NCBI GenBank assembly: GCA_028687915.1
Contig: JAQTZF010000001.1
Coordinates: forward strand, 1,966-65,965
Origin: Candidatus Daviesbacteria bacterium
Lineage (GTDB): Bacteria; Patescibacteriota; Microgenomatia; Daviesbacterales; UBA10151
DNA length: 64,000 nt
Direction of reading: 5' to 3'
How positions within the stretch are numbered: position 1 is the stretch's first letter; each line of letters opens with the position of its first letter. The translations under genes were made by a program, and so were the position numbers. Shown here piece by piece: positions 1-64,000 of the stretch. The notes beneath the pieces were generated by a model. The model did no database searches, was not told the origin of the DNA, and saw nothing but the letters and a program-made list of their open reading frames with translations.

Positions 1-230
1 TTTCAGGGTGCGGAGGAGCTTCTACTGTTATTCATGTTAACTTTGATACTTTTCCTGCTGGAGCTCAAACTATTTACTATTATTATGGTAACCTTTCAGC
101 CTCAGATGGTTTTAATCTGGCTGATTTTGCTACTCAGGCTTCTAATTATACTGTAGGTTCTTTGGGATCAGAGGAAAAAAGTGTGGGACCAGTAGCTTAT
201 TGGGGATTTGATGAAGGGCAAGGCCAAACC
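1..230 (+). repeat. Segmental duplication: nt 1-230 are identical to 5110-5340 (tandem paralogous genes)
   Basis: Direct comparison shows no mismatches over ~230 nt. Further identical blocks at 760-860/5950-6050, 2090-2400/7320-7640, 2780-2940/8050-8200 and 3600-3830/8810-9040. Confidence 0.85.
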
Positions 231-3200
231 ACCCAAGACTCCAGCCCTAATAACCTAGATGGGACAATTTCAGGAGCCACCTGGGAAACAGAAGATCAAT
301 GTGTTACTGGAAAGTGTTTATTTTTTGATGGTTCCACTAGCGGTGTCAGTTCTTCCAACAGCAGTCTTTTATCTCCAGCCAATATTACACTTTCGGTCTG
401 GATAAAACCTACTTCCCTACCTACTCTTAACCAAGTTATGGGAATTATAGATAAAAGAGATAACGCTGGTGGTTCTGCTGGATATGTGCTTGAACTTTTT
501 AATAACGGAGGAACTCAAGAAATTTTATGGATTACCCCCGCCGCCTCCGAATTCGTTACAACCTTACCTACTAATACCTGGTCCCATATTGTAATCACCC
601 ATAATGATACTACTGCAACCTTATATCTAAACGGCCAGAATCTTGGTTCTAAACCAGTAGCTCCTATAACTGATTACAATACTTCCCTCCTTATCGGTAG
701 AAGATCTGATGGTGGTTATTTTAAAGGTTTTATTGATGATGTAAAGATTTATCCATTTGCCAAAACTGCTGCTCAAGTAAAGGCTGATTATATCTCTAAA
801 TCAGGAAGCTCTTCTGACCAAGGCTCTTCTGCAGTACTTGGAGCACAAAGCCAAAAATACCTATCTGATGGTTTAGTAGGTTACTGGAAGATGGAAGAAA
901 GTTCTGATGGATCTGGAGCTGTTACTAGAAATGATTCTTCTGGAAATGGGAATAATGTGACTGATAACAATACTGTAGGTTCTGGAGCTGGTAAATTTAG
1001 CAATGCCGCTGATTTCGCACTAAGTAATAGTAATGAAATGCTCTCTATAGCCCATGCGTCTCAAACAGGATTAAACCCCTCTAGCCAAGTTACAGTAGCA
1101 GGATGGGTCAATCCCAGAAGTGTATCCTCAACAGAATGGATTATCTCTAAAGGAACATATAACTGCTGTGGCACACCCGCTTCCTATAATTACGCCTTGC
1201 GAATGTATAATGGAGGCCAGGTACAGTTTTCAGTCAGCACTAACGGAACTTCTTATGATGCATCAGCTTATTCCTCAGTCAGTTTAACCGCAGGAACATG
1301 GTATTACTTAGTCGGTGTTTATGATGGTAAAAATCTACAAGTTTACGTTAACGGTACCCCGGGAACAAGTGCTGCTTTAACAGGGAATATTTACAACAGT
1401 GCTGGTAATTTTACCATTGGAGCAGAAGATTTTGGAAACAATGGTGACCCTATTGGTAATGAATTTGATGGCTCAATTGATGAAGTCAGAGTCTACAACC
1501 GTGCCCTATCCCCCAAAGAAGTTTCTGATTTATATAACTGGGCACCAGGTCCTGTAGGATATTGGAATTTTGAAGAAGGATCAGGCACTGCTGTTAATGA
1601 TACATCTGGTACAGGAAACGCTGGCACTTGGAATGGAGATGGAACTCATTGGACTTCTGGAAAATTTGGCAAAGCTGGAAAATTTAATGGAACTACTGAT
1701 AATGTCCAAATGGCCTCAGCTAGTATTAATACTACTAATCCTTATACCATGGAGGCTTGGATTTCCCCCTTAGATCCTATAACTGAAGGCTGGGACAGAT
1801 TAATTATGGGAAATCAGTTTGGAGATTATCTTTATATTTATGGTACTTCTGGTACTTGGCAACTAAAAATTGGCAGTGCTTATTCAACTACTAATGTTTT
1901 AACCAAAGGCACCTGGCAACATGTAGCAGTAACTTATAACGGCCCTAACACTTATAAAATTTATGTTAATGGTGTAGATGTTACTTCTTCAGGAACAGGA
2001 ACTGGAACTGATAACAGCTCTATTATCTTTGTTGGAAGCAAGTGGGATCTAAGTTCTGCATATCAAGGGAATATTGATGAAGTTAAAATATATAACTATG
2101 CCAGGACCCAAAAACAAATTGTTTCTGATATGAATGGAGGGCATCCTGCAGTTGGATCTCCGGTGGGATCTGCTGTAGGTTATTGGGATTTTGATGAAGG
2201 AGCAGATAATAAATGTTCTGGAGGCACAAATGATGTTTGTAATTCAGGTTCAGGAGGATCTGCTTTAGATGGAGCCCAGTCTGGCATGAGTGTTCCAGCC
2301 ACCACCACCTCAGGCTGGACAAACTCAGGTAAATTTGGCAAAGCTCTAATTTTTGATGGGACTGATGATTTTATTAGTGTTGCTAATAATGCAGCTTTAA
2401 ATACTACCAGTGGATCAATTTCTACCTGGGTCAAACTTTCGGATTTACCTTCCACGAACTATACTGTTGCTTCTAAATGGATCAATGATCCTTATGGGTA
2501 TAGACTACTTATTACCTCCAGCGGACAAGTTCAGATGCAGGTAGGTGATGGGAGTGGAGCCGATACAGTAACCTCAACAGCCGCATTAACTCCAGGTACT
2601 TGGGTTCACTTAGTCGGAACCTGGAAAGCAGGTGCCGGAACTACACTCTATTTTAATGGTGTTCCTACTTCTGCGCCAGTTGGAACAAGAACTATTTCAT
2701 ATTCAGGCACTCCCGGAGCTTTAAATATTGGAAAAAATATATCTGAGTGGTATTTAAAGGGTGCAATTGATGAGTTTAAAATATATCCATATGCCTTAAC
2801 TGCTGATGAGGTTAAAACAGAGTACAACAGAGGGCAATCTTTAGTCTTAGGAGCTGCTGGGAATAATTCTACTTATGCCTCTCAAGCTGCTAATCAGGAA
2901 TATTGTGTGCCTGGGGATACCACTAGTTGTGCTGGACCTATTGGAGAATGGAAATTTGAAGAAAAAAGTGGCCAATCAATTTATGATACTTCTGGGAATG
3001 GCAACACTGGCACTTTAGGTATTGCTGGCAGTGCTAATACAGATGACCCTACTTGGACTTCTGGAAAAATAGGTGGAGCACTAAGTCTGGATGGCAGTAA
3101 TGACACTATTAATTTAGGTTCAGGCAGTAATTTAGATGATTTAGCTGCCGGAGATTTTACTGCTGAGACATGGGCATATCTGATTGATAGAGCTCCGATC

Positions 3201-4391
3201 AGCGGAAATGATGCTATTACTTTAATGGAAAAGATACATGATCCAGGCGGCTGTGTCACCCCAAATGGCTGGTTTTTAACCTCAAACAATTCCAATATGA
3301 ATGTAATTTTTTCTGTCCCTCATGGAACCACTACTGCAACCTATCGATCCGCTCTAAATGTTCTTACCAAAAATTCCTGGCAACATATTGTGGCAGTCTG
3401 GAATGGCACAGCCAAAACAGCAAAAATTTACGTTAATGGAAAAGAGGTTAGCTACCAGACCCAAACTCCAGGAGTAGGAACTTTAAATACTGATGCAAGT
3501 GGAAACTTAAGAATGTCTGGTTCAGCCTGCTCTGCATTTGCTATTAAGGGCAAGGTTGATGAAACAAAAATTTTTAATTACCAACGCACTCCTGCTCAAG
3601 TGGCCTGGGATTATAACAAAGGTGGACCTGTAGGATCCTGGGATTTTGATGAATGCCAGGGTACTTCTGCCTATGATTTATCTGGAAACTCTAATACAGG
3701 CACAATTACCATTGGAACTGGTGCAGGCACAGGACAACAAGATTCTGTTGGTACTTGCACTACTTCTACTGTTACAGCTTGGTATAACGGCAGAACTGGT
3801 AAAAGAAACGCTTCACTTAATTTTGATGGAATTGATGATTATGTCCAAACAGGTACTAATTTACTTGGTGGTAAAAGTATGGCAACTATTTCTACCTGGA
3901 TTTATCCCACCAGTTTTTCTGCTGATGTTTATCTTTCCAGGTTTGTATCCAATGTTACAACTATATTAGGCTGGCAAACAGCTTATACCAGCGTAGGCAG
4001 CCCAAGAGCAGCAATAGCAATTCAAACAAATAATAATCCAGCAAATGTTATCGGATATGGAAATACAGTTCTTTCTGCAAATAATTGGTACCATTTGGTT
4101 GCTGTATATGATGGTACTGCTACCGGAGATGCTAATAGACTCAAGCTTTATCTAAATGGTAAACAAGAAACATTAACCTATGATGGTACTGTGCCTGCAA
4201 CTATATATGATTCAGGAACTAATATAGGTTTCGGAGCTGATTCAGGATTTAGCCCTAGTGCCAGTTATCCCTATGCTACAGGAAAGATTGATGAAGCAAA
4301 AGTTTTCAATTATGCTTTAACTTCTACACAGGTTAAAAACTTATATAATAATGGAGCTGTATTTTACGGACCTTCTACGGGTTCCCCGTAG
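1..4391 (+). CDS. Giant LamG-repeat surface protein, 5'-partial (frame 3 continues from upstream of the window). Tandem paralog of 4823..9616.
   Basis: Open frame runs from nt 3. nt 1-230 are identical to 5110-5340, which lie inside the neighbouring gene, so the true start is upstream of the window. At least 7 LamG/concanavalin-like modules, each ending in the motif D[DE]xx[IV][YF]N[YR]ALxxxE[IV]xxxY (e.g. DEVRVYNRALSPKEVSDLYN, DEVKIYNYARTQKQI, DEFKIYPYALTADEVKTEYN). Confidence 0.8.
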   Translation, partial: SGCGGASTVIHVNFDTFPAGAQTIYYYYGNLSASDGFNLADFATQASNYTVGSLGSEEKSVGPVAYWGFDEGQGQTTQDSSPNNLDGTISGATWETEDQCVTGKCLFFDGSTSGVSSSNSSLLSPANITLSVWIKPTSLPTLNQVMGIIDKRDNAGGSAGYVLELFNNGGTQEILWITPAASEFVTTLPTNTWSHIVITHNDTTATLYLNGQNLGSKPVAPITDYNTSLLIGRRSDGGYFKGFIDDVKIYPFAKTAAQVKADYISKSGSSSDQGSSAVLGAQSQKYLSDGLVGYWKMEESSDGSGAVTRNDSSGNGNNVTDNNTVGSGAGKFSNAADFALSNSNEMLSIAHASQTGLNPSSQVTVAGWVNPRSVSSTEWIISKGTYNCCGTPASYNYALRMYNGGQVQFSVSTNGTSYDASAYSSVSLTAGTWYYLVGVYDGKNLQVYVNGTPGTSAALTGNIYNSAGNFTIGAEDFGNNGDPIGNEFDGSIDEVRVYNRALSPKEVSDLYNWAPGPVGYWNFEEGSGTAVNDTSGTGNAGTWNGDGTHWTSGKFGKAGKFNGTTDNVQMASASINTTNPYTMEAWISPLDPITEGWDRLIMGNQFGDYLYIYGTSGTWQLKIGSAYSTTNVLTKGTWQHVAVTYNGPNTYKIYVNGVDVTSSGTGTGTDNSSIIFVGSKWDLSSAYQGNIDEVKIYNYARTQKQIVSDMNGGHPAVGSPVGSAVGYWDFDEGADNKCSGGTNDVCNSGSGGSALDGAQSGMSVPATTTSGWTNSGKFGKALIFDGTDDFISVANNAALNTTSGSISTWVKLSDLPSTNYTVASKWINDPYGYRLLITSSGQVQMQVGDGSGADTVTSTAALTPGTWVHLVGTWKAGAGTTLYFNGVPTSAPVGTRTISYSGTPGALNIGKNISEWYLKGAIDEFKIYPYALTADEVKTEYNRGQSLVLGAAGNNSTYASQAANQEYCVPGDTTSCAGPIGEWKFEEKSGQSIYDTSGNGNTGTLGIAGSANTDDPTWTSGKIGGALSLDGSNDTINLGSGSNLDDLAAGDFTAETWAYLIDRAPISGNDAITLMEKIHDPGGCVTPNGWFLTSNNSNMNVIFSVPHGTTTATYRSALNVLTKNSWQHIVAVWNGTAKTAKIYVNGKEVSYQTQTPGVGTLNTDASGNLRMSGSACSAFAIKGKVDETKIFNYQRTPAQVAWDYNKGGPVGSWDFDECQGTSAYDLSGNSNTGTITIGTGAGTGQQDSVGTCTTSTVTAWYNGRTGKRNASLNFDGIDDYVQTGTNLLGGKSMATISTWIYPTSFSADVYLSRFVSNVTTILGWQTAYTSVGSPRAAIAIQTNNNPANVIGYGNTVLSANNWYHLVAVYDGTATGDANRLKLYLNGKQETLTYDGTVPATIYDSGTNIGFGADSGFSPSASYPYATGKIDEAKVFNYALTSTQVKNLYNNGAVFYGPSTGSP

Positions 4392-4437
4392 AATAGTATC
4401 TGGTATCTAGTATTTAGTATATGGCAAATATAAAAAA

Positions 4438-4812
4438 ATGGAAAATAATAAAATAAAATCTTTTACTGATTTAATAGCTTGGCAGGAATCACATCAGTTA
4501 GTCCTGATCATTTATAAAATGCTTAAAACTTTTCCCAAAGAAGAGGTTTTTGCTTTAACTGATCAAATGAGAAGATGCTCTATTTCTATTAGTTCAAATA
4601 TTGCAGAAGGATTTTCTAGACAAGGGAAAAAAGAAAAAATGCAATTCTACTATATGGCAAAAGGATCACTAACCGAACTTCAAAACCAGCTCTTAGTTAG
4701 TAGAGACGTGGGTTATATTTCAAAAGAGAAGTTCACTGAAATAGCAGATCAAACAGTATTAGTACATAAATTATTAAATGGTCTGTTAAAATCTTGTTTC
4801 GCAAAATACTAA
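4438..4812 (+). CDS. Four-helix-bundle protein (23S rRNA intervening-sequence protein family, TIGR02436-like; Avd-like fold family)
   Basis: 124 aa. Motifs WQESHQLVLIIYKMLKTFPKEEVFALTDQMRRCSISISSNIAEGFSR ... AKGSLTELQNQLLVSRDVGYI match the family consensus W.KA..L...IY..T..FPK.E.Y.LT.Q.RRA..SI..NIAEG ... GS..EL.T.L.IA...GYI. Confidence 0.8.
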   Translation: MENNKIKSFTDLIAWQESHQLVLIIYKMLKTFPKEEVFALTDQMRRCSISISSNIAEGFSRQGKKEKMQFYYMAKGSLTELQNQLLVSRDVGYISKEKFTEIADQTVLVHKLLNGLLKSCFAKY

Positions 4813-4822
4813 ATACTAAATT

Positions 4823-7800
4823 ATGAAGCTAAATACTAAATACAAAATACTAAATACAAAAAAAATACTCACTCTTACTATTTTAGCCCTTTGTACAGGG
4901 ATTTTCTTGTGGTTCTTTACTAATCCAGCCTCTGCTGCCTGGTGGGATGATAGTTGGACTTTTAGAAAATCAATTGCTCTTACCAACAATACCACTGCTG
5001 AAACAAATGTTTATGTTTCAGTAACTATTAATACAACAGATACATCCAGATTCCAGACTGATTGTGGTGATGTAAGGTTTACCAAACAAAATGGTGAACT
5101 ACTTCCCTATTATATTGTTTCAGGGTGCGGAGGAGCTTCTACTGTTATTCATGTTAACTTTGATACTTTTCCTGCTGGAGCTCAAACTATTTACTATTAT
5201 TATGGTAACCTTTCAGCCTCAGATGGTTTTAATCTGGCTGATTTTGCTACTCAGGCTTCTAATTATACTGTAGGTTCTTTGGGATCAGAGGAAAAAAGTG
5301 TGGGACCAGTAGCTTATTGGGGATTTGATGAAGGACAAGGCCAGACTACTCAGGATTCTAGTACTAATAATTATGATGGAACTTTGGGGGCCACTACTGG
5401 CTCCTCTACAGATGATCCTACCTGGCAAACAGAAGATATGTGTATTTCTGGTAAATGTTTAAAGTTTGATGGTGGTGACTATGTCAGTGGCGGTGATGTT
5501 AACCAAGTAGACAATGTTTCAGCTATCACCGTATCAGCCTGGGTAAAAGTAAATACAGCTACTAATTGGGCAGGTGTAATGGGAAAATCAAGTTCTGGTA
5601 CCAGTCGTTGGGGTATGGAACTGGCAGAAGCAAGCTATGGAGGAACTGATGATGTATTTATCATGATGGGTAATGGTGCCAACTCGTATGGTTACACCCA
5701 GGGAAATATTATTGATACTAATAAATGGCATCTTTGGACTATGGTTTTTGATGGAACTCAATCTGGAAATGCCAACCGTCTTAAATTTTACCTGGATGGA
5801 ATCCAAAGACCCCTTAATTTTGGAGGCACTACCATCCCTGCTACTACTCCTTCAAACAGTACTCCAATCACCATAGGTGCTGAGAATGCTTCCAGTTCTT
5901 TTTTAAATGGAATGATTGATGAGCCAAAAGTCTATAACTATGCTAAAACTGCTGCCCAAATCAAAGCTGATTATATCTCCAAATCAGGTAGTTCTTCTGA
6001 CCAAGGCTCCTCTGCAGTACTTGGAGCATCTTCTCAAAAATACCTTTCTGATGGATTAGTAGGATACTGGAAAATGAATGAAGCTTCCTGGACTAATAAT
6101 TGTTCTGCTGCTTCTGTAACAGATTCTTCTGGTAATGGTAATAATGGTAAGGCATGCCCAAATGCAACAGGACCAACAGGAGGCAATATTGGTACTTTTG
6201 GTAATGGTGGATCTTTTGATGCAGTTGATGACAATATAGCAGTAACTCATGCTAGTTCACTTAGCCTAACAGATTCTATTACTATATCTACCTGGGTTAA
6301 AGTTACCTTAAATAATTCCTGGTCAGATCATGTTATTTTATATAAACAAAACGGAGCCACGTTAAATTATGCGTTTGGAATTAGAGAACAAAATGGTTTA
6401 TTCCCTGATTTTGCATATACTGATGGATCAGGATCAAATAACCATAAATGGAGATCAACTACAGCAATAAGTGCTGACACCTGGACCCATATTACTGTGA
6501 CCTATTCTTTTGGTAAAGCTAATACGATGGCTATATATATTAATGGTGTTCCAGCTAGTGGATCCTGGATTAGCGGTAATGGTAATAGTTCTGCTGATAC
6601 AACCACTACTGACTTATTAATATCTCCTGGAAACAGTACCCTAGATGACCTCCGTATTTATAATAAAACCCTGTCCCCCAAAGAAGTTTCTGATCTCTAT
6701 AACTTTGCCCCAGGGCCAGTAGGATATTGGAATATGGATGATAAAGTTTCTGGTGATTCCAAAACTGTAGTTGATTCCTCTGGTAATGGGAATAATGGGA
6801 CCACAAGTTACGGTGCAAATACCTCTGGCATGGATTGTTCTAAATCAGGTAAGTTTGGTGGTGGCTGTACCTTTGATGGTGTGGATGATTATATTGATGT
6901 AGGATCTGATACTTCTTTAGATAATCTCCCAAATGGAGATTTTACAGCTGAGGCTTGGACAAGATTTGATGCCGCACTTACAGAAACATATTGGCTGATT
7001 CTTGGAAAAACTAAATGGCAGATCGAACCGTTTTATAATGGTGCCCAATCTTCAATTTGGTTCTTTGTAGACATGGGAGCTGGGACTAGTATGGATTACC
7101 GTTGCCAATTTACCTATGACAGAGGTAATTGGCATCATATTACAGGAGTTTATACAGCCAGCACTAAAACAGCGGTAGTTTATTATGATGGCACCCCCTT
7201 AACTTGCTCAACAACTACTGCCGGTGTTGGTACTTATATTGGAGATGCTGCAAGCCCAATGAGAATTGGTATGAATCAGGGTGATGGAACCCCTAAAATG
7301 AATGGTGGACTTGATGATGTCAAAGTTTATAACTATGCTCGTACTCAGAAACAAATTATCTCTGACATGAACGCAGGGCATCCTGCTGTTGGCTCCCCTG
7401 TGGGATCAGCTTTGGGATATTGGAAATTTGATGAAGGAGCAGATAATAAATGCTCTGGAGGCACTAATGATGTTTGTAATTCAGGCTCAGCTGGCTCTGC
7501 TTTAGATGGAGCAGAATCTAATATGAGTATTCCAGCCACAACTACTTCTGGCTGGACTAATTCTGGTAAATTTGGCAAAGCTTTAATATTTGATGGAAGC
7601 AATGATTTTATTAGTGTTGCTAATAATGCAGCTTTAAATTTTGACACTGGCTCTTTTTCTATTTCAACCTGGATGAAAACAACATTTTCAGGAGCAGGAG
7701 AAAAAATACTTATAAGAAAAGATCTAGAATCTCAATCTCCCAGAAGACTTTATACTCTTTTCTATAATCTTGTAGCTAATAAAGCAACTTTTGATCTCTA

Positions 7801-9616
7801 TGACAATGCTACTGAATATAAAGCCACTTCTCTTACCTCAGTAAATGATGGTAATTGGCATCATATTGTTGGAGTAAGAGATTCAACAACCAATCAAATC
7901 AAATTATATGTTGATGGAAAATTGGAAGCTAGCACAGCTATAACTGGAATTAACATAACTAATACCGGGGTGTTAAAATTTGGTAGTTACACAGAAACTG
8001 TCGGTGCCTTTTTCTCCGGTTCCATTGATGAAAGTAAAATCTATGGCTACGCCTTAACTGCTGATGAGGTTAAGACTGAATATAACAGAGGACAATCTAT
8101 GGTATTAGGTGCTGCTGGGAATAATTCTTCTTATGCCTCTCAAGCTGCTAATCAGGAATATTGTGTCCCTGGAGATACCACCTCCTGTGTTGCTCCTGTT
8201 GCTGAATGGAAGCTTGAAGAAGGATCTGGAATTAGTGCTTATGATACTTCAGGAAACGGATCAACCGGGACTTTGACTAATACTCCTGTTTGGACCAATG
8301 GCAAGTATGGTAAAGCGCTTAATTTCTCTGGTACATCATTTATAAATGTAACTGATAGCAATAATTTAAGTCCTGCAAGCAACACATTTAGCGTTGGTGC
8401 TTGGATATACTTAAATTCTACTGGTTCCTATCAAACAATTGTTTCTAAGGATAGTGATGCTGCCAATGGAGGAAGAGAATATTTCTTATATATAGACATC
8501 TCAAACGTAGTAGTTTTTGGAGCTTCTACAAATGGTAATGATATGCCGGCGGTTGTCGGGCTCAGTACTTTATCAGCTGGCAGGTGGTACTATATTGAAG
8601 CTGTTTTAAGCGGATCAAACCAAATGATCTATGTAAATGGTAAGCTTGATAATTCTGCTAACTGGGGTGGCAGCAGTATTCCTAATACTAATACAGCACT
8701 TAATATTGGCAGAAGAAATACTGCCCCTGTAACTAAAGCCCAAATGGATGGTAAAATCGATGACGTCAGATTGTATAATTATGCCCATACCCCTGCTCAG
8801 ATTGCCTGGGATTATAATAAAGGAGCACCTATTGGGCACTGGAAATTTAATGAGTGCCAGGGAGCTACAGCTAATGATTCTTCAGGGAATTCCAATACTG
8901 GAACTATTACTATTGGCACAGGTGCTGGCACAGGACAACAGGATTCTGTAGGAACCTGCACTACTTCTGCTGTTACAGCCTGGTACAACGGCAGAACCGG
9001 AAAAAGAAATTCCAGTCTTAATTTTGATGGGATTGATGATACAGTATCTATTGCCAACCAAGCTAATTTTTCTTTTGAACGCACACAACCATTTTCTATC
9101 TCTGGGTGGATCTATCCAAATATTACCCGCTCCGGATTGCAAATGACTTATGCGATTTTTAGCAAATTAACAAATAACTCACCTTTCACCGGCTATGAAA
9201 TGAATCTGGAATGGAATAATGCCACCCTCACAAATAGAACAACGCTTCAAATTTACTTAATTAGCAGCTGGCCTTCAAACCGAATTACTGTGAACGGTTC
9301 AACAGATCTCCAAAACAGTAGATGGTATCATGCAACATTAACTTATGATGGCTCTTCAGCTGCCAGCGGTGTTAAGCTTTATATAAACGGAGCTGCGGAA
9401 AAGATTACCACTAGTGTTGATGCTTTAACCACAAGTATTGTTAACAACTTAACCCCTTATATTGCCTCCCGACAAAATTCCAATAGCTCAGAAGCCTTAT
9501 TTAATGGCCAGATTGATGATGTGAAAGTTTTTAACTATACCCTTACCTCTACACAAGTTAAAGATTTATATAATGGCGGAGCTGTAAACTTTGGTCCGGT
9601 TACAGGCAGCCCATGA
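4823..9616 (+). CDS. Giant surface protein: signal/TM anchor, DUF2341-like N-domain, then ~8 LamG (concanavalin-like lectin) modules
   Basis: 1597 aa. N-terminal hydrophobic helix. AWWDDSWTFRKSI...DVRFT...LPYYIV...YYYYGN fits DUF2341. Repeated LamG terminal motifs (DDLRIYNKTLSPKEVSDLYN, DDVKVYNYARTQKQI, DESKIYGYALTADEVKTEYN, DDVRLYNYAHTPAQIAWDYN, DDVKVFNYTLTSTQVKDLYN). Long blocks are nucleotide-identical to the gene at 1..4391. Confidence 0.85.
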   Translation: MKLNTKYKILNTKKILTLTILALCTGIFLWFFTNPASAAWWDDSWTFRKSIALTNNTTAETNVYVSVTINTTDTSRFQTDCGDVRFTKQNGELLPYYIVSGCGGASTVIHVNFDTFPAGAQTIYYYYGNLSASDGFNLADFATQASNYTVGSLGSEEKSVGPVAYWGFDEGQGQTTQDSSTNNYDGTLGATTGSSTDDPTWQTEDMCISGKCLKFDGGDYVSGGDVNQVDNVSAITVSAWVKVNTATNWAGVMGKSSSGTSRWGMELAEASYGGTDDVFIMMGNGANSYGYTQGNIIDTNKWHLWTMVFDGTQSGNANRLKFYLDGIQRPLNFGGTTIPATTPSNSTPITIGAENASSSFLNGMIDEPKVYNYAKTAAQIKADYISKSGSSSDQGSSAVLGASSQKYLSDGLVGYWKMNEASWTNNCSAASVTDSSGNGNNGKACPNATGPTGGNIGTFGNGGSFDAVDDNIAVTHASSLSLTDSITISTWVKVTLNNSWSDHVILYKQNGATLNYAFGIREQNGLFPDFAYTDGSGSNNHKWRSTTAISADTWTHITVTYSFGKANTMAIYINGVPASGSWISGNGNSSADTTTTDLLISPGNSTLDDLRIYNKTLSPKEVSDLYNFAPGPVGYWNMDDKVSGDSKTVVDSSGNGNNGTTSYGANTSGMDCSKSGKFGGGCTFDGVDDYIDVGSDTSLDNLPNGDFTAEAWTRFDAALTETYWLILGKTKWQIEPFYNGAQSSIWFFVDMGAGTSMDYRCQFTYDRGNWHHITGVYTASTKTAVVYYDGTPLTCSTTTAGVGTYIGDAASPMRIGMNQGDGTPKMNGGLDDVKVYNYARTQKQIISDMNAGHPAVGSPVGSALGYWKFDEGADNKCSGGTNDVCNSGSAGSALDGAESNMSIPATTTSGWTNSGKFGKALIFDGSNDFISVANNAALNFDTGSFSISTWMKTTFSGAGEKILIRKDLESQSPRRLYTLFYNLVANKATFDLYDNATEYKATSLTSVNDGNWHHIVGVRDSTTNQIKLYVDGKLEASTAITGINITNTGVLKFGSYTETVGAFFSGSIDESKIYGYALTADEVKTEYNRGQSMVLGAAGNNSSYASQAANQEYCVPGDTTSCVAPVAEWKLEEGSGISAYDTSGNGSTGTLTNTPVWTNGKYGKALNFSGTSFINVTDSNNLSPASNTFSVGAWIYLNSTGSYQTIVSKDSDAANGGREYFLYIDISNVVVFGASTNGNDMPAVVGLSTLSAGRWYYIEAVLSGSNQMIYVNGKLDNSANWGGSSIPNTNTALNIGRRNTAPVTKAQMDGKIDDVRLYNYAHTPAQIAWDYNKGAPIGHWKFNECQGATANDSSGNSNTGTITIGTGAGTGQQDSVGTCTTSAVTAWYNGRTGKRNSSLNFDGIDDTVSIANQANFSFERTQPFSISGWIYPNITRSGLQMTYAIFSKLTNNSPFTGYEMNLEWNNATLTNRTTLQIYLISSWPSNRITVNGSTDLQNSRWYHATLTYDGSSAASGVKLYINGAAEKITTSVDALTTSIVNNLTPYIASRQNSNSSEALFNGQIDDVKVFNYTLTSTQVKDLYNGGAVNFGPVTGSP

Positions 9617-9693
9617 TTATTCTTTTATCTAAAATCTAATGTTTGAAAATATTTAACCAAATTTACTATGATAAAGCTGCTAAAACATAAAAA

Positions 9694-11703
9694 ATGTTAA
9701 CAATAATTAAAAAGAAATCTGTATTCTGGGATCTAATAGGCTCTATTTTATTGGGGTTTTTTATTATTGGAATAATCTCCTATTTTACTACCAATACTGC
9801 TTTAGCCTGGTGGTTAAATACTGATTATGCTTACAGGCAAAGTATTACCATAACCAACGCAGCTGGCGGATCTGCCCAAACCAATTATCAAGTCCAGGTA
9901 TCTGTAGATACCTACACCTTAATTCAGGCTGGCAAATTAAAAGCAGATTGTTCTGATATCAAGTTTGGCAATAGCACTGACACTAATTTAACCTTTTGGA
10001 GGGAATCAGCTTGTAGTAATACCAGCGGTGTGAATACTCTATATTGGATCACTGTTCCAACAATAGCTATTGGATCTTCAACAGCCACCATTTATGTGTA
10101 CTACGGTTATGCTGATGGTACAGATGCCAGTTCTTACACCAGCCTTCCCACTGGAATTAGTGTTGGTACAGGAGCAGATGGAGCTTGTACTGTTAGCAGC
10201 CCCATTACCCTGGATGGAGCCTCAAATAATACCTGTATAGCAAGAGCCCAGGCAGATGGAGTCAGTTTTGCCTCTACTGCTAATAATACCTCCGGCCAAA
10301 ATCAGGTTACCACTTCCACTACTCCCACAGGGCTAGTGGTAGGTGATGAAATATTAATTATTAACTTACAGGGAACTTCTGGTGATAACTCTAATGTAGG
10401 AAAATATGAAACAGCCAGGATTACAGGTATCAGCACTAATACCCTAACTTTAAACCATAATTTAACCAATACTTATAATGGTACCGGTGGAACTCAAAAA
10501 ATAGTTATCCAAAGAGTGCCAAATTATACTAATGTAACTATAAACTCAGGTGGAACTATTACTGCAACTGCCTTTAACGGAACCAAAGGAGGCATTATTT
10601 TCTTTAGGGCATCTGGCACTTTAACTGTTAGTTCTGGAGGAACAGTAGAAGCCAGTAGCTTAGGTTTTAGGTCAACAGCAGGAGGAGCTGCAGCTACTGT
10701 TGGTACCCAGGAAACATTCACAGGAACAGTAAATAGCAGCTCAACTGCGGGAAGTCTGGGCAGCAATGGTACAAATGAAGGTGGTGCAGGAGGAGGAGGA
10801 AGTGGATCTGGTGGTGGAGGTGGTGGATATAGTGGCACTGGTGGAACTGGCACTTCTGGCTCTGCAGGAGGCAGGGGTGCTTGCGCAGGAAATGATGGTT
10901 ATGATAATTGTACAGGCGCAGGTGGCAATGGCGCCAGTGGAGGTACTGCAGCAGCAGGTAATACAAATTATGGCGCAGCTGCTTTAACTACCATCTATTT
11001 AGGATCTTCTGGCTTCAGTGGATCCGGTGGAGGGAACGGAGGGAATGGTGGTTCTGGAGGAGTAGGTGCTGGTGGTGCAGGAGGAGCAAGTGGCATCGGA
11101 GGAGGTATTGTGATAATTGGAGCAAGTACGATTACAATTGCAGGCAATGTTAAAGCTAATGGAGGCAATGGCAGTGCTGGTTCCGTAGGCACAGCTAATC
11201 AGGGTGGAATATATGGAAATTCTGCTCCTGGTGGTGGTGGCGGTGGTGGTGGAGGTGGAAGCGGGGGAAGTATTCTAATTAATAGTGCCTCCACTACTTT
11301 TGGTTCCAGTTTAATTTCAAGCACTGCAGGCACTGCTGGAGCAGGCGGAGGTGGTGGAAGTGCTACATATAGGGGTGGCGGAGGTGGAGGTAATCCTGGT
11401 GGCAATGGTGGGCCTAATTGTCCTGCCCCTACTTTATACTGCGCTTCCAGTGGTACTTCTGCAAATAATGCTGGTGGAGTTGGCACAACTGGTAGAATTG
11501 CTGCAAATTATAGTACAACTTCCGGTTCTTCTAATCCTACTGCCAATAATACTGTTTTACCTATTGCCAGTGCCCCCAATGGTGATGAAGAAGGTGCTCC
11601 AGACCCCACCCCCACTCCTACCCCAACCCCAACAAGCACTATTGTTGATGTTAGAATTAAAAGTAATATTAGGGTAAAAAGTAATGTACGTGTAGGTCAA
11701 TAA
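9694..11703 (+). CDS. DUF2341-domain protein with Gly-rich (GGxGG) repeat region and a C-terminal PT repeat
   Basis: 669 aa. N-terminal TM. ALAWWLNTDYAYRQSITI...DIKFGNS...LYWITVP...IYVYYGY is DUF2341-like. Central poly-Gly/GGNGGNGGSGG tracts. C-terminal PTPTPTPTPTST. The minus-strand Pro-rich ORFs here are artefacts of the GGN codons. Confidence 0.7.
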   Translation: MLTIIKKKSVFWDLIGSILLGFFIIGIISYFTTNTALAWWLNTDYAYRQSITITNAAGGSAQTNYQVQVSVDTYTLIQAGKLKADCSDIKFGNSTDTNLTFWRESACSNTSGVNTLYWITVPTIAIGSSTATIYVYYGYADGTDASSYTSLPTGISVGTGADGACTVSSPITLDGASNNTCIARAQADGVSFASTANNTSGQNQVTTSTTPTGLVVGDEILIINLQGTSGDNSNVGKYETARITGISTNTLTLNHNLTNTYNGTGGTQKIVIQRVPNYTNVTINSGGTITATAFNGTKGGIIFFRASGTLTVSSGGTVEASSLGFRSTAGGAAATVGTQETFTGTVNSSSTAGSLGSNGTNEGGAGGGGSGSGGGGGGYSGTGGTGTSGSAGGRGACAGNDGYDNCTGAGGNGASGGTAAAGNTNYGAAALTTIYLGSSGFSGSGGGNGGNGGSGGVGAGGAGGASGIGGGIVIIGASTITIAGNVKANGGNGSAGSVGTANQGGIYGNSAPGGGGGGGGGGSGGSILINSASTTFGSSLISSTAGTAGAGGGGGSATYRGGGGGGNPGGNGGPNCPAPTLYCASSGTSANNAGGVGTTGRIAANYSTTSGSSNPTANNTVLPIASAPNGDEEGAPDPTPTPTPTPTSTIVDVRIKSNIRVKSNVRVGQ

Positions 11704-11751
11704 CAACCTATTAAATTGCTACGTTGTAATCTATAATCAAACTCCGGAAAT

Positions 11752-13506
11752 ATGAAAAAATTTATTTATATTCTAATCTTAATAGTAACAATATTTCTTG
11801 CCGTAAGTAATTTTGATAATCTAAAAAACTTTCTAAGCATAAAATCTGAAGAGCAAAAAGTAATTGAGCTAAAAACTAAAAAAGAACCTTTAACCAAAGA
11901 AGAATTAAAGTTCCTTTTGGGGAATGCATCAATCCAAAGTATTAAAATTGGGGAAAAAGAGTACTCTTATATAAATAAAAAAGTTGTGGCTAAAAATCAG
12001 CAAAATGTATCAGAGGGTGAAGAAAGAAAAGTATTACAACTGGCTCTATTTTACCTTAGTGTTAAAGAAGACCCTTTATTTACCAGCCCAGAATTTGAGG
12101 TTAAAGATTTTAATAATTCTATTTCTATTTTAGAGCAGGAACAAACTCAACTTCTTACTGTGGCTAAAAAAAATACTTCTATTTTCCCTCTCACCTTTTT
12201 AAAAACAATTTCTGATGTTTTTGATAAAGAAAAAATGTTTTTGACTGACACTAGTTTGGAAAATGCTCAAAACTTACTAAAAACTTACACATTAACTGCT
12301 TCAGCTTATAAAACAGACATAACCTCTTTTACCAAAGGTCTGGAAGCAAAAAAAGCCTATCTTAGCGAACCAGATGTTATTCAACTCAAAGTAGCTACCA
12401 ATACAGAAATTATGCTTGCTGATTTAAAAAAAATGATGGAAAATGGCTCAATTTTAGAATCAGAGGCACAAAAGAGAACTAATTGTCTAAACTCAGGTCA
12501 AAACTGCAGCAGAGAAATCTTTTTCTTTAAAACCCCGGAAATTACAGAAATTGCAAAAGATAAATTTAGTATGCTTCCTCTTACTATACTGTTCCCAATT
12601 CATCCGGATGAGCCTGAATCATTTCGTAAGCTATATATTATCCACTCCCCTTGTTGGGGCTGGGGGCCTGATTTTTCTTCTCCTGCCAACCCTATGTATG
12701 TTGACCATTCAAACGCTAAATTAATAATAGATGCAGAAGGAAATTACCCAAAATCTTTATCTTTAAAATTGGGCAATCAAAACTTTTACAGAAAAGTGGA
12801 CAATACATCAAATAATATAAATAAAAGTTTATCTGAGCTGGGCCTGCGACGGGTTTTACAATCAGAAACAGCCGGTTACCTTTGTAGAAACCTGGAATAC
12901 CAGCCAATGTCAGCAACCATTGATGCTTTTATCAGAGAGTATAAAGATAAACCAATTCTGGGTGGTTTAGATGCAAAAATAGCTAAGTTTGAAAATAACT
13001 TTTTAAATTCTGCCACACCGGCAGATACAGACCTTATTACATTAAGTAAAATTTACAGTTCTGTTTATAAAGATTTGTCTTCCAAAAATTTAAACCCGGA
13101 ATTACAAAACGAAAGCCTAAAAAGATATTTGATGATTAACAGGCAACTATTAGGTTTTCCTAAGATATTAAATAAATCTGCCAATGAATTTTCCCGCTTA
13201 ATTCAACTCCACGAATCTCAACCTGATGTCTTTAAAGAAGAAGGTACTTTTTATGCCTATGTTTTCCCATTTAAAAGTTACTGGAACCTTTTATACTTCC
13301 CTTTTTCTCCTTCCTTCTGGAGATCAGATGCCCACCCTGAATATATAAAGAAGATTGTAATTAATAGTAGCTTTCCCATAAACCAGAAAACATTTATTAC
13401 TTATCCGGAAGCACAATCTATTGCAAACCCGGAGGAAATTAATAGATGGTCCATAGAAGGTTATAAATATACCCTGGAAAAACTGCCACCAACTAGGATT
13501 AACTAA
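11752..13506 (+). CDS. Hypothetical secreted/membrane-anchored protein
   Basis: 584-aa ORF with an N-terminal hydrophobic helix (MKKFIYILILIVTIFLAVSNF). Its stop overlaps the start of the downstream ABC ATPase gene. No recognisable motif. Confidence 0.55.
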   Translation: MKKFIYILILIVTIFLAVSNFDNLKNFLSIKSEEQKVIELKTKKEPLTKEELKFLLGNASIQSIKIGEKEYSYINKKVVAKNQQNVSEGEERKVLQLALFYLSVKEDPLFTSPEFEVKDFNNSISILEQEQTQLLTVAKKNTSIFPLTFLKTISDVFDKEKMFLTDTSLENAQNLLKTYTLTASAYKTDITSFTKGLEAKKAYLSEPDVIQLKVATNTEIMLADLKKMMENGSILESEAQKRTNCLNSGQNCSREIFFFKTPEITEIAKDKFSMLPLTILFPIHPDEPESFRKLYIIHSPCWGWGPDFSSPANPMYVDHSNAKLIIDAEGNYPKSLSLKLGNQNFYRKVDNTSNNINKSLSELGLRRVLQSETAGYLCRNLEYQPMSATIDAFIREYKDKPILGGLDAKIAKFENNFLNSATPADTDLITLSKIYSSVYKDLSSKNLNPELQNESLKRYLMINRQLLGFPKILNKSANEFSRLIQLHESQPDVFKEEGTFYAYVFPFKSYWNLLYFPFSPSFWRSDAHPEYIKKIVINSSFPINQKTFITYPEAQSIANPEEINRWSIEGYKYTLEKLPPTRIN

Positions 13507-14261
13507 TGAATACACTTATCCAGGTAAAGCACCTTTCATTTTCCTACCTTACCAGAACTGGTTCATTTACAGCTTTAAAAGACCTCTCTTTTGAAATAAA
13601 TAAGACAGAATTTGTTTGTATTATTGGCCCTTCAGGTTGTGGCAAAACCACTCTTTTAAACTGTTTAGCCGGGCTCCTTAAACCAACCCAGGGAGAATTT
13701 TATTTAAACGGTCAAACAGCTGTGGTTTTCCAAGACCCACTTCTTTTACCCTGGAGAAATGTTTTAACGAATATTACTTATGGTCTGGAAATTCAAAAAA
13801 TAGATCCTCAGGAAATTGCCAAAAGAGCTAAAAAGATACTATCCACCCTTAAGCTTGCTGATTTTGCCCATTTTTACCCCCATCAGCTCTCCGGAGGAAT
13901 GAAACAAAGAGTAAACTTAGGCCGGGCACTTATTTGTAATCCAGATATTTTACTGCTTGATGAGCCGCTCTCCCATCTTGATCCTCAGACCAGAGAACAA
14001 ATGCAGCTTGAAATCCTAAGAATCTTTGATAAAGAGAAAAAAACTTTTATCTTTGTCACCCACTTAATTGAAGAAGCAATCTTTTTGGCAGACAGATTGA
14101 TAATTTTAGGTAAAAGTCCCGGAACAATTAGAGAAGTTATTAAAATTAATTTTAAACGGCCAAGAGATTTAACCTTAAAACACAACCGTAAATTCCAGAA
14201 CATGGAAAAATTAGTGAACGATATATTAACTTCAGAAGGTGCTGATGAGGAAAATCCATGA
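13506..14261 (+). CDS. ABC transporter ATP-binding protein (NitT/TauT nitrate/sulfonate/bicarbonate-type)
   Basis: Walker A GPSGCGKTT, ABC signature LSGGMKQRVNLGRAL, Walker B LLLDEPLSHLD. 251 aa, typical for SsuB/TauB-like ATPases. Confidence 0.85.
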   Translation: MNTLIQVKHLSFSYLTRTGSFTALKDLSFEINKTEFVCIIGPSGCGKTTLLNCLAGLLKPTQGEFYLNGQTAVVFQDPLLLPWRNVLTNITYGLEIQKIDPQEIAKRAKKILSTLKLADFAHFYPHQLSGGMKQRVNLGRALICNPDILLLDEPLSHLDPQTREQMQLEILRIFDKEKKTFIFVTHLIEEAIFLADRLIILGKSPGTIREVIKINFKRPRDLTLKHNRKFQNMEKLVNDILTSEGADEENP

Positions 14262-15031
14262 ATAGAATTTTTAAAATTTATCAAAATCAGCAGCATTTTT
14301 TTCTTGGGTTCACTGGTGCCCTTATTTTCCTAACCATATGGGAGATTATTACCAGGACAAAAATAATCAATCCCATCTTTCTAAGTCCACCCACAGAAAT
14401 CTTACAAACAGAATGGATCCTTTTTACATCCGGTAAAATCTTTCCTCATCTTTTTATATCTTTACAAGAATTTTCATTAGGTTTTGCCATAGCAATAATT
14501 CTTGGAGTATCTTTGGGACTGCTCATTGGTTGGTATAAAAAGATAGAAGCTTTAACTTCATCACTTATCTACAGCCTTTACTCTACCCCCAACATTGCTT
14601 TGCTACCATTGATCATTATTTGGACCGGACTTGGAATATGGTCCAAAATTATTGTGGTTTTTCTGGGAGCATTTTTCCCAATCTTAATCAATACTATCGC
14701 GGGGGTTAAAAACCTAGATCCTAATTTAGTTTCTCTTGCCCGCTCATTCGGGGCAACAGAAAGTCAAATATTCAAAACAATTATTTTTCCTGCATCCCTA
14801 CCCTATATTTTAACCGGATTTAAACTAGCTATTCCCCGAGCAATGATTGGAATGATTATTGGGGAATTCTTTGTTTCCAATCAAGGACTGGGATATTTAA
14901 TTACTTTTTACGGTTCAACCTTCCAAACAGCAGAGATTCTGGCAGTAGTTGTAATTGTAGTAATTATTAGTGTTTCCCTGACTAAACTATTGTCATATCT
15001 GGAAAAACATTTTCAATCCTGGAAAGTTTAA
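14258..15031 (+). CDS. ABC transporter permease (SsuC/TauC-like, BPD_transp_1)
   Basis: 257 aa, ~6 TM segments, EAA-like loop region (ARSFGATESQIFKTIIFPASLPYILTGFKLAIPRAMIGMIIGEF). Translationally coupled (4-nt overlap) to the upstream ATPase gene. Confidence 0.8.
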   Translation: MNRIFKIYQNQQHFFLGFTGALIFLTIWEIITRTKIINPIFLSPPTEILQTEWILFTSGKIFPHLFISLQEFSLGFAIAIILGVSLGLLIGWYKKIEALTSSLIYSLYSTPNIALLPLIIIWTGLGIWSKIIVVFLGAFFPILINTIAGVKNLDPNLVSLARSFGATESQIFKTIIFPASLPYILTGFKLAIPRAMIGMIIGEFFVSNQGLGYLITFYGSTFQTAEILAVVVIVVIISVSLTKLLSYLEKHFQSWKV

Positions 15032-16308
15032 TCTAAATGAGAAACTATTTTTTTGTGTTTACTACTCATCGGAAAGCTATTGATAAACTCCACCTCTAAC
15101 GGTTTAAATATCTCTTCGGAAACCAAACTGGCTAAAGTGCGCCTGGCAGATAAATACAGCTCCTCACTAAATCCTTTTACTATTAATTTTATTAGCTTTT
15201 CTGACTTACCCTGATAACCTTTTTTTAAGATAAGCTGTAACTTTAACCTTGGAATTATTTTTTCTTTTTCTAAATCCTCAAAGACGTGTAACTGGAATTT
15301 AGGTGATGATAGATATTGTTGGAAAGGAAGCAGGGCTTTTTCTACTAAGTCTGCATAAATAAAAACTCCATGTATTTTTAAAGCATCATAATTAATTCTA
15401 CCCAATATTTTAAATCTTTCTTTTTGGCCACACCCACAATCATAATCCTCTACTTCTATTGCATCACCTGTTTTGTACCTAATTAATGGAAACCCATTTT
15501 TATATAAATTAGTAAGAAAAAGTTCGCTGTCTCCGCTTGAATTAATAACTTCATAATAATAATTTGAAGATTTATGGAAGTAATTAGTGCTAAGAGTATC
15601 CAGGCACCCACAACTTAAACCAATCGCCCCTCCCTGGGCTTCTGACATTCCATAATTATAAATAAACCGCGTGTTTTTAAATTTTTTCTTAAATATCAAA
15701 TCCTTTTGTTTGGAACAAAATTCCCCAATTAATGAAATTCTTTTAATATTATCTAAACTATATTCTTTTTCTAAAAACGGTATAAAAAAATATAGGGCTG
15801 TTGGTGAAGTTACAAGTAAATCTATTTTTAATTTGGCAGCAATTTTAGCTGAAAGCGGTAGATTATTAATATCACCTAATACACAAACCGCATTATCCTT
15901 TATTCTTTTTCTATCAAGTAAATGCATGGCAGCTTGATGTGGAGATAATAATTTCATTATAGATGTTACATGAAAGTCATCCCTCGACTTACCTCCTTTA
16001 TCTTTATAAATTTGCCTGGCAAGATTTTGCTGTCTAAATACCACAGATAAAGAGTTTATATTTTTGGTAGTACCACTGGAAATACTCACTGTCCCAAATT
16101 CACTCCAGGGTAAATAAAATCTGCTAAAGGGATCAGAACTAACCAATTCATCTTTAGTTAAATATGGAAGTTTTTTAAAATCTTCCATACTATTAATATC
16201 TTTAATTAAATTTATTCCAGCCTTGGTATATTTATCTTTATAAAAAGAAGAATAAGGAGAGTTCCAGACAAACTCTAATATTTTTTTAATTTTTGAATCT
16301 AATTTCAT
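15028..16308 (-). CDS. PaaK/CapK-like adenylate-forming ligase (phenylacetate-CoA ligase / coenzyme F390 synthetase family), paralog 1
   Basis: 426 aa. N-terminal FYKDKYTKAGINLIKDINSMEDFKKLPYLTKDEL matches the PaaK pattern (YR..F...GV.P.DI.SLEDL.KLPFT.K.DL). SSGTT motif (ISSGTTKN). Size typical of PaaK (~430 aa). Confidence 0.75.
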   Translation of the reverse strand: MKLDSKIKKILEFVWNSPYSSFYKDKYTKAGINLIKDINSMEDFKKLPYLTKDELVSSDPFSRFYLPWSEFGTVSISSGTTKNINSLSVVFRQQNLARQIYKDKGGKSRDDFHVTSIMKLLSPHQAAMHLLDRKRIKDNAVCVLGDINNLPLSAKIAAKLKIDLLVTSPTALYFFIPFLEKEYSLDNIKRISLIGEFCSKQKDLIFKKKFKNTRFIYNYGMSEAQGGAIGLSCGCLDTLSTNYFHKSSNYYYEVINSSGDSELFLTNLYKNGFPLIRYKTGDAIEVEDYDCGCGQKERFKILGRINYDALKIHGVFIYADLVEKALLPFQQYLSSPKFQLHVFEDLEKEKIIPRLKLQLILKKGYQGKSEKLIKLIVKGFSEELYLSARRTLASLVSEEIFKPLEVEFINSFPMSSKHKKIVSHLD

Positions 16309-16309
16309 T

Positions 16310-17599
16310 CTATTGGTGATAAATAATATTTATATTTTTAGGGGGCACATATTCTATGGATTGAACAAACTCTACCTCTATAGGCAAAAACCTTTTTTGC
16401 TTAACTAATTCTTCAAGACTTTCCATGGATTCAAAAAATAATTTTTGATTTATAGCTTTTACTATCTTTTTTTTAGCACTGCTTTTATTAATACCTTTTC
16501 CCAGCATTAACTGAAAATGTAATCTGGGTAATTTGTTCTTTTTATCTTTTTCATATATATGTAATTTCCAGTTAGAAATATCTAAAATATCTTTTTGAGA
16601 AACAATTAAATCATCAATTGGTTCCGGATAAAAATAGATTCCTCCTGCTTTAATGACATCAGTTCCAATCCTTCCAAAAACCTTTATTACCTCTTTCTCC
16701 CCACACTGACAATCTTCTATGTAGCTTTTAACCATATCCCCTGTTTTATATCTGATTAAAGGCAACTCTCGTGAATTATCCAGATGTGTTACTACTAATT
16801 CACTTTCTTCTTTTGGATTAATAAACTCATAATATAAATGTGGTCTGGGATGTAAAAGTTGTGGAGATTGTTTAACCAGGTACTTACAGCTTCTTCCCAT
16901 ACCACCAACTCCTGTAGCAGCATACTTAAGATTAAAATAAGCGTTGGGAAACTTTTCCTTAAAATAACTGAGCCTTTCACTGGAACGATATTCCCCTCCC
17001 ATACTTATATACTTAATCTTTTTTAAGTCATAAAATTTTTCAAGATGTGGAAGTAACCTGGTGAGATTAGAGGGTGATATTATCATCGAATCTACCCGAA
17101 GTTTTGACATTAACATAGCAGTTGATGGCATATTATAAAGATTAGCTAAATAACGGTTAATACTTTTATGCCTTATTTCCAGAGAATCTAAATAAATAAC
17201 CGGCACAAGAAAAATCATGCAGCTTTTAACCCCTAGCTCCACTGCCTTCTGAGACATTTTCTTAGTACGGGCGTTTAACTCATTTGCTCTTAAGATAACC
17301 ACCCGATTTTCAGACGTAGTACCGCTTGAAATACTATAAAGTTTAAATTTATCAATTGGTAAATAGAACCTGTCAAACGGATCTGAATTGATAAAATCTT
17401 CCCTGGTTAAATATGGAAGTTTTTTAAAATCTTCCATGCTATTAATATCTTTAATTAAATTTATTCCAGCCTTGGTATATTTATCTTTATAAAAAGAAGA
17501 ATAAGGAGAGTTCCAGACAAACTCTAATATTTTTTTAATTTTTTTAAAGATAACCTCTTCTCTACTCTTTTTCATAATGCTAATATAACAGATACTCAA
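16310..17599 (-). CDS. PaaK/CapK-like adenylate-forming ligase, paralog 2 (true start may be Met9 at 17575)
   Basis: 429 aa. The N-terminal block LEFVWNSPYSSFYKDKYTKAGINLIKDINSMEDFKKLP is identical to that of paralog 1. ISSGTTSENRVVIL motif. Confidence 0.75.
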   Translation of the reverse strand: MSICYISIMKKSREEVIFKKIKKILEFVWNSPYSSFYKDKYTKAGINLIKDINSMEDFKKLPYLTREDFINSDPFDRFYLPIDKFKLYSISSGTTSENRVVILRANELNARTKKMSQKAVELGVKSCMIFLVPVIYLDSLEIRHKSINRYLANLYNMPSTAMLMSKLRVDSMIISPSNLTRLLPHLEKFYDLKKIKYISMGGEYRSSERLSYFKEKFPNAYFNLKYAATGVGGMGRSCKYLVKQSPQLLHPRPHLYYEFINPKEESELVVTHLDNSRELPLIRYKTGDMVKSYIEDCQCGEKEVIKVFGRIGTDVIKAGGIYFYPEPIDDLIVSQKDILDISNWKLHIYEKDKKNKLPRLHFQLMLGKGINKSSAKKKIVKAINQKLFFESMESLEELVKQKRFLPIEVEFVQSIEYVPPKNINIIYHQ

Positions 17600-17605
17600 A
17601 CCATT

Positions 17606-18673
17606 ATGAAGAATATCTATTTTACCTTAGGGCCCTCCCAACTTTTTCCAGGGGTGGAAGGTTTTGTAAAAAAAGCTTTAAGTGAAGATATTTTATCTCT
17701 TTTTCACCGTAGTCCAAAAGGTCAGGATATTTATCAAAGTGCAACAGAAAATTTAAAGATTCTTTTAAATATTCCGAAAGATTTTCATATTTTCTTCTTA
17801 TCTTCCAGTACAGAAGCAATGGAAAAAATACTGGAAAATTGTGTAGAAAAAAACAGCTTTCATTTTATTAACGGAGCTTTTTCTGAAAGGTTTTATGAAA
17901 CCGCAACTGAATTAAAAAAGAAACCACTTTTTTTAAAAGCCCCACTTGGAGAAGGTTTTGATTTTACAAAAGTAAAGATTCCTTCTAACACTGAAGTTAT
18001 CTGCTTTACCCAAAATGAAACAAGTACCGGAGTTGCTCTAAATCCAAATGATATTTATAGATTTAAAAAGCTGCATCCTCAAAAGTTAATTGCTGTTGAT
18101 ATTGTGTCCTCAATACCCACTATTGACCTTGATTACTCGATGATTGATTTATCCTTCTTCTCAGTCCAAAAAGGCTTTGGCTTACCAGCAGGGCTGGCAG
18201 TATTAATTGTCAGCCCTCAAGCTTTTAAAAAAGCCATGGAATTAAAAAACAAAGGATTAAATATTGGCAGTTATCATAACTTTGCCAACTTACAACACTA
18301 TGCACTTAACAACCAAACAATGGAAACACCAAATGTTTTAGGGCTTTATCTTTTAAATAAAGTTGTTACAAAAATGTTAAAAATAGGGATTAAAAGTATA
18401 AAACAGCATACAGACAAAAAGGCTAAACTTCTATATGATTTTTTTGATAGTGATAAAAGGTTTGAGCCATTTGTGAAAGATAAAAATCTTCGCTCTAAAA
18501 CAGTAATTGTTATTAATGTTCAAACAGACTCTCAGCAAATCGCAGAGAAACTGGCAACCAATGGTATTATCATTGGTACAGGTTACAAGCAATTAAAATC
18601 AAGCCAGATCAGAATTGCAAACTTTCCAGCTCATAACCTAAAAGATATAAAAAAGCTAATTGCTAATCTTTAA
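17606..18673 (+). CDS. Class V aminotransferase, phosphoserine-aminotransferase (SerC)-like
   Basis: 355 aa. FSVQKGFGLPAGLAVLIV resembles the SerC PLP-lysine region (AGAQKN.GPAGL..VIV). C-terminal GYKQLKSSQIRIANFPAHNLKDIKKL resembles SerC (G.RASIYNAMP.EGV..L). Confidence 0.65.
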   Translation: MKNIYFTLGPSQLFPGVEGFVKKALSEDILSLFHRSPKGQDIYQSATENLKILLNIPKDFHIFFLSSSTEAMEKILENCVEKNSFHFINGAFSERFYETATELKKKPLFLKAPLGEGFDFTKVKIPSNTEVICFTQNETSTGVALNPNDIYRFKKLHPQKLIAVDIVSSIPTIDLDYSMIDLSFFSVQKGFGLPAGLAVLIVSPQAFKKAMELKNKGLNIGSYHNFANLQHYALNNQTMETPNVLGLYLLNKVVTKMLKIGIKSIKQHTDKKAKLLYDFFDSDKRFEPFVKDKNLRSKTVIVINVQTDSQQIAEKLATNGIIIGTGYKQLKSSQIRIANFPAHNLKDIKKLIANL

Positions 18674-18723
18674 ATTTCTTACATGATTGATTTATGGATT
18701 ACTTTATGTAAGAATCCAAATCA

Positions 18724-19767
18724 GTGAAAAAGAATATTGCGGTCGTTGTTGGTATATTATTAATTCTGTTGGTTGGGGCCTACATTTTTGGAAAAAATAA
18801 ATTGATTCCCTCTTCCTCTGTTACACAACAAGATCAGTCACTTGTAACAACCAATAACACTCCTTCAAAGATGACACTCATTACTACTAATGTTAAATCA
18901 AATCAAATTCCAATAGTTGTGGCACTCAAAAAAGGTTTTTTCCAAAAATATAATATAGAAACCAATATCGAAGAAGTGCCGAAAAATTCTCTTCAAGTAT
19001 TAGTTTCCGGAAAAGCTGATGCTATATTAATTACTCCTAATATAGCTTTGGCTGCTGCTGTAGAAGGAGCTGAAATTTCTTGGATTGGAACAGTTAACAA
19101 CAACAATAATTGGGTGGTTGTATCAAATAAAAATATTCAGGAAATTAAAAGCATGGGTGTTCTTAGCGGGCTGGATAAAGTTAATTCTCTAAGTCTCCTT
19201 CAACTTTTAAAGGTTAATACAGATAATATCCAGTTTCAGGAACTAGCTGATACACAAACAAAATTAACTGCCTTAAAAGAAAAACAAGTAGATTCTGTTG
19301 GTGTTGCCAAAACTGACTGGCTTTTATTCAAAAAGAAGTTCAATCTTTCTGATGATTATCAAATTATTTTAGACTCCTCCGTAAACCAGGATGCAGCTTT
19401 ACCAATTGCAGTAATTGCCAGAAATGGATTTTTAGAAGATAAAAAAACTTCTGAAAATTTTATCCAAGCATTAGTTGAAGCAGACTACTGGATAAAAAAC
19501 AAGGAAAATAAGGAAGAGTTAATAAAGTTGATTTCAGAATTTTATCCAAATATGCCCTCTGATGATGCTGTGGTATATGCCGATGTTTATCTCTCTACAC
19601 TTGCTGGCTTAAATCCCATTCCTGATATCAAAAAAGGAGAAAACATATTAAAACTTATCAATAACATAAACCCTAAAGCCAGGGATTATGATATTAATAA
19701 ATTTGTATCTACAAAAATAATTACATCTCTTAAAGAGTCTGGTTTTTTAAATCAATTTAACTTTTAG
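18724..19767 (+). CDS. Membrane-anchored ABC substrate-binding protein, NMT1/SsuA-like (paralog A)
   Basis: 347 aa. N-terminal TM anchor. Blocks LTALKEKQVD, EADYWIKN and NPKARDYDINKF are shared with the two downstream paralogs. Lies adjacent to the NitT/TauT-type ABC genes. Confidence 0.6.
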   Translation: MKKNIAVVVGILLILLVGAYIFGKNKLIPSSSVTQQDQSLVTTNNTPSKMTLITTNVKSNQIPIVVALKKGFFQKYNIETNIEEVPKNSLQVLVSGKADAILITPNIALAAAVEGAEISWIGTVNNNNNWVVVSNKNIQEIKSMGVLSGLDKVNSLSLLQLLKVNTDNIQFQELADTQTKLTALKEKQVDSVGVAKTDWLLFKKKFNLSDDYQIILDSSVNQDAALPIAVIARNGFLEDKKTSENFIQALVEADYWIKNKENKEELIKLISEFYPNMPSDDAVVYADVYLSTLAGLNPIPDIKKGENILKLINNINPKARDYDINKFVSTKIITSLKESGFLNQFNF

Positions 19768-19812
19768 AAAAAGATTGACACTTTCTATTTATTATGTAAA
19801 AATACCTCACCA

Positions 19813-20835
19813 ATGAAAAAAGGCTTAAAGATTATTCTTCCGCTCTTATTTGTTGTAATAATTGGATCCTTGTTTTTTATAAAAAACAGTAATACAAATA
19901 CCCTTTCTGCTCAAAAACCCCCTGAGACAGTCAAACCAAAGATTACCCTTGTCTATTCACTCCGGGTTAACCAATTACCAGTAGCCATTGCTTTTGAAAA
20001 AGGATTATTTGATAAATATAATCTTCAGGTAGAAACCACTCAAGTCATTACTAATTCAGTTTCTGTTCTAAGTTCCGGTAAAGCAGATGTTTCCCTTGGT
20101 TCACCCAATATATCCTTAACATCTGTAACCCAGGGATCAGAGTTATCATGGATAGGTAATGTTAATAACGATCAGGGAACTGTTTTAGTATCCACTAAAA
20201 CTCCTGCAAACATTAAAACTGTGGGAGTAATCAGTGGCCCGTCAAAAGTACAAACAATTGGTCTGCTTGACCTTATCAAGGTTAATACTGAAAATTTAAT
20301 TTACCAAAACTTTAGTGATGGAAAAACAAAATTAACTGCCTTAAAAGAAAAACAAGTTGACGCAATTCATATCGCCAAACCAGATTGGCTTATTTTTAAA
20401 GAAAAAGCAGGATTATCAGATGAGTATAAAGTATTGCTGGATTCTGCAAGTTATAAAGAAGCGCAAATGCCTGTTTCTATTATTGTTAGAAATGAGTTTC
20501 TAAAAAATAATCCTCAAATAGTAGAAAATTTTACCAAAGCATTAATTGAAGCAGATTACTGGATTAAAAATAACAAAGAAGAATTTATTAGTATTTTACA
20601 AAAACGTTACGCTGATGTACCACCCGAAGATATAAAAATTGAAGCTGAATTATACTTTGCCAATATTCAAAATTTAGAATTTAGCCCCACACAAGAAAAA
20701 GGCAAAGAAATGCTTAAGCTAGTAACAGCAGCTAACCCAAAAGCCAAAGATTACGATATAAATAACTTTATAAATACAGGTATTGCTGATTCGTTAAAAA
20801 GTTCAGGTTTCTTAGATCAATATAATTTAAATTAA
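19813..20835 (+). CDS. Membrane-anchored ABC substrate-binding protein, NMT1/SsuA-like (paralog B)
   Basis: 340 aa, about 40-50% identical by eye to paralog A (KTKLTALKEKQVD, ALIEADYWIKNN, NPKAKDYDINNF). Confidence 0.6.
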   Translation: MKKGLKIILPLLFVVIIGSLFFIKNSNTNTLSAQKPPETVKPKITLVYSLRVNQLPVAIAFEKGLFDKYNLQVETTQVITNSVSVLSSGKADVSLGSPNISLTSVTQGSELSWIGNVNNDQGTVLVSTKTPANIKTVGVISGPSKVQTIGLLDLIKVNTENLIYQNFSDGKTKLTALKEKQVDAIHIAKPDWLIFKEKAGLSDEYKVLLDSASYKEAQMPVSIIVRNEFLKNNPQIVENFTKALIEADYWIKNNKEEFISILQKRYADVPPEDIKIEAELYFANIQNLEFSPTQEKGKEMLKLVTAANPKAKDYDINNFINTGIADSLKSSGFLDQYNLN

Positions 20836-20841
20836 TAAATC

Positions 20842-21879
20842 ATGAATAACAAAAAAATATTATTATCTATAGTGGTATTACTTATCCTTGGCCTTAGCGC
20901 TTTCTTTTTCTTTATTAACTTTAATAAAACTCCAAGCCCTGTAAATACAAAGCCAGCTCCCTCTAGGATAAGCGTTGCCTATATTAGTTTTAATAAAATG
21001 TATGGCATCCCTTTAATAATCGCTGAAAATACTGGACTATTTAATCAATATAATCTTTTAGTGGAGACCAAAGCTACTGATAAAAGCCCGACAAAACTAC
21101 TCGTCGCAAATCAGGTAAATACAATTTTAAACACTCCTTTTGCCCCACTCACAGCAAATACTGAAGGAGCAACCCTTTCCTGGGCCGGAACAATATTTAA
21201 TGATTCGCCTATCGTCTTAGTTTCTTCCAAAGAACCTCAAAATATCAAAACTGTAAGCTACCCTGCCGGAGGAGGAGTCCTGGGTAAAACCAGAACTATT
21301 CAATTATTAAAAGCACTTAATTTGGATCCCGCTAAGATTGTTCTAAATGAAGTTAGTTCAGAACAAATAGCTATGACCACTCTGACAGAAGACAAAGTAG
21401 ATGCTGCTGCAAACATTACAAAAAGTGACTGGTTAATTTTTAAGAAAAAAAATAACTCAGAAAATAATAAATATAAACTCTTAGTCTACTCTGTTGAAAA
21501 AGAAAACCTGCAAATAAGCGGCGGCATTATCTATAGCAAGGATTTTTTAACCGATAATAAGACAACTGCTGAAAACTTTAGTAAAGCCTTAATTGAAGCT
21601 ACCGCCTGGACACGTCTGAATAAAGAGAAAGCAATTGATATATTGGCTAATAAATATTCTATTGAGAAAGACGAAGCAGAAATTTATTGGGATGAGTTTG
21701 TTGCTGTAACAAATAATGTAACTTTTGCCCCTAATTTAGACCAGGCTGAAACACTTTTACAAATCATTAAAACAACAAATCCTAAAGCAGAAACATACCA
21801 GGCAAGTTCTTTTATCTCTACTGACATAAACAACTCTTTAAAGAACAGCGGTTATTTGGAAAAATTCGGATTTAAATAG
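20842..21879 (+). CDS. Membrane-anchored ABC substrate-binding protein, NMT1/SsuA-like (paralog C, more divergent)
   Basis: 345 aa, same architecture. Shares TKSDWLIFKKK, ALIEATAW and NPKAETY blocks with A and B. Confidence 0.55.
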   Translation: MNNKKILLSIVVLLILGLSAFFFFINFNKTPSPVNTKPAPSRISVAYISFNKMYGIPLIIAENTGLFNQYNLLVETKATDKSPTKLLVANQVNTILNTPFAPLTANTEGATLSWAGTIFNDSPIVLVSSKEPQNIKTVSYPAGGGVLGKTRTIQLLKALNLDPAKIVLNEVSSEQIAMTTLTEDKVDAAANITKSDWLIFKKKNNSENNKYKLLVYSVEKENLQISGGIIYSKDFLTDNKTTAENFSKALIEATAWTRLNKEKAIDILANKYSIEKDEAEIYWDEFVAVTNNVTFAPNLDQAETLLQIIKTTNPKAETYQASSFISTDINNSLKNSGYLEKFGFK

Positions 21880-23149
21880 TTTCAACAAAAATCGATTTCT
21901 GCTTGGGAGAAATCTGAAAGCCATCTACAAATTCTATTTTTAAAGCAGAAAACATTTTCTCTTCTACCAATTGAGAAAATGTTTTACCAGACAAAAAATG
22001 AATATTATCACTAACTAGTTTTTCCAGATCTGACTTAATATTTTTATTAAAATTATCTTTAACAATAAGCTGTAACTTAAATTTAGGAAGAGATTTATCC
22101 TTAATGGAATTTGTTATAAATAATTTCCAGGCAGCAGCGCTTAAGTATTTACCAAGAGGATATATAGCTTTATCTATTTGCTCTCTGTAGATTAGATTAC
22201 CTTTTACTCTAACATTATCCATTCCAATCCTGCCATAAATCTTCATCTTCATACTCCTTCCACATTCACATTCTTCTTGATAAACTTTTGCCATATCCCC
22301 TGTTTTATATCTAATAATAGGAAACTCTGTCTTAGTATAAAGACTTGTAAGAACTAATTCACTTTCCTCTTCCGGATTATTTACTTCAAAATAGGTATAT
22401 TGTGTTAACGGATGAACTATATTCTCTGGTGGCTTATTATTATAGAAATCACAAACATAACTCGTTGCCCTGGACTCTGTTAAATTATAGGCAAATCTAA
22501 AATAAGCGTTCTTAAATGTCTTTTTAAAATAATCAAACCTTAAAGGTGAGCAAGGCTCTCCACCAACGCTAATATACCTAATTTGATCTAAAGCTTTTTG
22601 TTTTATCAGATGTGGGATTAGTTGCTCCAAAATAGAAGAGGTAGCAGCAAACCCTTCAATTCTTAATTCCTTAATAACTATGGCAGCGTTCTCTAGATTG
22701 TGAATACTTCCCAAATAACGAGTAATACTTTTATCCTTAAACGCAGGTCTGTTTATTGCCCAGGCAGCAGATGATACTACTACAATCATTGCTGTCTTGA
22801 TTTTTAAATCAAGAGCTTTTTGCACAGCCAATTTATCTGCCGGGTGAGGAAAACCTGCCTTCAGCATAATTAAAATCCCTTTACCTCCTGTAGTGCTGCT
22901 ACTAAACTGGGCACCTTTTATTTTTTCTTTAGGAAAATAAATCCTCTCATAAGGATCAGTCTTAATAATTTCTTCCCGCGTAAGGAATGGAAGTTTTTTA
23001 AAATCTTCCATACTATTAATATCTTTAATTAAATTTATTCCAGCCTTGGTATATTTATCTTTATAAAAAGAAGAATACGGAGAGTTCCAGACAAACTCCA
23101 AAACCCGACGAATCTTTTTAAAATCAGAACTTGTTTGAATATTTTTCAT
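21872..23149 (-). CDS. PaaK/CapK-like adenylate-forming ligase, paralog 3
   Basis: 425 aa. The same identical N-terminal block (LEFVWNSPYSSFYKDKYTKAGINLIKDINSMEDFKKLP). SSSTTGGKGILIM motif. Confidence 0.75.
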   Translation of the reverse strand: MKNIQTSSDFKKIRRVLEFVWNSPYSSFYKDKYTKAGINLIKDINSMEDFKKLPFLTREEIIKTDPYERIYFPKEKIKGAQFSSSTTGGKGILIMLKAGFPHPADKLAVQKALDLKIKTAMIVVVSSAAWAINRPAFKDKSITRYLGSIHNLENAAIVIKELRIEGFAATSSILEQLIPHLIKQKALDQIRYISVGGEPCSPLRFDYFKKTFKNAYFRFAYNLTESRATSYVCDFYNNKPPENIVHPLTQYTYFEVNNPEEESELVLTSLYTKTEFPIIRYKTGDMAKVYQEECECGRSMKMKIYGRIGMDNVRVKGNLIYREQIDKAIYPLGKYLSAAAWKLFITNSIKDKSLPKFKLQLIVKDNFNKNIKSDLEKLVSDNIHFLSGKTFSQLVEEKMFSALKIEFVDGFQISPKQKSIFVETI

Positions 23150-23197
23150 ACTTATGGAGGAAATATACTAAAAGATTCAACTTAACACAAGTGCTGA

Positions 23198-23473
23198 TTA
23201 AAAGAATCCACCACATCCAACAAATAAACAATCAGCTGGATTTTCAGACTTCTCAAAAACAATATTTTGGGATTTATCGCTTGATGCTTTATCTACATTT
23301 TTAGAAAAACAATTTAAGGAGTCCCCTGCACGTTGAGGTACGCTCTGTGTTGGCTGGTTAATAACAAGGTTAATTATTGGACGCCAATAATCTTCTTTAG
23401 ATATAAAAATTAATAAACTAAATATTGGTAGTATTGTAAAAAATAATATAACTTTTTTATTAATCTTTTTCAT
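23198..23473 (-). CDS. Small membrane-anchored hypothetical protein
   Basis: 91-aa ORF with an N-terminal TM helix. No similarity recognised. Confidence 0.35.
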   Translation of the reverse strand: MKKINKKVILFFTILPIFSLLIFISKEDYWRPIINLVINQPTQSVPQRAGDSLNCFSKNVDKASSDKSQNIVFEKSENPADCLFVGCGGFF

Positions 23474-23525
23474 AAAACATACTAAGCACTATATTATTTT
23501 AACTGTTAATTTTCAAGTAAGGCTT

Positions 23526-26201
23526 CTATTTAATAAATTTAATTGAAGATAAAATTGTGTCCAGCTGCTTCATGTTTTTATCACCTACAGGTGTAACTTT
23601 GAGGTGTAGGATATTTTGTTTTTGAGTTAATATAAATTCCAAAGTCTGAGATCCGTTTGCTTCCACCCAAAAAGCTGCTGTAGCATCAAATCCAGGAATT
23701 TCTGCTAAGCCTTTTTTATCTAATTTACCAGAGAACTTAAGCAAACTTTTAGCTACCCAATCCTCAGATTTGCCTGTTAGTGTTCCCCCATAAAAACTAA
23801 TTACAAATTCACTATCAGGTGTTGATAAAGTAGCTACCCCATTTTTTTCAATTATTTTCCAATCCCCCGGATACTTAAAAGAGAACTTTTGAGTTTTTTG
23901 TTCGTATGATTTCCAGTCAGCACTGATTGAACCTGCCAAAGCTTGCCCAGTTATTTTTGCCAGTTCATTTTGGGCTTCCTGTTTGATCTGTGGATTGATT
24001 TCACCCAAACCAACCAAATATTGAAGCTGTTTTTTAGCCTCTTCTGTTTGTCCCCCAGCCTCATAAGCCTTGGCTAAATTTAACCTAACTTCCAAAGCAG
24101 TAGGATCAGCATCCACAGCTTCCTTAAAATATTTTATAGCAGAAATTAAGTCACCTTTGTTTGCGGCAAAGATCGCCATCCTATTAGTAACCTCCACAGA
24201 AAAAGGAGCAATAGCATAAGCTTTTAATATATAATCTTCAGCTTTCTTTAAAGCAGCTGTCTGCTCTTCTTTAGAAGGCGCACTTTGTGAAATACCAAGC
24301 AAATAATCCTCCATCGCAATATAACTCATCCCATATTCCTGTAATAACAGATGATAGGCAGCATTGTAATTTCTTTCCAAATAAAATGGTTTATGTTCAA
24401 AGAACTTGGGATCTTTAAATTTATAATTAAAAGAATCATCAGAAGGAGTTAATAAATCATCAGCTGTTAACATTCTATAAGCTAAACCACTAATCACCGG
24501 CTTTAAAATCTTGGGATCAGGTTTATATTTACCTTCATCAGTTCCAGCAAGTACTGTTTCCCTAAATACCATCGGGGTCACATAAACAGGATGTCCGTGA
24601 TCGATTAACCATTTAATATACCAATTCATTACCTCGTTATACTCTTCCAAACGATCTTTTTTAATCATATCTTCCAGCTCTGGTGGCATTAAATCAGGAC
24701 GGTGGGTGCGTAAATTATCCCTATACCAAGGCAAGATATACCACATATTTGCAACAACCGGAAAAACATCATTTTTACCCAAAACATCATATTGATAAAA
24801 AGTTAAGGAATTAAAAAAATCACCAGAGCCTATAAGAACAGCCCCCCTGGGCAAATTTGAGTATAAGTTGTCTGCATACTCCAGAGTAGTAATATGTGAA
24901 CTTCTATCCAGTTTTGGCAGCCACCAAATAAGAGGAATAAGCACAATTAAAACAAGCGCTAAAAATATAGATTTAGGATTTAGGAATTTTTGCTTTAAAC
25001 TGATTAAAATCTTTATTAATAGACTGAGACCTGTACCTATCAAAATAGTAAAGATAACATAGCTGGCAATAAACCAACTTTCCTGATTTCCAGAAAGATA
25101 TAACCCCCCAAAAATCAGGTTGGTTATAGGAACTGAGATGAGCATTAAAAATAATCTCCAGTTTTTTCTCAATAAATAATAGCCACCCATTAAAATTAAG
25201 GGCACTAATACCGGAGTGAATTGCAAAAACAAAAGGTAAAAATATCTGCCTACTGATTTAGCAAAAATTTGTGATGAACCGGTAAACCCATTTATTGAAT
25301 TTGTTCTGGGATCATTAATGTCTAATCCTTCCCCTTTCAAATGTCCCCAGAAAAGTTCTGGTGTTTGAGGGTCTCCCCAATTTAAGAGTGGGTGCTGCAG
25401 GGCTCTGATGGGCAAATAAGAGTACACCAGAGCTGTTAACCCCAGCACAATTGCCACCACTAAAATAAATCTCTTAATTCCTACTTTTTTCCAGAAAAAA
25501 GTACCTGCGATAATAAGCGCCGGTACAGCCTGTACAATTGTGGGGTTAGTGCCGGTTGAGAGTCCCAAAATAACTGCTCCTAAGATTAAACGTTTGGTGG
25601 AGATTTTACCTGATTCAGGAATCAAAATTACTAATCCCAATAAAGATATCATCATTAAATTAGTTAAGATATAGCTTTCTGTATTTAGAGATTGAGACCA
25701 AAATTGATATGAAAAAGCTAAAATTAAGGTTGAAGCCAAACTGATGGCCTGAATCATCAGAGGTGTTAACTTGAGCATATTCTTAAAATAGCCTGTGAAT
25801 AGATTTTTATCTTCCCTGCCTTCTTTTATAAGCGAAGCTTGAAAACTTCGTTTGAAAGATGAGCTTTCAAACTTGTTTACAAAGAAAAAATTATTACTGA
25901 TTAATTTAACCAGCAAAAAATAAACCCAGGTTAAAACACCAAGAGCAGCAACAATTGATAAAAGCTGCATCCTAAAAAGTACTGAACCAAATGGGATTTT
26001 AGTAAACATGTGACCAACCATCACATAAAATGGAAACCCTGGTGGATTGGGAATGCCAGGTTCAAATGCAGCCGCAATCATTGTGCCTGCATCAATATAA
26101 AGAATAGAAGGAGCTAAGGTTTTTAAATAAATTCCCCCACAAAACAACCAGATAATTAAGATAAAGGGTAAATGAGGAAATTTACGAAGCATATTTTTCA
26201 T
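23526..26201 (-). CDS. Polytopic membrane glycosyltransferase-like protein (DUF2723/GT-C-like) with C-terminal TPR repeats
   Basis: 891 aa. N-terminal LYIDAGTMIAAAFEPGIPNPPGFPFYVMVGHMF resembles the DUF2723 signature (D.GE.IA.A...G..HPPG.PLF). More than 10 TM helices, then a soluble C-terminal region with TPR-like helices (AYHLLLQEYGMSYIA..., AKAYEAGGQTEEAKKQL). Confidence 0.6.
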   Translation of the reverse strand: MKNMLRKFPHLPFILIIWLFCGGIYLKTLAPSILYIDAGTMIAAAFEPGIPNPPGFPFYVMVGHMFTKIPFGSVLFRMQLLSIVAALGVLTWVYFLLVKLISNNFFFVNKFESSSFKRSFQASLIKEGREDKNLFTGYFKNMLKLTPLMIQAISLASTLILAFSYQFWSQSLNTESYILTNLMMISLLGLVILIPESGKISTKRLILGAVILGLSTGTNPTIVQAVPALIIAGTFFWKKVGIKRFILVVAIVLGLTALVYSYLPIRALQHPLLNWGDPQTPELFWGHLKGEGLDINDPRTNSINGFTGSSQIFAKSVGRYFYLLFLQFTPVLVPLILMGGYYLLRKNWRLFLMLISVPITNLIFGGLYLSGNQESWFIASYVIFTILIGTGLSLLIKILISLKQKFLNPKSIFLALVLIVLIPLIWWLPKLDRSSHITTLEYADNLYSNLPRGAVLIGSGDFFNSLTFYQYDVLGKNDVFPVVANMWYILPWYRDNLRTHRPDLMPPELEDMIKKDRLEEYNEVMNWYIKWLIDHGHPVYVTPMVFRETVLAGTDEGKYKPDPKILKPVISGLAYRMLTADDLLTPSDDSFNYKFKDPKFFEHKPFYLERNYNAAYHLLLQEYGMSYIAMEDYLLGISQSAPSKEEQTAALKKAEDYILKAYAIAPFSVEVTNRMAIFAANKGDLISAIKYFKEAVDADPTALEVRLNLAKAYEAGGQTEEAKKQLQYLVGLGEINPQIKQEAQNELAKITGQALAGSISADWKSYEQKTQKFSFKYPGDWKIIEKNGVATLSTPDSEFVISFYGGTLTGKSEDWVAKSLLKFSGKLDKKGLAEIPGFDATAAFWVEANGSQTLEFILTQKQNILHLKVTPVGDKNMKQLDTILSSIKFIK

Positions 26202-26324
26202 CTAAGATATCTTAGCTAAATTTGACAGAAGTAACAATATAATCAAACTATTTCAACTTATCAGCCATAGAATCATTTTGAAATAAGTAATTTCACTAAT
26301 GTGTTCTTATTATATACTTAACCA

Positions 26325-28112
26325 ATGGGAAGAAAAACAAAACTAAAAATTCTAAAACAAGAAGCCCGTAAGCAGGAACTAAAACAAATTCAAGCTCAAA
26401 AATTTGATTCTAAAAATATTTTATTAAATAAGATTTTATTTATTTTTACATTACTCTCTGTTTTACTGGCTATTTTATCTCTCGCATTGGTAGTTTTTAA
26501 ACCAGGTTTACCTTCTGGACATGACCTTATTTCCCATGCTTTCCGTTCTAAAATATTTATTGAGGCTTTAAAGACAGGACAATTCCCTGTCAGATGGGTG
26601 GATTGGAGCAACAATAATTTCAGCGGACCTTTTTTCAATTTTTATCAGGTTGGATATTATTATTTGATTTATTTTATTAATTTAATCTCTTTTTCCATTT
26701 ATGATTCAATTAAAATTTTAATTGTTGGTTCCTGGTGGCTTGGTGCCTTATTTATGTTTCTATATACACGTCGTTTTGGAACACTTCCAGCGTCTCTCTC
26801 GGCATTAATTTATGCTTTTACCCCCTATACTATTTCTGATTTTTTTGTCAGGGCATCTTATCCTGAATGCCTGGCTATTTCTTTTTGTATCGGCGTTTTG
26901 TGGGCAACTGACAGAATTCTTGTTACTGCAAAAACTTATTATGGCATTCCCCTGGCCCTTTGTGTGGCTGGTCTTATCCTGACCCACCTGCCCACCGTGG
27001 TAATAATGGTACCTGTTTTAATTGGTTACTTTTTCCTCCTTCTTTTTAATAAAGAAATAAAGCTAAAAGGGTTTTTGCCGTTTTTAGTTGCAGGATTATT
27101 GGGACTTGGTTTATCAGCCTTTTATCTACTCCCTTCTCTTTTTGAACTAAACTTAGTCAAAAGTTCATTATTAACCTCTTCTTATTATGATTTTCATCCC
27201 CACTTTGTTTATCTACAGCAATTATTTTCTACTTTTTGGGATTATGGAATATCTACTGCAGGGCCCCTGGATGGAATGTCTTTTCAGGTGGGAATTATCC
27301 AATGGATTATTATCTTTTTAGCTTTAACACTCACAATTTACTATCTTCTTTATAAGAAAAATCAAAAAAATACTTCTCATTTAATCTTTTGGTTATTAAC
27401 TTGTTTATACAGCTTCTTTTTTATTCATGAAGCCTCCTTATCTTTTTGGGAAAATATTCAAACCATTGCTTTTATTCAATATCCCTGGAGGTATTTAATG
27501 ATTATTCCAGTAGCCAGTGCTATTTTAGGCAGCTTATTGCTACAGGTATTTACAAAAACATGGCAACAATCACTCGTAATTTTTCTGGCGCTTTTTGGAG
27601 TTTTTATTTTCTATAAACCATACCTTAAACCAGCAACATTCCTCCCAACTGATTACTTTAAGTTTGAAACATCTGATTGGCAAAAAAGCGAAGCAGCAAA
27701 ATACGCAATTCTAGAAGAAGGATATGAACCAAAAACAGCAGAATTAATTCCACAGGGAAATGTTAAAAAGTGGACTATTGATACGGAACAAGCTCAAATA
27801 GAAGAAAAAGCTTTTTTAAATCACTATAAAGATTTTATTACCAAATCAAGTGAACCTGTAATATTTACATTAAATACACACTACTTTCCTGGCTGGAAAG
27901 CCTATATTGATAATATGGAAACTCCAATTGAAACAACACAATACTTTAGTTTTATGAGAATTTCTGTTCCAATAGGATTACATAGAGTAGAATTTAAATT
28001 TACTAATACACCTGTAAGATCAGCTGGAAATGCTATCTCTACCCTCTCTTTAATGTTTATGATTATTTATACAGGAGTCCTACTGTGGAAGTTAAAAAAG
28101 GAGCCAGATTAA
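26325..28112 (+). CDS. Polytopic membrane protein, GT-C-like (ArnT/PMT/YfhO-like), function unassigned
   Basis: 595 aa, ~12 predicted TM helices with a C-terminal soluble domain. Divergently arranged relative to the DUF2723 gene. Confidence 0.5.
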   Translation: MGRKTKLKILKQEARKQELKQIQAQKFDSKNILLNKILFIFTLLSVLLAILSLALVVFKPGLPSGHDLISHAFRSKIFIEALKTGQFPVRWVDWSNNNFSGPFFNFYQVGYYYLIYFINLISFSIYDSIKILIVGSWWLGALFMFLYTRRFGTLPASLSALIYAFTPYTISDFFVRASYPECLAISFCIGVLWATDRILVTAKTYYGIPLALCVAGLILTHLPTVVIMVPVLIGYFFLLLFNKEIKLKGFLPFLVAGLLGLGLSAFYLLPSLFELNLVKSSLLTSSYYDFHPHFVYLQQLFSTFWDYGISTAGPLDGMSFQVGIIQWIIIFLALTLTIYYLLYKKNQKNTSHLIFWLLTCLYSFFFIHEASLSFWENIQTIAFIQYPWRYLMIIPVASAILGSLLLQVFTKTWQQSLVIFLALFGVFIFYKPYLKPATFLPTDYFKFETSDWQKSEAAKYAILEEGYEPKTAELIPQGNVKKWTIDTEQAQIEEKAFLNHYKDFITKSSEPVIFTLNTHYFPGWKAYIDNMETPIETTQYFSFMRISVPIGLHRVEFKFTNTPVRSAGNAISTLSLMFMIIYTGVLLWKLKKEPD

Positions 28113-29205
28113 TTCTTCTATTTTTAGAATCTACTGAATCAACCAAAAAGTTTGTTTTTTGTCCCATTTGATAGGATTGTCCTTCCATCTTATCTGCTGG
28201 TAAAAAGCCAGGAACATCACCATCTAATTTAACATCCACTCCATTTTGACTAATATTACTTACAACTCCTGTAACAACATCATCAACCTGATATTTTTCT
28301 GTCATTTCGGTAAAAGGATCTTTAGTCATCTGTCTTAAGGATAAATTTAATCTGCCTAAATTATCATCTATGCCTGTAACCTTAGCAGATACTTCTCCAC
28401 CTGGCTTAAATTCTTTACTAAGATCAATTTCCACCCCTTCTGCTGGTGCTTCCCAAGTAGTTTCCTGTGGGTAAATAATACCTTCAACTCCATCTACATC
28501 TATAAATAATCCAAATGGTGTAACAGCTAAAATTTTTCCTGTTATTTCCTGTCCAGTTTGAAATGATGCTAATTCCTTTTTCTCTTCATCTTTTAAGATT
28601 GGGCGGGATGAGAAAACCAACTTATTATTATTAGGATCAACTTCTATCACAGATAATCGTAATTCTTTACCCACTAAATCACTTAAGTTAGTTTGGTTAT
28701 TTAGACTTTTAAGGCTGACCTGAGAACTTGGGATAAAACCTCTGATTCCATCAATTGAAACAATTAAACCACCTCTGTTAATTTCAGAAATCTCACCGGT
28801 ATAAGAATTTCCGGTTTCTTTTGCCTGAATAAATTTTTGCCATTTGGACATATCAACCTTTTTGCCACCCCTACCCCTGTTGGAAATTATCTCTTGTTTA
28901 AACATGCTAACAATAATTTGACCTGATTCATTTTCCGGGGAAACGACATATACATCTAATTTATCTCCATGTTTAAGATTTTGTTGTTTTTCTAATGTTA
29001 AATCTTTTTTGCTTAAAATTCCTTCTGCTTTAGCCTTTAAATCAAGGATAATTTCAGAATCAGTAATATTAATAACTTCACCAATAACTTGTTCTCCACG
29101 GTTAAATTGCAGTTTACGATTATCATAGGAGGACATTAATTGATCCATCACAGAAGAATTAGAAGTTGATTGTTGAGTGGTGATTTTTTTAGAATTTTTT
29201 GACAA
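28063..29205 (-). CDS. S1 RNA-binding-domain repeat protein (ribosomal protein S1-like)
   Basis: 380 aa with about 4 S1-like units (GEQVIGEVINITDSEIILDL, GKILAVTPFGLFIDVDGVEGIIYPQE, VTGVVSNISQNGVDVKLDGDVPGFLPADKM). Confidence 0.65.
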   Translation of the reverse strand: MSKNSKKITTQQSTSNSSVMDQLMSSYDNRKLQFNRGEQVIGEVINITDSEIILDLKAKAEGILSKKDLTLEKQQNLKHGDKLDVYVVSPENESGQIIVSMFKQEIISNRGRGGKKVDMSKWQKFIQAKETGNSYTGEISEINRGGLIVSIDGIRGFIPSSQVSLKSLNNQTNLSDLVGKELRLSVIEVDPNNNKLVFSSRPILKDEEKKELASFQTGQEITGKILAVTPFGLFIDVDGVEGIIYPQETTWEAPAEGVEIDLSKEFKPGGEVSAKVTGIDDNLGRLNLSLRQMTKDPFTEMTEKYQVDDVVTGVVSNISQNGVDVKLDGDVPGFLPADKMEGQSYQMGQKTNFLVDSVDSKNRRINLAPFLTSTVGLLYK

Positions 29206-29289
29206 ACATTTATACCTGGCTTTCTTTAAAGGTGGAAAGATTGTAGCAGTTTTCAGTTAAATTCTCAAGACTGAAATAAAAAACAAGGA

Positions 29290-30345
29290 TTAGTTTGTGT
29301 AATAAACAGTAATTCTGACTGCATCTACCCAGGCAAAAGCTAATGTTGCTTTGGCAGTTAAACGAACACCGAATGTAGAACTATTAATATCTGCTGGTGT
29401 CCAAGATATTCCCCACAAATCGCTAACTCCTCCATATGTACTATACGCAAGTCCAGATGTAGACCAATTGGCTGCTTCGGCTTTATTTACAGTTCCCATC
29501 ACCCCTCCTTTAAGGATTAATACTTTATCATCATTAATCACTATTGGAGTTGTGGTGTAATGCGATTCTTTTTTAATTTCCACTGTAATACCAGTAATAG
29601 TTGCCCCAGCAGGAATATTGAAGCCAAAATTGGTGGCATCTAAATAATTAGTGTACACAATACCATGAGAACCAATACCAGCAACAGCAGGTACACCATC
29701 TTCAGTAAAAATATTCCCAACATTTGCCCAAATAGTAATTCCATACCCAGTTGTATTCGCTGCAGAACCTGCAAATTTTGTTACGCTAGAAGGAGTGCTT
29801 GTTGGTGAAGGAGTTGGAGAGGATGTCGGCGAAGCTGTAGGTGTTCCAGTTGGAGTTGAAGTTGGACTAGAAGTAGGTGTTATTGTAGGAGATGCAGTAG
29901 GTGTTGGGGCAACAGCAATATATGTTTCTTGTAATGAAACAACACAGAAGCATGTTGATACGCTGGTATCGCAAGCAGTACCAACTGGATGATTTTCTAA
30001 AGCTGCACAAACCTGAAAACCCTTGTTAGCTTCTCCATAAGAAATAAGATAATTTCCCCCTTCAGCAGGAGCTGGTACTACACCACTAGCAAAACTCTCA
30101 CCAGAAAGTGGGGTCAAATAGTCTCCCTTAGTAGTAAACTGAGTTTCCATAGCAGTAGCAATGGCTTTAACATCACCCTTTCTTTTTGCATCTCTAGTTG
30201 AACGTTGAACATTTGTGTAAATTATTAACCCTATACCTGTTAGGATAATAATCACAGCTATAACCATCAGTAGTTCTACCAAAGTAAACCCTGCTACTTT
30301 TTTGTTCTTTATGGCTTTAAGTCTTTTCATTCTTAAATAATCCAA
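29290..30345 (-). CDS. Type IV pilin-like protein (class III signal peptide) with a PT-rich linker and a large C-terminal domain
   Basis: Prepilin motif KKVAG|FTLVELLMVIAVIIILTGI (Gly-1, Phe+1, Glu+5, hydrophobic helix). PTPTASPTITPTSSPTSTPTGTPTASPTSSPTPSPTSTPS linker. The start may be the second Met, at 30330. Confidence 0.7.
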   Translation of the reverse strand: MDYLRMKRLKAIKNKKVAGFTLVELLMVIAVIIILTGIGLIIYTNVQRSTRDAKRKGDVKAIATAMETQFTTKGDYLTPLSGESFASGVVPAPAEGGNYLISYGEANKGFQVCAALENHPVGTACDTSVSTCFCVVSLQETYIAVAPTPTASPTITPTSSPTSTPTGTPTASPTSSPTPSPTSTPSSVTKFAGSAANTTGYGITIWANVGNIFTEDGVPAVAGIGSHGIVYTNYLDATNFGFNIPAGATITGITVEIKKESHYTTTPIVINDDKVLILKGGVMGTVNKAEAANWSTSGLAYSTYGGVSDLWGISWTPADINSSTFGVRLTAKATLAFAWVDAVRITVYYTN

Positions 30346-30713
30346 TACATGTAATCTTTTAGTGTTAAAATGATTAAAATTAAGAAATTAATAAAAATAA
30401 ATGCAATTACCCAATGAGGAAATTTTAGTTTTTTACTAAATACCAAACCTAAAGATAAAAGAGCAAGATATAAATATAACAAGATGAGTCCATAATCCAC
30501 AGGGCAATTAAATCCTGCATTTCTGTGAATCATGTCTACAGGAAAAAAAGTACATGGAATAGAAATAAATAATGACTCAGGTAAATTTTTAAAAACCGTC
30601 AATATTATCCCCAAATCACGAGATAAAAAAATAACAAACAAAAGATTTACTATAAAAATAATTAAAAGATAGTAGCCTACAAACCTAGCTAAACTTTTAT
30701 AATTAATTTTCAT
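30333..30713 (-). CDS. Small polytopic membrane protein (the ORF extends to 30875 but the likely start is Met55, which avoids overlap with the upstream pilin gene)
   Basis: Hydrophobic ORF with 3-4 TM helices between two pilin genes. No motif recognised. Confidence 0.4.
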   Translation of the reverse strand: MKINYKSLARFVGYYLLIIFIVNLLFVIFLSRDLGIILTVFKNLPESLFISIPCTFFPVDMIHRNAGFNCPVDYGLILLYLYLALLSLGLVFSKKLKFPHWVIAFIFINFLILIILTLKDYMYWII

Positions 30714-30792
30714 TTCTTTAAAAATAGTAGCAATAAAACAAAAAACAAGCAACCAATTATTAAAACAAAATTTAATAATGTTAAGGGTAAAC

Positions 30793-31944
30793 TTAAAGTG
30801 CACATCCAGTACCACTATTATAAAGGGCACTAATTTCTGAAGAAGAAAGTGCTCGATTATATACTCTAAGATCATCTAAAAATCCACTCATTACATTTAC
30901 ACTTCCACCATAAGAACCAATATAAAGTGTTCCTACCACCCTATTAAAAGTAGTTTCCCAAGTACCAGCACATTGTTCGGAACCATTTAAATACGATTTA
31001 ATATTGTTATTATCCCAAACCCAAGCAATATGATTATAAGTATTCAAAGGGATTGATGATATGGGGATACTGCATGAATATATATCTGAATCCGCATTGT
31101 AGGCTTGTAACCCTCCAGATCCGTTAAAATAAAATATTGGCTTACTTCCAGTAAAGCTAACTATACCCTTAGATACTTGACTACTTGGAATTTTTATCCA
31201 TCCTGCCACAGTCCCTGTTTCCCCAACAATTCCATCACTTGCCGGGAAACTTGAAACCGCTATATAATCATCCACCCCATCAAAACTACACCCACCCCTA
31301 TTCTTCCCAGTAATTGTACAATCCATACCTGTACCGTTAGTAGCTACTCTAGCTAGTCCATCATATCTATTGCTTGATGAATCAATTAATGTTTGATCTC
31401 CTGAAACATTATCATCCATCTTCCAATAACCAGCTAACCCTGAAGTTAATACCCCATAAGGGTCACAGGAAGGGCTAGAACCACCGCCTCCCCCTCCGCC
31501 ACCTCCTCCTAAAAAAGTAGAGTTTTGAATAGAAGAAATACATTGGCAAGTAGAAGAGCTGGCATAACATGGTTGTCCTCCCTGAGAACCAAGTCCAACA
31601 CAAATAGCAAATCTGTCTATTGCCTGAGTAATACAATTACTGGATGGACCAATTAAACAAGGATAATCTCCTCCTTCAGGCATTTTAGGGATATTTCCTG
31701 ATGAAAAATCAGTGTTAGTTAAAGTTTGATAGGAACCTAAATTAGAATATTTAATTTCATAAGCTTTAGAAATATTGTTTAAGTCTGTTTTTCTTTTGGT
31801 ATCCCTGGCAGCATTAGTAACACCGCTAAAAACAGCTACTCCAATCGTTGCAAGTATAGCAAGAACAGCTATCACCACTAGAAGTTCAATCAGAGTGAAG
31901 CCTCTGCTTCGCGCTTGTGCACTAAAACCCTTTATCCCCTTCAT
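30793..31944 (-). CDS. Type IV pilin-like protein fused to a C-terminal LamG (concanavalin-like lectin) domain
   Basis: N-terminal RG|FTLIELLVVIAVLAILATIGVAVFSG is a canonical prepilin cleavage site with Glu+5. Poly-Gly linker (GGGGGGGGGSS). The C-terminal region (GLAGYWKMDDNVSGD...GFLDDLRVYNRALSSSEISALYNSG) matches the LamG modules of the giant proteins at 1..9616. Confidence 0.75.
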   Translation of the reverse strand: MKGIKGFSAQARSRGFTLIELLVVIAVLAILATIGVAVFSGVTNAARDTKRKTDLNNISKAYEIKYSNLGSYQTLTNTDFSSGNIPKMPEGGDYPCLIGPSSNCITQAIDRFAICVGLGSQGGQPCYASSSTCQCISSIQNSTFLGGGGGGGGGGSSPSCDPYGVLTSGLAGYWKMDDNVSGDQTLIDSSSNRYDGLARVATNGTGMDCTITGKNRGGCSFDGVDDYIAVSSFPASDGIVGETGTVAGWIKIPSSQVSKGIVSFTGSKPIFYFNGSGGLQAYNADSDIYSCSIPISSIPLNTYNHIAWVWDNNNIKSYLNGSEQCAGTWETTFNRVVGTLYIGSYGGSVNVMSGFLDDLRVYNRALSSSEISALYNSGTGCAL

Positions 31945-32044
31945 ATATTAAGGTTACTACAAGTTCAAAAGAGTGGTCAAATTATTATTTCCAAGATTAC
32001 ACACATTGCTACAAAAAACAAAAAATCTCCCTTTCAGGAGATCT

Positions 32045-32170
32045 TTTGATAAACCCGGCAATGACATATTGTCCCGGGGCCTTTCGACCCTAGTATCGTC
32101 GGCGCTGAAGCGTTTGACTGCTGAGTTCGGGAAGGGATCAGGTCGTTCCGCCTCGCTCAAATCACCGGAC
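32045..32170 (-). rRNA. rrf: 5S rRNA
   Basis: The reverse complement reads CCUGAUCCCUUCCCGAACUCAGCAGUCAAACGCUUCAGCGCCGACGAUACUAGGGUC, which aligns to E. coli 5S CCUGACCCCAUGCCGAACUCAGAAGUGAAACGCCGUAGCGCCGAUGGUAGUGUGGGGUC. Ends are approximate. Confidence 0.7.
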
Positions 32171-32254
32171 GTTTATAATAACAAATTTTGATCTAAGAAT
32201 CAAGAATTAACATTAACAACATGCCTAGAAAAGGCATTCTATTTCTCTTATAAT

Positions 32255-33175
32255 ATGTCTATTAAAAAAGAAGCACTCAGAACCAATCAGACTTGTCCAG
32301 AATATACCCTTCGTTTAGTTGTTGATAAAGAGTGTCCTTTTGACTGCATATATTGCTTTCAAGAAGGAACAAACTATTCTAAATCTAGTTCCCATGAAAA
32401 CCCTGACTTCCTAAGCCTAGTTGATAAGTTTGCAGCCGTAAGACCGATCTCTAAAATACGTTTAACAGGCGGAGAGCCTTTAATTTATGCCCCTCTCCTT
32501 CCTCTATTAAAAGGTTTAAAAAGAAAATTTCCATCTCTTGATCTAGGCATAACGACAAACGGAAGTACACCAAGAATTTTACAAAACGTAATAGAAGAGT
32601 TTACTGATACTCCTTTACATATGAACATTTCAATCCCAAGCCTAAATGAAGAAATGTTTAAGAAGCTAACAAATACAGCAAGGCTACCAGAAGTTTTATC
32701 CTCAGTTAATCAGTTGAGAGAAAGTAGTTTTTCTTCTCACGCAAATATTAATTTTATATTTTTAGAAGGAGTTAATGACCTTGAACTACCAGAAATGTCT
32801 GCTTTTGCTAGAGTAAATAATTTACCCTTAAAAGTTATGCAATTAACAGTTAATGAATTTAATTCTGATGCACTTAGAAGACTAAATACAGGTTCAGCAA
32901 ACCAAAGATTAATCACAGAACGAATACAGGATTTAGGATATCTTCCATCACAGCACCCAGATTCGTTTATTAAAGATGGTCATATAATTCGGGTTATTGG
33001 ACAAGTTGCACCACAAACTGATCAATATTTCAGAGATTATAAAACATTTAGGCTATATTACGACGGGAGAATTGGTATTTGTGGTGATAATGATGGAATA
33101 ATCAGACCAATTAATATGGATAATCCAAGACAAACTTTTTTAGAAGTAGTAACTGAAGCTGAAAAATTCCTCTAA
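32255..33175 (+). CDS. Radical SAM enzyme, MoaA/viperin-like, lacking the C-terminal auxiliary-cluster Cys triad
   Basis: CPFDCIYC (CxxxCxxC) at residues 26-33. RLTGGEPL, GITTNGS, NISIPSLNEEMF and FLEGVND all align to MoaA blocks. The C-terminus has RLYYDGRIGIC but no CxxC...C second-cluster motif. Confidence 0.8.
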   Translation: MSIKKEALRTNQTCPEYTLRLVVDKECPFDCIYCFQEGTNYSKSSSHENPDFLSLVDKFAAVRPISKIRLTGGEPLIYAPLLPLLKGLKRKFPSLDLGITTNGSTPRILQNVIEEFTDTPLHMNISIPSLNEEMFKKLTNTARLPEVLSSVNQLRESSFSSHANINFIFLEGVNDLELPEMSAFARVNNLPLKVMQLTVNEFNSDALRRLNTGSANQRLITERIQDLGYLPSQHPDSFIKDGHIIRVIGQVAPQTDQYFRDYKTFRLYYDGRIGICGDNDGIIRPINMDNPRQTFLEVVTEAEKFL

Positions 33176-33902
33176 CACGATTACAGTTATAAATATATTC
33201 TTTGACTTGGAATAAGCGAAGCTTGCGAGCTTTGCTCTTAAAGAACGTTAAAAATTTTCTCAGAAAATTTAGGGTACACCTTTCGCAAAGCGAAAGGCAA
33301 GCTATGCTTACTTCCCGTCAAAGTGGCTTTGGGCGTCTTTGCCACCAAAGACGCAAAATAAATAGATGAAAATAAGAGAAAAAATTTTGTACTCAAACTT
33401 ATAGGATTAGTTAGGTAGAATTGGATATTTTACACTTCAATCCTGTGGCTAACGCCCGGGACCTAGGTGCTTTGCACTCTGGAATGTGAATACGATATTA
33501 GTCAAAGGCTTTGAGCCAAAAAAACTCAACGATGACCATTAGTACTCTTAAGCTAAACACCTTACGATGCTTACACTGAGAGCCTATCAACCCGGTAGTC
33601 TTCCGGGGGTCTTAAAGATTCCTAATCTCAGGATCTGCTTCGTGCTTAGATGCTTTCAGCACTTATCAGGAAAGAACGTAGCTACCCGGCGCTGCCATTT
33701 TATGACAACCGGCACACTAGAGGTTCCCTCGTCTCGGTCCTCTCGTACTAGAGACAACTTCCCTCAAGAATCAAAACGCCCATACTGGATAGAGTCCAAC
33801 CTGTCTCGCGACGGTTTGAACCCAGCTCGCGTACCACTTTAACTGGCGAACAGCCAGACCCTTGGGACCTTCTACAGCCCCAGGATGTGATGAGCCGACA
33901 TC

Positions 33903-34213
33903 GCTGTCATTATTTGTCTACAATTACTTGTAGGATCAGACTATACCTTCACCCTGCTTTGCAGGGGCTAGCCTTTTATCCAAGTTTCAAAACCTTGAAT
34001 CCGATCTTTCGATCAAGTCGTTACGGGGTACGTTCATGTAAACTACGTTCGTGTAAACCAAACCGTAATAAACTGAATGTACTTCCCTCGGTGTTGTCCA
34101 TCATTACTGATTAGGAGTTCACCGATTTTAGCTAGTATTTTTTCAAAAAGACTTTTTATATTAAGTTCTAACAGAGCTACAGAATTACTCCTGCCGCACC
34201 CCAATGTATTAAG
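33903..34213 (-). other. Putative ORF-less group I intron in the 23S gene at the L2500-equivalent site
   Basis: A 311-nt AT-rich insert separates ...GGCACCU from CGAUGUCGGCUC. Removing it restores the E. coli PTC sequence GGCACCUCGAUGUCGG exactly. The 5' exon ends in U and the insert ends in G, as in group I introns. No ORF longer than 75 aa. Confidence 0.5.
34029..34058. repeat. Two tandem copies of the 15-nt unit TACGTTCRTGTAAAC (inside the L2500 intron)
   Basis: TACGTTCATGTAAAC followed by TACGTTCGTGTAAAC. Confidence 0.7.
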
Positions 34214-34251
34214 GTGCCGAACGATACCGTCCTTGTGGACTGTTGGGTATC

Positions 34252-34285
<34 letters not shown>

Positions 34286-34597
34286 ATAAGCCTACTCCCT
34301 CCCACGAGGAAAGTAGGGATCACTAAAGCCTGCTTTCGCACCTGCTCGACTTGTAGGTCTTGCAGTCAAGCACACTGTATACTTTTGCGCTTAAATCTCC
34401 GTTGCCATTGGAGATAAGTGTACCTTTGCACTCCTCCGTTACTTTTTTGGAGGAAACCGCCCCAGTTAAACTGCCCGCCAGACCTTGTTACGGTGCCGGA
34501 TTACGGCTACCGCTAGAGATTTAAAAATCTAAAAAAGAGGTGTTTCATTGTCGCCGAAGCTCCCTCCTACTCTACATAAATAAATTTTCAAATCAGG

Positions 34598-34635
<38 letters not shown>

Positions 34636-34842
34636 AAGTATGGGAAGGCCGCATCTTCACAGCCACTGCAATTTCGCCGAGTCTATCCTCAAGACAGTTC
34701 CTAAGTCGTTCTACCTTTCGTGCGGGTCTGAACTCCATTTTAAAACTGTCATTCTAAATAAATTTAGAAATCTTACATTTGTTTTTATGATTTAATGATT
34801 TTTAAATCCTCTACGTCGCCATAGAGATCGGACTATATCTTG

Positions 34843-34865
34843 TACGTTCATGTAAACTGAACGTA
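34843..34865. repeat. Hairpin repeat TACGTTCA-TGTAAAC-TGAACGTA (in the domain-IV intron)
   Basis: 8-bp perfect inverted repeat with a 7-nt loop. Confidence 0.7.
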
Positions 34866-34947
34866 CTCCAACGTGTAGTCTCTGAGGGTTTTTTGATATA
34901 AATATCAAAATCTTCCCTGCTGATTGACTCCACTAACAGATTGTCAC

Positions 34948-34970
34948 TACGTTTATGTAAACTAAACGTA
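34948..34970. repeat. Hairpin repeat variant TACGTTTA-TGTAAAC-TAAACGTA (in the domain-IV intron)
   Basis: A C>T change in the 5' arm is matched by G>A in the 3' arm, a compensatory pair. Confidence 0.7.
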
Positions 34971-36015
34971 GTACTGTTAGATACTGAGTTATTCCAGCAT
35001 ATAGTTGGATTTTCACTACTTAAGGTTTTTTGCATACTAATCTAGCAATTTTCAACGAATTCCCGAGTGTTGTACATTGCTGTACATTCTAGCAAGTTTG
35101 TTACCGCACCTACCAGACAAGGAATTTCGCTACCATAGAACAGTTATAGTTACTGCTGCCGTTCACCAGATCTTAGACCCCTTCCTCATCCAGTCTTACG
35201 ACTGGAGTCAAGAGAAGTTTTAAATTACTGGCACTGGGCAGGTGTCAGCCCCTATACATCAGCTTTCGCTTTAGCAGGGACCTGTGTTTTTGCTAAACAG
35301 TCGCTCAGGATCATTAACTGCGTCCCACATTGCTGCGGGAAGGACATCTTGCAAACTTACGTCCAGCTTTTGTTGCCGAGTTCCTTAAGGATAGTTCTCT
35401 CGATCGCCTGTGTATACTCAACTCGCCCACCTGTGTCGGTTTGTGGTACGGCTTGATACTGCTCCCTTTACGAAACTTTTCCTGAAAACAGAACATCACT
35501 TTCTTACGTATTCGTAACTCGAATATGCACTCCGACAAGTCTTGCGACTAATCGGAATGTTCCGACTTGCGTCGGACTGAGAGCGGATTTACCAACCCTC
35601 ACTTCCTTGTCACTTAAACCCCCATATAGAGGGCAAAGTTATTCCCATTTTGTCCTTCCGTAAAGTATTCACGAACAGCACATATACCCGAATTTTGACG
35701 GGTAATCCATCGACTACGCCATTTGGCCTCGTCTAAGGTACCGATTAACCCTATTCTGATTAACATTGAATAGGAAACCTTGGGCATTCGGCGTTAATGT
35801 TTTTCACATTAATTTCGCTACTCATACCGGCATTCTCACTTCTATACGCTCCACCCCGCCTCACGACGAAGCTTCATTGCCTATAAAACGCTCCCCTACC
35901 ACGTCACAATCATGTAACTGATTGTGACATCCGTAGCTTCGGTAGAACTTTTAGCCCCGGTTCGTTGTCGGCGCGAAATCCCGTAGTAGACCAGCGAGCT
36001 GTTACGCTTTCTTTA

Positions 36016-36052
<37 letters not shown>

Positions 36053-36617
36053 AAGGAATTTCACATCCTTTAACACTTAAAGTTCATTTAGGGACCTTAG
36101 CTGTCGGTCTGGGTTGTTTCCCTCAGGACCGCTCCGCTTAGCCGGATCGGACTGACTCCTGCTACACACGTTAGTATTCGGAGTTTGATTGGATTGACAG
36201 TCTTGCGACCATCAGATCCATCCAGTGCTCTACCCCTAACGTGATTCCACAGGGCTATACCTCAATATATTTCGGGGAGAACCAGCTATCTCCGAGTTCG
36301 ATAGGCATATCACCTCTAACCACACCTCATCCTAGACTATTGATACAGTCACAAGTTCGGGCCTTCCCCGCCTTTTACAGCAGGTTCGCCCTGGACATGG
36401 TTAGCTCACTCGGTTTCGGGTCTGCCATATTCTCCTAAATCGCCCAGTTAGGGCTCGCTTTCACTGCGCCTACAAACATTCCTGTTCTTAGACTTGGAGA
36501 ATAAGACAACTCACCGGTTCATTCTTCAAAAGGCACACGGTTGTCCTAATAAATTAAGACTTCCGCAGCTTGACAACATACGGTTTCAGGTACTATTTCA
36601 CTGAGCGTTTCGCTCTT

Positions 36618-36657
<40 letters not shown>

Positions 36658-37336
36658 TGAAAGTATATTTAGCCTTAACAAGTGGTCTTGCTAGCTTCAC
36701 CCAGGATTACACGTGTCCTAGGTTACTCAGGAATCCGACCACGGCAGTCCAGATTTCGCTTACAGGGCTATCACCCTCTTTGGCATTCCTTTCCAGGAAT
36801 TTCAGCTATCCGTTCTACTCGCTACTGTCGGTCCTACAACCCCACGGGTTTCAAGTATTGCTACCTGAAGTGATCTGTGGTTTGGGCTTTTCCCTTTTCG
36901 CTCGCCACTACTGGGGGAATAAACTATTGTTCTCTTTTCCTGCGCTTACTTAGATGTTTCAGTTCAGCGCGTACCCCTTCCAACACTATTAATTTATGTT
37001 GGAATAATTGCCGATTAAGACAATTGGATTATTCCATTCGGAAACCTCTGGATCATAGCTTCTTAGCAGCTTCCCAGAGACTATCGCGGCTTAGTGCGTC
37101 CTTCATCGGTACTTTCAACCAAGGCATCCACCGTATGCATTATTGTTGAGTATCTTTTGGCTTGTAAATTCTCCGATAAATCGGAGAAAAATTTGGCCTT
37201 CTTCCCAAATTACAAATAAATTTGTAATTGTTTAAATCGTATTCACATTTCAAAGTGCAAAATCCAGATTATCTGGAACTCAGAAAACCGGAAATTCCGA
37301 TGTTCTGAGCCTCAGATTATCCAACCATCCCCTTGG

Positions 37337-37409
37337 TGGACCCAAGGAGGATCGAACTCCTGACCTCCTCATTGCAAATGAGGCGCTCTACCAACTGAGC
37401 CATGGGCCC
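37337..37409 (-). tRNA. tRNA-Ala (anticodon TGC)
   Basis: The reverse complement GGGCCCATGGCTCAGTTGGTAGAGCGCCTCATTTGCAATGAGGAGGTCAGGAGTTCGATCCTCCTTGGGTCCA folds as a cloverleaf (7-bp acceptor, GTTCGATCC T-loop, anticodon loop UUUGCAA). About 170 nt upstream of the 23S 5' end. Confidence 0.9.
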
Positions 37410-37591
37410 TGGCTACGTTCACATATTAAGTTATAATTAGAGGGATACAACGCTAAAAAGGTCTTGCTTCCTCGCACCAAGGAAGTCTTGAAGCGAGTGT
37501 TAAATTAATGGTGCGTTGGTTCTCATGTATTAACTTTGAAAGTTTACCAAAATAGCTACGCCTTGTCAATCACAAATCACTCTCAGTTATC

Positions 37592-37864
37592 TTATTTCTC
37601 TAAACATAAATTCTTACCATTTAGTCTATTAAAGAAAACCAGTCTGTTTCCTTGATCTGATTCAGAACCAAAAAAGAACTTTAACTCTTTTTCTGAAAAT
37701 GACCAAACAGCTTCATCAGCCAACATCTTAAGAGGCATATCATCCTCTTCGTACAAAGCTCTTAATACTCTACCCTTTATCCATTTACAATCATCCTCCT
37801 GAAACATTACACGAGTGCCTGCAGCAAAATTTATATCAACTTTAACTTCCTTACTCATCGGCAA
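37592..37864 (-). CDS. Small hypothetical protein
   Basis: 90-aa ORF upstream of, and co-oriented with, tRNA-Ala and the 23S gene. No motif recognised. Confidence 0.35.
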   Translation of the reverse strand: MPMSKEVKVDINFAAGTRVMFQEDDCKWIKGRVLRALYEEDDMPLKMLADEAVWSFSEKELKFFFGSESDQGNRLVFFNRLNGKNLCLEK

Positions 37865-37913
37865 ATTATAACAATAACCAGCCTAAATTCAACACTCTTA
37901 ATATTTCAATGTT

Positions 37914-38339
37914 TCAGCTTCCCACAAGTACTGGAAACTCAAGAGCTTTAGTAAAATTAGGACATTTCTGAACTGATTCTTCATCCATTGATTTTCGGTC
38001 TATATCTAATGTACGTTCATCAGTTATCAAATTTATTCTCCACACACCTTCAATTTCAGAAGATTGAGGGTTTTGACAAATATAATCTTCTTTAGCACAC
38101 CCATAACAACGACCCTGCCAAAACAGATTTCCTGCTGCTTTCATTTGTTTTATTGCAAATTCCTTTTGTATAGCTAATAAATTAATCCGCATGACACAGC
38201 TTTCAATTTTTTCATCCTTAAAACTATAATTTTCCTTGCCTTCACCTCTAATTTCAAATCTTCCCTGAATTAAAGGGATTAAAGGTTCCTGACATCGAAT
38301 TAAACCATCTATATTGCATAAATTACATCTTTCAGGCAT
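37914..38339 (-). CDS. Cys-rich small protein (CxxC ... C ... CxxC ... C), possibly a zinc-ribbon
   Basis: 141 aa with CNLC, CQEP, CYGCAKEDYIC and KCPNF. Spacing is consistent with a Zn-binding domain. Family not identified. Confidence 0.45.
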   Translation of the reverse strand: MPERCNLCNIDGLIRCQEPLIPLIQGRFEIRGEGKENYSFKDEKIESCVMRINLLAIQKEFAIKQMKAAGNLFWQGRCYGCAKEDYICQNPQSSEIEGVWRINLITDERTLDIDRKSMDEESVQKCPNFTKALEFPVLVGS

Positions 38340-38440
38340 ATTTCTCTCCTTTCTTTAATGCAAATATGACATAACTTAATTTAAGCGTCAAATTTTTAAA
38401 CATTTTTGACAAATTTTATACAAAATGTTAAGATTTTAAC

Positions 38441-39091
38441 ATGATTACTGTTCCAGAGGTTGTGGAAGAATTAGTCAAGCAAAAACCCTTACTGGAAGAA
38501 GGGCTTGCTTCAGACATTATTAACCTATCTTCTTTGGCAAGAGAATTTCAGCCGTTTATCCAAAAAAAGTTATATAAGGATATTCAAACAGGCGCTATTG
38601 TGATGGCTTTAAAAAGGTTATCTTTAAAGCTAAAAAAGCAGCAAAATAAGATTTCTTCCCTACTTATCAATATAGGGGATATTACAGTCCGTTCAAATTT
38701 AGTTGAATTTACCTACACCAATTCACCAACTTTAGCTTTAAAGCAAAGTATTTTATTGCAGGATGTTGATCAGGAAAAGAGTGCTTTTTTAACCCTCACA
38801 CGCGGTGTTTATGAAACAACAGTTATTATTAGCTCCTCTTTGGAAAAAGAGGTGGAAAGGGTCTTTCAGGGAGAACATTTAAAGTCCAAATTTGATAATC
38901 TTTCTGCTATTACTCTAATATTGCCAGAGAGTGCTTTAAACCAATCAGGAGTGTATTACACAATACTTAAAAAGTTAGCTTGGGAAGATATTAATTTTAT
39001 TGAGGGTATTTCCAGCATGACAGAGCTAACAATTATTTTGAAAAGTTCCCTGGTGGATAAAGCCTTTTCTACCCTCAAAAACCTCTCTTAA
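38441..39091 (+). CDS. Hypothetical protein
   Basis: 216-aa ORF followed by a perfect palindromic terminator. No motif recognised. Confidence 0.5.
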   Translation: MITVPEVVEELVKQKPLLEEGLASDIINLSSLAREFQPFIQKKLYKDIQTGAIVMALKRLSLKLKKQQNKISSLLINIGDITVRSNLVEFTYTNSPTLALKQSILLQDVDQEKSAFLTLTRGVYETTVIISSSLEKEVERVFQGEHLKSKFDNLSAITLILPESALNQSGVYYTILKKLAWEDINFIEGISSMTELTIILKSSLVDKAFSTLKNLS

Positions 39092-39167
39092 GTTTCCTGT
39101 TCTGTTATTTCTTCTTTGACTGGAATAATAAATAAAATTTAGGTCAACTTCCCGTCAAAGGATTTTT

Positions 39168-39192
39168 GCCACACTTTTTTAAAAAAGTGTGA
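39168..39192. terminator. Bidirectional intrinsic terminator between convergent genes
   Basis: Perfect palindrome CACACTTTTTT|AAAAAAGTGTG, with T-runs on both strands, between 38441..39091 (+) and gap (-). Confidence 0.55.
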
Positions 39193-39203
39193 GAATAAAA
39201 AGA

Positions 39204-40223
39204 TTACTTAGTAGAAATATTTAGAACTTGTTCTACAAGTCTATTGGAATATCCAAATTCATTATCATACCAAGCAAAAACCTTTACCAAATCCCCATCA
39301 ACCACCTGTGTTAGTGATAAATCAACAATGGCTGATTCTGATCTGCCTATAATATCTGAAGAAACCAAAGGTTCATCACTCCAGGTTACAATTCCCCTCC
39401 ACCTTGAATCATCACAAGCTTCTTTAATTGCCTGATTTATTTCATCAACTGATGTTTTGGTTTTTAGAAGAAAAGTAAAGTCACAAATTGAACCTAAAAT
39501 AACTGGTACCCTAATCCCTACCCCATCAAACAAACCTTTTAATTCCGGAATAACTTCTGTAGTAGAAATAGCAGCACCAGTGGTAGTGGGAATAATATTA
39601 GAATAAGCAGCCCTTGCCCTTCTTAAATCATTACTTTTACCACCTGGTGGTGGTCCATCAACTAAATTTTGTTCAGCTGTTATAGCATGGGTGGTAGTCA
39701 TTAAAGCTTTAGCAATTCCAAATTTTCCATGAATAATAGCTGCTACCGGAGCCACACAATTAGTGGTACATGATGCATTATTAATAAGTTGCTGATCAGT
39801 ATATTGATCCTGATTAACTCCCATTAAAAATGTAGCAACATTTCCCCCTTTTGAAGGAGCTGATAAAATTACTTTTTTGGCTCCAGCTAAAATATGTTGT
39901 TGTAAATCTTCTTCTTTGGTAAAACGGCCTGTGCATTCTAAGACCACATCAATCCCTAAGCTACTCCATGGGAGGTTTGCAGGAATCTTTTCTGCAGTTA
40001 TAGGGTATTTTTTGTTATCAATTATGATATTTTGGTCATCAGCAAAAACCTCTTTACCCCATCTACCATAGGCTGAATCATGCTGTAAAAGATGTGCCAA
40101 TACTTTACCTTCTGTTAAATCATTTATGGCAATAATTTCAATTTGCTCAGAATATTTTTCCAGGATAATTTTAAAAACAGTCCTGCCTATTCTCCCAAAA
40201 CCATTAATAGCAACTTTAATCAT
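39204..40223 (-). CDS. gap: Glyceraldehyde-3-phosphate dehydrogenase, type I
   Basis: KVAINGFGRIGR NAD-binding motif, active-site ASCTTNC, C-terminal WYDNEFGYS, 339 aa. Confidence 0.95.
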   Translation of the reverse strand: MIKVAINGFGRIGRTVFKIILEKYSEQIEIIAINDLTEGKVLAHLLQHDSAYGRWGKEVFADDQNIIIDNKKYPITAEKIPANLPWSSLGIDVVLECTGRFTKEEDLQQHILAGAKKVILSAPSKGGNVATFLMGVNQDQYTDQQLINNASCTTNCVAPVAAIIHGKFGIAKALMTTTHAITAEQNLVDGPPPGGKSNDLRRARAAYSNIIPTTTGAAISTTEVIPELKGLFDGVGIRVPVILGSICDFTFLLKTKTSVDEINQAIKEACDDSRWRGIVTWSDEPLVSSDIIGRSESAIVDLSLTQVVDGDLVKVFAWYDNEFGYSNRLVEQVLNISTK

Positions 40224-40236
40224 AAATAATATTTTT

Positions 40237-41097
40237 TTATTTTGTTGTTTCCTTATAACCAGTCGGTAAGACTAAATATTGATTAATATTAGTAATTTTT
40301 TCATAAACGAAAGTTATTGTTTGCCATGTATCGGTATCATTTATTCTATAAGAAAGCGTATTAATAAGTCCACTATTTTTATCAAAAGTAATTTTAATTT
40401 TAACAGACAAACCCTTAGCATCCAAAGGTGTTTTATAAGTAGTATCTGATTGCCATTCATTATCGCCAATTAATTGCCAAGTTTTACTTGAAGTATCTTC
40501 AATTAAGCCAAGCAAGGGTAATCCTGCCTTTGCCAATGACCAGTAGAACTTACCCATTTCTCCATTTAAATCTTCCTTTATATATTCTTTTTTAGAAGAA
40601 TCAAAAATATAGACTTGATTATCCTTAAACATCAGGATCTGTTGTTTACCTATACTGTTAACCTCACCCCTAACCAAACTGCCCATCTGGGTATAAAAAA
40701 TACCTCTATCAGCATCATATCGGATTGTACTGCTTCCAACCACCTTACCTGTTGTATCTGTCTGCTGTGTTTGAAATTCAATTTTTCCACTAGTATAAAT
40801 TTTATAATCAGCTGCTTTAAAAACAGCTGCGAAAGTTGTTATTAGATCAGTGGCTTGAGGAGGACTGCTTGGTGTAGCAGTCGGAATTGCTGTGACCGTA
40901 GAGGATAATTTTTGCTGAGCAACAGGAAGAGGGCTGGGTGAAACTTGAGGAATAGGTGTTGAAAGCTTTATAGCTGGTATTAAATTTGGATATTGAGTCT
41001 TTATTAAATATGATCCACCGACAATAGCTACTGAAATTAAGGCTATAATAATTATAAATACAATAACGGTAAAACCATTATTTTCTTTAGACAGCAT
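40237..41097 (-). CDS. Membrane-anchored hypothetical protein with a Ser/Thr/Pro-rich linker
   Basis: 286 aa, N-terminal TM helix, PIPQVSPSPLPVAQQ...TATPSSPP linker. No catalytic motif. Confidence 0.5.
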   Translation of the reverse strand: MLSKENNGFTVIVFIIIIALISVAIVGGSYLIKTQYPNLIPAIKLSTPIPQVSPSPLPVAQQKLSSTVTAIPTATPSSPPQATDLITTFAAVFKAADYKIYTSGKIEFQTQQTDTTGKVVGSSTIRYDADRGIFYTQMGSLVRGEVNSIGKQQILMFKDNQVYIFDSSKKEYIKEDLNGEMGKFYWSLAKAGLPLLGLIEDTSSKTWQLIGDNEWQSDTTYKTPLDAKGLSVKIKITFDKNSGLINTLSYRINDTDTWQTITFVYEKITNINQYLVLPTGYKETTK

Positions 41098-41236
41098 ATA
41101 AAATCAGAATATCACAGAAAGATCAAGCCTAACAAGTATCGCTAAAATTCTTAAGTTGACTCTATTATTATAGAAAAACTTTCTTCGTGATAATACATCG
41201 CAGGACGTTTATCTTAAATCCTGTTTAGACTGATGA

Positions 41237-42226
41237 TCATTTTAATGCTTCAATTGTAGGTAATTTTCCTGTTTCCAAAAACTTAAGCATTGCCCCACCT
41301 CCTGTTGAAACAAAAGAAAACATAGTTAAGTCAGATAAATAATTTAGATATGCAATTGTATCTCCTCCACCAATAATACTTTTAGCACCGGATTCAATAA
41401 CTAATTGAGCTATCCTTTCTGTTTGGTTATTTTTAGGGTTCTCAACCAATCCTAAAGGTCCATTCCACAACACAGAGGCTGCAGAAGAAATAACTGTAGC
41501 CCATTCAGATACTGTTTCAGGTGTAAGATCTTCACCATCTTCTGTTAAATCAGCTAACATAATATTTTCCGGAAGAGTTGTCTTACTGGCTGCCAGTTCT
41601 TTTGCTATCTTTCCTCCCACCAACACCTTATGTGCAATCTTAGATAAAGCTAAAGCTGCTGGTAGTTTATCTTCTACTTTTTCTCCTCCGATAATCACCA
41701 CTAAAGGTTTTATCGGGTGTTCCTTAGCTTCTGTTAAGAACAGAACTTCTTTGGAAAATTGTAATCCTGCAGCACGAGGTAACAACATGGGTAAAATGGT
41801 AGTTGAAGCAGACTTATGATGAGAAGCAAAAGCCTCATTAACATAAAAATTACCTAAAGCAGCAAGCTCTTTAGCATAATAAACACTAGCTTCCTCTTCC
41901 CCTTTTTCAAACCTTAAGTTTTCCAGAAGTTGTAATTTACCACTGTCCAATTCATCCTTAAAACCATGTTCTACCAGCCAATTAAAAATAGGGGCAACTG
42001 ATAATTCTTCCACTTTCTTCCCTTCTGGCCTGCCAATATGCCCCATGATAATTACCTTAGAAGCATTCTCCAGGCAAAGCTCTAGTGTAGGCATTCCAGC
42101 AACTAATCTAAAATCATCTGTCACACTGCTATCTTCTATAGGCACATCAATATCCAAACGGAGCAAAACTTTTTTACCTTTAACTAAGGGAGCAGAAACA
42201 ACTTGCATCTTTAAATCGTAACACAA
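41237..42226 (-). CDS. pgk: Phosphoglycerate kinase (unusually short, 329 aa)
   Basis: VLLRLDIDVP, IIMGHIGRPEGK, LENLRFEKGEE, YVNEAFASHHKSAST and IIGGGDT match PGK blocks. Forms a gap-pgk operon. Confidence 0.85.
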   Translation of the reverse strand: MCYDLKMQVVSAPLVKGKKVLLRLDIDVPIEDSSVTDDFRLVAGMPTLELCLENASKVIIMGHIGRPEGKKVEELSVAPIFNWLVEHGFKDELDSGKLQLLENLRFEKGEEEASVYYAKELAALGNFYVNEAFASHHKSASTTILPMLLPRAAGLQFSKEVLFLTEAKEHPIKPLVVIIGGEKVEDKLPAALALSKIAHKVLVGGKIAKELAASKTTLPENIMLADLTEDGEDLTPETVSEWATVISSAASVLWNGPLGLVENPKNNQTERIAQLVIESGAKSIIGGGDTIAYLNYLSDLTMFSFVSTGGGAMLKFLETGKLPTIEALK

Positions 42227-42292
42227 TTATAAAAGTAAAAAAATTATATAAAGACAAAAATACTATAAAATGTTACAATTACCCTCAGTTTT

Positions 42293-42364
42293 GGGCACGT
42301 AGTTCACTGGTAGAACGCTTCACTGATAATGAAGAAGTAGATGGTTCGATTCCATCCGTGCCCA
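42293..42364 (+). tRNA. tRNA-Ile (anticodon GAT)
   Basis: GGGCACG-TA-GTTCACTGGTAGAAC-G-CTTCA-CTGATAA-TGAAG-AAGTA-GATGGTTCGATTCCATC-CGTGCCC-A gives a clean cloverleaf. The anticodon loop CUGAUAA is as in E. coli tRNA-Ile. Confidence 0.85.
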
Positions 42365-42385
42365 CTAAATCCCTTTTTCCCTTTT

Positions 42386-42458
42386 GGTGCGGTGGCGAAG
42401 TGGAAACGCTGGGGTCTGCAAAACCTCGATTGCGCGAGTTCGATTCTCGCCCGCACCT
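42386..42458 (+). tRNA. tRNA-Cys (anticodon GCA)
   Basis: GGTGCGG...GGGGT-CTGCAAA-ACCTC...GCGAG-TTCGATT-CTCGC-CCGCACC-T. Discriminator U73, as is typical for tRNA-Cys. Confidence 0.8.
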
Positions 42459-42553
42459 CCGAGTCTTCGAGGAGGAAGAGAGAGAACAACATCTCTGAGT
42501 GAAGCGAAGAGTAGTGTTATTCTCGCCCGCACCTCTGAAGTAAACCTCTGAAA

Positions 42554-42817
42554 TTAGTTTTGCGGAAGAGGTGTATTTTCTGGGCTTTTTATCTCCTCAA
42601 CTTTTTTGGCAATATCTTTTCTACGTAAGCCCTCAAAAAATTTAATTATTCCACCTAAACCAGGAATAATTTCTGAAATAGGTTTAAATTCCAACTTTTT
42701 AGGATCAGGATTTTCAACATTAAACCATTCCTTATTACCAAAGGCATTTTCTAGAGTTGGTTCATGCTTAGTAGGCTGTTTAAGGTTTTTACCCTTTTCA
42801 CTTTCAGGATTATCCAT
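42554..42817 (-). CDS. Small hypothetical protein
   Basis: 87-aa hydrophilic ORF between the tRNAs and the 16S terminator. Coding status uncertain. Confidence 0.3.
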   Translation of the reverse strand: MDNPESEKGKNLKQPTKHEPTLENAFGNKEWFNVENPDPKKLEFKPISEIIPGLGGIIKFFEGLRRKDIAKKVEEIKSPENTPLPQN

Positions 42818-42849
42818 AGTGTTATTCTACACTATTTAAAAATTTCCAC

Positions 42850-42882
42850 AAAAAAACTCCCCGGAGGGAGTTAATTTTTATT
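42850..42882. terminator. Bidirectional intrinsic terminator just 3' of the 16S gene
   Basis: AAAAAAACTCCCCGGAGGGAGTTAATTTTTATT: a GC-rich palindrome CTCCCCGG/CCGGAGGGAG flanked by A- and T-runs. Confidence 0.55.
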
Positions 42883-43043
42883 AATTCCAAAAAAGTGGTG
42901 GGGAGGGTTTTTATAGAAGCCCTCAACTTCTATCACCATTTACCCTGAATTTCTTCAGAATAGCGTGAAGGTGATCTTGGATCAAACCATGGCTAACTGT
43001 TGCTTACGCATTTTCAGGAATCCTCCAGTTTGACCTAATCTCC

Positions 43044-44515
<1,472 letters not shown>

Positions 44516-44739
44516 AAGTGAATTTGTATCCAGCTCCACTAATAAATCAATGAAGCTTTCTACAAGCTTCACTCAAAGAATTGACAAAAGATTTTCCCTA
44601 ATAAATTAGGGATTGCACTCTTGTTTTTCGATTTACCTAGACTTGGTAAATCATTTTCCCACCACTTTTCCGGAATCAACAGCCTAAAAAGGCATGAAAA
44701 AACCGAAAAAGGGTAAAAACTTTTCCGGTTGTTAATGTG

Positions 44740-44761
44740 CTACGTTCATGTAACTGAACGT
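44740..44761. repeat. Hairpin repeat TACGTTCA-TGTAAC-TGAACGTA in the 16S 5' leader
   Basis: Same arms. About 225 nt upstream of the mature 16S 5' end. Confidence 0.65.
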
Positions 44762-44881
44762 AGCTATGAAGCAAAATATTTAATATTTGTTGTCAACTTC
44801 ATAGCAAAACTGAAAATAGTATCCCAATTACTCAGGACTAGTTTCCAAGTAGAACGATTTTAATCTAAATTAAGCTCGATG

Positions 44882-46276
44882 TCAAACAGCTGACTGGCTA
44901 GCTAAAGTTCTTAATCCGGGAATAGAATTTGGCTGATGATTTACCACTCTTTTAACATCTTCTTCCTCTGCTCTTTTTCCATTTTCGGCTATAGTAACTG
45001 GAATAAACTTTCTATTAAATTCCAAACCTCTTTTTAAAATTTCCAACCTAGATTGTAATCCCAATTTTCCAATTGCAGAAACAAATAAACGGTAAGATCC
45101 ATCACCTTGATAAAATAAACTAACTACTTCAAGGATATTTTTAGTTAAGATCCCGCTTTTTACAGCCTGGTTTTCTATCTCTGTGAGCATATTAGCTGCT
45201 ACTATCCTCGCATCAATTATTTCCTCCCCTTCAGCACCTTCAATAACAGATTCTACAGCCAATTTTAAAACCTCATCTCTGTTTGCTAAAGCATCTTCAT
45301 CTAGAACAAATTTATACTGAGCTTCTTTTTGAACTCTCTCTTCAGCTTTTTCGATTGCTTCAACTTCCTCCACAACTGATACTTTTTGTTCTGATTTTAA
45401 TTGTGCTTGAACCATCATTTGAGTAACAATTTCAGGTTCATTTCCTGCTTGAATTAAAGCATTTTCAACTAATTCAACTGCCTGGGTTTCAGCTATTCCT
45501 GCTGTAATTAAGCTTTCATAAGCTATGGTTGCCTGAGCTATTTCAGGATAAGCTTGATCACTTATTTGAAGTATTTCTGATGTTTCTATTGAAGTTGTTA
45601 CTATCTCAGATAAAGCTGGAGATTGTTCTGATAATGAAACCAGTTCTTCTGCTGCTTTAAAAACTGGTTCGTCATTAATTTGATCCGTATCCAAAGAGAT
45701 TAATTCTGGAATTGGTTGATGAATAATATTTTCATCTATTAAATCAAAAATAGCTTCAGATTGAACAATTTCTTCAATCACTGGTGCTTTCAAATCCGCA
45801 AATTCTTCTGGTTGAGAGATTGGTTCTTCAATATCTGGCATAAAATTTGTTTGTTCAAAAATAGTATCTATGTTTGTTTCTATCGGGATATCAAAAACAC
45901 TTGAAGGTCTTGAAGATTCTAAAATTGATTCTAAATATGTGGGTGGTGTTAATATATCTTCTGCAAAATTATCTGTAAAAGCTTCCTGAAAAATTTGAGG
46001 TACCTCAAAACTTGGTATTGTAGGATCTAAATTTATATCAGCTAAACTCTCATTAAAAATTGACGGAATTGGAGTTATATCTATTGAAGGACTACTAAAA
46101 ATATCTACACCTGGATTTAAAGATCCCCCACTTAAGCCTGATGTTTCAAAAGAAGAAAAATTACTAAAAGAGGAAAATTCTGAACCCATACCGATTCCAG
46201 GGCTGGAAAGCGCAGATATACCGGCACCGACTGAAGAAAAGCTATCTACTGAGATTGATTCTCCTTCAATACTCAT
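44882..46276 (-). CDS. Acidic, Ser/Glu/Ile-rich hypothetical protein
   Basis: 464-aa ORF, strongly acidic and low-complexity at the N-terminus, with a more ordered C-terminal ~150 aa. Immediately upstream of the 16S leader. Confidence 0.5.
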   Translation of the reverse strand: MSIEGESISVDSFSSVGAGISALSSPGIGMGSEFSSFSNFSSFETSGLSGGSLNPGVDIFSSPSIDITPIPSIFNESLADINLDPTIPSFEVPQIFQEAFTDNFAEDILTPPTYLESILESSRPSSVFDIPIETNIDTIFEQTNFMPDIEEPISQPEEFADLKAPVIEEIVQSEAIFDLIDENIIHQPIPELISLDTDQINDEPVFKAAEELVSLSEQSPALSEIVTTSIETSEILQISDQAYPEIAQATIAYESLITAGIAETQAVELVENALIQAGNEPEIVTQMMVQAQLKSEQKVSVVEEVEAIEKAEERVQKEAQYKFVLDEDALANRDEVLKLAVESVIEGAEGEEIIDARIVAANMLTEIENQAVKSGILTKNILEVVSLFYQGDGSYRLFVSAIGKLGLQSRLEILKRGLEFNRKFIPVTIAENGKRAEEEDVKRVVNHQPNSIPGLRTLASQSAV

Positions 46277-46404
46277 CTAAAGCCTCCTTTCTAACTAACA
46301 CTAATTTATGGAATTTTACCAGAAAGAACCCGAATAGTCAAATTAAAATTGACAAGCCTGTGAACCCAGTGTTACTGTTTGATAAGCACATAAACTCTTT
46401 TTTT

Positions 46405-49400
46405 ATGCTCACAAAACTAACAGATTTCATAAAAAATTACTGGAAAATCGGGATTTTTATTTTAATTCTTCTTTCAGTCCCCCTTACAGTCTTTCTGGTC
46501 ACTCAAACACAAATTTTCAGAAGCCGTGCTTCTGCCATCCCTGTGGCTTTTGAAGGAAACGGGGTAACTTATACTAACGGCCAATATTTTACTTCAACTC
46601 TAACCGGCATTAAATTAAAATTAACGTCTCCTTTTGCAACTTCCGGTACTCAATCATTTAATGCAGGCAGCACTCAGGATTTCTATGGAAAAAGGCTTAG
46701 CTTTCTTAAGCTTTTCGGACAGACAAAAATCACAGAAGCTGTTAGAAATGCCGCCACAGGGCATAATATTTATCACGCTCCAGGTGTAGTGGTAGATAAA
46801 AGCAGTACGCCGAATAAAATTTATGAGGTAGATTCAGGAAACAGCAGAATTTTAGGGTTTAACGGGATCGGATATTGTTCTCAAAATCCAGCTCAGTCTT
46901 GCACTATTGATAGTGATTGCGGGACTGGAAATAGCTGTAATATAGACGGGAATAAAAATGCAGATATTGTTTTTGGTCAACCTGATTTTGAAAGCGGAGC
47001 CTGTAACAAAGATGCAAATCTCGGAATTAGCAAAAAACCCGATGCTTCTTCTCTTTGTTTTATGGGTTATCCTGTAGCTACTAACACAGCTGAAGCCTGG
47101 CAAAGAAACAATATTGAAGTTGACAGCGAAGGAAATCTTTATGTGGCCGATTATTGGAATAACCGAATATTAAAATATAATCAGCCTTTCAGCCAGGATA
47201 AAACAGCAGGCAAAGGTGACACTGTGGCTGATTTTGTTTGGGGTCAAAATGATTTTTCCTCCAACGGAATCAATCAGATTAATCCGTATTTCAGCACTTC
47301 AACCAGAACACCATCTAATAAATCTTTGTGGATCAGTTTTGGCTTTGGAACAGCAGATCATGTTTCATCACGCGGAGTATCAGTTGATGCACAAAACAAC
47401 CTTTGGGTGGCTGATACTTTTAATAACCGTGTCCTTCGTTTTCCCAAAGATTCCCAAACTGCTGATCTTGTGCTAGGACAGGCTGATTTTAATTCTTTCG
47501 GTTGTATTCCTAATGGTCCTTTAAATAGATTTTGTACACCAACTTTGGCAAGAATAGATCCTGAAAATGGCGATCTTTATGTTTCTGATGAATATCCGAA
47601 TAGTTTTCGTGCTAGAATTCTGGTTTTTCACCCTCCGTTTACTAATGGTATGGCAGCTTCAAAAAGCATTGTTATCAACCAAGGTCCACCCTGGTTTGAA
47701 GGCAGATATTTATTTCAATCAACAGGTTTTAACTTTAATCCATTCAAAGAAGGAGAATACGCAGCAGGGAGACTTTGGATCAATGAGCTTTCTGCCTACC
47801 GGACTACTTTAATTGACGCAAATGGCAACATTGTTAAAGTCATCGGAGCAACAACTAATACTGGCCAGGGTGGCGATACTCAATACGGTAGTGAATGCGG
47901 TGATATATATAATCCCGCTCAATTCAATTTATGGTGGCCTGGAGGATCGATTGGTTTTGACAGCGCAAACAACATTTATTTATCCGATGAATTTTTTGGC
48001 CGTGTTTCCAGATATAAACTGCCTTACCAGCTACGAACAGTTGGAACTAAAACTTGTTTACCACTTGCAAATGGAGGTTTATTCCCAATGAGTAAAAGCA
48101 TCAAACAGGATAACAGATTAGGTGAATCAATCGGATTAGTAGTGAATAATAACCAGTTGATTATTAAAGATGAAAGCTCAATCAAAGTTTGGAATGATTA
48201 TTTACAAAAATCCATCGGCAGTAATCCCGATATAATACTCACAGGCGGCATGCCGACAAGAATTTTATTCAGTGATGCTGTTGATGAAAATAACAGGTTG
48301 TGGATGTATACAGACAGAGGTGATTTACGTGTATATCAACTTCCGTTTAAAGGCAATGATGTGCCTTTGACTGATAATATAAAACTATATTGGAAAGATG
48401 ACGGGACAGCGGTCAATGCTCATTTTTGGGAAACAGGGTTGACTGTAGATAAAGTAAACAAAGCCATTTATATCTCTGACAGAGAGAAAAACAGAGTACT
48501 CAGAATAAGCAACTATAATGAATTTTTAAATCACGCTAACAACAACTTATTAGTTGATTTGGTTCTGGGACAATCAGATAAAACCGGCGCATTGTGTAAT
48601 CACGGAAGCAACACACCTTTAGCTGACGGAATATGTTCACCTTATGGATTAAAATTTGATAAAACAGGTAATCTTTTTCTGATCGAAAATAATTATGAAT
48701 GTCACGGTAATGACCGTATTTCTATTTTCACGGCGTCTGATCTGAAGAATGCTTCAGGTTTATTCCCCATGTTAAAGGCTCAAAAAGTACTTATTGCAAA
48801 TGACCTGACTTCCAAAGGACCATGTGCATATACCACAGTAGATAAACCTGGCTCCCCTGTCAGTTTAGCTTTTGATAGTCATAATCGCCTGGTTGTGGGA
48901 AATGACGGATATTATGGAGACAATCAAAAAAGACAATTAAAGCAATTGTGGTATTACTCAGATCCGTTAAATAAAACTACCCCTGACAAATCAATAGAAT
49001 TGCCCATAGGCAGCGCAGGAGAACTTGCCTTTGATAAAGATGATAATCTGTTTATCCAGGATCATACTTGGTACAGGGTTTGGGGTATTAATTATTATCA
49101 GGATGATGATTGGGGAATTATATCCACCACCACACCCACACCTACCCCTACACTTATTTCTACACCTACAGCTACAGCTATTCCGACACCAACCTCAGCT
49201 CCCGAGCCAAAAACATGTGCACAAGTAATTACTTCAGCTATGAATCCTTTAACCGGAAACTGTGAAGAATTCCCAAGCCCCTGTGAGGTACCATCAGGCT
49301 GGACATTAAATTGCACAAGTCCTGTTGTTACAGCAACTCCAACCCAATCTCCAAATCCTAACCTTATTTCTTATGGTGCTTTCAGCTACACAACTTCAGC

Positions 49401-50634
49401 CGATAATGTTCAACATGTTTCTCAATCAATTCTGGCTGATAACGGATATGCTTATGGCCGGACTTGCATCGTGGAAAATGGTCAGGTAAATTGTGACGGA
49501 ACCAGATTCCCCTGGACCAAAACTGTCGCAAGCGCTCCTGACGGATCCAACATTAAAATAATTTCTTACGGAGCATTTTCATATGATTCAAATGGACAAC
49601 AAAAAGCAGTGCAATCCTTAATCGGTGAGGACGGAACCAGCTTTTCCAGATCATGCAATGTAGGAGCCACTGATCTGAATTTATCTGCAACAGCATGCCC
49701 ATGGACTAAAGATCCGAATAAACTAGGCATACCTATGCCAAATCAACCGGCAGGAAAAATTATTGGTTATGAAGCCTTCAGCTATAAAACATCCGCCGAT
49801 GGCAAGGAACATGTGTCAATGTCTCTACTAGCAAATAACGGATATTCATACGGACGTACATGTAACATAGAAAGTGGTCAGGTAAATTGTTCTTCTGCTA
49901 CAAGTTCTTGGAGCAGGTCTGCAATTGATCCGAATGTTATTGCTTACGGGGCTTTCTCGTATTATGCAGATAGTCAACAAAAAATAGTACAAAGTTTGAT
50001 TAATAAAAATGGTTCTACATCTTACAGAACTTGCAACACCAATCCTGACGGCCTTAATTTATCAACCTCAGTATGTCCCTGGCAATACGGAACAATAGCT
50101 GTTCCTACAGTTCTGGGAGCAAGTATATCGGCCGATAATGTTAAAGGGTTGGCTTTGGCAGCAGGAAATTCTATAAATTTTAAGCTTGCCAAAAATCCTG
50201 TTGATTTATCAGGTGCCCAAACTCAATCACTTACTTCTGATCCAATGATTATTGATTTTAATTTTGATAAATCCAATCCCGATCCTGGTTATTCTGAAAC
50301 AATATTTGTCCAATTTATCAATAGCAACGGACAAATAGATAACCGCCAGGCTACTATTACTTATCAACCAGCTACAACAACTACATCCATACCCGCTACT
50401 GTTTCTAACCCCACCTCTACATCAAGCATCCAAAAAAGTTCCGTCATAAAGGGTGATTTAAATAATAATAGTTCACTTGATTTAGGCGATATGTCAGTGA
50501 TTTTATCCAAATGGAGTTCATCATTAACAGGAGTTGTTTCTAACGCTGATCTTAATGGGGACGGTAAAGTTAACAGCTTTGATTATTCTTTAATGTTAAA
50601 TCTGCTCACTAATGCTAAAGTTATTCACAACTAA
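46405..50634 (+). CDS. Large secreted protein with an NHL-repeat beta-propeller, 4 x ~70-aa internal repeats, a Thr/Pro linker and a C-terminal dockerin
   Basis: The likely start is MLTKLTDF...IFILILL (TM/signal), in frame with the ORF that opens at 46255. NHL-like blades YVADYWNNRILKYN, WVADTFNNRVLRFP, YLSDEFFGRVSRY and YISDREKNRVLRI. Repeats ISYGAFSY..., IGYEAFSY... and IAYGAFSY.... C-terminal DLNNNSSLDLGDMSVI...DLNGDGKVNSFDYSLML matches a dockerin type I duplicated Ca-binding motif. Confidence 0.75.
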   Translation: MLTKLTDFIKNYWKIGIFILILLSVPLTVFLVTQTQIFRSRASAIPVAFEGNGVTYTNGQYFTSTLTGIKLKLTSPFATSGTQSFNAGSTQDFYGKRLSFLKLFGQTKITEAVRNAATGHNIYHAPGVVVDKSSTPNKIYEVDSGNSRILGFNGIGYCSQNPAQSCTIDSDCGTGNSCNIDGNKNADIVFGQPDFESGACNKDANLGISKKPDASSLCFMGYPVATNTAEAWQRNNIEVDSEGNLYVADYWNNRILKYNQPFSQDKTAGKGDTVADFVWGQNDFSSNGINQINPYFSTSTRTPSNKSLWISFGFGTADHVSSRGVSVDAQNNLWVADTFNNRVLRFPKDSQTADLVLGQADFNSFGCIPNGPLNRFCTPTLARIDPENGDLYVSDEYPNSFRARILVFHPPFTNGMAASKSIVINQGPPWFEGRYLFQSTGFNFNPFKEGEYAAGRLWINELSAYRTTLIDANGNIVKVIGATTNTGQGGDTQYGSECGDIYNPAQFNLWWPGGSIGFDSANNIYLSDEFFGRVSRYKLPYQLRTVGTKTCLPLANGGLFPMSKSIKQDNRLGESIGLVVNNNQLIIKDESSIKVWNDYLQKSIGSNPDIILTGGMPTRILFSDAVDENNRLWMYTDRGDLRVYQLPFKGNDVPLTDNIKLYWKDDGTAVNAHFWETGLTVDKVNKAIYISDREKNRVLRISNYNEFLNHANNNLLVDLVLGQSDKTGALCNHGSNTPLADGICSPYGLKFDKTGNLFLIENNYECHGNDRISIFTASDLKNASGLFPMLKAQKVLIANDLTSKGPCAYTTVDKPGSPVSLAFDSHNRLVVGNDGYYGDNQKRQLKQLWYYSDPLNKTTPDKSIELPIGSAGELAFDKDDNLFIQDHTWYRVWGINYYQDDDWGIISTTTPTPTPTLISTPTATAIPTPTSAPEPKTCAQVITSAMNPLTGNCEEFPSPCEVPSGWTLNCTSPVVTATPTQSPNPNLISYGAFSYTTSADNVQHVSQSILADNGYAYGRTCIVENGQVNCDGTRFPWTKTVASAPDGSNIKIISYGAFSYDSNGQQKAVQSLIGEDGTSFSRSCNVGATDLNLSATACPWTKDPNKLGIPMPNQPAGKIIGYEAFSYKTSADGKEHVSMSLLANNGYSYGRTCNIESGQVNCSSATSSWSRSAIDPNVIAYGAFSYYADSQQKIVQSLINKNGSTSYRTCNTNPDGLNLSTSVCPWQYGTIAVPTVLGASISADNVKGLALAAGNSINFKLAKNPVDLSGAQTQSLTSDPMIIDFNFDKSNPDPGYSETIFVQFINSNGQIDNRQATITYQPATTTTSIPATVSNPTSTSSIQKSSVIKGDLNNNSSLDLGDMSVILSKWSSSLTGVVSNADLNGDGKVNSFDYSLMLNLLTNAKVIHN

Positions 50635-51201
50635 TTATAATCCTGTTTTCTCTACAACTTTATACAAGACAATTCCTAAAGAAACCATTACATTTAAAGA
50701 AACATTGACGCCTAACATAGGCAATTCTACTATTCCATCACATAAATCTAAAACTTCTTTAGAAACACCATCACTCTCATGCCCTACTACTAAAGCAATT
50801 GGGAGTGAATAATCATATTTATCATAAGGAACAGATTTCTCTGATTGTTCTACAGCAATTATTCTTATATCCTTATTCTTAAATCTTAAATCTTTTATAG
50901 CATCAGTGGTTTTTTCAAAATACTCCCACTCCACTATCTCCATAGTATTAATAGAAGCTTTTTTGATTCTATGATTGGGAGGTGTCTCACTACCTGCGCA
51001 AAGATAAATCTTTTTGGCGTTCACTGCATCAGCTAGTCTAAAAACACTACCTATATTATATGTATCTAATACATTATCCAAAATAATATAAATTTCATTC
51101 TTTTTGGCTTTTTTAAGAGTCTGATGGCTGATGGCTGACGGCTGATGGCTCCTCAATTGCTTTGCATTTAATTTCATCTGAGTATTATAAGCTAGAAACA
51201 A
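50635..51201 (-). CDS. SpoU/TrmH-family RNA 2'-O-methyltransferase (SPOUT)
   Basis: IILDNVLDTYNIGSVFRLADA, ALVVGHESDGVS and ELPMLGVNVSLNVMVSLGIVLY are typical SpoU motifs. The N-terminal region holds a GGCTGAT simple repeat. Confidence 0.75.
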   Translation of the reverse strand: MFLAYNTQMKLNAKQLRSHQPSAISHQTLKKAKKNEIYIILDNVLDTYNIGSVFRLADAVNAKKIYLCAGSETPPNHRIKKASINTMEIVEWEYFEKTTDAIKDLRFKNKDIRIIAVEQSEKSVPYDKYDYSLPIALVVGHESDGVSKEVLDLCDGIVELPMLGVNVSLNVMVSLGIVLYKVVEKTGL

Positions 51202-51443
51202 TCCTATTTCAAAATCACTATTTTTAAGCTTCTAAAAATTACCCCTTTATGGGATAGTTATGATATAATATTTTTTGTTCTTTGTAAGAAATTCTAAAGT
51301 ACAAGAATTTACGTAATTTTATATGAATATAAAACAAAATTTGGACGGATCCGTACCAAGCAAAACTAGAAACAGCATCCTACCACAGATACTGGCGCTA
51401 AATAACATTACAGGAAAATTACTTTTCAGTCAAGGAGGTAATT

Positions 51444-52682
51444 ATGGCTCGTACTGAAACCAAACCTTCTCATATTTCTTTAGCAGGTATTTTACATGAT
51501 GCCAGAGAAACTTCTGCACGAGGCCTCCGATATATACCAAGAATATCTTTAGTCGCAATTGTTGGTCTTGCCGGTTATTTTGCGATAACCAAACCTAATA
51601 ATCCAAACGTTCAGTTAAATGTACCCATAGGTGCATCGGATACCTTTAGCTCTTCTGATAAACATGGTACATCTTTGCTATCCTATATAGATTTAAGGAA
51701 TCCTGCTTCAACAGAACAATTATCAGCAGAACAGACCATGGGAATGCTACAAGCACTCCAGCAAAAAATTGATACAAGTACCAGCCAAAAAGCAAGCTGG
51801 ACAAATGCAGGAATTGTTTATCATGTTCAGCCAGGAGATACTCTTGACAATTTAGCCGCAAGATATGGAATCAGACAAGATCAAATTAAAGATATGTCAA
51901 ATATAACCGGGCAAAAGGCTACAGTAACAGGCAAGCTTTGGGAAGGTCAAGTGTTTCTGCTACCAACAAATAAAAAACCTGATTCCCCTTTTGATGAAAT
52001 ATATAGTAAGGCTGGATCTGATTTGGCTCAACTCAAAAGCAATCCCTCCTCTGACGTAACAAGCAGAATTGAAAGTTACTGGAATACAGCACCAAAAAGA
52101 GTTGAAAGAGCACCTGCACCACAAGTTATTGTTGATCCTGAAGCAATAGATGGAAACACTACTGCTCAAATAGTTACAGGACTAACCAGTAAATTACCAA
52201 AACTAGGTCAAGGAGTTGATAGAATTATTATTCAACCACAACGAAACCCTAACTCTGATAAAAATGATCCTGGTGCCTATATGAGTCAATCCGAAGGAAA
52301 AACAACCTTGTATTTTTCTATGGATCCAAATAAACCATTAAGCAAAGAACGCACATTATCCCTACTTGTAAATATGATAGCTTGCTCGGGAAGTATTTAT
52401 AATCCTAACTCATCTCAATTCTTTACACCAAAAGAACTTATTGCGTTAGAGTCACAAGATACTCAAATTTCTAACGAGACATATAAACTTTATCCTGGAA
52501 CAGTCAGAATTGCATCACACGAAACAGCACTTATTCAGGAAATTGTCAAAATGGCAACAGGAAAAAAAGACAGTCCTGCTAATTCCCAAGAAGCAGAAAT
52601 CAGTCGCCAAACAGATAACCTTATTAATGATTGGGCAAAGATATATCTAGGTGTAGATAACCTTGCAAATATTGCTAGATAA
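51444..52682 (+). CDS. Membrane-anchored LysM-domain protein (paralog 1, lacks HExxH)
   Basis: A TM helix, then the LysM motif YHVQPGDTLDNLAARYGIRQDQIKDMSNI. The C-terminal domain shares IVDPEA and DTQISNETY blocks with the downstream paralog. Confidence 0.6.
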   Translation: MARTETKPSHISLAGILHDARETSARGLRYIPRISLVAIVGLAGYFAITKPNNPNVQLNVPIGASDTFSSSDKHGTSLLSYIDLRNPASTEQLSAEQTMGMLQALQQKIDTSTSQKASWTNAGIVYHVQPGDTLDNLAARYGIRQDQIKDMSNITGQKATVTGKLWEGQVFLLPTNKKPDSPFDEIYSKAGSDLAQLKSNPSSDVTSRIESYWNTAPKRVERAPAPQVIVDPEAIDGNTTAQIVTGLTSKLPKLGQGVDRIIIQPQRNPNSDKNDPGAYMSQSEGKTTLYFSMDPNKPLSKERTLSLLVNMIACSGSIYNPNSSQFFTPKELIALESQDTQISNETYKLYPGTVRIASHETALIQEIVKMATGKKDSPANSQEAEISRQTDNLINDWAKIYLGVDNLANIAR

Positions 52683-52808
52683 TAAGTTCTCTATAAGCCT
52701 TGCTTATGTTAATTAAAAAAGATTTGGAATATCTATTGCCAAATCAAATAAAACTAAAGTCCAGGAGATCCTTACTAAAACACTTTTTAACTAAAGGAGG
52801 TATCCCTA

Positions 52809-54152
52809 ATGGCTCTTGAAGAACATATTGAAGAATCAGTCAATCACAGCCTTCCCTCTTCAAGAGAAGTGCTCAAAGAAATTACAGAAGCCAGCCGCGG
52901 AACACTAAAATGGGCAGCCAATCATTGGAGAGGCTTAGCCCTTGGTACTGCATTGGTAATCAGTAGTGGGATGGGTATAAGTAACGCTTCTGCCATTACA
53001 AAATATGTTTCTGAAAATACTCCTACTATTCAAACAACAGCTGAACAACCTTTAGCCAGCCCTTTATTCTCTAATAACCAATCTATTGAAAATATTTCAA
53101 ACAATCCCTTAAAAAAACAGCACGAGCGCTTAGAAACAGTTGTTTCTGTTGAACAAACATCTTTAATGTTACAAGACATAAATAATAAAGTTGAAGAGAT
53201 TTACAACATCAGAAGTAATTGGGAAAGTGGAAAATCATATACAGCAAAAAAAGGAGATACCTATGAATCTATTGCAGCAGCCAACAATACAACCATAGAT
53301 AAAATTTTACAAATAAATAAACGCCTTAGCCCAAAGTCACTTCCTGAAGGTGAAAGGTTTATTCTTCCTGTAAGCAATCTACCTGTACCATACTTAGGAA
53401 AGATTTTTGACCAAGCTAAAATTGATTTAAATGAATTAGAAAAAATAAGGAATGAAAAAGGTGCAAGCTCACAAGAAGCAAAAGATATGGCTCAACGTAT
53501 TTACCACCAATGGAACACCTCTCCAGCAGAATCAACTCCAAACACACCTCCTAAAATCATTATTGACCCAGAGGCTAAAAATAGTGAATTTATCGCTCAA
53601 CAAATTCAAAAGTCTATTGATCTGATGCCCGGCTGGGGACGCGTAGTTAATCAATATATTATCGTTCCCCGTAGCGTCATGCCTGATTTCTTTGCACCCA
53701 TGGGCACTGTTATATTTCCAGACAAAGGCGCTGATGTTTATGTTTTTGATATGCCAAGTAAGCCTGACAGAAACGGTAAATTAGAGCCTTGGACTGAAAG
53801 GTGGTTACAGGTAGATCTTTTACACGAAAATATGCATGCTGCCAGTATATATGAAGAGTTTTCTTCTCGTTTATTTTCTCCAATAAAGTTAGTAGAGCTA
53901 ACCCTTAAGGACACACAAATCTCTAACATGAGTTATCTTGTTCACCCTCAAACATCCAGGATAAGCGAACGCGATGAAGCTGCTGCTTGGGAAGGTGTAA
54001 AATTATTTACAGTCAGACCTGAAACAACTCAACTTCCACCTGATATGGCGCTTGAAAAAGATGAATTAGATTTTGCAAAAGAAAACCTAACACCAATATT
54101 AGGACCTGATTTTGATTATATTCAAGCAAGTCAAAAATTAGGTATTCAATAA
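52809..54152 (+). CDS. Membrane-anchored LysM-domain protein with an HExxH motif (putative Zn metallopeptidase; paralog 2)
   Basis: A TM helix, then LysM YTAKKGDTYESIAAANNTTIDKILQINK. The C-terminal domain has VDLLHENMHAASIYEE (HExxH). Confidence 0.55.
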   Translation: MALEEHIEESVNHSLPSSREVLKEITEASRGTLKWAANHWRGLALGTALVISSGMGISNASAITKYVSENTPTIQTTAEQPLASPLFSNNQSIENISNNPLKKQHERLETVVSVEQTSLMLQDINNKVEEIYNIRSNWESGKSYTAKKGDTYESIAAANNTTIDKILQINKRLSPKSLPEGERFILPVSNLPVPYLGKIFDQAKIDLNELEKIRNEKGASSQEAKDMAQRIYHQWNTSPAESTPNTPPKIIIDPEAKNSEFIAQQIQKSIDLMPGWGRVVNQYIIVPRSVMPDFFAPMGTVIFPDKGADVYVFDMPSKPDRNGKLEPWTERWLQVDLLHENMHAASIYEEFSSRLFSPIKLVELTLKDTQISNMSYLVHPQTSRISERDEAAAWEGVKLFTVRPETTQLPPDMALEKDELDFAKENLTPILGPDFDYIQASQKLGIQ

Positions 54153-54217
54153 ACCCCCTTTATAAGTTAGTTGCATTTTATGTTTAAATATAGGTATAGT
54201 TGAAGTAAGGCAAATGT

Positions 54218-55234
54218 ATGAGTCTTCACAAAAAAATCAAAGCTCATTTAGCAAAAAAACATAAACACCATATGGAAGAAAGCTCACAACCCCCTATTTT
54301 AGAAACCAGTATTAGAAAAAAAGGTAATTTTGATATAAATTTAATTACTCAAAAACTCAAAAATCCATTAATTTTAGTTCCTTTAGTTATACTAATCCTT
54401 TCAATTTTAATTGCTGGGTTTTTATATTTTAATAAACAAAATCTCACTCTTCCCTCTCTTAATACTATTGATTTAACAAAAGGTAAAATTACTGATCTAC
54501 AAGATAATTTAGGATTCTATATTGAACAAGCTCCAGAGGTTTGTGATCAAAATAATTTAACTAAAACTTTTAAATCTTTTGTAGTACCTGGAGAAACCGG
54601 AAAACCTACTAAAAGCGGAGCACATTCTGTTTATGGGGAAACTACCTGGAATTACATGCTACAAGGTGAAATATCTAAAATTGAAACCATGCCAACTGGA
54701 ATTAAATATACTTTAATAAGTGGAGAAGATACCTTAATCACCCAAAGCACAAATAATACCGTTGCCTGGAAACCAGAGCCTGTAAAAGTTGACGTTTCAT
54801 CATTTGCACTAAAAGATAAAGTGCGTCTCTACTATTTGGTTAAATGCGGAGAAAACAAACCTCCCCTCCTTTTTCTAGAATATATCCAAAAAACAGCCAC
54901 AACTACTGCTAAACAACCTGCCATTGCCACAAGCTCTGGTGGATTAAAAACCAGGAGTAATAATTGGCAGGGTTTTAGAGGTACAGTAAAGGAAAAGGGA
55001 GCAAATTCCTTAACTTTAGTTAGTGAAGGACAAACAATGAAAATTGAAATCGGAAGTAATGTGCATTTACGGATTATTAATGAATCTGAATTAAAGAAAA
55101 ATCCAGAACTTTATTTAAAACAACCACCTCAGGAAGCTTCAATTTCCGGAGTAAAAATTGGTGAAACAGTTGACGCTACAGGAGAGATTGATGGTACAAC
55201 ATTTAAAGCTAAATCAGTTATTATTATTAGGTAA
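54218..55234 (+). CDS. Membrane-anchored hypothetical protein
   Basis: 338 aa with a single N-terminal TM (LILVPLVILILSILIAGFLYF). No motif recognised. Confidence 0.5.
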   Translation: MSLHKKIKAHLAKKHKHHMEESSQPPILETSIRKKGNFDINLITQKLKNPLILVPLVILILSILIAGFLYFNKQNLTLPSLNTIDLTKGKITDLQDNLGFYIEQAPEVCDQNNLTKTFKSFVVPGETGKPTKSGAHSVYGETTWNYMLQGEISKIETMPTGIKYTLISGEDTLITQSTNNTVAWKPEPVKVDVSSFALKDKVRLYYLVKCGENKPPLLFLEYIQKTATTTAKQPAIATSSGGLKTRSNNWQGFRGTVKEKGANSLTLVSEGQTMKIEIGSNVHLRIINESELKKNPELYLKQPPQEASISGVKIGETVDATGEIDGTTFKAKSVIIIR

Positions 55235-55238
55235 AACT

Positions 55239-56918
55239 ATGAATATAAAAATAAAAATCATAATCATATTTATAGCTTTTTTTACTTTTCAGTTTCTTGT
55301 TTTTGCTCCTAAACCAGCTTTAGCCTGCAGTGCTGGATGCAGTGGTTGTGCTCCATCAGGATATCCAGGAGATGCTTGCGGATCAGGATCTGCGTGGTGT
55401 ACCGATGGCACAGAAAATGAATACGGTTCTTGTAATGGTTGGTCTGAATCTTGTTGTAGTTATGGCGGAGCTGCTTCAGCTGGAAATAATGTAGGAGGTT
55501 ATTTGAGAAATGCTGCTACTAATCAACTGTTGAACGGAAGAGAAATTGACTGGGTAGATAAACTAGGCAATATTCGTAAACGCTGGACAGGTCCACCAAG
55601 TTTCCCAGACGGAGGATACTGGTTTGCAGACTGGCTAAGTATTAGTGGTACTAAGCGCACTGAAGAATATGGTAGTTATCCATTAGCACCATGGGTATCC
55701 AACACCTATCAATATGAAGCCTTTAGCGGAGCTCAAAACCCCCATACCATGACTGCAGTCCGTCCTAGTGGATGGTATGGATACATGCTTCCTGTTAACT
55801 TTGATGTAGTTGCTAGTCCTCCGGATCCAGTTCTTGTAGATTTATGGTATAAACCACCTCCTACTGCTCACTTCATTACCGGTAATAATATTAGCACTCT
55901 GGTAAATACCCAGCTAAACTTTAATACCTATATACAAGATGATGGTAGTGGTATTAGAGGTGCTCAGATATTTGTTGCCAAAACAAACGGTGGTACTAAT
56001 GTAACATCCTGGGGGCCAACGACATCAACTCCTTGTTCTGGAGGCGTTGATGGAAGTGGACGATGGTGTCTATTAGCACAAAGTCCTGCATACAACCCCG
56101 CCGTAAACCCTCTAAATTTCCCTGCTTCATGGATCCCAACTGTCACCGGAACTTATGTTGTAGCAGTTAATGCATATAATCCCAATCCCAGTGGTATGTG
56201 TTCAGGGAACCCTGTTGATACAGGCTTTGCCAGATGTGATGCTTCTGGAAACGATATAGTCACTGTTACTGTTTCATATCCTGGCTATGTTGCCTGTCCT
56301 ACTGCCTGTGGTAGTGCAGCCAGCAATCAACCAGATGGTGCTGGTGGTACTCACTATTGTGCAGCAGTTACTCCTCCTGCCTATGTTGCCTGTCCTACTG
56401 CCTGTGGTAGTGCAGCCAGCAATCAACCAGATGGTGCCTGTGGTACTCATTATTGTGCAGCCCCAGCTGCTTGTCCTACTCCACCCCCTCCTACTATTGT
56501 GATTCCAACACCTACTACACCACCTACACCAACTACTACCCCTGTTCCCACATTTTGTATTACAAATTCATATCTGGGAAGTGGGTTTGGTATCTCCTGG
56601 ACTAATCCTGCAGGTTTCCCTGTTACTTTTGTTGATATCAGCTCCAACAGCAGCTTTTCATCCTATTACAATAAGGCTGTTAGCGGTACATCAACCACTG
56701 GTCCTAATGGTTTTTGTCGGGCACCATATACCGGTACTTGTGATAGCACCAAAAACCCTTTAAGTATTTTACCAAATGTTACTTATTATGTGAGACTATA
56801 TAATGGGGTTGCTTCTAATGGTGGTCATGGTCCCTCCACCTCTTTTGGACCTATCCCCAGCTGCCCAAGAGCACCATTCTTAAAAACCAGTGGTGGAGAT
56901 GTTCATTTAAATCAGTAA
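55239..56918 (+). CDS. Secreted Cys-rich protein with an internal perfect tandem repeat
   Basis: Signal peptide MNIKIKIIIIFIAFFTFQFLVFAPKPALA. The start at 55239 avoids overlap with the upstream gene. The ORF frame opens at 55158. YVACPTACGSAASNQPDG(A/C)GGTHYCAA is duplicated. PTPTTPPTPTTTP linker. Confidence 0.6.
   Translation: MNIKIKIIIIFIAFFTFQFLVFAPKPALACSAGCSGCAPSGYPGDACGSGSAWCTDGTENEYGSCNGWSESCCSYGGAASAGNNVGGYLRNAATNQLLNGREIDWVDKLGNIRKRWTGPPSFPDGGYWFADWLSISGTKRTEEYGSYPLAPWVSNTYQYEAFSGAQNPHTMTAVRPSGWYGYMLPVNFDVVASPPDPVLVDLWYKPPPTAHFITGNNISTLVNTQLNFNTYIQDDGSGIRGAQIFVAKTNGGTNVTSWGPTTSTPCSGGVDGSGRWCLLAQSPAYNPAVNPLNFPASWIPTVTGTYVVAVNAYNPNPSGMCSGNPVDTGFARCDASGNDIVTVTVSYPGYVACPTACGSAASNQPDGAGGTHYCAAVTPPAYVACPTACGSAASNQPDGACGTHYCAAPAACPTPPPPTIVIPTPTTPPTPTTTPVPTFCITNSYLGSGFGISWTNPAGFPVTFVDISSNSSFSSYYNKAVSGTSTTGPNGFCRAPYTGTCDSTKNPLSILPNVTYYVRLYNGVASNGGHGPSTSFGPIPSCPRAPFLKTSGGDVHLNQ
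56287..56472 (+). repeat. Two ~93-nt near-identical tandem units (in-frame duplication)
   Basis: TATGTTGCCTGTCCTACTGCCTGTGGTAGTGCAGCCAGCAATCAACCAGATGGTGC... occurs twice consecutively, with only ~3 differences. Confidence 0.85.
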
Positions 56919-56937
56919 GGATTAAGTTTACAAAAGA

Positions 56938-57930
56938 TTATTTCTTTTTAAGAGGTTCCCACCAAGCTTGATTATTTTTATACCATTCAACTGTTTTTTC
57001 CAGCCATTCTTTAAATTCATGCTGTGGTTTCCAGCCTAACTCATTTTTAATTTTGCTCCAATCAACAACATATTTAAAATCATGACCTTTTCTGTCTGTG
57101 ACAAATTCAATTGATTGCTCAGGGTCTTTACCCATGATACGACATATTTCCTGGGCTACCTGCAGATTTGTCCACTCTTCTGATTCCATACCACCAACAC
57201 AATAAGTTTCCCCTATCTTCCCCTTTAATAAAACTGCTTCGATTGCCCGGCAGTGATCTTCTACATAAAGCCAATCCCTTGATTGTTTACCCTGACCATA
57301 AACAGGGATTTTTTTATCAGTCATTAAATTAGTAATAGCCAAAGGAATCAATTTTTCCGGGAAATGGTAAGGGCCATAATTATTGGAACAATTTGTAATA
57401 GTAATTGGCAAATCATAAGTGACACTGTATGCCCGAACCAAATGATCTGACCCGGCCTTTGAAGCAGCATATGGACTACGGGGTGAATATGCAGTTTCCT
57501 CATTAAATTTCCGTGTTTCCATCTCCCCAATTGCCCCAAACACCTCATCTGTTGAAACATGATGAAATCTTTTAACATTATTATTTAAAGAAGCATCAAG
57601 TAATACTTGTGTCCCCATTACATTGGTTTTTATAAAAATTGCTGGTTCTAAAATTGAGCGGTCAACATGAGATTCAGCAGCAAAATGAACAACAGTATCA
57701 AATTTTTCCTCTCTAAATAGATTATCAACAAAGGGTGCATCCACAATATCACCTTTAACAAATTTAAAATTTTCTTGACCCTCTAAATCTTTTAAAGATT
57801 CTAAATTACCAGCGTAGGTGAGTTTATCTAAAACAACAATTAAATCTTCAGGATGAGATTTATTCCAGTAGTGAACAAAGTTAGATCCGATAAAACCAGC
57901 TCCACCTGTTACAAGAATTTTCATCTTCAT
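56938..57930 (-). CDS. rfbB: dTDP-glucose 4,6-dehydratase
   Basis: MKILVTGGAGFIGSNFV (Rossmann GxxGxxG), YAASKAGSDHLVRAY (YxxxK catalytic), 330 aa. Confidence 0.9.
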   Translation of the reverse strand: MKMKILVTGGAGFIGSNFVHYWNKSHPEDLIVVLDKLTYAGNLESLKDLEGQENFKFVKGDIVDAPFVDNLFREEKFDTVVHFAAESHVDRSILEPAIFIKTNVMGTQVLLDASLNNNVKRFHHVSTDEVFGAIGEMETRKFNEETAYSPRSPYAASKAGSDHLVRAYSVTYDLPITITNCSNNYGPYHFPEKLIPLAITNLMTDKKIPVYGQGKQSRDWLYVEDHCRAIEAVLLKGKIGETYCVGGMESEEWTNLQVAQEICRIMGKDPEQSIEFVTDRKGHDFKYVVDWSKIKNELGWKPQHEFKEWLEKTVEWYKNNQAWWEPLKKK

Positions 57931-58058
57931 TATTCTATACCTAAAATACTAAAATTTACAACTTTTTGATTGAATTGGCTTACCTCACTATGCTACATTT
58001 AAATGAAGTATAAGCAAAGCTTGAAAATAAGTTTTCAGCTGCGCTTTCAAACTTATTT

Positions 58059-58430
58059 ATGAAACAACGCTTATCTTTAGGAGTTAGAATTTTTGGCTTG
58101 TTATTAATATTACCCCTACTTGGTATTGCTTTCTCTCCCCCACTAAAAACCAATGCAGCTTGCGTTAGTCCAACAGATTCTCCAATCCGTGTTAATGATG
58201 GATTAGTTTCTGCTATAGATGTTGGAAACATTTCTCCTTTAACTAATGTTAATTGTGTAAGCGGAGGTTCTGCATCAATTCCTCAATTTTCTCTCCCAAC
58301 TTATGATTCTATGATGCGGGATTATTTTGATCAGGCAAAAAGCTCCTATAATAAAATTACTGTTTCTGGCCCTGCTGTTCAGGATTCAACAGACGCTAAT
58401 CCAGATCCTATAAATCTGGTTTCTTTCTAA
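58059..58430 (+). CDS. Small secreted hypothetical protein
   Basis: 123 aa with a signal peptide (LLLILPLLGIAFSPPLKTNAA). Confidence 0.4.
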   Translation: MKQRLSLGVRIFGLLLILPLLGIAFSPPLKTNAACVSPTDSPIRVNDGLVSAIDVGNISPLTNVNCVSGGSASIPQFSLPTYDSMMRDYFDQAKSSYNKITVSGPAVQDSTDANPDPINLVSF

Positions 58431-58495
58431 ATTAGTATATTTTTTTTAAATAAAATTTGTTTGACATTTACCCTAAATTATGTCTACATTAAATT

Positions 58496-60301
58496 ATGCG
58501 AAGTTTTATTTCCAAATTAACTTATAAAGCAGGTATTTTACTTATAGCTTTAGCTATTGTTGTTATTAGTTCTTCTTTCATTGAAAAACAATTTAATATC
58601 TCTCCTAAATTAAGTAAATTGATTGGTGATGTTGCAGGAGCTATTTTTGTCTCAGGAAAATTTTTAACCCCTACTATTACAAGTGCTCAGGTTACTTCTC
58701 CTTATCAACAAGTAGATGGAATTGTAACAATAACAGGCAATGTAGGTATTGGAATAACAAATCCTGGCTCTAAATTAGATGTTATCGGAGATATTACGGT
58801 TGGAGCAGCCGGCAGCAGAGACTTGTCCTCAGGACGTTTAAAATTAAACAATAGTTATGTAAATAGTTGGGGAAATTCCATCATAGACGGACGAGTTTGG
58901 TCAGCTAATTCTAATATTCACCTTTCTCCTCCTAATGGAAACAGTGTTATCATTAACAGCGACTACCGTGATGCCGGAGGTGCAGTCGGAGGAACAGCAG
59001 GACTAATTGTTTCAGGCACAGTTACAGCCCCAACTTTTTCAGGTAATGCTACTACAGCAACTTCATTAGCAGGAACCGGTAAAACAAATAAGGAATCAAG
59101 ATTATGGAGATCAGATAATGAGGATAGTTACCATTATTATATAAGACATTATTGGACTGGCAGTACAAACGGCTGGAGAATTACCGCAAATAATGATATT
59201 GGAGACGAACAAGCTAATATACACAGGGTAAGTGTTGATCAAGCAGATAATGCGGATTCCGTTGATGGAGTACATCTGAATCAATGGGTGAATACAGATT
59301 CTTCCCCTACTTTTCAAGGGATGACAGCTAACCGCCAGATAGCTTTTGAATACTCAAATAGAGGTGTTGGCAGTTATTTTGTGTTTGGAAACGGTGAATT
59401 AGCTGACGGATGGGCCAGACTTACAAACTGGGGTGATTATCATAATGGCTATCATAACCTAGCTGTTGGTCAAATTTATTACAATGGCTCTGGCCCGCGC
59501 GCTGACCTTGCTGAAGTTATCCCTGTTGATCAAACAGAAAAATTAAAGATAGGAGAATTGGTATCTACTGATCCTTTAGCCAGTGTTAGACTTCATAGAA
59601 CAAGAGGAAAAAATGATTCAACATTAGTCGGAATTGTATCAAATTTAACAACAGCTGCTATGGTCATTGGAGGAGATACACAACCACAAGATATATCTAA
59701 AATAGAGGATAAAAAACCAATTGCTCTGGTTGGAAGAGTTATAACCATTGTTAATTTAGATGGAGGAGTAATTAGCACCGGAGATACCATCACTTCCTCC
59801 TCTATCCCTGGAACTGGTATGAAACAGACTAGGGCTGGAGAATTTATTTCCAAGGCCATGGAATCTTATGATGGGTCAATGGTTAATAGCACTGGTGTGC
59901 AGCAAATTATCAACCACCTCAAAACTGAAATTGGAAAACAAGCAGAAAACGACAAAATTGATTACCAACTCGCTATCAACGACCTAACTTCTCCTTTACC
60001 TGCAGGATCAGGTAGAATTATTACCTTTGTTGATGGTGGTTTTTATGATCCTGATTTGTATTTGGCAAATAGTGAACAACTAAAGATAGTTGATAACCAT
60101 GGAAATTTCGATGTACAAAATAATGGTTCTATTATTGATAAGATTGGTGCCTTTACCCAACTTGTAGTCGGAAAAATTCAAGCTGGAATTATTGAAACCA
60201 AACAATTAATTGTTAATGGAGTAAATATATTAGATAGACTTGATTCCCAACAAAAAGAAATTGATGCTCTAAAAGCAGAAATCGAGAACCTAAAGAAGTA
60301 A
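58496..60301 (+). CDS. Membrane-anchored protein with a tail-fibre-like repeat motif and a C-terminal coiled coil
   Basis: 601 aa. N-terminal TM. GNVGIGITNPGSKLDVIGDI resembles the GNVGIG(T)T.P..KL.V motif of phage tail-fibre and endosialidase-chaperone-type proteins. C-terminal LDRLDSQQKEIDALKAEIENLKK coiled coil. Confidence 0.45.
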   Translation: MRSFISKLTYKAGILLIALAIVVISSSFIEKQFNISPKLSKLIGDVAGAIFVSGKFLTPTITSAQVTSPYQQVDGIVTITGNVGIGITNPGSKLDVIGDITVGAAGSRDLSSGRLKLNNSYVNSWGNSIIDGRVWSANSNIHLSPPNGNSVIINSDYRDAGGAVGGTAGLIVSGTVTAPTFSGNATTATSLAGTGKTNKESRLWRSDNEDSYHYYIRHYWTGSTNGWRITANNDIGDEQANIHRVSVDQADNADSVDGVHLNQWVNTDSSPTFQGMTANRQIAFEYSNRGVGSYFVFGNGELADGWARLTNWGDYHNGYHNLAVGQIYYNGSGPRADLAEVIPVDQTEKLKIGELVSTDPLASVRLHRTRGKNDSTLVGIVSNLTTAAMVIGGDTQPQDISKIEDKKPIALVGRVITIVNLDGGVISTGDTITSSSIPGTGMKQTRAGEFISKAMESYDGSMVNSTGVQQIINHLKTEIGKQAENDKIDYQLAINDLTSPLPAGSGRIITFVDGGFYDPDLYLANSEQLKIVDNHGNFDVQNNGSIIDKIGAFTQLVVGKIQAGIIETKQLIVNGVNILDRLDSQQKEIDALKAEIENLKK

Positions 60302-60316
60302 TTTACCATTTTAAAT

Positions 60317-61174
60317 ATGTCTAAGAAAATATTAATTTTACCAATTATTATGGTTTTAATCGCTGCCTTTTTGGGTGGCTATTTTTTACTTTTTAAACAA
60401 ACTCCTCTCCCTGCTATTCAAACCACTTCTCCTAATATTTTATATTTAACAAACCCTATAACTTCTTTTTCAGGAAAAATAGAAGCTGTTAGCGGAAATA
60501 TCATTACAGTAAACCGAGAAATAAATTTACCACAACCAAACCAGGGGTTATTAAACAAAGCTACATCTAAAAAAATTACTTATAAAATCCTGATTGGGAA
60601 AAATACCGTTATCAGTAAAATCACAAGCAAGGTACCTTACCTCTTTAAGTCGCCTGTTGCTACAGCATCAAATTCTGTAAATAAGCAATTAACTAATAAG
60701 GATCTGCAGATTGGTCAAACTATATACGCAATATCTAATACAGACCTTCGCACTTTAACTGGCGACCAACTTGAAGCGTCTGTAATTGACATCTCGCCAA
60801 ATGAATTCTCTATTAATGGAAAAATCAATGCTATTAAAGGGAATGAATTAATCATTAGGGGCTCTGCTTCCACCCTCCTGTCTGAAATTGGAATAGTTCC
60901 CAATGCTATGCCACAAGAAAAAAACTACACTATAACGATTGATCAAAATACAGAAATATCAAACAGTATCGCATCAAATAATCCTGCCATACCTTCAAAA
61001 CCAGAAAAATATTTATTATCAGATCTTAAAAAAGACCAATTAGTAACAATTTATGCTGAAGGTGATATGAACACAGATCAAAAATTTATTTCATTAAGAG
61101 TTATTCCTTTTTTACCAAATCTTCCAACAGCTACTCCTCAAGCAACACAATCTAGCACACAAAAACCAAAATGA
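60317..61174 (+). CDS. Membrane-anchored hypothetical protein
   Basis: 285 aa with an N-terminal TM. No motif recognised. Confidence 0.45.
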   Translation: MSKKILILPIIMVLIAAFLGGYFLLFKQTPLPAIQTTSPNILYLTNPITSFSGKIEAVSGNIITVNREINLPQPNQGLLNKATSKKITYKILIGKNTVISKITSKVPYLFKSPVATASNSVNKQLTNKDLQIGQTIYAISNTDLRTLTGDQLEASVIDISPNEFSINGKINAIKGNELIIRGSASTLLSEIGIVPNAMPQEKNYTITIDQNTEISNSIASNNPAIPSKPEKYLLSDLKKDQLVTIYAEGDMNTDQKFISLRVIPFLPNLPTATPQATQSSTQKPK

Positions 61175-62130
61175 GTCTAAACAAAGTTTTACTTGGGTTA
61201 ATTCTATCTTTAATTATTTTTCCCACAGCTGCAAATGCAGAAATAGCTACTGTTGGTGATTGGATTGGACTTTTTAAACAGAGCGAGACAGGTAACTTAA
61301 AAAGTAATACCTACCAGCATTGTACAGGTTTAACTACTCAAGCTTGCTGGGTTTACACTAGCAACTGCACTCAAACAGTCGGCTCAAGCCCACAAATCAG
61401 CAGAAATGGCATTACTCCTAATCCTACTCCGTGTGCTTTTAACCTTAGCCCCACCCCAGCTCCTGGTGATTATTATGTTTTTCGAATGTACGCTAATAAT
61501 AAAGAAAGCGCTGATGCTGTAATTGCAACTTCAACTAACCCATTTTCTTTTGGTGCTGCTGCTACACCCACTCCTATTCCCGCTTCAGGAAAACTATATC
61601 GTATAACAGGACATTTAACTATAAATAGTGACATAACTGTAAATGAAACAGGAATTATTTTTGTAGATGGAAACCTTTATATAAATACTGATATAAAATC
61701 TCTTCCTTCTACTAGCACTACTACTCCCAATGCTAAAAAAGGACTTGTATTTATAGTTAAAGGGAGTATTTATATAAAACGTACCGTTGAAACAGTTAAT
61801 GCTTATTTAATAGCCAATGGAAAAGATAATACTGGCGCTGATATCAACCCACCATTTTGTAGTGCTTGGGACGGAACTACTCCTCCTGCATCAGACGGTA
61901 CAAATTGTGTAGATTTTCAAGATGCTGATAATGACACGCTGCGAAAAAAACTTACTATAAATGGTGCGGTAATTTCCTTAAATAACTCTATCTCACCTAA
62001 TTTTACCAGAAGAAAGTATGTTGCAGCCGGAGACGAACCCGCTGAAACAATAAATTTCGAACCAAAATACCTAGTTGTTTTAAAAGATATATTTTCAAGT
62101 GATGTAAAGGTTTGGAGAGAAGTTCAATGA
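61171..62130 (+). CDS. Secreted hypothetical protein
   Basis: 319 aa, signal peptide (LILSLIIFPTAANA). The start overlaps the upstream stop by 4 nt (ATGA), consistent with operon coupling. Confidence 0.45.
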   Translation: MSLNKVLLGLILSLIIFPTAANAEIATVGDWIGLFKQSETGNLKSNTYQHCTGLTTQACWVYTSNCTQTVGSSPQISRNGITPNPTPCAFNLSPTPAPGDYYVFRMYANNKESADAVIATSTNPFSFGAAATPTPIPASGKLYRITGHLTINSDITVNETGIIFVDGNLYINTDIKSLPSTSTTTPNAKKGLVFIVKGSIYIKRTVETVNAYLIANGKDNTGADINPPFCSAWDGTTPPASDGTNCVDFQDADNDTLRKKLTINGAVISLNNSISPNFTRRKYVAAGDEPAETINFEPKYLVVLKDIFSSDVKVWREVQ

Positions 62131-62148
62131 AAGTAAAGTCTTTAGACT

Positions 62149-62871
62149 TTACTTTCCAAAATTTCTTTTCTGTTCTTGATACCAAATAACGGCTTTTTTT
62201 AATTCTTCTGGTGTAAAATCAGGCCACAAAACTTTAGTAAAATATAATTCTGAATAAGCAGTTTGCCACAATAAAAAGTTTGAAAGCCTACTATAACCCC
62301 CTGTTCTAATAACTAAATCAGGATCTGCTTGTCCTGTTGTATATAAGTGTTTAGAAATTAATTCATCGTTAATTTTATTAACATCAATTCCTTCTTTAAT
62401 TAACTCTTTAATAGCTTCAACAATTTCTTTTTTTCCTCCATAATTTAAAGCAACATTTACTCTGATAGATTCATTCTTAATGTAAACTTTTTTTAAATTT
62501 TCAATTACTTTTCTAACAGAACTTGGCAAACCCTCCAACTCACCTAAAACATCCACCCTAACACCTTTTTCTGCAAGTTTCTTAACTTTACTTTTAAAGC
62601 CCCAGGTAATCAAATGAAAAAGTCCAGACATTTCCCTCTTTGCTCTCTCTTTTATGTTCTCAGTAGATAATGCGTAAACTGTTAAAGTTTTAACACCCAT
62701 TTGAGCTGCTGACGCTATTATATTTTCTAGAGTATCTGCTCCTGCTTCGTGCCCTTTACCTTCCGGCAAACCTCTTTGTCTCGCCCATCTACGATTTCCA
62801 TCCATAATAATGGCAATATGCTGGGGAATATTTTCCGCTGTCTCTGATTTCATATCTAGCAAGATTAACAA
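62149..62871 (-). CDS. uppS: Undecaprenyl-diphosphate synthase (cis-prenyltransferase)
   Basis: IAIIMDGNRRWA, LTVYALSTEN and RTGGYSRLSNFLLWQTAYSELYF are canonical UppS blocks. Confidence 0.9.
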   Translation of the reverse strand: MLILLDMKSETAENIPQHIAIIMDGNRRWARQRGLPEGKGHEAGADTLENIIASAAQMGVKTLTVYALSTENIKERAKREMSGLFHLITWGFKSKVKKLAEKGVRVDVLGELEGLPSSVRKVIENLKKVYIKNESIRVNVALNYGGKKEIVEAIKELIKEGIDVNKINDELISKHLYTTGQADPDLVIRTGGYSRLSNFLLWQTAYSELYFTKVLWPDFTPEELKKAVIWYQEQKRNFGK

Positions 62872-62910
62872 ATATTTTCATAAATCTCAATCCGCTGGTA
62901 CAATAGCTAA

Positions 62911-64000
62911 ATGAAAATTGCAATTTTAGGTGCAGGATTTACAGGATTAACAGCTGCATTAAAGCTGGCCCAAGATGGCCATGAAGTAACTATTTTTGAA
63001 AAAGAATCTATTGTAGGAGGTTTGGCTAGTGGTTTTAAGATAAAAGGATGGAATTGGTATTTAGATAAAACATACCATCACCTTTTCACTAATGATTCAT
63101 CAGCTATTAGCTTAGCAAGTACTGTCAATCAAAAACTAATTACAAAACGGCCAGAAACTGCGGTGTTAGTGAAGAATCAAATGTCTGCGTTTGATTCGCC
63201 AATTACATTAATAAAATTTTCAATACTACCTATTATTGATCGTCTCAGGGTTGGTGTTTGTACTTTTTATTTAAAATATATTACTTCTCCAAAATATATA
63301 AACCACCATTACGCACTTATTTGGCTCACAAAATTTATGGGAAAAAATGCAACAGAAATGATTTGGAATCCTCTTTTTGAAGGTAAGTTTGGTGCACAAA
63401 AACATATTATTTCTTTAACTTGGTTCTGGGCCAGAATTAAAAAAAGAACCCCTTCTTTAATATATCCTGAGGGAGGTTTCCAAACATTTGCAGAAAAAGT
63501 ACAAAGTGAAGCAGAAAAGCACAGGGTTAAATTTAACTTTAATTCTGAAATTTCCAACATCTCATCACTTAACACTAAGTTTGATAAAATCATTGTAACT
63601 TTACCTACGCAAGTTTTTAATAAAGTTGCTAAATTACCAATTGCCTATCAAAAAAAGCTTAACTCTATTCCTCATTTAAGTGCCCTAAATTTAATTTTAG
63701 TGCTAAAAAAACCATTTTTTATAAAAGAAACTTACTGGTTAAATATTACTGATCAATCCTTTCCTTTCTTAGTATTAGCCGAACACACAAACTTTATGGA
63801 GAAAAAATATTATAACAATCAACATATTTTATATATTGGCTGTTATTTACCAGAAAATCACCCTTACCTAAAGATGTCTTCCAAAAAACTTTTAAAATTA
63901 TTTGACCCCTATTTAAAAAAGATTAATTCCTCTTATTCTTCATCAATTATCACAAGTTATCTTTTTACTCACTCAAATGCCCAACCAATTGTTGCTCCGG
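62911..64000 (+). CDS. FAD/NAD(P)-binding oxidoreductase (amine-oxidase / protoporphyrinogen-oxidase-like), 3'-partial
   Basis: The ATG at 62911 gives MKIAILGAGFTGLTAALKLAQDGHEVTIFEKESIVGG, a dinucleotide-binding GxGxxG fold. The open frame appears to run to the window end. It is absent from the ORF track, presumably because no stop falls within the window. Confidence 0.55.
   Translation, partial: MKIAILGAGFTGLTAALKLAQDGHEVTIFEKESIVGGLASGFKIKGWNWYLDKTYHHLFTNDSSAISLASTVNQKLITKRPETAVLVKNQMSAFDSPITLIKFSILPIIDRLRVGVCTFYLKYITSPKYINHHYALIWLTKFMGKNATEMIWNPLFEGKFGAQKHIISLTWFWARIKKRTPSLIYPEGGFQTFAEKVQSEAEKHRVKFNFNSEISNISSLNTKFDKIIVTLPTQVFNKVAKLPIAYQKKLNSIPHLSALNLILVLKKPFFIKETYWLNITDQSFPFLVLAEHTNFMEKKYYNNQHILYIGCYLPENHPYLKMSSKKLLKLFDPYLKKINSSYSSSIITSYLFTHSNAQPIVAP

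Follow-up and report, generated by a model that had tools for sequence, protein, structure and literature searches.

Among the leading candidates for host recognition in CPR bacteria, which are thought to live attached to host cells, are their very large and strain-specific LamG proteins. In Neisseria pilE/pilS, Borrelia VlsE, and Anaplasma Msp2, conserved segments between the variable ones serve as homology for conversion, with tracts of varying extent; each of these systems has one expression site and arrays of promoterless silent cassettes, and switching takes place within a clonal population. In the tail-fiber adhesins gp37/gp38 of T-even phages, hypervariable receptor-binding segments lie between short conserved motifs, and recombination at these motifs makes mosaics across lineages. 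Multi-LamG surface proteins have been described for nanohaloarchaea (PMC10266531), and there is a record of giant DUF2341-containing proteins from Patescibacteria (PMC11809585).

Here we analyze a window of 64,000 nucleotides from a MAG of Candidatus Daviesbacteria, an ultra-small, uncultured member of the CPR, that carries two such genes, g1 and g2, as collinear tandem paralogs. They resemble the multi-LamG surface proteins of CPR/DPANN, proposed to be host-attachment adhesins, in Laminin_G_3 content, large size, and a secretion signal, as well as in being strain-specific and arranged in tandem gene clusters. In the literature found on those proteins, fixed-order position-specific junctions, position-independent cores, and a coupled four-helix-bundle gene are not described. 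With pilE/pilS, VlsE, and Msp2, g1 and g2 share variable segments flanked by conserved ones and apparent conversion tracts of different extents. Unlike them, they are two long open genes in a window without silent cassettes, their core donors reach at most 56% identity, and exchange is visible only over evolutionary time. As in gp37/gp38, conserved flanks surround hypervariable segments and mosaics extend across lineages, but fold and host are different, swapping here involves the interior of a LamG beta-sandwich, and the flanks are long position-specific junctions rather than one repeated motif.

The two genes form a mosaic with a family-wide junction order, non-orthologous cores that match across positions, and heterogeneous synonymous divergence. 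This recombination-built mosaic is common to the whole family, and a switching system is not demonstrated.

Gene organization of the locus

The reading frame of g1 (frame 3) is open from the start of the window to a stop at 4391, and two further genes follow it in tight succession on the same strand (Table 1). Pfam detects six Laminin_G_3 stretches in g1 (E 2e-141) and six in g2 (E 4e-129), and a family HMM finds six modules in each. DUF2341 (PF10102) matches g2 at aa 80-135; only the last part of the corresponding region of g1 lies inside the window, where it is identical to g2. The g2 product equals MDD2822453.1 at 100% identity, by name a Candidatus Daviesbacteria protein, and g1 was absent from the protein collection searched, both as a partial translation and as a full-length protein. 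The putative signal peptide of g2 was judged by eye from the translation; the N terminus has one hydrophobic segment, at aa 13. The downstream gene g3 is 31% identical to the N terminus of g2 over 119 aa.

The arrangement of g1, four-helix-bundle gene, and g2 is confirmed by an independent Logan contig (L083), which was assembled from the data of another run, equals window positions 3557-4908 exactly, and stops at 4908. The 5' edge of the repeat may lie at this stop.

Table 1. Features of the g1-g2 locus in window coordinates
Feature	Coordinates	Strand	Description
g1	3..4391	+	3' 1462 codons of a DUF2341 + 6x LamG gene; 5' end upstream of the window
Four-helix-bundle gene	4438..4812	+	PF05635, Avd-like, 124 aa, MDD2822452.1
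g2	4823..9616	+	complete, 1597 aa: signal peptide, DUF2341, 6x LamG
Predicted signal peptide of g2	4823..4936	+	Lys-rich N-region, hydrophobic core, ASA|AW cleavage motif
g3 (context)	9694..11703	+	secreted, 669 aa, DUF2341 then Gly-rich repeats; DUF2341 match (Pfam)
Putative recent conversion tract, g1 copy	1..217	+	100% = 5118-5334; cut by window start
Putative recent conversion tract, g2 copy	5118..5334	+	end of DUF2341 to first strand of LamG-1
Aligned block	716-904 / 5899-6087		79% DNA identity
Aligned block	1479-1576 / 6644-6741		77% DNA identity; absent from the original prediction
Aligned block	2074-2373 / 7311-7610		83% DNA identity
Aligned block	2760-2963 / 8018-8221		83% DNA identity
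Aligned block	3549-3839 / 8750-9040		76% DNA identity
J1	g1 765..893, g2 5948-6076	+	protein 95%, DNA 86%, dS 0.60, dN 0.06
J2	g1 1503..1562, g2 6668-6727	+	protein 90-95%, dS 0.43
J3	g1 2088..2399, g2 7325-7636	+	protein 89%, DNA 85%, dS 0.74, dN 0.06
J4	g1 2775..2927, g2 8033-8185	+	protein 92-94%, dS 0.61
J5	g1 3591..3836, g2 8792-9037	+	protein 83-96% in two sub-blocks, dS 0.7-1.1
C-terminal block	g1 4302..4388, g2 9527-9613	+	protein 79%; g1 end ...GPSTGSP
g1 cores	255-764, 894-1502, 1563-2087, 2400-2774, 3009-3590, 3837-4301	+
Six cores of g2	within 5372..9526	+	interleaved with junction blocks
g2 cores	5372-5947, 6077-6667, 6728-7324, 7637-8032, 8267-8791, 9038-9526	+

Conserved junctions alternate with divergent LamG cores

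Divergence between g1 and g2 is strongly nonuniform: sliding-window DNA identity is 0.7-1.0 at module junctions, with which its peaks coincide, and 0.25-0.5 between them. The original prediction, made from the sequence, had assigned the divergent stretches to the LamG cores, and this assignment holds, as the low-identity stretches are the cores and positional g1/g2 core pairs are 23-34% identical in protein, against ~79-99% for the blocks. The peptides that it quoted were all found. Its assertion that all blocks are 100% identical at the nucleotide level has to be withdrawn, as only 1-217 = 5118-5334 is exact; the blocks other than this 5' tract are ~76-89% identical in DNA and 85-96% in protein, with dS of 0.4-1.1 and dN/dS of ~0.1. 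Equating the blocks with inter-module junctions was correct for the position of the identity peaks, but the blocks are not bare linkers and include flanking LamG strands and the C-terminal helix.

The similarities between g1 and g2 in these blocks are far beyond chance. The blocks contain 184 differences, of all 12 substitution types, and third codon positions account for 69% of these. The longest exact match between the two genes is 217 nt, followed by 38 nt inside J3 and 37 nt inside J4. The J2 of g2 is 100% identical in protein to P0002, a protein of another organism.

An AF2 model of g2 aa 637-1100, which covers two domains (pLDDT 86.5, pTM 0.84), shows J3 extending from the final strand and helix of module 3 through the linker into module 4, of which it includes the first 4-5 strands. 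Top Foldseek matches of this model are laminin LG4-5 and neurexin LNS pairs (E 1e-13 to 1e-11). The likeness of g2 to eukaryotic tandem LG/LNS proteins (laminin alpha LG4-5, neurexin) is one of predicted fold only, at 13-16% identity, with no evolutionary or functional equivalence.

The junction series is conserved throughout the family

Both g1 and g2 belong to a family of DUF2341 + multi-Laminin_G_3 surface proteins of Microgenomates/Patescibacteria, in which searches with the two proteins gave 964 and 1132 matches at E <= 1e-10. Each junction is present in all 119 homologs from other genomes, whose overall identity is no more than 29-41%. In these genomes, the identity of the best match reaches 82-100% for J2-J5; for J1 and for the blocks at the N and C termini it reaches 67-79%. 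The order J1-J5 is kept in 108 of 121 proteins (12345 in 70, x12345 in 38), and g1 and g2 both read 12345. A consensus of 45 proteins consists of junction strings with unconserved cores between them and has the C terminus ...RFGPxTGxP.

By bit score, g1 is equally near to P0002 of another organism (1100 bits) and to g2 (1101 bits). The identity of g1 to g2 and to the other organism's protein is 87% and 87%, respectively, in J3, and 69% and 72% in J4. Most junction conservation is purifying selection acting family-wide. Homogenization within the genome was ruled out as the main cause of junction identity, since the junctions are conserved family-wide and g1 is as near to P0002 as to g2.

Such conservation invites a plain account, in which a tandem duplication was followed by divergence without recombination, the junctions being held by purifying selection and the cores drifting or being positively selected in place. 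It would explain why the junctions are conserved family-wide with dN/dS of ~0.1, and why g1 is, over most of the junctions, no more similar to g2 than to the other organism's protein. We nevertheless consider this account unlikely, in view of the cores and of the synonymous divergence described below.

Cores are related across positions and genomes

Divergence in place would leave each core related to its positional partner. In 8 of 12 cases (4 of 6 positions), however, a core of g1 or g2 has no BLAST match at 1e-3 in that partner, yet matches hundreds of other cores. The best relatives of the g1 and g2 cores are in other genomes, often at other positions, with 30-56% identity. Across the family, only 31% of best core matches are at the same position, and 766 cores form 572 clusters at 40% identity. 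Cores 55-90% identical are found in different junction contexts, which is difficult to reconcile with plain duplication: among core pairs at least 60% identical, 26 of 74 have differing contexts, at up to 90% identity, and core 4 of g1 is 55% identical to module 3 of P0002, in a similarity that is bounded by the FDG and IDE motifs and flanked by junctions of differing type. A dN/dS ratio per core is not estimable, given saturation at synonymous sites and the lack of orthology between the cores.

Among the 170 closest family proteins, the best core match is 56% identical, and that set contains no closer donor. An exhaustive HMMER search with one module returned nothing above 40% identity. A word-indexed search with the 12 cores concatenated gave 16 matches, the best at 56%; this search was weak and missed g2 itself. 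No close relative of g1 or g2 with more than 45% overall identity was found in public data in a search of 5.8 billion proteins, and individual g1/g2 exchanges are therefore not datable or traceable to a donor.

Probable gene conversion between the tandem copies

Synonymous divergence between g1 and g2 is nil (0 differences) over a stretch of at least 217 nt and fully saturated at the C terminus, an unevenness that plain duplication does not explain. Pooled over the junction blocks from L1 to the C-terminal block, with the N block excluded, same-codon sharing is 0.66 versus 0.46 expected (z = 7.5); in the cores it is 0.48 versus 0.47 expected, which corresponds to saturation. Sharing follows a gradient, N >> J1-J4 > J5 > C terminus (Fisher p = 0.015), and in the C-terminal block, with saturated synonymous sites, it is 0.52 versus 0.43 expected.

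Other tandem pairs likewise share codons in isolated blocks only, against the expectation from duplication alone: pair k1-k2 in J2 and J4 only, and pair c1-c2 in J4 and J5. Patchy sharing between tandem copies was seen in three of the four genomes compared (this one and 2 of 3 others). Gene pairs from different genomes share codons at chance level, J3 excepted. Because J3 shares codons between genomes, part of the signal of young junctions could be DNA-level constraint rather than conversion. Overall, the shared codons point to conversion that acted on tandem copies in patches and at different times.

At the 5' end, positions 1-230 had been equated with 5110-5340 at 100% identity. An exact tract does exist there, with a true extent of 1-217 = 5118-5334 and an offset of 5117, not 5110. 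Right after it, synonymous differences occur in nearly every codon while the reading frame is kept. Given the divergence of the other blocks, the chance of 0 differences in the tract is ~2e-11 to 5e-16. This tract of at least 217 nt suggests recent gene conversion between g1 and g2.

Alternatively, the identical block could be an artefact of assembly or polishing, with no recent conversion at all. The assembly is a MAG; the tract abuts the window edge, so that a single boundary is visible; and g1 is missing from the protein collection, so that it may be annotated as defective. We regard an artefact as very unlikely, since the edge at 217/218 is sharp and the sequence beyond is strongly diverged yet in frame, and since the independent Logan assembly breaks at 4908 as a true repeat edge would. 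Furthermore, the unrelated genome L005 has the same kind of 5' tract between its own tandem copies, 218 nt long and identical, with both boundaries inside its contig.

The original prediction of repeated gene conversion or cassette shuffling is thus sustained in part: the mosaic at the junctions, the exchangeable cores, and the conversion of junction blocks agree with it, but most junction identity is due to family-wide selection.

A proposed origin of the mosaic

We think it probable that g1 and g2 are old tandem paralogs that combine conserved, ordered junctions with recombined, position-free cores and patchy conversion of junctions between the copies. Their family would comprise secreted surface proteins across the Microgenomates (CPR), with a signal peptide, DUF2341, and six or seven LamG modules. 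Five distinct junction segments follow one another in a fixed order, each running from the final strand and C-terminal helix of a LamG through a linker of 15-40 aa into the initial strand or strands of the LamG behind it, and purifying selection keeps them in >100 genomes. The LamG core, the central 110-145 aa with about nine strands, is hyperdiverse and free of position. Recombination would have replaced or moved cores repeatedly, with breakpoints in or beside the conserved flanks, and conversions of different ages would have homogenized the junction blocks of tandem copies in the same genome patch by patch. In this window they would have left a recent 5' tract (at least 217 nt), intermediate J1-J4, an older J5, and a saturated C terminus.

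Core exchange would presumably be driven by RecA-type homologous recombination, with the conserved flanks as homology. As a counterpoint, relocation of a core needs short shared motifs, and these are a poor substrate for homologous recombination because they are only 61-83% identical over 46 nt and the junction types differ by position. The cores may carry ligand or host specificity, and the junctions may form a structural scaffold. Overall, the evidence from sequence comparison fits evolutionary cassette shuffling together with segmental conversion. A conserved, ordered junction frame, interchangeable cores, and exchange between tandem genes suggest a concrete model for host-range diversification in uncultured organisms. 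This model predicts recombinant variants in the reads of the source sample, specificity located in the cores, and junctions that act as a rigid scaffold.

Switching systems and the Avd-like gene

The pattern had been taken for an antigenic or host-range variation strategy, and a search for further silent cassettes had been proposed. We saw no active switching system in the window, and its remaining 54 kb (9617-64000) contains no silent cassettes or core copies, whole or partial. A Pfam scan of 36 window ORFs revealed no recombinase, invertase, or reverse transcriptase; the scan did not extend to the ORF at 62149-62871 or to three of the four genes in a paralogous tandem array, all at least 120 aa long. 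Shufflon or invertase switching was rejected, as the only candidate was one weak inverted repeat 24 kb away.

Active programmed variation would mean that cores are often swapped from silent cassettes at the junctions, perhaps with the assistance of the Avd-like protein. By analogy, the layout of conserved and variable blocks resembles the minicassettes of pilE/pilS and the invariable and variable regions of VlsE; the putative recent conversion tract, here and in L005, and the conserved four-helix-bundle gene tightly coupled upstream would also be in keeping with it. Still, we find such a system highly improbable. It would require donors, of which the remaining 54 kb holds not even a partial core copy; no core relative above 56% identity was found in public data, and the exhaustive search with one module yielded at most 40%. 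Besides, g2 is full-length, the part of g1 inside the window is an open frame that contains all six modules, the recent tracts lie on the conserved 5' end and outside the cores, and the ORFs scanned include no recombinase, invertase, or inverted-repeat switch.

The four-helix-bundle gene begins 46 nt past the g1 stop and ends 10 nt ahead of the g2 start, and no terminator-like site was found between it and either gene. It scores 128 bits against PF05635 and 34 bits against bAvd, for which the cutoff is 40. Members of PF05635 mostly have no link to a DGR. At DGR loci themselves, PF05635 is the commonest accessory family (PMC10053308), and a PF05635/bAvd-like gene between g1 and g2 could be read as a sign of DGR-style mutagenesis, that is, of reverse transcriptase-driven hypermutation of the LamG cores. 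This reading is scarcely credible and close to refuted: the window ORFs that were scanned contain no reverse transcriptase, a template/variable repeat pair was not found in the window, and the differences, which comprise indels as well as all 12 types of substitution, show no adenine bias. In addition, entire cores of 110-145 aa differ instead of a short C-terminal variable region, and the bAvd score is under the cutoff.

A further idea, which we advance as a long shot, is that the junction series might supply the homology for a dedicated, recombination-based system that diversifies CPR adhesins. In such a system, cores would be swapped at the junction blocks, both among tandem paralogs and between genomes, the translationally coupled Avd-like protein would be involved, and the excess of codons shared between genomes in J3 and J4 would reflect selection on the DNA as a substrate of recombination. 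If true, this would give the widespread PF05635-type family a DGR-independent role. The partnership of LamG genes with an Avd-like four-helix-bundle gene is recurrent and deserves attention: L005, L006, L081, and L082 each have such a gene tightly paired with a multi-LamG gene, as here, which makes five genomes in all.

Organization of the locus

The window derives from a CPR bacterium, and MDD2822453.1 of a Candidatus Daviesbacteria MAG matches g2, the second of two tandem LamG genes, at 100% identity. A Pfam scan detected six Laminin_G_3 matches each in g1 and g2, and a family HMM built from the modules likewise placed six modules in each. At its N terminus, g2 has a DUF2341 domain preceded by a signal-peptide-like segment; a third DUF2341 protein, Gly-rich, is encoded downstream of g2. 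No terminator-like sites were found between g1, the intervening PF05635 four-helix-bundle gene and g2. This arrangement is independently confirmed by L083, a Logan contig (run SRR22315507) matching positions 3557-4908 at 100% identity. The g1 protein was not found in a collection of 5.8 billion proteins that holds both neighbours, MDD2822452.1 (four-helix-bundle) and MDD2822453.1; the source record may list g1 as a pseudogene.

Coordinates of features in the window and on related contigs
Feature	Sequence	Coordinates	Strand	Remarks
g1	window	3-4391	+	ORF, open from window start (5' end lies outside the window), frame 3
PF05635 four-helix-bundle gene	window	4438-4812		124 aa; 46 nt after g1, 10 nt before g2
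g2	window	4823-9616	+	ORF, 1597 aa, tandem with g1
Identical 5' tract	window	1-217 = 5118-5334		exact in DNA; truncated by window start
J2 block	window	1503-1562
J3	window	7325-7636
J4	window	8033-8185
Family C terminus	window	9527-9616
Identical 5' tract, two tandem LamG genes	L005	7613-7830 = 11925-12142		218 nt, 100% identical
PF05635 gene by multi-LamG gene	L005	2866-3459
PF05635 genes by multi-LamG genes	L006	2121-2513 and 7875-8504
PF05635 gene by multi-LamG gene	L082	3528-4103
PF05635 + multi-LamG fused ORF (P0018)	L081	9998-15352
~426-aa ORFs	window	15028-16308, 16310-17599, 21872-23149	-	186-nt 5' blocks 16109-16294, 17358-17543, 22932-23117
Type IV pilin-like protein	window	29290-30345	-
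Type IV pilin-like protein	window	30793-31944	-	single LamG
23S rRNA gene	window	33520-37153	-	group I introns 34809-35064 and 33917-34196
Related rRNA coordinates	window	43046-44516, 32053-32169	-
NHL-repeat protein	window	46255-50634	+	1459 aa, C-terminal dockerin
ORF with duplicated Cys-rich unit	window	55158-56918		tandem duplication 56279-56461

Conserved blocks and divergent stretches of g1 and g2

As the original prediction had it, divergence between g1 and g2 is not uniform. In a protein alignment and in a 90-nt sliding window, seven conserved blocks clearly alternate with six divergent stretches, which show 23-34% protein identity and many indels. The complete DNA identity proposed for the blocks holds only for the first; in the others, DNA identity is 76-83% over 98-300 nt (protein identity, 79-96%), and the longest exact matches after the 217-nt tract are 38 and 37 nt; the J2 and C-terminal blocks had been overlooked. 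Outside the first block, dN/dS is ~0.1, with dS of 0.43-1.09 and dN of 0.04-0.10 (2.2 and 0.21, respectively, in the C-terminal block). Third codon positions hold 127 of the 184 within-block differences, which include all 12 substitution types and show no adenine bias.

The blocks lie at inter-module junctions, as proposed, but are not bare linkers. Modelled with AlphaFold2 from an alignment of 45 sequences, g2 residues 637-1100 are confidently predicted to form two beta-sandwiches (pLDDT 86.5, pTM 0.84), to which laminin LG4-5 and neurexin LNS domain pairs are the closest solved structures. In this model, junction J3 takes in the last strand of module 3 with its C-terminal helix, then ~15 linker residues, and then the opening four or five strands of module 4, leaving ~nine strands for the variable core. 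Because strands and a helix thus map inside the blocks, these represent junctions with framework strands. In modules 2 and 3, N-terminal-side conservation is limited to the first strand (GYW).

The family C terminus, in g2 and in the consensus, carries a conserved (R/N)FGPxTGxP immediately before the stop codon, with no hydrophobic segment after it. This terminus may signal processing or attachment.

Conservation of the junctions across the family

Family analyses were based on the 120-170 best-scoring homologs and a segmentation into junctions and cores made for this analysis. Overall, g2 is 29-41% identical to the closest proteins of other genomes, and each junction is present in 119 of 119 homologs from other genomes. 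The best identity in another genome is 77% for the N block (which holds the identical 5' tract), 67% for J1, 100% for J2, 86.5% for J3, 84% for J4, 82% for J5, and 79% for the C terminus. A majority consensus of 45 proteins consists of long conserved junction strings with unconserved runs between them. When 650 junctions in 121 proteins were typed by their best-matching g2 junction, the order 12345 was found in 70 proteins and x12345, with one extra N-terminal module, in another 38. The g1/g2 similarity noticed originally therefore mostly reflects purifying selection on a conserved frame.

Compared as whole genes, g1 and g2 (1101 bits, 45%) are no closer than g1 and P0002 of another organism (1100 bits, 43%). 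Junction identities are themselves mosaic: g1 J2 is 67% identical to P0002 versus 45% to g2, and the closest relative of the g1 C terminus is k1, a tandem LamG gene on L081.

Relocation of cores

In 8 of 12 g1/g2 cases, that is, at 4 of 6 positions, the same-position core of the other gene was unmatched (BLAST, 1e-3), while such cores still match hundreds of other cores. Their best relatives share 30-56% identity, reside in other genomes, and often occupy different positions. Thus, g1 core 4 matches module 3 of P0002 (55% identity, 137 bits; next match, 72 bits), g2 core 6 matches module 1 of P0030 (48%), and g2 core 1 matches module 4 of P0044 (44%). Similarity between g1 core 4 and P0002 is confined between an FDG motif at the start and an IDE motif at the end, and the flanking junction types differ. 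Across the family, the best match is at the same position for 31% of cores versus ~17% expected by chance, and 766 cores form 572 clusters at 40% identity. Among 74 core pairs of at least 60% identity, 26 are in different junction contexts, the closest of these sharing 90% identity across 130 residues. These cross-position matches and differing contexts indicate that cores have moved between positions, some of them fairly recently in lineages other than that of g1 and g2. No close donor for the g1/g2 cores was found: a concatenated-core search, insensitive in that g2 itself was not retrieved, gave 56% at best, and when g2 module 3 was searched exhaustively against 1.84 billion representatives, no match exceeded 40%.

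Segment ages and gene conversion

We compared the fraction of aligned identical amino acids that use the same codon with the expectation from each gene's codon usage, which is presumed valid at every site. The g1-g2 cores are at chance (0.48 versus 0.47), whereas the junction blocks from L1 through the C-terminal block (N block left out) exceed it (0.66 versus 0.46, z = 7.5). Sharing declines along the gene, from no differences in at least 217 nt of the N block to ~0.71 in J1-J4, 0.57 in J5, and 0.52 in the C terminus (J1-J4 versus J5 plus C terminus, Fisher p = 0.015). Given the divergence in other blocks, a difference-free run of 217 nt has a probability of ~1e-11 to 1e-16; past position 217, third-position differences occur in nearly every codon with amino acids unchanged. 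A single duplication cannot account for blocks so unequal in age, but segmental conversion repeated between tandem copies can.

In a pooled comparison of 12 genes from 7 genomes, between-genome pairs were at chance in all blocks but J3. Within-genome tandem paralogs showed raised sharing in patches only: in J2 and J4 for k1-k2 (L081), in J4 and J5 for c1-c2 (L005), and nowhere significantly for a1-a2 (L007). The independent L005 tract, which spans the signal peptide and DUF2341 start and has two sharp edges, shows that 5'-end homogenization of tandem copies recurs. L083 terminates at 4908. A k-mer graph assembly is expected to break where a repeat ends, and this position may mark the limit of one that the g1 5' end shares; if so, the identical tract would measure ~430-455 nt.

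Compared with L001 from a different genome, J3 and J4 also show raised codon sharing (0.66-0.82 versus ~0.46), the other blocks being at chance. Constraint at the DNA level could explain this excess, as could lateral exchange of the blocks.

A proposed mosaic of three components

The evidence best supports an evolutionary mosaic with three components. Purifying selection would keep the junction series fixed; recombination breaking within the conserved flanks or next to them would replace or relocate cores; and gene conversion between tandem copies would repeatedly re-homogenize the junction blocks, latest at the 5' end. Exact matches of 37-38 nt, as in J3 and J4, and an identical tract of at least 217 nt suffice to seed RecA-type exchange in homologous recombination, and those at this locus could do so. 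The cores presumably set ligand or host specificity, with the junctions as a likely scaffold.

Classical mosaics of conserved and variable blocks kept by conversion are pilE/pilS, VlsE, and the T-even tail-fibre adhesins, which g1 and g2 resemble in this respect. The original prediction went further and proposed an antigenic or host-range variation strategy. Cassette-based antigenic variation is defined by a silent donor array, however, and none is within reach of this locus: 9617-64000 hold no further core or junction copies save one partial case, the single-LamG pilin-like ORF. The locus thus fails the defining test for such variation. Neither reverse transcriptase nor recombinase was found in the 36 ORFs scanned, which take in all window ORFs of at least 120 aa but four, and the window lacks both a repeat of the template/variable type and any useful inverted repeat. 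A DGR was rejected on the lack of a reverse transcriptase in these ORFs, of such a repeat, and of adenine bias.

In CPR and DPANN organisms, multi-LamG proteins of the cell surface have already been discussed as strain-specific adhesins (PMC10266531; PMC11809585). The literature searched describes neither five distinct junctions kept in one order across >100 genomes, nor beta-sandwich interiors swapped between such junctions, nor a multi-LamG gene tightly paired with an Avd-like four-helix-bundle gene, as in five genomes here.

Pairing with an Avd-like gene

In these five Microgenomates/Patescibacteria genomes, the PF05635 (Avd-like) gene ends a few bases before the multi-LamG start or overlaps it. 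No reverse transcriptase was seen among the scanned window ORFs or among the genes called on L081 and L082. The pair looks like a conserved two-gene unit.

Other features of the window

Both type IV pilin-like proteins carry an N-terminal methylation motif. The J2-type first strands of the single-LamG protein are 57% identical in protein to g2 J2 and, over 188 nt, 70% identical in DNA to 6711-6894. Three paralogous ORFs of ~426 aa have no Pfam match and share a 186-nt 5' block (82-91% identical), another case of N-terminally concentrated paralog similarity. Two group I introns interrupt the 23S rRNA gene, and ~5.9 kb with GAPDH, PGK and tRNA genes lies between it and the 16S gene; the rRNA genes thus bear introns and are not linked. 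Additional surface-protein genes are those of the NHL-repeat protein and of the ORF with a Cys-rich unit in a 96-nt tandem duplication (95% identical).

Follow-up and report, generated by a model that had tools for sequence, protein, structure and literature searches.

What is a small gene for a four-helix-bundle protein doing between two giant genes for LamG surface proteins? In the 64-kb stretch of DNA from a Candidatus Daviesbacteria bacterium that we analyzed (hereafter the window), a forward-strand gene of 124 codons separates two such paralogs, and its product belongs to a family whose fold is shared by the accessory variability determinant (Avd) of diversity-generating retroelements (DGRs). 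The original prediction read this arrangement as a hint that the protein might be an Avd and belong to a DGR acting on the LamG genes at its sides. The evidence assembled below does not favor that view. Rather, we consider it probable, at roughly 60%, that a small self-contained insertion of the type known as an rRNA intervening sequence (IVS) is present, with this gene as its protein-coding core, and that it resides here in an operon spacer and not in an rRNA helix.

A four-helix-bundle gene between two LamG paralogs

The upstream neighbor, LamG paralog 1 (1-4391, + strand), is cut at its 5′ end by the window edge, from which its frame stays open over 1462 codons. Paralog 2 (4823-9616, + strand) lies downstream of the small gene, and Pfam recognizes six Laminin_G_3 stretches in each of the two, in keeping with the predicted location of the gene between giant LamG paralogs. 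Long segments of the paralogs are 76-95% identical, and bases 1-265 match bases 5118-5382 with 95% identity in a self-comparison of the window. When mismatches between the repeat pairs are counted, the differences between the paralogs are spread over all bases, as had been noted from the letters alone.

The gene itself (4438-4812, + strand, ATG start) encodes a protein that scores 128.3 bits against PF05635 (23S_rRNA_IVP; cut-off 33.8) and 120.5 bits against TIGR02436 (cut-off 24) in profile searches. An AlphaFold2 model computed with 41 homologs as input (pLDDT 95) consists of four long helices, and the proposed assignment to the 23S-rRNA-IVS/TIGR02436 four-helix-bundle family therefore stands. 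The top Foldseek match to this model is Xcc0516 (2GSC; TM 0.87-0.96, 37% identity), and BT_0352 (2RLD) is matched at TM 0.75-0.88 with 20-23% identity. Ranking after these two are the Bordetella phage DGR bAvd chains 8UB7, 8UBE and 4DWL (TM 0.75-0.88, 9-12% identity), which confirms that Avd is included in the same fold family. Xcc0516 and BT_0352, the closest solved structures, are stand-alone 'S23 ribosomal' four-helix-bundle proteins that, like the window protein, carry no assigned function. They have in common with it the motif RxxxSxxxNxxE, which corresponds to R46, S50, N54 and E57 of the 124-aa protein, is invariant across 41 sequences, and has been described in the literature (PMC3936711).

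A single search yielded 4676 relatives at E <= 0.001, the best 120 of which are 66-85% identical to the query, and an identical database protein is named 'four helix bundle protein'. Judged by sequence, nothing sets the gene apart within its large family. Its product is basic (pI 9.2, net charge +4.7 per chain), as is bAvd, and the 2GSC and 2RLD structures have five chains each, such that relatives of the protein crystallize as pentamers. Because the protein is basic and crystallized family members are pentameric, it probably binds nucleic acid, by analogy with its relative Avd. No nuclease or recombinase fold could be recognized in the helical bundle with Pfam, PADLOC or Foldseek. Specifically, the PADLOC defense models returned nothing meaningful (one weak match, to Csm4, has E = 0.013), and the Pfam matches are limited to PF05635 and bAvd, with no Y1/HUH transposase among them.

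The window lacks the parts of a DGR

Judged by the 64 kb, the gene between the adhesin genes is not part of a DGR. Pfam detects no RVT domain in ORFs of 100 aa or more from position 162 to position 60301, and tblastn searches of the 64-kb window with the BPP-1 bRT (from NC_005357) and with a CPR DGR reverse transcriptase (RT) produce only noise, with best E values of 0.54 and 0.45, respectively. Similarly, a motif scan of the window finds no ORF with both RT motif 4 and YxDD. An adenine-specific repeat pair is also absent from the 28 pairs in the window self-comparison, where the highest share of mismatches falling on a single base is 60%, in a weak 68-nt match. On both points, the missing RT and the missing pair of template and variable repeats (TR and VR), the original prediction had already reported the same from inspection of the window.

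The kinship of the 124-aa protein to Avd shows up in three comparisons only: with the Pfam model, with the Avd of a CPR locus, and at the level of the fold. The bAvd model PF22296 gives 34.4 bits (E = 3e-8), which is under its cut-off of 40, and the DivGenRetAVD model NF033474 gives 32 bits, under a cut-off of 80. A direct comparison with bAvd, which the original prediction had proposed, has a divided outcome: BLASTP and hhalign with the protein or its alignment fail to produce any alignment to BPP-1 bAvd, whereas hhalign against the Avd of a CPR locus, L075, returns E = 1.8e-5 and so supports remote homology to the family.

To place the gene among its relatives, we relied on a profile scan of species-representative genomes, from which 80 loci with copies 62-77% identical were kept. 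Nearly all are from CPR and two are labeled DPANN archaea; the source genome of the window is not among them, and gene starts were assigned by a simple rule. A DGR RT is present within 10 kb of the homolog at just one of these loci, L075, and the other 79 have no RT. L075 is a genuine DGR, in which a 136-nt VR (1049-1184) forms the 3′ end of a gene with an Lcl_C domain, the TR lies at 2192-2327, 20 of the 22 TR/VR mismatches are at TR adenines, and an RVT_1 gene follows the TR. This DGR has an Avd of its own (1649-1984), which scores 75.8 bits against PF22296 and 27.7 bits against PF05635. The homolog of the window protein at the same locus (1235-1618) behaves in the opposite manner, with 129 bits against PF05635 and 27.9 bits against PF22296, and because of this reversal of profile scores the window protein is assigned to the non-Avd (IVS) branch of the family. 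Moreover, the homolog is carried on a separate insert between the VR and avd, flanked by heptamer arrays of the kind described below, and is a bystander insertion beside the DGR. Thus, the protein does group with non-DGR members of the family, one of the two findings that the original prediction had named as decisive against it; the other, absence of an RT and TR from the genome, holds for the 64 kb covered.

If no DGR is at hand, could the protein nevertheless be a true DGR accessory factor that works in trans with an RT and TR elsewhere in the genome to diversify the LamG genes? The fold common to it and bAvd and the sub-threshold PF22296 match, itself a sign of remote homology, would agree with this, as would the finding that PF05635 is the commonest Pfam family beside DGR RTs (PMC10053308), and the search for DGR parts covered 64 kb of a 1.1-Mb genome. 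Yet avd adjoins TR and RT both in BPP-1 and in L075, whereas here the 4.4 kb before the gene and the 59 kb after it yield neither RT nor TR/VR. Given also the scores below both Avd cut-offs, the distinct bAvd-type protein that takes the Avd role at the sole DGR locus among the 80, the lack of an RT at the remaining loci, and LamG differences that involve every base, we judge action in trans to be highly improbable. The proposal that the gene serves a DGR acting on its neighbors is accordingly not supported, and a tempting but wrong tie between an Avd-like gene and adhesin paralogs is removed; the window evidence offers no pointer to retroelement-driven diversification. There is a warning for annotation in this result. 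Because PF05635 is so common next to DGR RTs, a match to this family cannot decide the matter by itself, and finding it beside a variable gene should not be taken as evidence for a DGR.

A general association with LamG genes was likewise sought and rejected. LamG genes are within 10 kb of the homolog at three of the 80 loci and adjacent at none, and hence no association exists beyond the lineage of the window.

Inverted heptamer arrays bracket the gene

Immediately around the gene lie arrays of short repeats. A left arm (4394-4425, + strand; inverted repeats I1-I6, with a period-7 array at 4396-4420) runs from 3 nt past the stop of LamG paralog 1 to 12 nt short of the small gene's ATG and consists of about four tandem 7-nt units (AGTATCT, GGTATCT, AGTATTT and AGTATAT) with the consensus AGTATNN. 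Two arrays complementary to it follow on the other side. The proximal right arm (4801-4821, + strand; D1 and I3/I5) is made of AAATACT units and overlaps the end of the ORF, both its final codons (K-Y) and its stop, and many homologs similarly end in K/R-Y followed by the stop. The distal right arm (4828-4862, + strand; I1, I2, I4 and I6) comprises about 4-5 AAATAC(T/A) units and falls within the first 13 codons (MKLNTKYKILNTK) of LamG paralog 2. The right arm of the window cassette is therefore duplicated and partly coding, and it supplies the start codon and the signal-peptide N-region of the next gene. These repeats are specific to the site within the window: the 13-mer AAATACTAAATAC, with one mismatch allowed, occurs six times in 64 kb against 0.34 expected, and all six occurrences flank this gene.

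Measured to the proximal right arm the cassette is 428 nt long, and to the distal right arm 469 nt, with a GC content of 27.7% compared with 36.6% for the window. Its arms, at 24-30 nt, are 80-89% complementary, an imperfection that stems from variation in the 3-nt linkers, the 4-nt cores being conserved. When positions 4388-4866 are folded as RNA, the MFE structure pairs the left arm with the proximal right arm and the centroid structure pairs it with the distal one (z = -2.4; 0 of 100 shuffles fold as well), and the predicted pairing energy of the arms is about -27 to -31 kcal/mol. Promoter or terminator signals around the window copy do not rise above shuffles.

The nearest relative of the window protein, P0002 (85% identical), is encoded on a 2.6-kb contig, L087, where the cassette has an unrelated NYN gene before it and, after it, an ortholog of LamG paralog 2 that is 44% identical over 320 aa. 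Nucleotide similarity between the two contigs begins exactly at the left array and continues through the ORF and both right arrays. LamG paralog 1 is a neighbor of the cassette and not a component of it. The ATGAAGCTAAATACT start of the LamG gene inside the right arm is conserved in L087, and because the similarity includes this start, the right arm encodes the lysine-rich N-region of the signal peptide in both organisms. Comparison of the two ORFs gives a dN/dS of 0.11 at a dS of 0.81, which indicates that the four-helix-bundle protein is under strong purifying selection.

The two arms co-vary among CPR and DPANN relatives

The same architecture recurs in the homologs. In the flanks of 83 genes, nearly all have a 7-nt array that reaches up to or into the ATG and a complementary array at or over the stop codon. 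Identity at a lag of 7 nt is 0.56 upstream and 0.51 downstream versus 0.27 for the control, and identity at lag 14 is equally raised. The inverted-repeat score within the locus exceeds the 99th percentile of shuffles for 79% of 82 genes, and most of those that remain have arrays displaced further out. Typically the arrays span about 25-35 nt, or 4-5 units, each unit being a 4-nt core (GTAT, GTAG or GAAT) joined to a variable 3-nt linker.

The cores change, and they change on both sides of the gene together. Core type is concordant between the arms at 52 of 53 classifiable loci, and the proteins of same-core and different-core pairs are nearly equal in identity (62.8% and 61.4%, respectively). 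Likewise, the mean predicted energy of the arm duplex is -31 kcal/mol within a locus, compared with -21 kcal/mol when arms are combined across loci and -18 kcal/mol for shuffles. This co-variation suggests that the hallmark of the cassette is an inverted pair of 7-nt-periodic arrays whose sequence drifts while its arms stay matched.

Period-7 arrays are a prominent feature of these genomes, with 222 examples in 1.15 Mb of relatives' DNA versus 2-19 for periods of 5, 6 and 8-11, and within 200 nt of a four-helix-bundle gene they are about nine-fold denser. Because 144 of the 222 are not beside such a gene, the arms cannot be called exclusive to the cassette. Inverted pairs of arrays number 73; 42 enclose the gene, mostly with an inner gap of 345-460 nt, and three further pairs enclose diverged family members. 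Two other notions about the arrays were set aside: that they are stop-codon devices in three frames, which GC-rich arrays such as those of Azospirillum contradict by containing no stops, and that five heptamers match five subunits, which is unsupported among arrays of about 3 to 13 units.

Cassettes occupy operon spacers and resemble rRNA IVSs

Of 82 upstream neighbors, 77 are co-directional with the cassette, compared with a baseline fraction of 0.76 among adjacent ORFs at these loci (p = 1.8e-5). The upstream stop and the cassette ATG are separated by a median of 31 nt, and the cassette stop and the following ATG by a median of 29 nt, such that the arms fill the spacers. Occupancy of these spacers differs between species, with the ORF-bearing cassette in some and an ORF-less heptamer hairpin in others at orthologous junctions. 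ORF-less hairpins with inverted heptamer arms are found at L073:7550-7631, L047:6210-6283, L037:3945-4018 and L082:5595-5680, and 30 of the 63 long-arm hairpins in the 1.15 Mb have period-7 arms. From its distribution, the cassette may be mobile.

Intervening sequences with ORFs have been known in rRNA since the 1990s. In Salmonella, Leptospira, Coxiella and Alphaproteobacteria, IVSs form extended stem-loops, and RNase III cuts the terminal stem. The IVS of Coxiella, for example, is 428-444 nt long, has a 28-bp terminal stem that is an RNase III target, and carries a PF05635 ORF that is reported as decaying (PMC4990558). In CPR, 23S_rRNA_IVP ORFs have been described in insertions of both 16S and 23S genes (bioRxiv 10.1101/2024.02.27.582315). 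Taking an ORF-bearing IVS to be a PF05635 ORF bracketed by complementary termini in an element of about 430-760 nt, we find each of these attributes in the window cassette. The likeness to the Coxiella and Leptospira elements extends to the protein family, to a size of 428-469 nt, to an ORF on the sense strand of the host transcript, to complementary termini of about 28-30 nt, and to a GC content below that of the surroundings. Because the window element agrees with IVSs in its parts and its size, the simplest reading is that it is the same module in an mRNA context.

There are also differences. Two protein genes enclose the window copy, the second of which takes its start from the right arm; the 23S rRNA gene of the window (33520-37153) has two group I introns and no PF05635-type insert. 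Whereas the Coxiella ORF is decaying, the window ORF is strongly constrained, as noted above. Furthermore, the IVS literature that we searched makes no mention of arms with a 7-nt period.

The best reading of these data is that the cassette is a selfish IVS-type module, under purifying selection, whose arms pair as RNA or as DNA. We hypothesize that it would be transcribed by read-through from the upstream gene, and that pairing of its arms would then loop out the ORF, so that the stop codon before the cassette and the start codon after it come to lie side by side. The arm duplex in such a transcript would be a likely substrate for RNase III, by analogy with the IVSs of Coxiella, Leptospira and Salmonella. 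Since RNase III would cut the paired arms, an insertion of this type could be tolerable in operons as it is in rRNA. The downstream LamG gene might also be affected by the cassette from which it takes its start codon. With regard to the level at which the arms act, G:U-type and A:C-type mismatches between them are equal (65 versus 68), and the energies of sense and antisense arm duplexes do not differ (p = 0.17). Given that no strand signature of an RNA helix emerges from these counts, pairing at the DNA level or symmetric protein-binding sites could also underlie the arrangement. Also counting against the IVS-type reading are the imperfect complementarity of the arms, the doubled and partly coding right arm, the many period-7 arrays away from any four-helix-bundle gene, and two of 14 non-CPR loci at which the arrays are direct and not inverted.

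Alternative explanations for the arrays

One could therefore view the cassette as a mobile element that operates entirely as DNA. The inverted heptamer arrays would then be terminal or hairpin recombination sites, the ORF-less hairpins would be non-autonomous copies, and the protein would maintain or move them as RAYT does for REP/REPIN sequences. The resemblance to that system is clear, in that a gene is bracketed by an inverted short repeat that is also present in many ORF-less intergenic hairpins. A DNA-level element is consistent with the lack of an RNA-specific G:U excess and the equal duplex energies of the strands, with ORF-less period-7 hairpins that are common and sit at junctions orthologous to occupied ones, and with arms that switch core together while the protein barely changes. 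It would also suit the many copies at contig ends and the occurrence of homologs at similar identity in CPR and DPANN archaea. However, RAYT-like action would be asked of a 124-aa helical bundle that has no recognizable nuclease or recombinase fold and is not a Y1/HUH transposase, and target-site duplications were not seen. In addition, REPINs have one sequence per genome, whereas the repeat considered here is set by its 7-nt periodicity and not by one conserved sequence, and heptamers vary between hairpins even of a single genome (L007 has three core types). Nor would an element acting purely as DNA have to share the orientation of the upstream gene, as the cassettes strongly tend to do, although expression of the ORF could account for this tendency. 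Overall, we consider this explanation unlikely.

A regulatory role can be drawn from the same arrays if attention is shifted from their pairing to their position. The basic protein, pentameric if it is like its crystallized relatives 2GSC and 2RLD, might bind heptamers in RNA or DNA and thereby control translation of its own gene and of the downstream LamG gene. Arrays that abut or overlap start and stop codons are in keeping with such a module, and the start and first 13 codons of LamG paralog 2 lie in the right arm, an arrangement conserved in L087 despite the 44% identity of the LamG proteins. The charge of the protein, similar to that of bAvd, and arrays of about 4-5 units also accord with the idea, and for Nostoc an unidentified protein has been proposed to bind heptamer repeats near start codons (bioRxiv 10.1101/2022.06.06.494920). 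The difficulty lies in recognition. The protein is conserved while the cores differ widely (GTAT, GTAG, GAAT, GGGTGT, CAGAGGA and others), which makes sequence-specific recognition unlikely, and a unit number that ranges from about 3 to 13 provides no fixed match to five subunits. A regulatory module of this design thus strikes us as quite doubtful, and the IVS-type insertion remains our preferred account of the window cassette.

Heptamer cassettes beyond CPR

A tblastn search against plasmids returned 30 records, mostly cyanobacterial, and inverted heptamer arrays bracket the gene at 11 of the 14 loci that were analyzed. The array sequences are quite different from one another, as exemplified by Calothrix (AGGGTGT/CTACACC), Nostoc edaphicum (AGTAGGG/TCCCTAC), Aulosira (GTCAGGA/CTCCTGA) and Nostoc ATCC 53789 (GGGAAAA/CCCTTTT), with similar inverted pairs in Geminocystis, Anabaena 90, Stanieria, Picosynechococcus, Leptolyngbya and Riemerella. 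Also among the 11 is a cassette of Azospirillum lipoferum with heptamer-array arms inside the LSU (23S) rRNA gene, at a site that we take to be helix 45. This cassette is a classical IVS. The three exceptions are Pseudanabaena, which has long direct arrays, Gemmatirosa, which has direct arrays of period 8, and Nostoc 7120, which has a downstream array only, next to an IS.

Tandem 7-nt arrays in intergenic regions, often abutting start codons and sometimes in convergent pairs, have been described from cyanobacteria, Xanthomonas and Beggiatoaceae. Xanthomonas has about 70 convergent pairs of GGGAATC arrays (PMC4692102). The function and binding partner of such repeats are treated as unknown for Xanthomonas and Nostoc (PMC4692102) and for Beggiatoaceae (PMC4679880). 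Neither these two papers nor the Nostoc preprint cited above (bioRxiv 10.1101/2022.06.06.494920) ties the repeats to PF05635 genes, whereas the window arrays bracket one and are inverted. Indeed, the literature that we searched, in which subscription papers are thinly covered, contains no description of heptamer repeats linked to IVSs or to four-helix-bundle genes. The inverted 7-nt-periodic arms, their co-variation, the operon-spacer habitat and the ORF-less hairpins at orthologous junctions are similarly undescribed in it, though an earlier description is possible.

These parallels suggest that PF05635, a family with thousands of copies, is connected to the unexplained tandem heptamer repeats of several phyla. 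It is tempting to go further and to propose that PF05635 proteins and heptamer hairpins form one widespread system. In such a system, the inverted arrays of CPR, DPANN, cyanobacteria, Bacteroidota and Alphaproteobacteria, including those in rRNA, would be of the same kind as the intergenic repeats of Nostoc and Xanthomonas. The basic protein, again pentameric if it is like its crystallized relatives, would be the missing factor for their binding, maintenance or mobility, ORF-less hairpins would be non-autonomous members, and the Avd of DGRs would be a domesticated offshoot. Stated this broadly, the proposal is speculative and, in our estimation, unlikely to be correct.

A more modest generalization is that rRNA IVSs represent one habitat of a broader cassette. 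The data suggest that this cassette is also at home in operon spacers, among cas genes and adhesin genes and within a DGR. Several of the non-CPR copies separate cas6 from cas4 or cmr2 from cmr3, and four-helix-bundle genes inside cas operons have been reported earlier (PMC3936711).

Period-7 arrays and hairpins without an ORF

Across 1.15 Mb of CPR genomes, tandem arrays with a period of 7 nucleotides number 222, as against 2-19 for each of the neighbouring periods. Inverted arrays of this same period form the arms of 30 of the 63 long-arm hairpins found in these sequences. In many CPR genomes, operon spacers are occupied by hairpins that lack an ORF and in which both arms are inverted tandem-heptamer arrays; examples, among others, lie in four homolog-bearing loci from other genomes (L073:7550-7631, L047:6210-6283, L037:3945-4018 and L082:5595-5680). 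Within a single genome, the core sequences of these structures vary from hairpin to hairpin.

Away from the cassette, the window holds only two other period-7 arrays, TCTTAAA x2.5 at 50877-50894 and CTGATGG x4 at 51121-51150, which show no complementarity to each other. Both lie in the 5′ portion of an ORF (50635-51201, minus strand) that was called as a SpoU methylase. Because the Pfam match begins only at residue 37, the 51121-51150 array, the more upstream of the two, may fall in the leader of this gene.

The cassette and its neighbours

At positions 4823-4862, the right-arm heptamer array of the cassette encodes codons 1-13 of LamG paralog 2, MKLNTKYKILNTK, which make up the signal peptide's basic N-region. 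This start is also retained in L087, the nearest relative of the window copy, despite just 44% identity between the LamG proteins.

Cassettes in a DGR and in other hosts

A complete CPR DGR (L075:817-3558, MAG JAKJDO010000011) comprises a VR at 1049-1184 in a target gene with an Lcl_C domain, a bAvd-type gene at 1649-1984, a TR at 2192-2327 and an RT gene at 2401-3558; 20 of the 22 mismatches are at TR adenines. Between the VR and avd, this locus carries an inserted four-helix-bundle cassette (1216-1635) flanked by heptamers.

Heptamer-armed copies are also present on the L046 and L048 contigs, from MAGs labelled Woesearchaeota and Pacearchaeota (DPANN archaea), and their identity of 65% is at the level seen between CPR classes. 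These copies reflect either cross-domain transfer or mis-binning.

On plasmid pPg_01 of Pseudanabaena galeata, a four-helix-bundle gene (L088:290-870) lies between cas6 and cas4. Its flanking heptamer arrays are very long (AAAGCTA x13 or more upstream, AAAAGCC x10 downstream), and their orientation is direct, not inverted. On plasmid AZO_p2 of Azospirillum lipoferum 4B, an unannotated PF05635 ORF (L086:1440-1900), which has no entry in the plasmid gene table, is carried within an LSU rRNA gene at what we take to be the helix-45 position. Its arms are inverted heptamers (CAGAGGA CGGATGA ... / ATCCGTC CTCTGTC ...).

Other features of the window

The rRNA genes of the window (32053-44516, minus strand) are dispersed, and the 23S gene (33520-37153) is interrupted by a pair of group I introns, one at 33917-34196 and one at 34809-35064. 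Protein genes, including those for GAPDH and PGK, separate it from the 16S gene (43046-44516), and a radical-SAM gene separates it from the 5S gene (32053-32169).

Three paralogous ORFs of ~425 aa (15028-17599 and 21872-23149, minus strand), which share a 186-nt block with 82-91% identity, flank a cluster of ABC-transporter and NMT1-like binding-protein genes; only one of the three yields a weak AMP-binding match. Finally, two 95%-identical copies of an 87-nt repeat, 96 nt apart (56279-56461), fall within an ORF without a Pfam match (55158-56918). The segment is rich in TGT and TGC codons, and therefore probably codes for a cysteine-rich repeat.

Follow-up and report, generated by a model that had tools for sequence, protein, structure and literature searches.

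A conserved gene module of Microgenomates/Patescibacteria that probably concerns organic-acid uptake and surface use

In a 64,000-nucleotide stretch of DNA (the window) from Candidatus Daviesbacteria, a groundwater bacterium with a tiny genome, a NitT/TauT importer, three binding proteins, three PaaK-like ligases, and a SerC-like aminotransferase had been predicted to form a coherent unit of ten contiguous genes at 13506 to 23149. Do these genes belong together, and what would they do? All of the named gene types were found in this segment (Table 1), which holds nine genes rather than ten, and the coherence of the unit is borne out by conserved synteny. Its proposed borders are too narrow, as the module also includes 11752 to 13506 and 23198 to 23473. 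Sequence comparison indicates that 11752 to 23473 is a single copy of a module conserved in Microgenomates/Patescibacteria (Candidate Phyla Radiation, CPR), none of whose members has been described or characterized before.

Table 1. Features of the module and its upstream neighbor in the window
Feature	Position	Strand	Basis or remark
unk584 (PHQ59_00030), 584 aa	11752-13506	+	annotated hypothetical; core module member
ABC ATPase, nitrate/sulfonate/taurine (NitT/TauT) type	13506-14261	+	PF00005, 111 bits
ABC importer permease, binding-protein-dependent type	14258-15031	+	PF00528, 105 bits
Ligase A (PHQ59_00045), PaaK-family adenylate-forming	15028-16308	-	NCBIfam PaaK models 63-78 bits (cutoffs 646-700)
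Ligase B (PHQ59_00050), PaaK-like	16310-17599	-	probable ATG start 17575
Class-V aminotransferase, SerC-like	17606-18673	+	PF00266, 92 bits
Binding protein 1 (NMT1/SsuA-like)	18724-19767	+	PF09084, 43 bits; PF13379, 37 bits
Binding protein 2 (NMT1/SsuA-like), anchored	19813-20835	+	PF09084, 35 bits; TIGR01728, 70 bits (cutoff 163)
Binding protein 3 (NMT1/SsuA-like), anchored	20842-21879	+	PF09084, 33.5 bits
Ligase C (PHQ59_00075), PaaK-family adenylate-forming	21872-23149	-	57-80 bits on PaaK models (range of ligases A-C)
Near-identical 114-nt 5' coding stretch (direct repeat family D1)	16165-16278 (ligase A), 17414-17527, 22988-23101	-	gene-conversion tract
Microprotein (PHQ59_00080), 91 aa	23198-23473	-	annotated hypothetical; called gene in source record; core member
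GT-C glycosyltransferase (TMEM260-like PMT + TPR repeats), 891 aa	23526-26201	-	PF11028, 72 bits, plus TPR

The module genes are adjacent in at least 11 (about a dozen) independent loci of uncultured Microgenomates/Patescibacteria (loci compared: L001/L015, L003, L005, L008, L009/L014, L012, L013, L018+L019, L024, and L025/L026). Because synteny is conserved despite protein identities falling to about 25% and a rearranged gene order, the clustering exceeds chance. L025/L026 retain ligases (~25% identical), the microprotein, and unk584, with a TctC carboxylate-type binding protein instead of the NMT1/ABC components. No ABC permease or ATPase was found near their module genes, so that the most deeply conserved function may be something other than import; conservation reaches deepest for the trio of ligase, microprotein, and unk584.

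The start of the ATPase gene overlaps the stop of unk584. The ligases are encoded on the strand opposite to the transporter genes and overlap them at convergent ends, by 4 nucleotides for ligase A and the permease and by 8 nucleotides for binding protein 3 and ligase C (the latter also in L003). Ligases and transporter genes are therefore not cotranscribed, and 13506 to 23149 is not one operon. Several of the loci have flanking genes in common as well; L001, L005, and L024, for instance, all carry the gene of a giant Peptidase_S74 protein.

Both the ATPase and the permease are clearly homologous to those of NitT/TauT importers (SsuABC, TauABC, ThiXYZ, NrtABCD, SaoAP+SaoX), and the binding proteins belong to the NMT1/SsuA fold family; however, all equivalog scores lie under their cutoffs. 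Among NCBIfam models the ATPase scores highest on SaoA (214 bits, cutoff 360), followed by TauB (202 bits, cutoff 357), which limits its assignment to the family level, and the permease, with five or six hydrophobic segments, scores 156 bits on SaoP (cutoff 295), 124 on SsuC, and 122 on TauC. The three binding proteins reach 33 to 43 bits on PF09084 (cutoff 20.5) and are 34 to 45% identical to one another; their orthologues are L3_SBP347b for binding protein 1 (59% identical), L3_SBP342 (78%) and L1_SBP353 (49%) for binding protein 2, and L3_SBP347a (66%) for binding protein 3. Each has a single N-terminal hydrophobic helix (a TM-like segment at 5 to 23 in binding protein 1) and no cysteine, indicating that they are anchored or secreted rather than lipoproteins; the selenocysteine/CC motifs carried by the SAO system (bioRxiv 10.1101/2022.07.06.499078) are absent. 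Unlike in the known importers, three TM-anchored binding proteins go with one permease here, and as many as five in other loci, and the partners are ligases, with no sulfonate/taurine oxygenase, nitrate-assimilation, or thiamine-salvage genes.

Homology of the module ligases to PaaK ligases (PaaK1/PaaK2, PDB 2Y27/2Y4N/2Y4O; BT_0428, PDB 4R1L/4RVN) extends over nearly the full length, and their family profile matches 4R1L (E = 3e-37) and 2Y27 (E = 1e-24). They have the N-terminal microdomain typical of PaaK (PMC8388817), an S/T-rich P-loop, YKTGD, GRxxxD, and a C-terminal lysine; the adenylation motifs (SSGTT, YGMSE, YKTGD, and GRxxxD in ligase A) are conserved together with a Cys/His/Cys/Cys site common to 4R1L and 9S3L. 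However, ligases A to C score 57 to 80 bits on PaaK models, about 10-fold under the trusted cutoffs (646 to 700), PF14535 was not detected in them, the usual GxPK is missing from the P-loop, and the YG.FTGG.G aryl-pocket loop and paa catabolic genes are absent. Profile searches thus uphold the superfamily assignments (including PF13379 on binding protein 1) but not the equivalog level for PaaK or SerC, where scores remain below cutoff. The ligase B clade has YAATGVG where Y-x-x-[ST]-E is expected (the same in P0012 and P0014) and, missing the conserved Mg-binding glutamate of the A5 motif, may be inactive; the ligase B gene is missing from the close relative L012, the deletion lying exactly between the 5' repeats. 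The module ligase clade was seen only in uncultured Microgenomates/Patescibacteria, in about 45 clusters at E < 1e-40. Ligase A has the orthologues L3_lig430, L1_lig434, and L12_ligA; ligase B has L3_lig428 (77% identical); and ligase C has L3_lig423 (72%), L1_lig426 (51%), and L13_lig428.

The three window ligases are 39 to 44% identical in pairwise comparison, and their similarity is unevenly distributed. Residues 101 to 165, which align to the PaaK aryl-pocket loop, are 16 to 38% identical among the window paralogues and 69 to 88% identical among close orthologues; it is in this loop, forming the acyl pocket of PaaK, that the paralogues diverge most. The N-terminal microdomain, in contrast, is 98 to 100% identical among them. 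Part of it is encoded by the 114-nucleotide tract, whose copies are 97 to 99% identical, with one to three differences, exclusively at third codon positions, against about 45 to 55% nucleotide identity elsewhere in the ligase genes. Window paralogues have 27 to 30 of 29 to 30 tract codons in common, whereas just 13 to 16 of 27 to 28 are shared with the L003 orthologues, a pattern that shows gene conversion to be what keeps the tract near-identical. The microdomain is probably kept identical because the paralogues share one partner or dimerize together.

Ligases and binding proteins are equal in number in 6 of the 8 complete loci (3:3, 3:3, 1:1, 1:1, 2:2, and 1:1, with three of each in both the window and L003) and unequal in the other two (ligase to binding protein, 2:1 in L001 and 2:5 in L018/19), and NJ trees place their duplications as lineage specific and parallel. 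Such parallel expansions, together with the divergence of the acyl-pocket loop, fit the earlier suggestion of several related substrates. The idea of import followed by activation likewise has a precedent, as distant PaaK-like relatives are fused to the LivF-type ABC ATPase within a Liv-type importer operon (P0231, P0236, P0237; L023). Coupling of ligase and binding-protein-dependent importer therefore recurs in the PaaK-like enzyme family, and in the fused form it implies uptake with immediate activation. Those systems differ from the module in their ABC family (BPD_transp_2, Peripla_BP_6), in a coupling that is physical rather than genetic, and in having ligases of the ordinary PaaK branch with PF14535; the genes called in L023 include no recorded member of the unk584 or microprotein family.

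The reading that we tentatively favor, although it falls short of being probable, is the uptake of several related carboxylic acids, each with its own ligase, plus a link to the envelope. Membrane-anchored NMT1/SsuA-type binding proteins would capture a few related organic carboxylic acids outside the cell, the NitT/TauT-type ABC importer would carry them inward, and in the cytoplasm a diverged PaaK-family ligase, one per acid, would adenylate and then most likely thioesterify them. What the comparisons show is homology at the family level, a shared gene neighborhood across loci, the joint expansion of ligases and binding proteins, divergence that varies along the ligases, and gene conversion; we infer that transport is inward, that each binding protein is paired with one ligase, that a thiol is the acceptor, and that the acids are destined for the envelope. 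The low PaaK scores and the P-loop without GxPK weigh against this reading, as do the possible inactivity of the ligase B clade, the unequal counts in L001 and L018/19, the lack of an ABC permease or ATPase near the L025/L026 genes, and the convergent transcription of ligases and transporter genes; uptake and activation alone also leave the roles of unk584 and the microprotein unexplained.

Unk584 has one N-terminal transmembrane helix, four cysteines, and a large, mostly helical body predicted to be extracytoplasmic. Its AlphaFold model (pLDDT 94.6) gave no fold match in the PDB, and it is thus a predicted new-fold, single-pass extracytoplasmic protein. In the microprotein, a low-complexity linker joins an N-terminal TM/signal anchor to a conserved extreme C terminus, CLFVGCGGFF (CLFxGCGGFF), which the charge distribution predicts to lie outside the cell; the protein has no Pfam or NCBIfam match, and its tail motif was not found in the literature searched. 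Relatives of 72 to 95 aa with the same architecture and a [C/I/M][LY]F-x-[GN]-C-[GNS]-[GDS]-[FI]-F tail lie no more than two genes away from unk584 and/or a ligase in L001, L005, L008, L009, L011, L013, L017, L024, L025, and L026. The microprotein gene shares the strand of ligase C and lies 48 nucleotides upstream of it, and such spacing from a same-strand ligase gene is 6 to 48 nucleotides in the window, L008, L009, and L026. Directly upstream of the microprotein gene, again on the same strand, is the GT-C glycosyltransferase gene, which is possibly associated with the module. Unk584 recurs beside GT-C glycosyltransferases, UppS, and a GT2: a PMT_2 gene lies within the L003 cluster, PMT_2 is fused to unk584 in P0084/L011, and it adjoins and overlaps the unk584-family gene in L021, while L005 has a TMEM260-like gene about 7 kb off. 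Because the module is genetically locked to unk584 and the microprotein, both of which recur with GT-C enzymes, the activated acids are likelier to be envelope bound or envelope derived than catabolic, and the module probably concerns organic-acid uptake and surface use in these bacteria. The alternative originally offered, CapK-like enzymes of surface-polymer synthesis, finds no support in capsule genes; an envelope link is present, but by way of genes overlooked at first: unk584, the microprotein, and the GT-C genes adjacent to or fused with them.

An envelope destination recalls the Dlt system of teichoic-acid D-alanylation (DltA, DltX, DltB, DltC, DltD), in which a membrane microprotein bears the acyl group on its conserved C-terminal motif (PMC12148441). 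By analogy, the thiol of microprotein Cys(-5) (CGGFF) would replace CoA as the ligase acceptor and be loaded in the cytoplasm before export, unk584 would then acylate or aminoacylate a glycopolymer or glycoprotein made by the adjacent GT-C enzymes, and the binding proteins and importer would merely supply acids that the cell cannot make. We consider this, the boldest of the readings, unlikely, although it agrees with the survival of the trio in L025/L026 without ABC permease or ATPase and with the ligase-microprotein spacing; a single microprotein against one to three ligases per locus and an identical paralogue microdomain would both suit a common acceptor, the PaaK clade contains acyl-protein synthetases (LuxE domains appear among distant ligase matches and in L026), and unk584 keeps company with GT-C, UppS, and GT2. 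The parallel to DltA/DltX/DltD (PMC12148441) is formal, a resemblance only: in both cases a ligase of the ANL superfamily occurs in an envelope setting together with an extracytoplasmic protein anchored in the membrane and with a membrane microprotein whose extracellular C-terminal motif is conserved. The conserved core has no MBOAT, phosphopantetheinyl carrier, or SGNH-fold protein, its ligase comes from another ANL branch, the tail is Cys-based rather than FXYXXF, and a binding-protein-dependent importer is present. Moreover, with the tail predicted outside and the ligases in the cytoplasm, loading before export would be required, for which no precedent is known.

The aminotransferase aligns end to end with its closest solved relative, "phosphoserine aminotransferase SerC" of the Cytophaga hutchinsonii type (PDB 3FFR, E = 1.4e-90), keeping the FFSVQK context of the PLP lysine (SVQK lysine aligned) and the N-terminal HR(S), but it scores under all NCBIfam SerC equivalog cutoffs (111 to 125 bits, cutoffs 253 to 444) and is SerC-like by sequence. 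Unlike SerC, it is embedded in a ligase/binding-protein cluster, co-oriented with varying module genes per genome. Among loci of the window type (NMT1 binding proteins plus ABC importer), it occurs only in three closely related Daviesbacteria-type loci (window, L003, and L012), is inverted between two of them, and has an in-frame TAA stop in L012; it is a lineage-specific accessory. The route first proposed, in which imported acids are transaminated and then activated, is not supported by this distribution or by the SerC-like character, and the window holds no 2-oxoacid oxidoreductase or other acyl-CoA-using enzyme.

The reverse order, a nutritional salvage in which imported fermentation acids (aryl-acetates or branched-chain acids) become CoA thioesters, are reductively carboxylated through a ferredoxin-dependent 2-oxoacid oxidoreductase whose gene lies elsewhere, and are transaminated to amino acids, also seems quite improbable. 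Such a route is known in methanogens and rumen anaerobes. The three ligases and three binding proteins of the window and L003 would agree in number with three aromatic or three branched-chain amino acids, the nearest solved ligase relatives are PaaK1/PaaK2 and BT_0428 of Bacteroides thetaiotaomicron (deposited as phenylacetate-CoA ligase), an aminotransferase recurs (class V in Daviesbacteria-type loci, class III in L025), a ferredoxin-domain gene follows the permease in L019, and CPR bacteria are known to have limited biosynthetic repertoires (PMC7304191). However, no IOR/VOR/PFOR gene was found in the window or any fetched locus, the aminotransferase is not of the aromatic/branched-chain type and is absent from most loci, minimal modules carry one ligase, the ligases lack the PaaK pocket loop, and the link to unk584, the microprotein, and GT-C is left unexplained.

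In 9 of 11 members of the microprotein family, a cysteine stands exactly five residues from the C terminus; behind it come a flexible G/N-G/S/D pair and two residues that are aromatic or hydrophobic. Staphylococcal autoinducing peptides have a thiolactone ring of five residues, and such a ring could form here if a ligase adenylated the C-terminal Phe carboxylate and Cys(-5) attacked it, ATP serving instead of AgrB; unk584 would release the peptide after export, and the binding proteins and importer would retrieve it. Ligase-microprotein adjacency is conserved, a C-terminal Phe resembles the aryl-alkyl carboxylates used by PaaK, and AgrD is a precedent for cytoplasmic loading before export. We nevertheless find this very hard to credit, since a locus sets one microprotein against as many as three diverged ligases and five binding proteins, the divergence of the putative acyl pocket argues for different substrates, peptides are not known as ligands of NMT1 or TctC binding proteins, and the module has no receptor or regulator gene. 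It is also highly unlikely that the ligases form the amide or ester of a metallophore-like small molecule (cf. PaaK-like NatL2, AjiA1, ClxA) that is secreted and then recovered by the binding proteins and importer. The solved relatives do include PaaK-like amide/ester ligases (6WUQ, 6SIW; PMC8388817), L025 combines three ligase paralogues with the class-III aminotransferase and a flavin-dependent oxidoreductase-like gene, and a B12-radical SAM enzyme sits between ligase/unk584 gene pairs in L018; however, an exporter is absent, one ligase suffices in the minimal module, the binding proteins differ from the siderophore type, and the accessory enzymes vary between loci.

That the genes form no functional unit and adjoin merely through the kinship and compactness of the compared genomes is scarcely credible: although promoter and terminator scans were uninformative, the ligases oppose the transporter genes, and flanking genes are shared as well, the association outlasts changes in order, orientation, and copy number, a swap of binding-protein family, and divergence to about 25% identity, and it extends to gene fusions, PMT_2::unk584 and, in relatives, ABC ATPase::ligase.

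All gene types that the original prediction had named for the interval 13506-23149 were recovered by ORF listing and profile searches, but the interval holds nine genes and not ten contiguous ones. The three ligases (locus tags PHQ59_00045, PHQ59_00050, and PHQ59_00075, on a source contig of 1,096,538 bp) are all annotated as "hypothetical protein." Because the ligases, the transporter, the binding proteins, and the aminotransferase all score under the equivalog, PaaK, or SerC cutoffs, each of these assignments is, as far as profile scores can place it, at the family level only. Two convergent gene pairs share their 3' ends, the permease and ligase A by 4 nt (15028-15031) and the third binding protein and ligase C by 8 nt (21872-21879); the same overlaps are kept in L001 and L003, two related loci from other genomes, leaving no space for terminators between the opposing transcripts. 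A promoter and terminator scan gave counts no higher than shuffle expectation and was uninformative on operon structure.

Genes of the module in the window, a neighboring GT-C gene, and the repeat tract within the ligase genes
Feature	Position	Strand	Remarks
unk584 gene	11752-13506	+	stop overlaps ATPase start; present consistently in related loci
ABC ATPase	13506-14261	+	PF00005, 111 bits, above Pfam cutoff
Binding-protein-dependent permease	14258-15031	+	PF00528, 105 bits, above Pfam cutoff
Ligase A	15028-16308	-	PaaK-like
Ligase B	16310-17599	-	PaaK-like, adjacent to ligase A; likely ATG at 17575
Class-V aminotransferase	17606-18673	+	PF00266, 92 bits (cutoff 21.5)
Three tandem NMT1/SsuA-like binding proteins	18724-19767, 19813-20835, 20842-21879	+	PF09084, 33-43 bits
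Ligase C	21872-23149	-	PaaK-like
Microprotein gene	23198-23473	-	same strand as ligase C and 48 nt upstream of it; consistently present in related loci
TMEM260-like GT-C gene	23526-26201		directly upstream of microprotein gene
Near-identical 114-nt ligase tract	16165-16278, 17414-17527, 22988-23101		

The view of the cluster as a coherent unit stood in its main point. Related loci were gathered by exact-protein look-ups and two collection scans (the profile-based locus scan used a 7-sequence alignment) and annotated with BLAST, Pfam, and HMMs, and the same families lie adjacent in at least 11 independent loci. The borders, however, had been drawn too narrowly, and the genes for unk584 (a 584-aa extracytoplasmic protein) and for a 91-aa microprotein had been overlooked. 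Since gene order and orientation vary among the loci and protein identity falls to about 25%, chance or mere inherited synteny is unlikely to explain the association. The deepest conserved core consists of the ligase(s), the microprotein, unk584, and a binding protein. Ligase and binding-protein counts are equal in six of the eight complete loci, and neighbor-joining trees show parallel, independent duplication of both families in separate lineages: in L008, the two ligases are sisters, as are the two binding proteins; in L018/19, a sister pair of ligases is found with monophyletic sets of five binding proteins and three unk584 copies; and the Daviesbacteria group has ligase clades A, B, and C and binding-protein clades 1, 2, and 3.

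Gene content of related loci
Locus	Ligases	Binding proteins	Other genes or remarks
L001/L015	2	1	permease, ATPase
L003	3	3	aminotransferase, PMT_2, permease, ATPase
L005	1	1	permease, ATPase
L024	1	1	permease, ATPase
L008	2	2	permease, ATPase
L009/L014	1	1	permease, ATPase
L012			relative of the window at 85-90%
L013			among loci with module families
L018+L019 (single contig)	2	5	3 unk584 copies
L025, L026			distant loci with module families

Three extra genes were seen in the expanded L018/L019 locus (L018 5083-6432; L019 3-188 and 4190-4885): a B12-binding radical SAM enzyme, nearest to TIGR04072, a "lipid biosynthesis" type (302 bits against a cutoff of 360), a QueG/reductive-dehalogenase-like Fe-S protein immediately after the permease, and a small Cys-rich ORF (...ASCGTACSCPGDCCTGAEG) immediately upstream of an unk584 copy. 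With its Cys-rich C-terminal stretch and no signal sequence, this ORF leaves an impression of a RiPP (ribosomally synthesised peptide) precursor.

The proposed NitT/TauT-family importer was borne out, as an ABC_tran ATPase, a BPD_transp_1 permease, and an NMT1/SsuA-type binding protein are encoded together, all above Pfam cutoffs. In the NCBIfam profile search, none of the equivalogs SsuABC, TauABC, SaoAP/X, and NrtBCD was reached above cutoff; the best transporter scores were 213.6 for SaoA (cutoff 360) and 156.2 for SaoP (cutoff 295), and the binding proteins scored 25-70 for SsuA_fam (cutoff 163.5) and 23 for SaoX (cutoff 300). An SAO organometallic transporter (SaoA/SaoP/SaoX) was rejected on these scores, far under cutoff, and on the absence of its defining Sec/CC motifs; the ATPase and permease are ordinary NitT/TauT-type importer subunits. 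The binding proteins (34-45% pairwise identity) are remote from solved structures (top match 3QSL, E=3e-7), and each carries a single hydrophobic helix at its N terminus but lacks cysteine, so they would be anchored or secreted rather than lipoproteins. In L025 and L026, the binding protein is of the TctC/Bug type instead of NMT1, and neither an ABC permease nor an ABC ATPase is nearby; import may therefore not be the deepest conserved step of the module. The TctC/Bug family binds carboxylates, and its substitution for a nonhomologous NMT1 protein would fit a carboxylate ligand.

The PaaK assignment of the ligases survived as homology to solved PaaK-type structures but not at the level of the named enzyme, phenylacetate-CoA ligase (TIGR02155, 56.7-63 bits against 646.3; NF041878, 76.6-80.4 against 700). 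Built from 30 sequences, the family profile has its best match in PDB 4R1L (E=3.1e-37, positions 5-392 to chain residues 20-413), which, like 4RVN, is BT_0428 of Bacteroides thetaiotaomicron (PMC9516798), and nearly full-length matches are also found to 9S3L (8e-33) and PaaK1 (2Y27, 1.1e-24). The family is small, with about 45 clusters at E<1e-40 among 5.8 billion proteins, and its named sources are only Daviesbacteria and Microgenomates; a literature search for it in Patescibacteria and for PDB 9S3L returned nothing relevant. Its conserved motifs are an SSGTT P-loop lacking the usual GxPK, Y-x-x-[ST]-E, IRYKTGD, GRxxxD, and a C-terminal lysine, and ligases A and C carry, besides this P-loop, the A5, A7, A8, and A10 motifs of ANL enzymes. 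Cys233, His246, Cys294, and Cys296 are invariant and align with the Cys/His/Cys/Cys of 4R1L and 9S3L, from which we infer a structural metal site. The clade of ligase B (with the homologs P0012 and P0014) has YAATGVG at the Y-x-x-[ST]-E site and has its own C-terminal PPKN motif. The Mg-binding glutamate of A5 is thereby lost; this clade may be catalytically impaired and may act as a noncatalytic partner of the other ligases.

Although the three ligases share only 39-44% identity, their N-terminal microdomain (described for PaaK in PMC8388817) is 98-100% identical. The region of lowest paralog identity is residues 101-165 (16-38%; close orthologs, 69-88%), which align with the YG.FTGG.G loop that forms the aryl pocket of PaaK; the motif is absent, and a hypervariable segment takes its place. 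As this segment has diverged while the microdomain is nearly identical, our reading is that the paralogs may use differing acyl substrates and share a partner or dimer interface. At the DNA level, a 114-nt 5' stretch encoding LEFVWNSPYSSFYKDKYTKAGINLIKDINSMEDFKKLP has only one to three differences, all at third codon positions, among the three genes (97-99% identity), and the remaining gene sequence is 45-55% identical. The window paralogs share 27-30 of 29-30 codons in this tract and the L003 orthologs 13-16 of 27-28, with the amino acids kept. Synonymous sites are thus identical within a genome and not between orthologs, which indicates gene conversion within the genome and rules out protein-level selection alone. 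The same signature is found between two of the three L003 ligase paralogs. In L012 (7498-7725), the close relative of the window, the middle ligase gene (B) is missing exactly between two repeat copies, so that the repeat also mediates copy-number change. The tract is a clean natural example of one paralog domain being homogenized while another diverges, with the same repeat mediating gene loss.

An alternative in the original prediction, that the ligases are CapK-like enzymes of surface-polymer biosynthesis, was not supported. Unlike capsule or surface-polysaccharide CapK loci, the conserved core of the module has no flippase, polymerase, sugar-nucleotide enzyme, or other capsule/O-antigen gene; only GT-C genes recur, and they follow unk584 and not the ligases. 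A link to uptake is also seen in three proteins of 751-765 aa (P0231, P0236, and P0237, the last at L023 8001-10256), in which a LivF-type ABC ATPase is fused to a PaaK-like ligase. These fusions sit inside a Liv-type importer operon, and their ligase is a distant relative from the ordinary PaaK branch; they are independent evidence that the ligase family is repeatedly coupled to binding-protein-dependent uptake.

The aminotransferase is SerC-like in its class-V domain and PLP lysine, but its scores stay far below the SerC profiles (TIGR01366, 125.5 against 401.65; TIGR01364, 111.5 against 443.6; NF003764, 111.5 against 253). Its nearest solved relative is 3FFR (E=1.4e-90), a "phosphoserine aminotransferase SerC" of Cytophaga hutchinsonii, and the PLP-lysine context is kept (FFSVQKGFG, aligned to FFSVQKCFG). 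Of the loci with NMT1 binding proteins and the ABC importer, just the window, L003, and L012 contain it; in L025, the aminotransferase is of class III, so transamination recurs but is not core. Its setting also differs: in L003, it is the first gene of an operon with PMT_2 and two ligases, and in the window, it is the first gene of the binding-protein operon on the other strand. The L012 ortholog (7788-8852) can be aligned end to end in a single frame but has an in-frame TAA near codon 259, for which pseudogenization, a sequencing error, and recoding are possible explanations. The suggested route of import, transamination, and activation is not upheld as the function of the module.

The two overlooked proteins are both predicted to be extracytoplasmic. 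unk584 has a single N-terminal transmembrane helix and four cysteines, and it has neither a Pfam or NCBIfam match nor a match to an SGNH or other fold; modeling makes it a high-confidence candidate for a new fold within the module. An exhaustive profile search gave 478 family representatives at E≤1e-3, and the family recurs with GT-C glycosyltransferases outside ligase loci as well. Within the compared loci, a PMT_2::unk584 fusion (P0084, L011) adjoins a GT2 gene and a ligase, an overlapping PMT_2 gene lies beside unk584 in L021 (near UppS and a polyprenyl synthase), and PMT_2 is inside the cluster in L003. Two unk584-family genes with no nearby ligase (L016 3418-6386 and L017 4177-5568) adjoin one or two arylsulfatase-type genes, and L017 also has the microprotein. 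The latter (PHQ59_00080 in the window, tail ...ADCLFVGCGGFF) has counterparts of 72-95 aa in L001, L005, L008, L009, L011, L013, L017, L024, L025, and L026, most of them called as genes in the source records and none more than two genes away from unk584 and/or a ligase. They have a positively charged N terminus, one hydrophobic helix, a low-complexity linker, and one upstream cysteine, and all end in [C/I/M][LY]F-x-[GN]-C-[GNS]-[GDS]-[FI]-F, with the tail cysteine at -5 in 9 of the 11 and at -6 in L008 and L011. The family has no Pfam or NCBIfam match, and its CGGFF motif was not found in a literature search.

In the reading we favor, which falls a little short of an even chance, binding proteins would capture acids outside the cell, the importer would bring them in, and dedicated ligases would adenylate them. 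The close association with two extracytoplasmic proteins and, via these, with GT-C enzymes speaks for activated acids destined for the envelope rather than for catabolism; no acyl-CoA-using enzyme is found in any locus. An unlikely alternative makes the microprotein cysteine the acyl acceptor, with the microprotein acting like DltX and unk584 in the role of DltD. DltX shuttles D-alanine between DltB and DltD on a conserved C-terminal motif, FXYXXF (PMC12148441). The conserved trio of ligase, microprotein, and unk584, the ligase-microprotein adjacency with one microprotein per several ligases, the microdomain common to the paralogs, and the LuxE-type acyl-protein synthetases among the ligase relatives all speak for such an acceptor. 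Against it, the tail (CLFxGCGGFF) has no Tyr and differs from the DltX motif, Pfam and NCBIfam searches detect no MBOAT (DltB), carrier (DltC), or SGNH transferase (DltD) among the scanned window ORFs, and the predicted topology demands loading before export. Its full form, which we hold to be improbable, is that the ligases, without CoA esters, would load imported acids as thioesters on Cys(-5) before export, and unk584 would transfer the acyl moiety to a glycopolymer or glycoprotein of the cell surface that GT-C enzymes have made. If true, this would be a CPR-specific, Dlt-like envelope acylation with neither an MBOAT nor a phosphopantetheinyl carrier, based on a microprotein that shuttles only once and on a protein fold not seen before.

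Other readings fare less well. A route that turns aryl or branched acids into amino acids by salvage would draw on the same import and on the aminotransferase, but the latter is SerC-like and non-core, and no 2-oxoacid oxidoreductase was found in the window. The search of the window for partner enzymes also gave no ACP, MBOAT, CoA-pathway, or paaABCDE-type gene. For an AIP-like thiolactone made with ATP, the geometry of Cys(-5) fits, but the presence of several diverged ligases and binding proteins speaks against it, and a nonexhaustive ORF scan identified no AgrB-like protein. Metallophore-like biosynthesis with re-uptake was also considered.

CPR bacteria (Patescibacteria) account for a large part of the diversity of bacteria, have genomes of about 1 Mb from which most biosynthesis is missing, and are thought to depend on other cells; most of their conserved genes are "hypothetical," and little is understood of how building blocks are obtained and used by them. 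The parts of the module are recognizable (PaaK-family ligase, NitT/TauT importer, SerC-like transaminase), none at the equivalog level, and they have not been described together; neither the ligase clade nor the 584-aa fold nor the microprotein has been characterized. The module is of an uptake-plus-activation type with a realistic chance of being something categorically new, and its ligase-microprotein-new-fold trio is surprising for specialists in CPR, ANL enzymes, and envelope acylation alike. It offers a testable handle, with soluble binding proteins and ligases, a predicted high-confidence new fold, and a microprotein whose cysteine tail is invariant and accessible as a synthetic peptide. 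If the acids are nutrients, the module would define a CPR scavenging route; if they reach the envelope via the microprotein, it would be a new bacterial way of moving activated acyl groups across the membrane.

The further content of the window fits an origin in a Candidatus Daviesbacteria metagenome-assembled genome (Microgenomates, CPR): it includes GT-C glycosyltransferases, pilin-like genes, a 23S rRNA gene with group I introns, and surface proteins of giant size with Laminin_G_3 domains. Two giant paralogs (162-9616; 1409 and 1597 aa), each with six Laminin_G_3 domains, have patches of 76-95% nucleotide identity, and between their genes lies a 124-aa "23S rRNA IVP"/bAvd-like four-helix-bundle gene (4438-4812). 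A diversity-generating retroelement at this site was rejected; no template/variable repeat pair was seen, and the repeats reflect only the paralogy of the two giant genes. The rRNA genes (32053-44516, minus strand) form an unusual operon, in which about 6 kb separate the 16S gene (43046-44516) from the 23S gene (33520-37153) and the 5S gene is at 32053-32169. Between 16S and 23S lie protein genes, among them those for GAPDH (39204-40223) and PGK (41237-42226), together with genes for tRNA-Ile and tRNA-Cys that are encoded on the other strand (42293-42460). The 23S gene, of 3634 nt, is interrupted by group I introns at 34809-35064 and 33917-34196. The first 12 kb of the window show a positive GC skew and most of the remainder a negative one; the cumulative skew has its peak near 12 kb, beside a local GC-rich segment (43% at 10-12 kb).

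Follow-up and report, generated by a model that had tools for sequence, protein, structure and literature searches.

Three PaaK-like ligase genes of a Candidatus Daviesbacteria bacterium share a near-identical block of 115 nt close to their 5′ ends, which is very probably a tract of recent interparalog (ectopic) gene conversion. The genes, referred to as ligases A, B, and C, lie within 7 kb of a single chromosome, in a 64,000-nt stretch of DNA (the window). The original prediction of a recent conversion at the 5′ end, with concerted evolution of an N-terminal module, was borne out by identity at synonymous sites, by the discordance between trees of the block and of the gene bodies, by conserved synteny, and by comparison with other genomes. 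The case is a clean but ordinary instance of gene conversion, of a known kind and involving no new mechanism, and its practical consequences are modest.

Organization of the ligase locus

The genes of the locus and the three copies of the block are as follows (positions in the window).

13506-14261, plus strand: ABC transporter ATPase (Pfam ABC_tran)
14258-15031, plus strand: ABC transporter permease (Pfam BPD_transp_1)
15028-16308, minus strand: ligase A (PHQ59_00045), A-type PaaK-like adenylate-forming enzyme of 426 aa (open reading frame identical to P0016)
16164-16278, minus strand: probable converted block, A copy (repeat search and offset alignment)
16310-17575, minus strand: ligase B (PHQ59_00050), B-type paralog of 421 aa from the ATG at 17575 (open reading frame)
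17413-17527, minus strand: probable converted block, B copy (corrected coordinates; the A-B tract spans 17406-17543 here)
17606-18673, plus strand: SerC-like class V aminotransferase (Pfam Aminotran_5; NCBIfam serC matches under the cut-offs)
18724-19767, 19813-20835, and 20842-21879, plus strand: three paralogous NMT1/SsuA-like substrate-binding proteins (profile matches)
21872-23149, minus strand: ligase C (PHQ59_00075), C-type paralog of 425 aa (open reading frame)
22987-23101, minus strand: probable converted block, C copy (repeat search and offset alignment)

The three ligases are encoded by full-length open reading frames that start at separate ATG codons and differ in their N-terminal leaders. 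The stop codon of ligase B is 1 nt from the start of ligase A, indicating that these two genes probably form one operon. The aminotransferase gene and ligase B are divergently transcribed. The ABC permease gene is tail-to-tail with ligase A, as is the third substrate-binding-protein gene with ligase C. Comparison of the three binding-protein paralogs with each other revealed no similar conversion tract, the highest identity being 88% over 15 codons.

The three genes are PaaK-like but do not encode PaaK, since their scores against the equivalog models TIGR02155 (57 to 63 bits; cut-off, 646) and NF041878 (77 to 80 bits; cut-off, 700) were far below the cut-offs. The AlphaFold model of ligase B (mean pLDDT of 90) displayed the PaaK-type fold, with a truncated N-terminal domain and a C-terminal lid, and its top PDB matches were 2Y27, 4RVO, 4R1M, and 9S45 (probability of 1.00; TM scores of up to 0.75), the best being PaaK1 (2Y27) and BT_0428 (TM scores of 0.72 to 0.75). 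The sequences and the family alignment revealed the adenylation motifs SSGTT, IRYKTGD, and GRI.D, together with a C-terminal Lys (position 413) that is invariant. Ligase C has SSSTTG in place of SSGTT in the P-loop, and ligase B has YAATG where its relatives show TE/SE. Mean column identity in the family alignment was 83% in the N-terminal 60 aa versus 45% over the full length. The block corresponds to residues 17 to 54 of ligase B, which comprise the end of helix 1, a helix (residues 28 to 35), a loop, and a short helix (residues 47 to 50) in the AlphaFold model. Structure prediction therefore places the block at the heart of the N-terminal helices typical of PaaK enzymes, ahead of the SSGTT P-loop, and not in a separable N-terminal subdomain, a possibility raised earlier together with that of a docking or partner-binding helix. 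A role of the block in dimerization was considered and rejected, since the dimer interface of PaaK1 is reported to be a β-sheet of the second subdomain and not to involve the N-terminal helices (PMC4432964).

Extent and edges of the shared block

A repeat search identified a single family of direct repeats with three copies (16109-16294, 17358-17543, and 22932-23117), which were aligned with offsets of +1249 (A to B) and +6823 (A to C). Over 115 nt, the A copy differs from the B copy at one position (16189/17438) and from the C copy at two positions (16255/23078 and 16276/23099). Three near-identical copies thus exist, as originally claimed, but the one or two mismatches reported for them do not extend to the B-C pair, which has three, and the range given for the B copy (17416-17530) was displaced by 3 nt. 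The block is located 30 to 60 nt 3′ of the start codon in each gene and has the same translation, LEFVWNSPYSSFYKDKYTKAGINLIKDINSMEDFKKLP, in all three. The A-B tract is longer (about 138 nt; 16157-16294; 1 mismatch) than the A-C tract (112 to 115 nt; 16164-16275/16278). Identity drops immediately to about 50 to 65% beyond the tract edges, with no gradual decay, in keeping with the sharp boundary that had been described. Outside the block, the proteins are 31 to 36% identical, within the earlier estimate of 30 to 40%, and the DNA is 48 to 53% identical. With the 75% identity of the block between genomes taken as the expectation, the binomial probability of at least 113 identical positions out of 115 is 3e-12.

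Synonymous sites and distribution of polymorphic sites

Block residues that are identical between the window paralogs have matching codons in 35, 34, and 33 of 36 cases for the three pairs (0.92 to 0.97). The corresponding fraction is 0.48 to 0.56 in the bodies of the same genes (Fisher's exact test, P = 3e-7 to 5e-5 versus the block) and 0.45 to 0.79 in the block of orthologs from different genomes, which represents a saturated baseline. In a Sawyer-type run test, concordant polymorphic sites formed runs of up to 75, 59, and 43 in the three pairs versus a permutation maximum of 23, and none of 2,000 permutations matched the observed run for any pair, although this test corrects only in part for the lower variability of the block.

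Block and bodies in related genomes

Positional orthologs of each ligase type were found in seven further Microgenomates contigs. Gene order was conserved in L001 to L008 and L171, and the ABC ATPase and permease neighbors were also present in L001, L002, L004, L006, and L171. At most loci, the A-type gene adjoins the permease gene and the C-type gene adjoins a binding-protein gene. In a tree of the bodies, the A, B, and C clades were each monophyletic, with window ligases A and C falling in the A and C clades, respectively; amino acid identity was 47 to 83% within types and 31 to 41% between types. This ancient divergence of the bodies, combined with positional orthology, indicates that the three genes are ancient paralogs and not products of a recent duplication.

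The block behaved differently, since its sequences clustered by genome and the bodies by type. Block DNA is 97 to 99% identical among A, B, and C in the window versus a mean of 74 to 75% between genomes, whether copies of the same or of different types are compared. Same-type copies from different genomes were 74% identical on average and at most 82%, with values of 89 to 90% for the L001 chimera (see below). The blocks of L001 and L170, used as outgroups, had 82 to 90% identity to each of the three window copies and singled out none of them as the donor.

The proposed search for the block in related genomes pointed to a recurrence of homogenization, the B and C copies of L002 being 93% identical and the three copies of L003 82 to 88% identical. 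These values are suggestive of an older, weaker homogenization of the same region in these two genomes. In L006, surplus identity was located upstream of the 38-codon block. The signals in L002, L003, and L006 are suggestive only, because the run test undercorrects for the lower variability of the block. Four of the seven multiparalog genomes (L004, L006, L008, and L171) had no surplus identity over the 38 codons, indicating that conversion is episodic and not continuous. In a GTDB genome scan with the full-length alignment, the matches listed were dominated by the general PaaK motif P[LIV]IRY[KR]TGD and comprised distant PaaK homologs (at most 27% identity) but no further relatives. A metagenome scan with block-specific patterns recovered, among the matches listed, L001 (as L090), the organism of L004 (as L093), and two single-ligase contigs (L091 and L092).

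Alternative explanations for the identity of the block

Purifying selection acting on the protein alone could in principle hold the block identical with no DNA exchange, but it does not fix synonymous codons. Identical residues of the block share 92 to 97% of their codons in the window paralogs versus 45 to 79% in orthologs, as in the body, and block DNA is only about 75% identical between genomes. The comparison of synonymous sites refutes this explanation, which we regard as having a negligible probability. Selection on nucleotides, for a functional DNA or RNA element such as an antisense or small-RNA target, an element controlling translation, or a site bound by a protein, would account for three near-identical copies at the same distance from the start in each mRNA. 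Yet the search for a cis-regulatory RNA element returned no Rfam match in the 15- to 24-kb region, the predicted RNA fold was unremarkable (z = -1.36), orthologs from different genomes showed no conservation of synonymous sites, and the paralog blocks of four related genomes were at baseline identity, making such an element very improbable. The sharing of synonymous codons by paralogs and not by orthologs excludes selection at either level as the cause of the identity and supports recent conversion.

An artefact of assembly or polishing, whereby 5′ ends that were alike but not identical were merged into one consensus, deserves consideration because the metagenome-assembled genome was seen once (a single assembly, with P0001, P0008, and P0016 having one member on one contig each) and because repeats of 100 to 140 nt are close to the k-mer sizes of short-read assembly. 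However, each copy carries private differences (16189, 16255, and 16276), the tracts differ in length between pairs, the flanking sequences are unique and keep the reading frame, and independent assemblies from other samples contain intermediate stages (L002 and L003). In addition, true copies with about 75% identity would have almost no common k-mers to collapse. We therefore consider an artefact improbable.

A B-head/A-body fusion and the question of module swapping

The sister-lineage contig L001 encodes one ligase, which is of the B type before the block, including 30 nt found only in the head of B, and of the A type past the block, where the informative sites of the following 40 codons are A-like in 39 cases and B-like in 6. 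The crossover is located inside the block, and the body of B is absent from the contig. A separate contig carrying this body was not found among the matches listed for the same sample, a result that carries no weight in favor of a real deletion. The L001 aminotransferase gene is split too (258 plus 100 aa).

This fusion bears on the proposal that catalytic bodies are swapped behind a constant head, either because the head acts as a recombination cassette, allowing bodies to be swapped, lost, or re-expressed from a single promoter and start, or because it is matched to one shared partner. In its favor, the L001 crossover is located inside the block, the same region is homogenized in three lineages, and recruitment of partner enzymes has been proposed for the N-terminal region of PaaK (PMC4432964). 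Against this proposal, the three repeats are direct and not inverted, and a scan of 19 neighboring open reading frames detected no recombinase domain; the inverted repeats and dedicated recombinase that are the hallmark of shufflons are thus lacking at this locus. Silent, promoterless bodies devoid of their own start were not found either, A, B, and C being complete genes that each begin with ATG. Moreover, the heads are not kept identical in most genomes, and the split aminotransferase gene gives the L001 locus the appearance of decay. There is no evidence for programmed swapping, and we judge programmed or selected swapping of modules unlikely. Accidental homologous deletion explains the L001 fusion better than a programmed system, because the repeats are direct, the genes are complete with their own starts, and the 19 neighboring frames scanned contain no recombinase domain. 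A related and doubtful possibility is that the head is a selected portable module rather than a side effect of recombination, in which case conversion would keep the three ligases matched to a shared partner, e.g., the transporter or a downstream enzyme, and deletion or duplication at the block would shift the ligase repertoire. If so, populations could change this repertoire via the direct repeats, as in the L001 fusion.

Proposed mechanism and implications

Under the favored explanation, gene conversion, homologous recombination, presumably RecA dependent, would copy the block nonreciprocally among three ancient and functionally diverged ligase genes. No other segment of the family is as conserved as the block, which for this reason is probably the sole homology long enough for recombination to start: in unconverted paralogs, block DNA is about 75% identical, with exact matches of 20 to 26 nt, versus about 50% in the gene bodies. 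Of 13 paralog pairs that do not come from the window, 10 had their longest exact match at the DNA level (13 to 26 nt) within 200 nt of the gene start. The ends of the tracts would be set by the onset of heterology and of type-specific residues. The expected outcome is tracts of 112 to 138 nt with sharp edges and an episodic rehomogenization of the head only, which would be selectively neutral. The same direct repeats may serve as crossover points for deletion, as suggested by the B-head/A-body fusion of the sister lineage.

These results point to gene conversion working on an island of residual homology of about 115 nt in paralogs with about 33% identity elsewhere, and to its recurrence in separate lineages. 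The homogenized repeat would then provide a site at which crossovers fuse or remove genes. The finding indicates that homologous recombination takes place between paralogs in these reduced genomes. In practice, trees or ortholog calls based on the 5′ ends of these genes are misleading, and the block repeat is a point of assembly risk in genomes of the candidate phyla radiation.

Comparison with known systems

The ligases resemble PaaK1 and PaaK2 of Burkholderia cenocepacia (PDB 2Y27 and 2Y4O) in overall fold (TM scores of 0.72 to 0.75), in the helical segment that precedes the P-loop (the "N-terminal microdomain" of PaaK), and in the SSGTT, YKTGD, and GRxxD motifs and C-terminal Lys. B. cenocepacia also has paralogous copies. 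Recruitment of partners by the N-terminal region of PaaK1 has been suggested (PMC4432964, citing Law & Boulanger 2011). Unlike PaaK, the ligases score 57 to 80 bits against cut-offs of 646 to 700, and the substrate assignment does not carry over. Their context also differs from that of the paa operon, since it consists of an ABC importer, three NMT1/SsuA-like binding proteins, and a SerC-like aminotransferase.

The locus bears a superficial likeness to shufflons and to phase-variable systems of the hsdS type, in that a common 5′ segment precedes differing bodies within a few kilobases, but those systems rely on inverted repeats, a dedicated recombinase, and promoterless alternative bodies. A closer parallel is provided by tufA/tufB, rRNA operons, and the genes surveyed in PMC6053082, for which paralogs within a genome are closer than orthologs, as found here. 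As in the conversions of that survey, the likeness reaches synonymous sites and a new duplication is excluded by synteny, these points being the criteria for interlocus gene conversion in prokaryotes (PMC6053082). In the classic cases, whole, near-identical genes are homogenized, whereas only 112 to 138 nt are involved here, in proteins that are otherwise 31 to 36% identical. A single gene thereby pairs deep functional divergence with a homogenized head, and the host, unlike those of the classic cases, is a reduced-genome bacterium of the candidate phyla radiation. Segmental conversion in multigene families is also known from pilE/pilS and opa of Neisseria. The PE/PPE genes and other repeats of M. 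tuberculosis (PMC13061034, PMC12046097) display, as here, short tracts bounded by heterology between dispersed paralogs, and direct repeats in such families likewise yield deletions and fusions. In systems of the PE/PPE, pilE/pilS, and opa type, conversion generates diversity of surface antigens, often from silent cassettes. In the ligase genes, by contrast, a conserved enzyme segment loses diversity, and every copy is a complete gene.

A near-identical block in three ligase genes

Three PaaK-like ligase genes (A, B, and C) of the window, which comes from a metagenome-assembled genome of Candidatus Daviesbacteria (contig of 1,096,538 bp), carry a near-identical block of 115 nt near their 5' ends; the remainder of each gene is referred to as its body. 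Offset-corrected comparison located the block copies.

Ligase genes and block copies (positions in the window)
15028-16308, minus strand: ligase A, ORF of 426 aa (PHQ59_00045)
16164-16278, minus strand: block copy A
16310-17575, minus strand: ligase B, ORF of 421 aa counted from ATG (PHQ59_00050)
17413-17527, minus strand: block copy B, which the original prediction had placed 3 nt too high
21872-23149, minus strand: ligase C, ORF of 425 aa (PHQ59_00075)
22987-23101, minus strand: block copy C

The mechanical ORF of ligase B (16310-17599) opens at TTG 17599; the database protein of this ligase (P0001) and the ortholog alignment support ATG 17575 as the start. A repeat search recovered a three-copy direct-repeat family (16109-16294, 17358-17543, and 22932-23117). 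The block copies differ at one (A-B), two (A-C), or three (B-C) positions and are all translated as LEFVWNSPYSSFYKDKYTKAGINLIKDINSMEDFKKLP. In a codon-level alignment, the A-B tract extends over ~138 nt (16157-16294) with a single, synonymous difference (AGT/AGC), and the identical A-C tract spans 112 to 115 nt. Past the tract edges, identity falls abruptly to 50-65%, conserved residues included, bearing out the sharp boundary that had been claimed. Beyond the block, the three genes are 31-36% identical in protein and 48-53% in DNA.

Homogenization of the block by gene conversion

For comparison with the ligase genes, DNA was retrieved for 18 additional homologs on eight other contigs (loci L001, L002, L003, L004, L006, L008, L170, and L171). 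The bodies separated cleanly into an A, a B, and a C clade, with protein identities of 47-83% within a type and 31-41% across types. Gene positions were also kept, the A type adjoining the permease gene and the C type lying tail-to-tail with a binding-protein gene. These clades and positions indicate that the paralogs are far older than the genomes that carry them. The bodies thus cluster by type, whereas the window blocks cluster by genome: copies A, B, and C group together at 97-99% identity, and mean block identity between genomes is 74-75%, whether or not the types match.

The identity of the block could be attributed to selection on the protein or to a conserved nucleotide element. At identical block residues, codons agree in 35/36, 34/36, and 33/36 cases for the window paralog pairs, against a fraction of 0.48-0.56 in their bodies (Fisher p = 3e-7 to 5e-5). 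Among orthologs across genomes, the corresponding block fraction is 0.45-0.79, a saturated baseline. The sharing of synonymous codons, with the ortholog block at baseline, excludes protein-level selection, and the saturation of synonymous codons among orthologs likewise rules out a nucleotide element. Rfam returned zero family matches at the block, and its predicted RNA fold was in no way unusual. Gene conversion, the main interpretation of the original prediction, is upheld by the synonymous codons, the block/body discordance, and a Sawyer-type test, in which concordant polymorphic-site runs reached 75, 59, and 43 (permutation maximum, 23). With the expectation set at 75% identity, the binomial probability was 3e-12. 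The block is real, with overwhelming statistical support; the main caveat is that its genome is represented by one assembly.

Recurrence in other genomes and a fused ligase gene

In L002, the B and C blocks are 93% identical and have 28/33 synonymous codons in common. The three copies of L003 are 82-88% identical and have genome-specific codons and residues (GIDLL, WTSPY) in common. In L006, the block is at baseline identity, and a ~20-nt stretch directly upstream of it is identical in all three copies. L004, L008, and L171 are at baseline throughout. Presumably, the same 5' region underwent weaker, older homogenization in other genomes, and the mixture of homogenized and baseline genomes makes conversion appear episodic. 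L004 and L171 contain only C and A ligases, pointing to loss, or non-acquisition, of the B type more than once.

The L001 lineage (DNA ~83% identical to the window) has one ligase gene between the aminotransferase and permease genes. The part of this gene ahead of the block is of the B type and contains 30 nt found only in the B leader. The part after the block is of the A type: A-like informative sites outnumber B-like ones by 39 to 6 over the following 40 codons and by 376 to 43 in the remainder. Since the tandem B-then-A order is common (L002, L003, L006, and L008), the fusion is best read as derived. A crossover between the B and A direct repeats would remove ~1.25 kb and yield such a gene. 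Alternatively, the assembler may have skipped the loop comprising the B body and the A head. Next to the fused ligase, the SerC-like aminotransferase (L001, 3073-4167) is called as two genes (258 and 100 aa) rather than one of 355 aa, which suggests disruption of that gene and local decay of the locus.

Protein context and position of the tract

A, B, and C scored 57-80 bits against PaaK-type models (curated cut-offs, 646-700) and matched solved PaaK-family structures (4R1L, 9S3L, and 2Y27) in sequence, indicating that they are PaaK-like adenylate-forming enzymes rather than PaaK itself. The AlphaFold model of ligase B (mean pLDDT, 90; input alignment of 30 sequences) is closest in the PDB to PaaK1 (2Y27) and BT_0428 (TM, 0.72-0.75). 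In this model, the block (residues 17-54) comprises the end of helix 1 and two further helices (28-35 and the short 47-50) with a loop between them, and precedes the SSGTT P-loop. The block is thus predicted to form the core of the PaaK-type helical N-terminal region and not a separable subdomain. For PaaK1, PMC4432964 suggests partner-enzyme recruitment by this region and locates the dimer interface outside it.

The ligase genes neighbor genes for an ABC ATPase, a permease, a SerC-like class V aminotransferase, and three NMT1/SsuA-like binding proteins, an arrangement found again in related Microgenomates contigs. The conserved cluster (window 11752-23473; L001-L008 and L171) comprises two to three PaaK-like ligases, together with the ABC permease and ATPase and one to three NMT1/SsuA-like binding proteins. 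The SerC-like aminotransferase is often part of it. Two further members are an unannotated protein (~560-585 aa) and a small protein (~85-91 aa).

It had also been proposed that bodies are swapped behind a constant head. The repeats all run in the same direction, every copy is a complete gene that has a start codon and leader of its own, and no recombinase domain was detected among the 19 neighboring ORFs scanned. These features lend no support to a mechanism of the shufflon or cassette kind.

Initiation of homologous recombination requires a certain length of perfect homology. No part of the family is more conserved than the block: in the family alignment, mean column identity is 83% for the N-terminal 60 residues versus 45% overall. 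In 10 of the 13 paralog pairs from other genomes, the longest stretch of perfectly matching DNA (13-26 nt) lies within 200 nt of the 5' end of the gene. Thus, the block would be the sole segment to approach the length needed for gene conversion to start. The sequence directly downstream is type-specific (A, LPWxxFG.VSISSGTT; B, PIDKFK.YSISSGTT; C, FPKEK.KGAQFSS.TTGG). Such heterology would stop tracts, and selection for specificity may reinforce their ending at the block edge.

Other repeats in the window and relation to known systems

A pair of giant paralogs (ORFs 162-4391 and 4823-9616; window 1-9616) displays mosaic identities: 96% between 1-253 and 5118-5370 and 76-85% in other alignable segments. 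The 96% segment could mark another tract of recent conversion in this genome. Within ORF 55158-56918, an 87-nt Cys-rich coding repeat (56279-56461) is present as two tandem copies, 95% identical and 96 nt apart. The 23S rRNA gene (33520-37153, minus strand) is split by two group I introns (Rfam matches at 33917-34196 and 34809-35064), with 5S, 16S, and tRNA genes close by.

The criteria applied here are those of PMC6053082 for prokaryotic concerted evolution. Judged from these sequence comparisons, homogenization of the ligase block by gene conversion is a short-tract, recurrent case of a well-known process, in a genome of the candidate phyla radiation.
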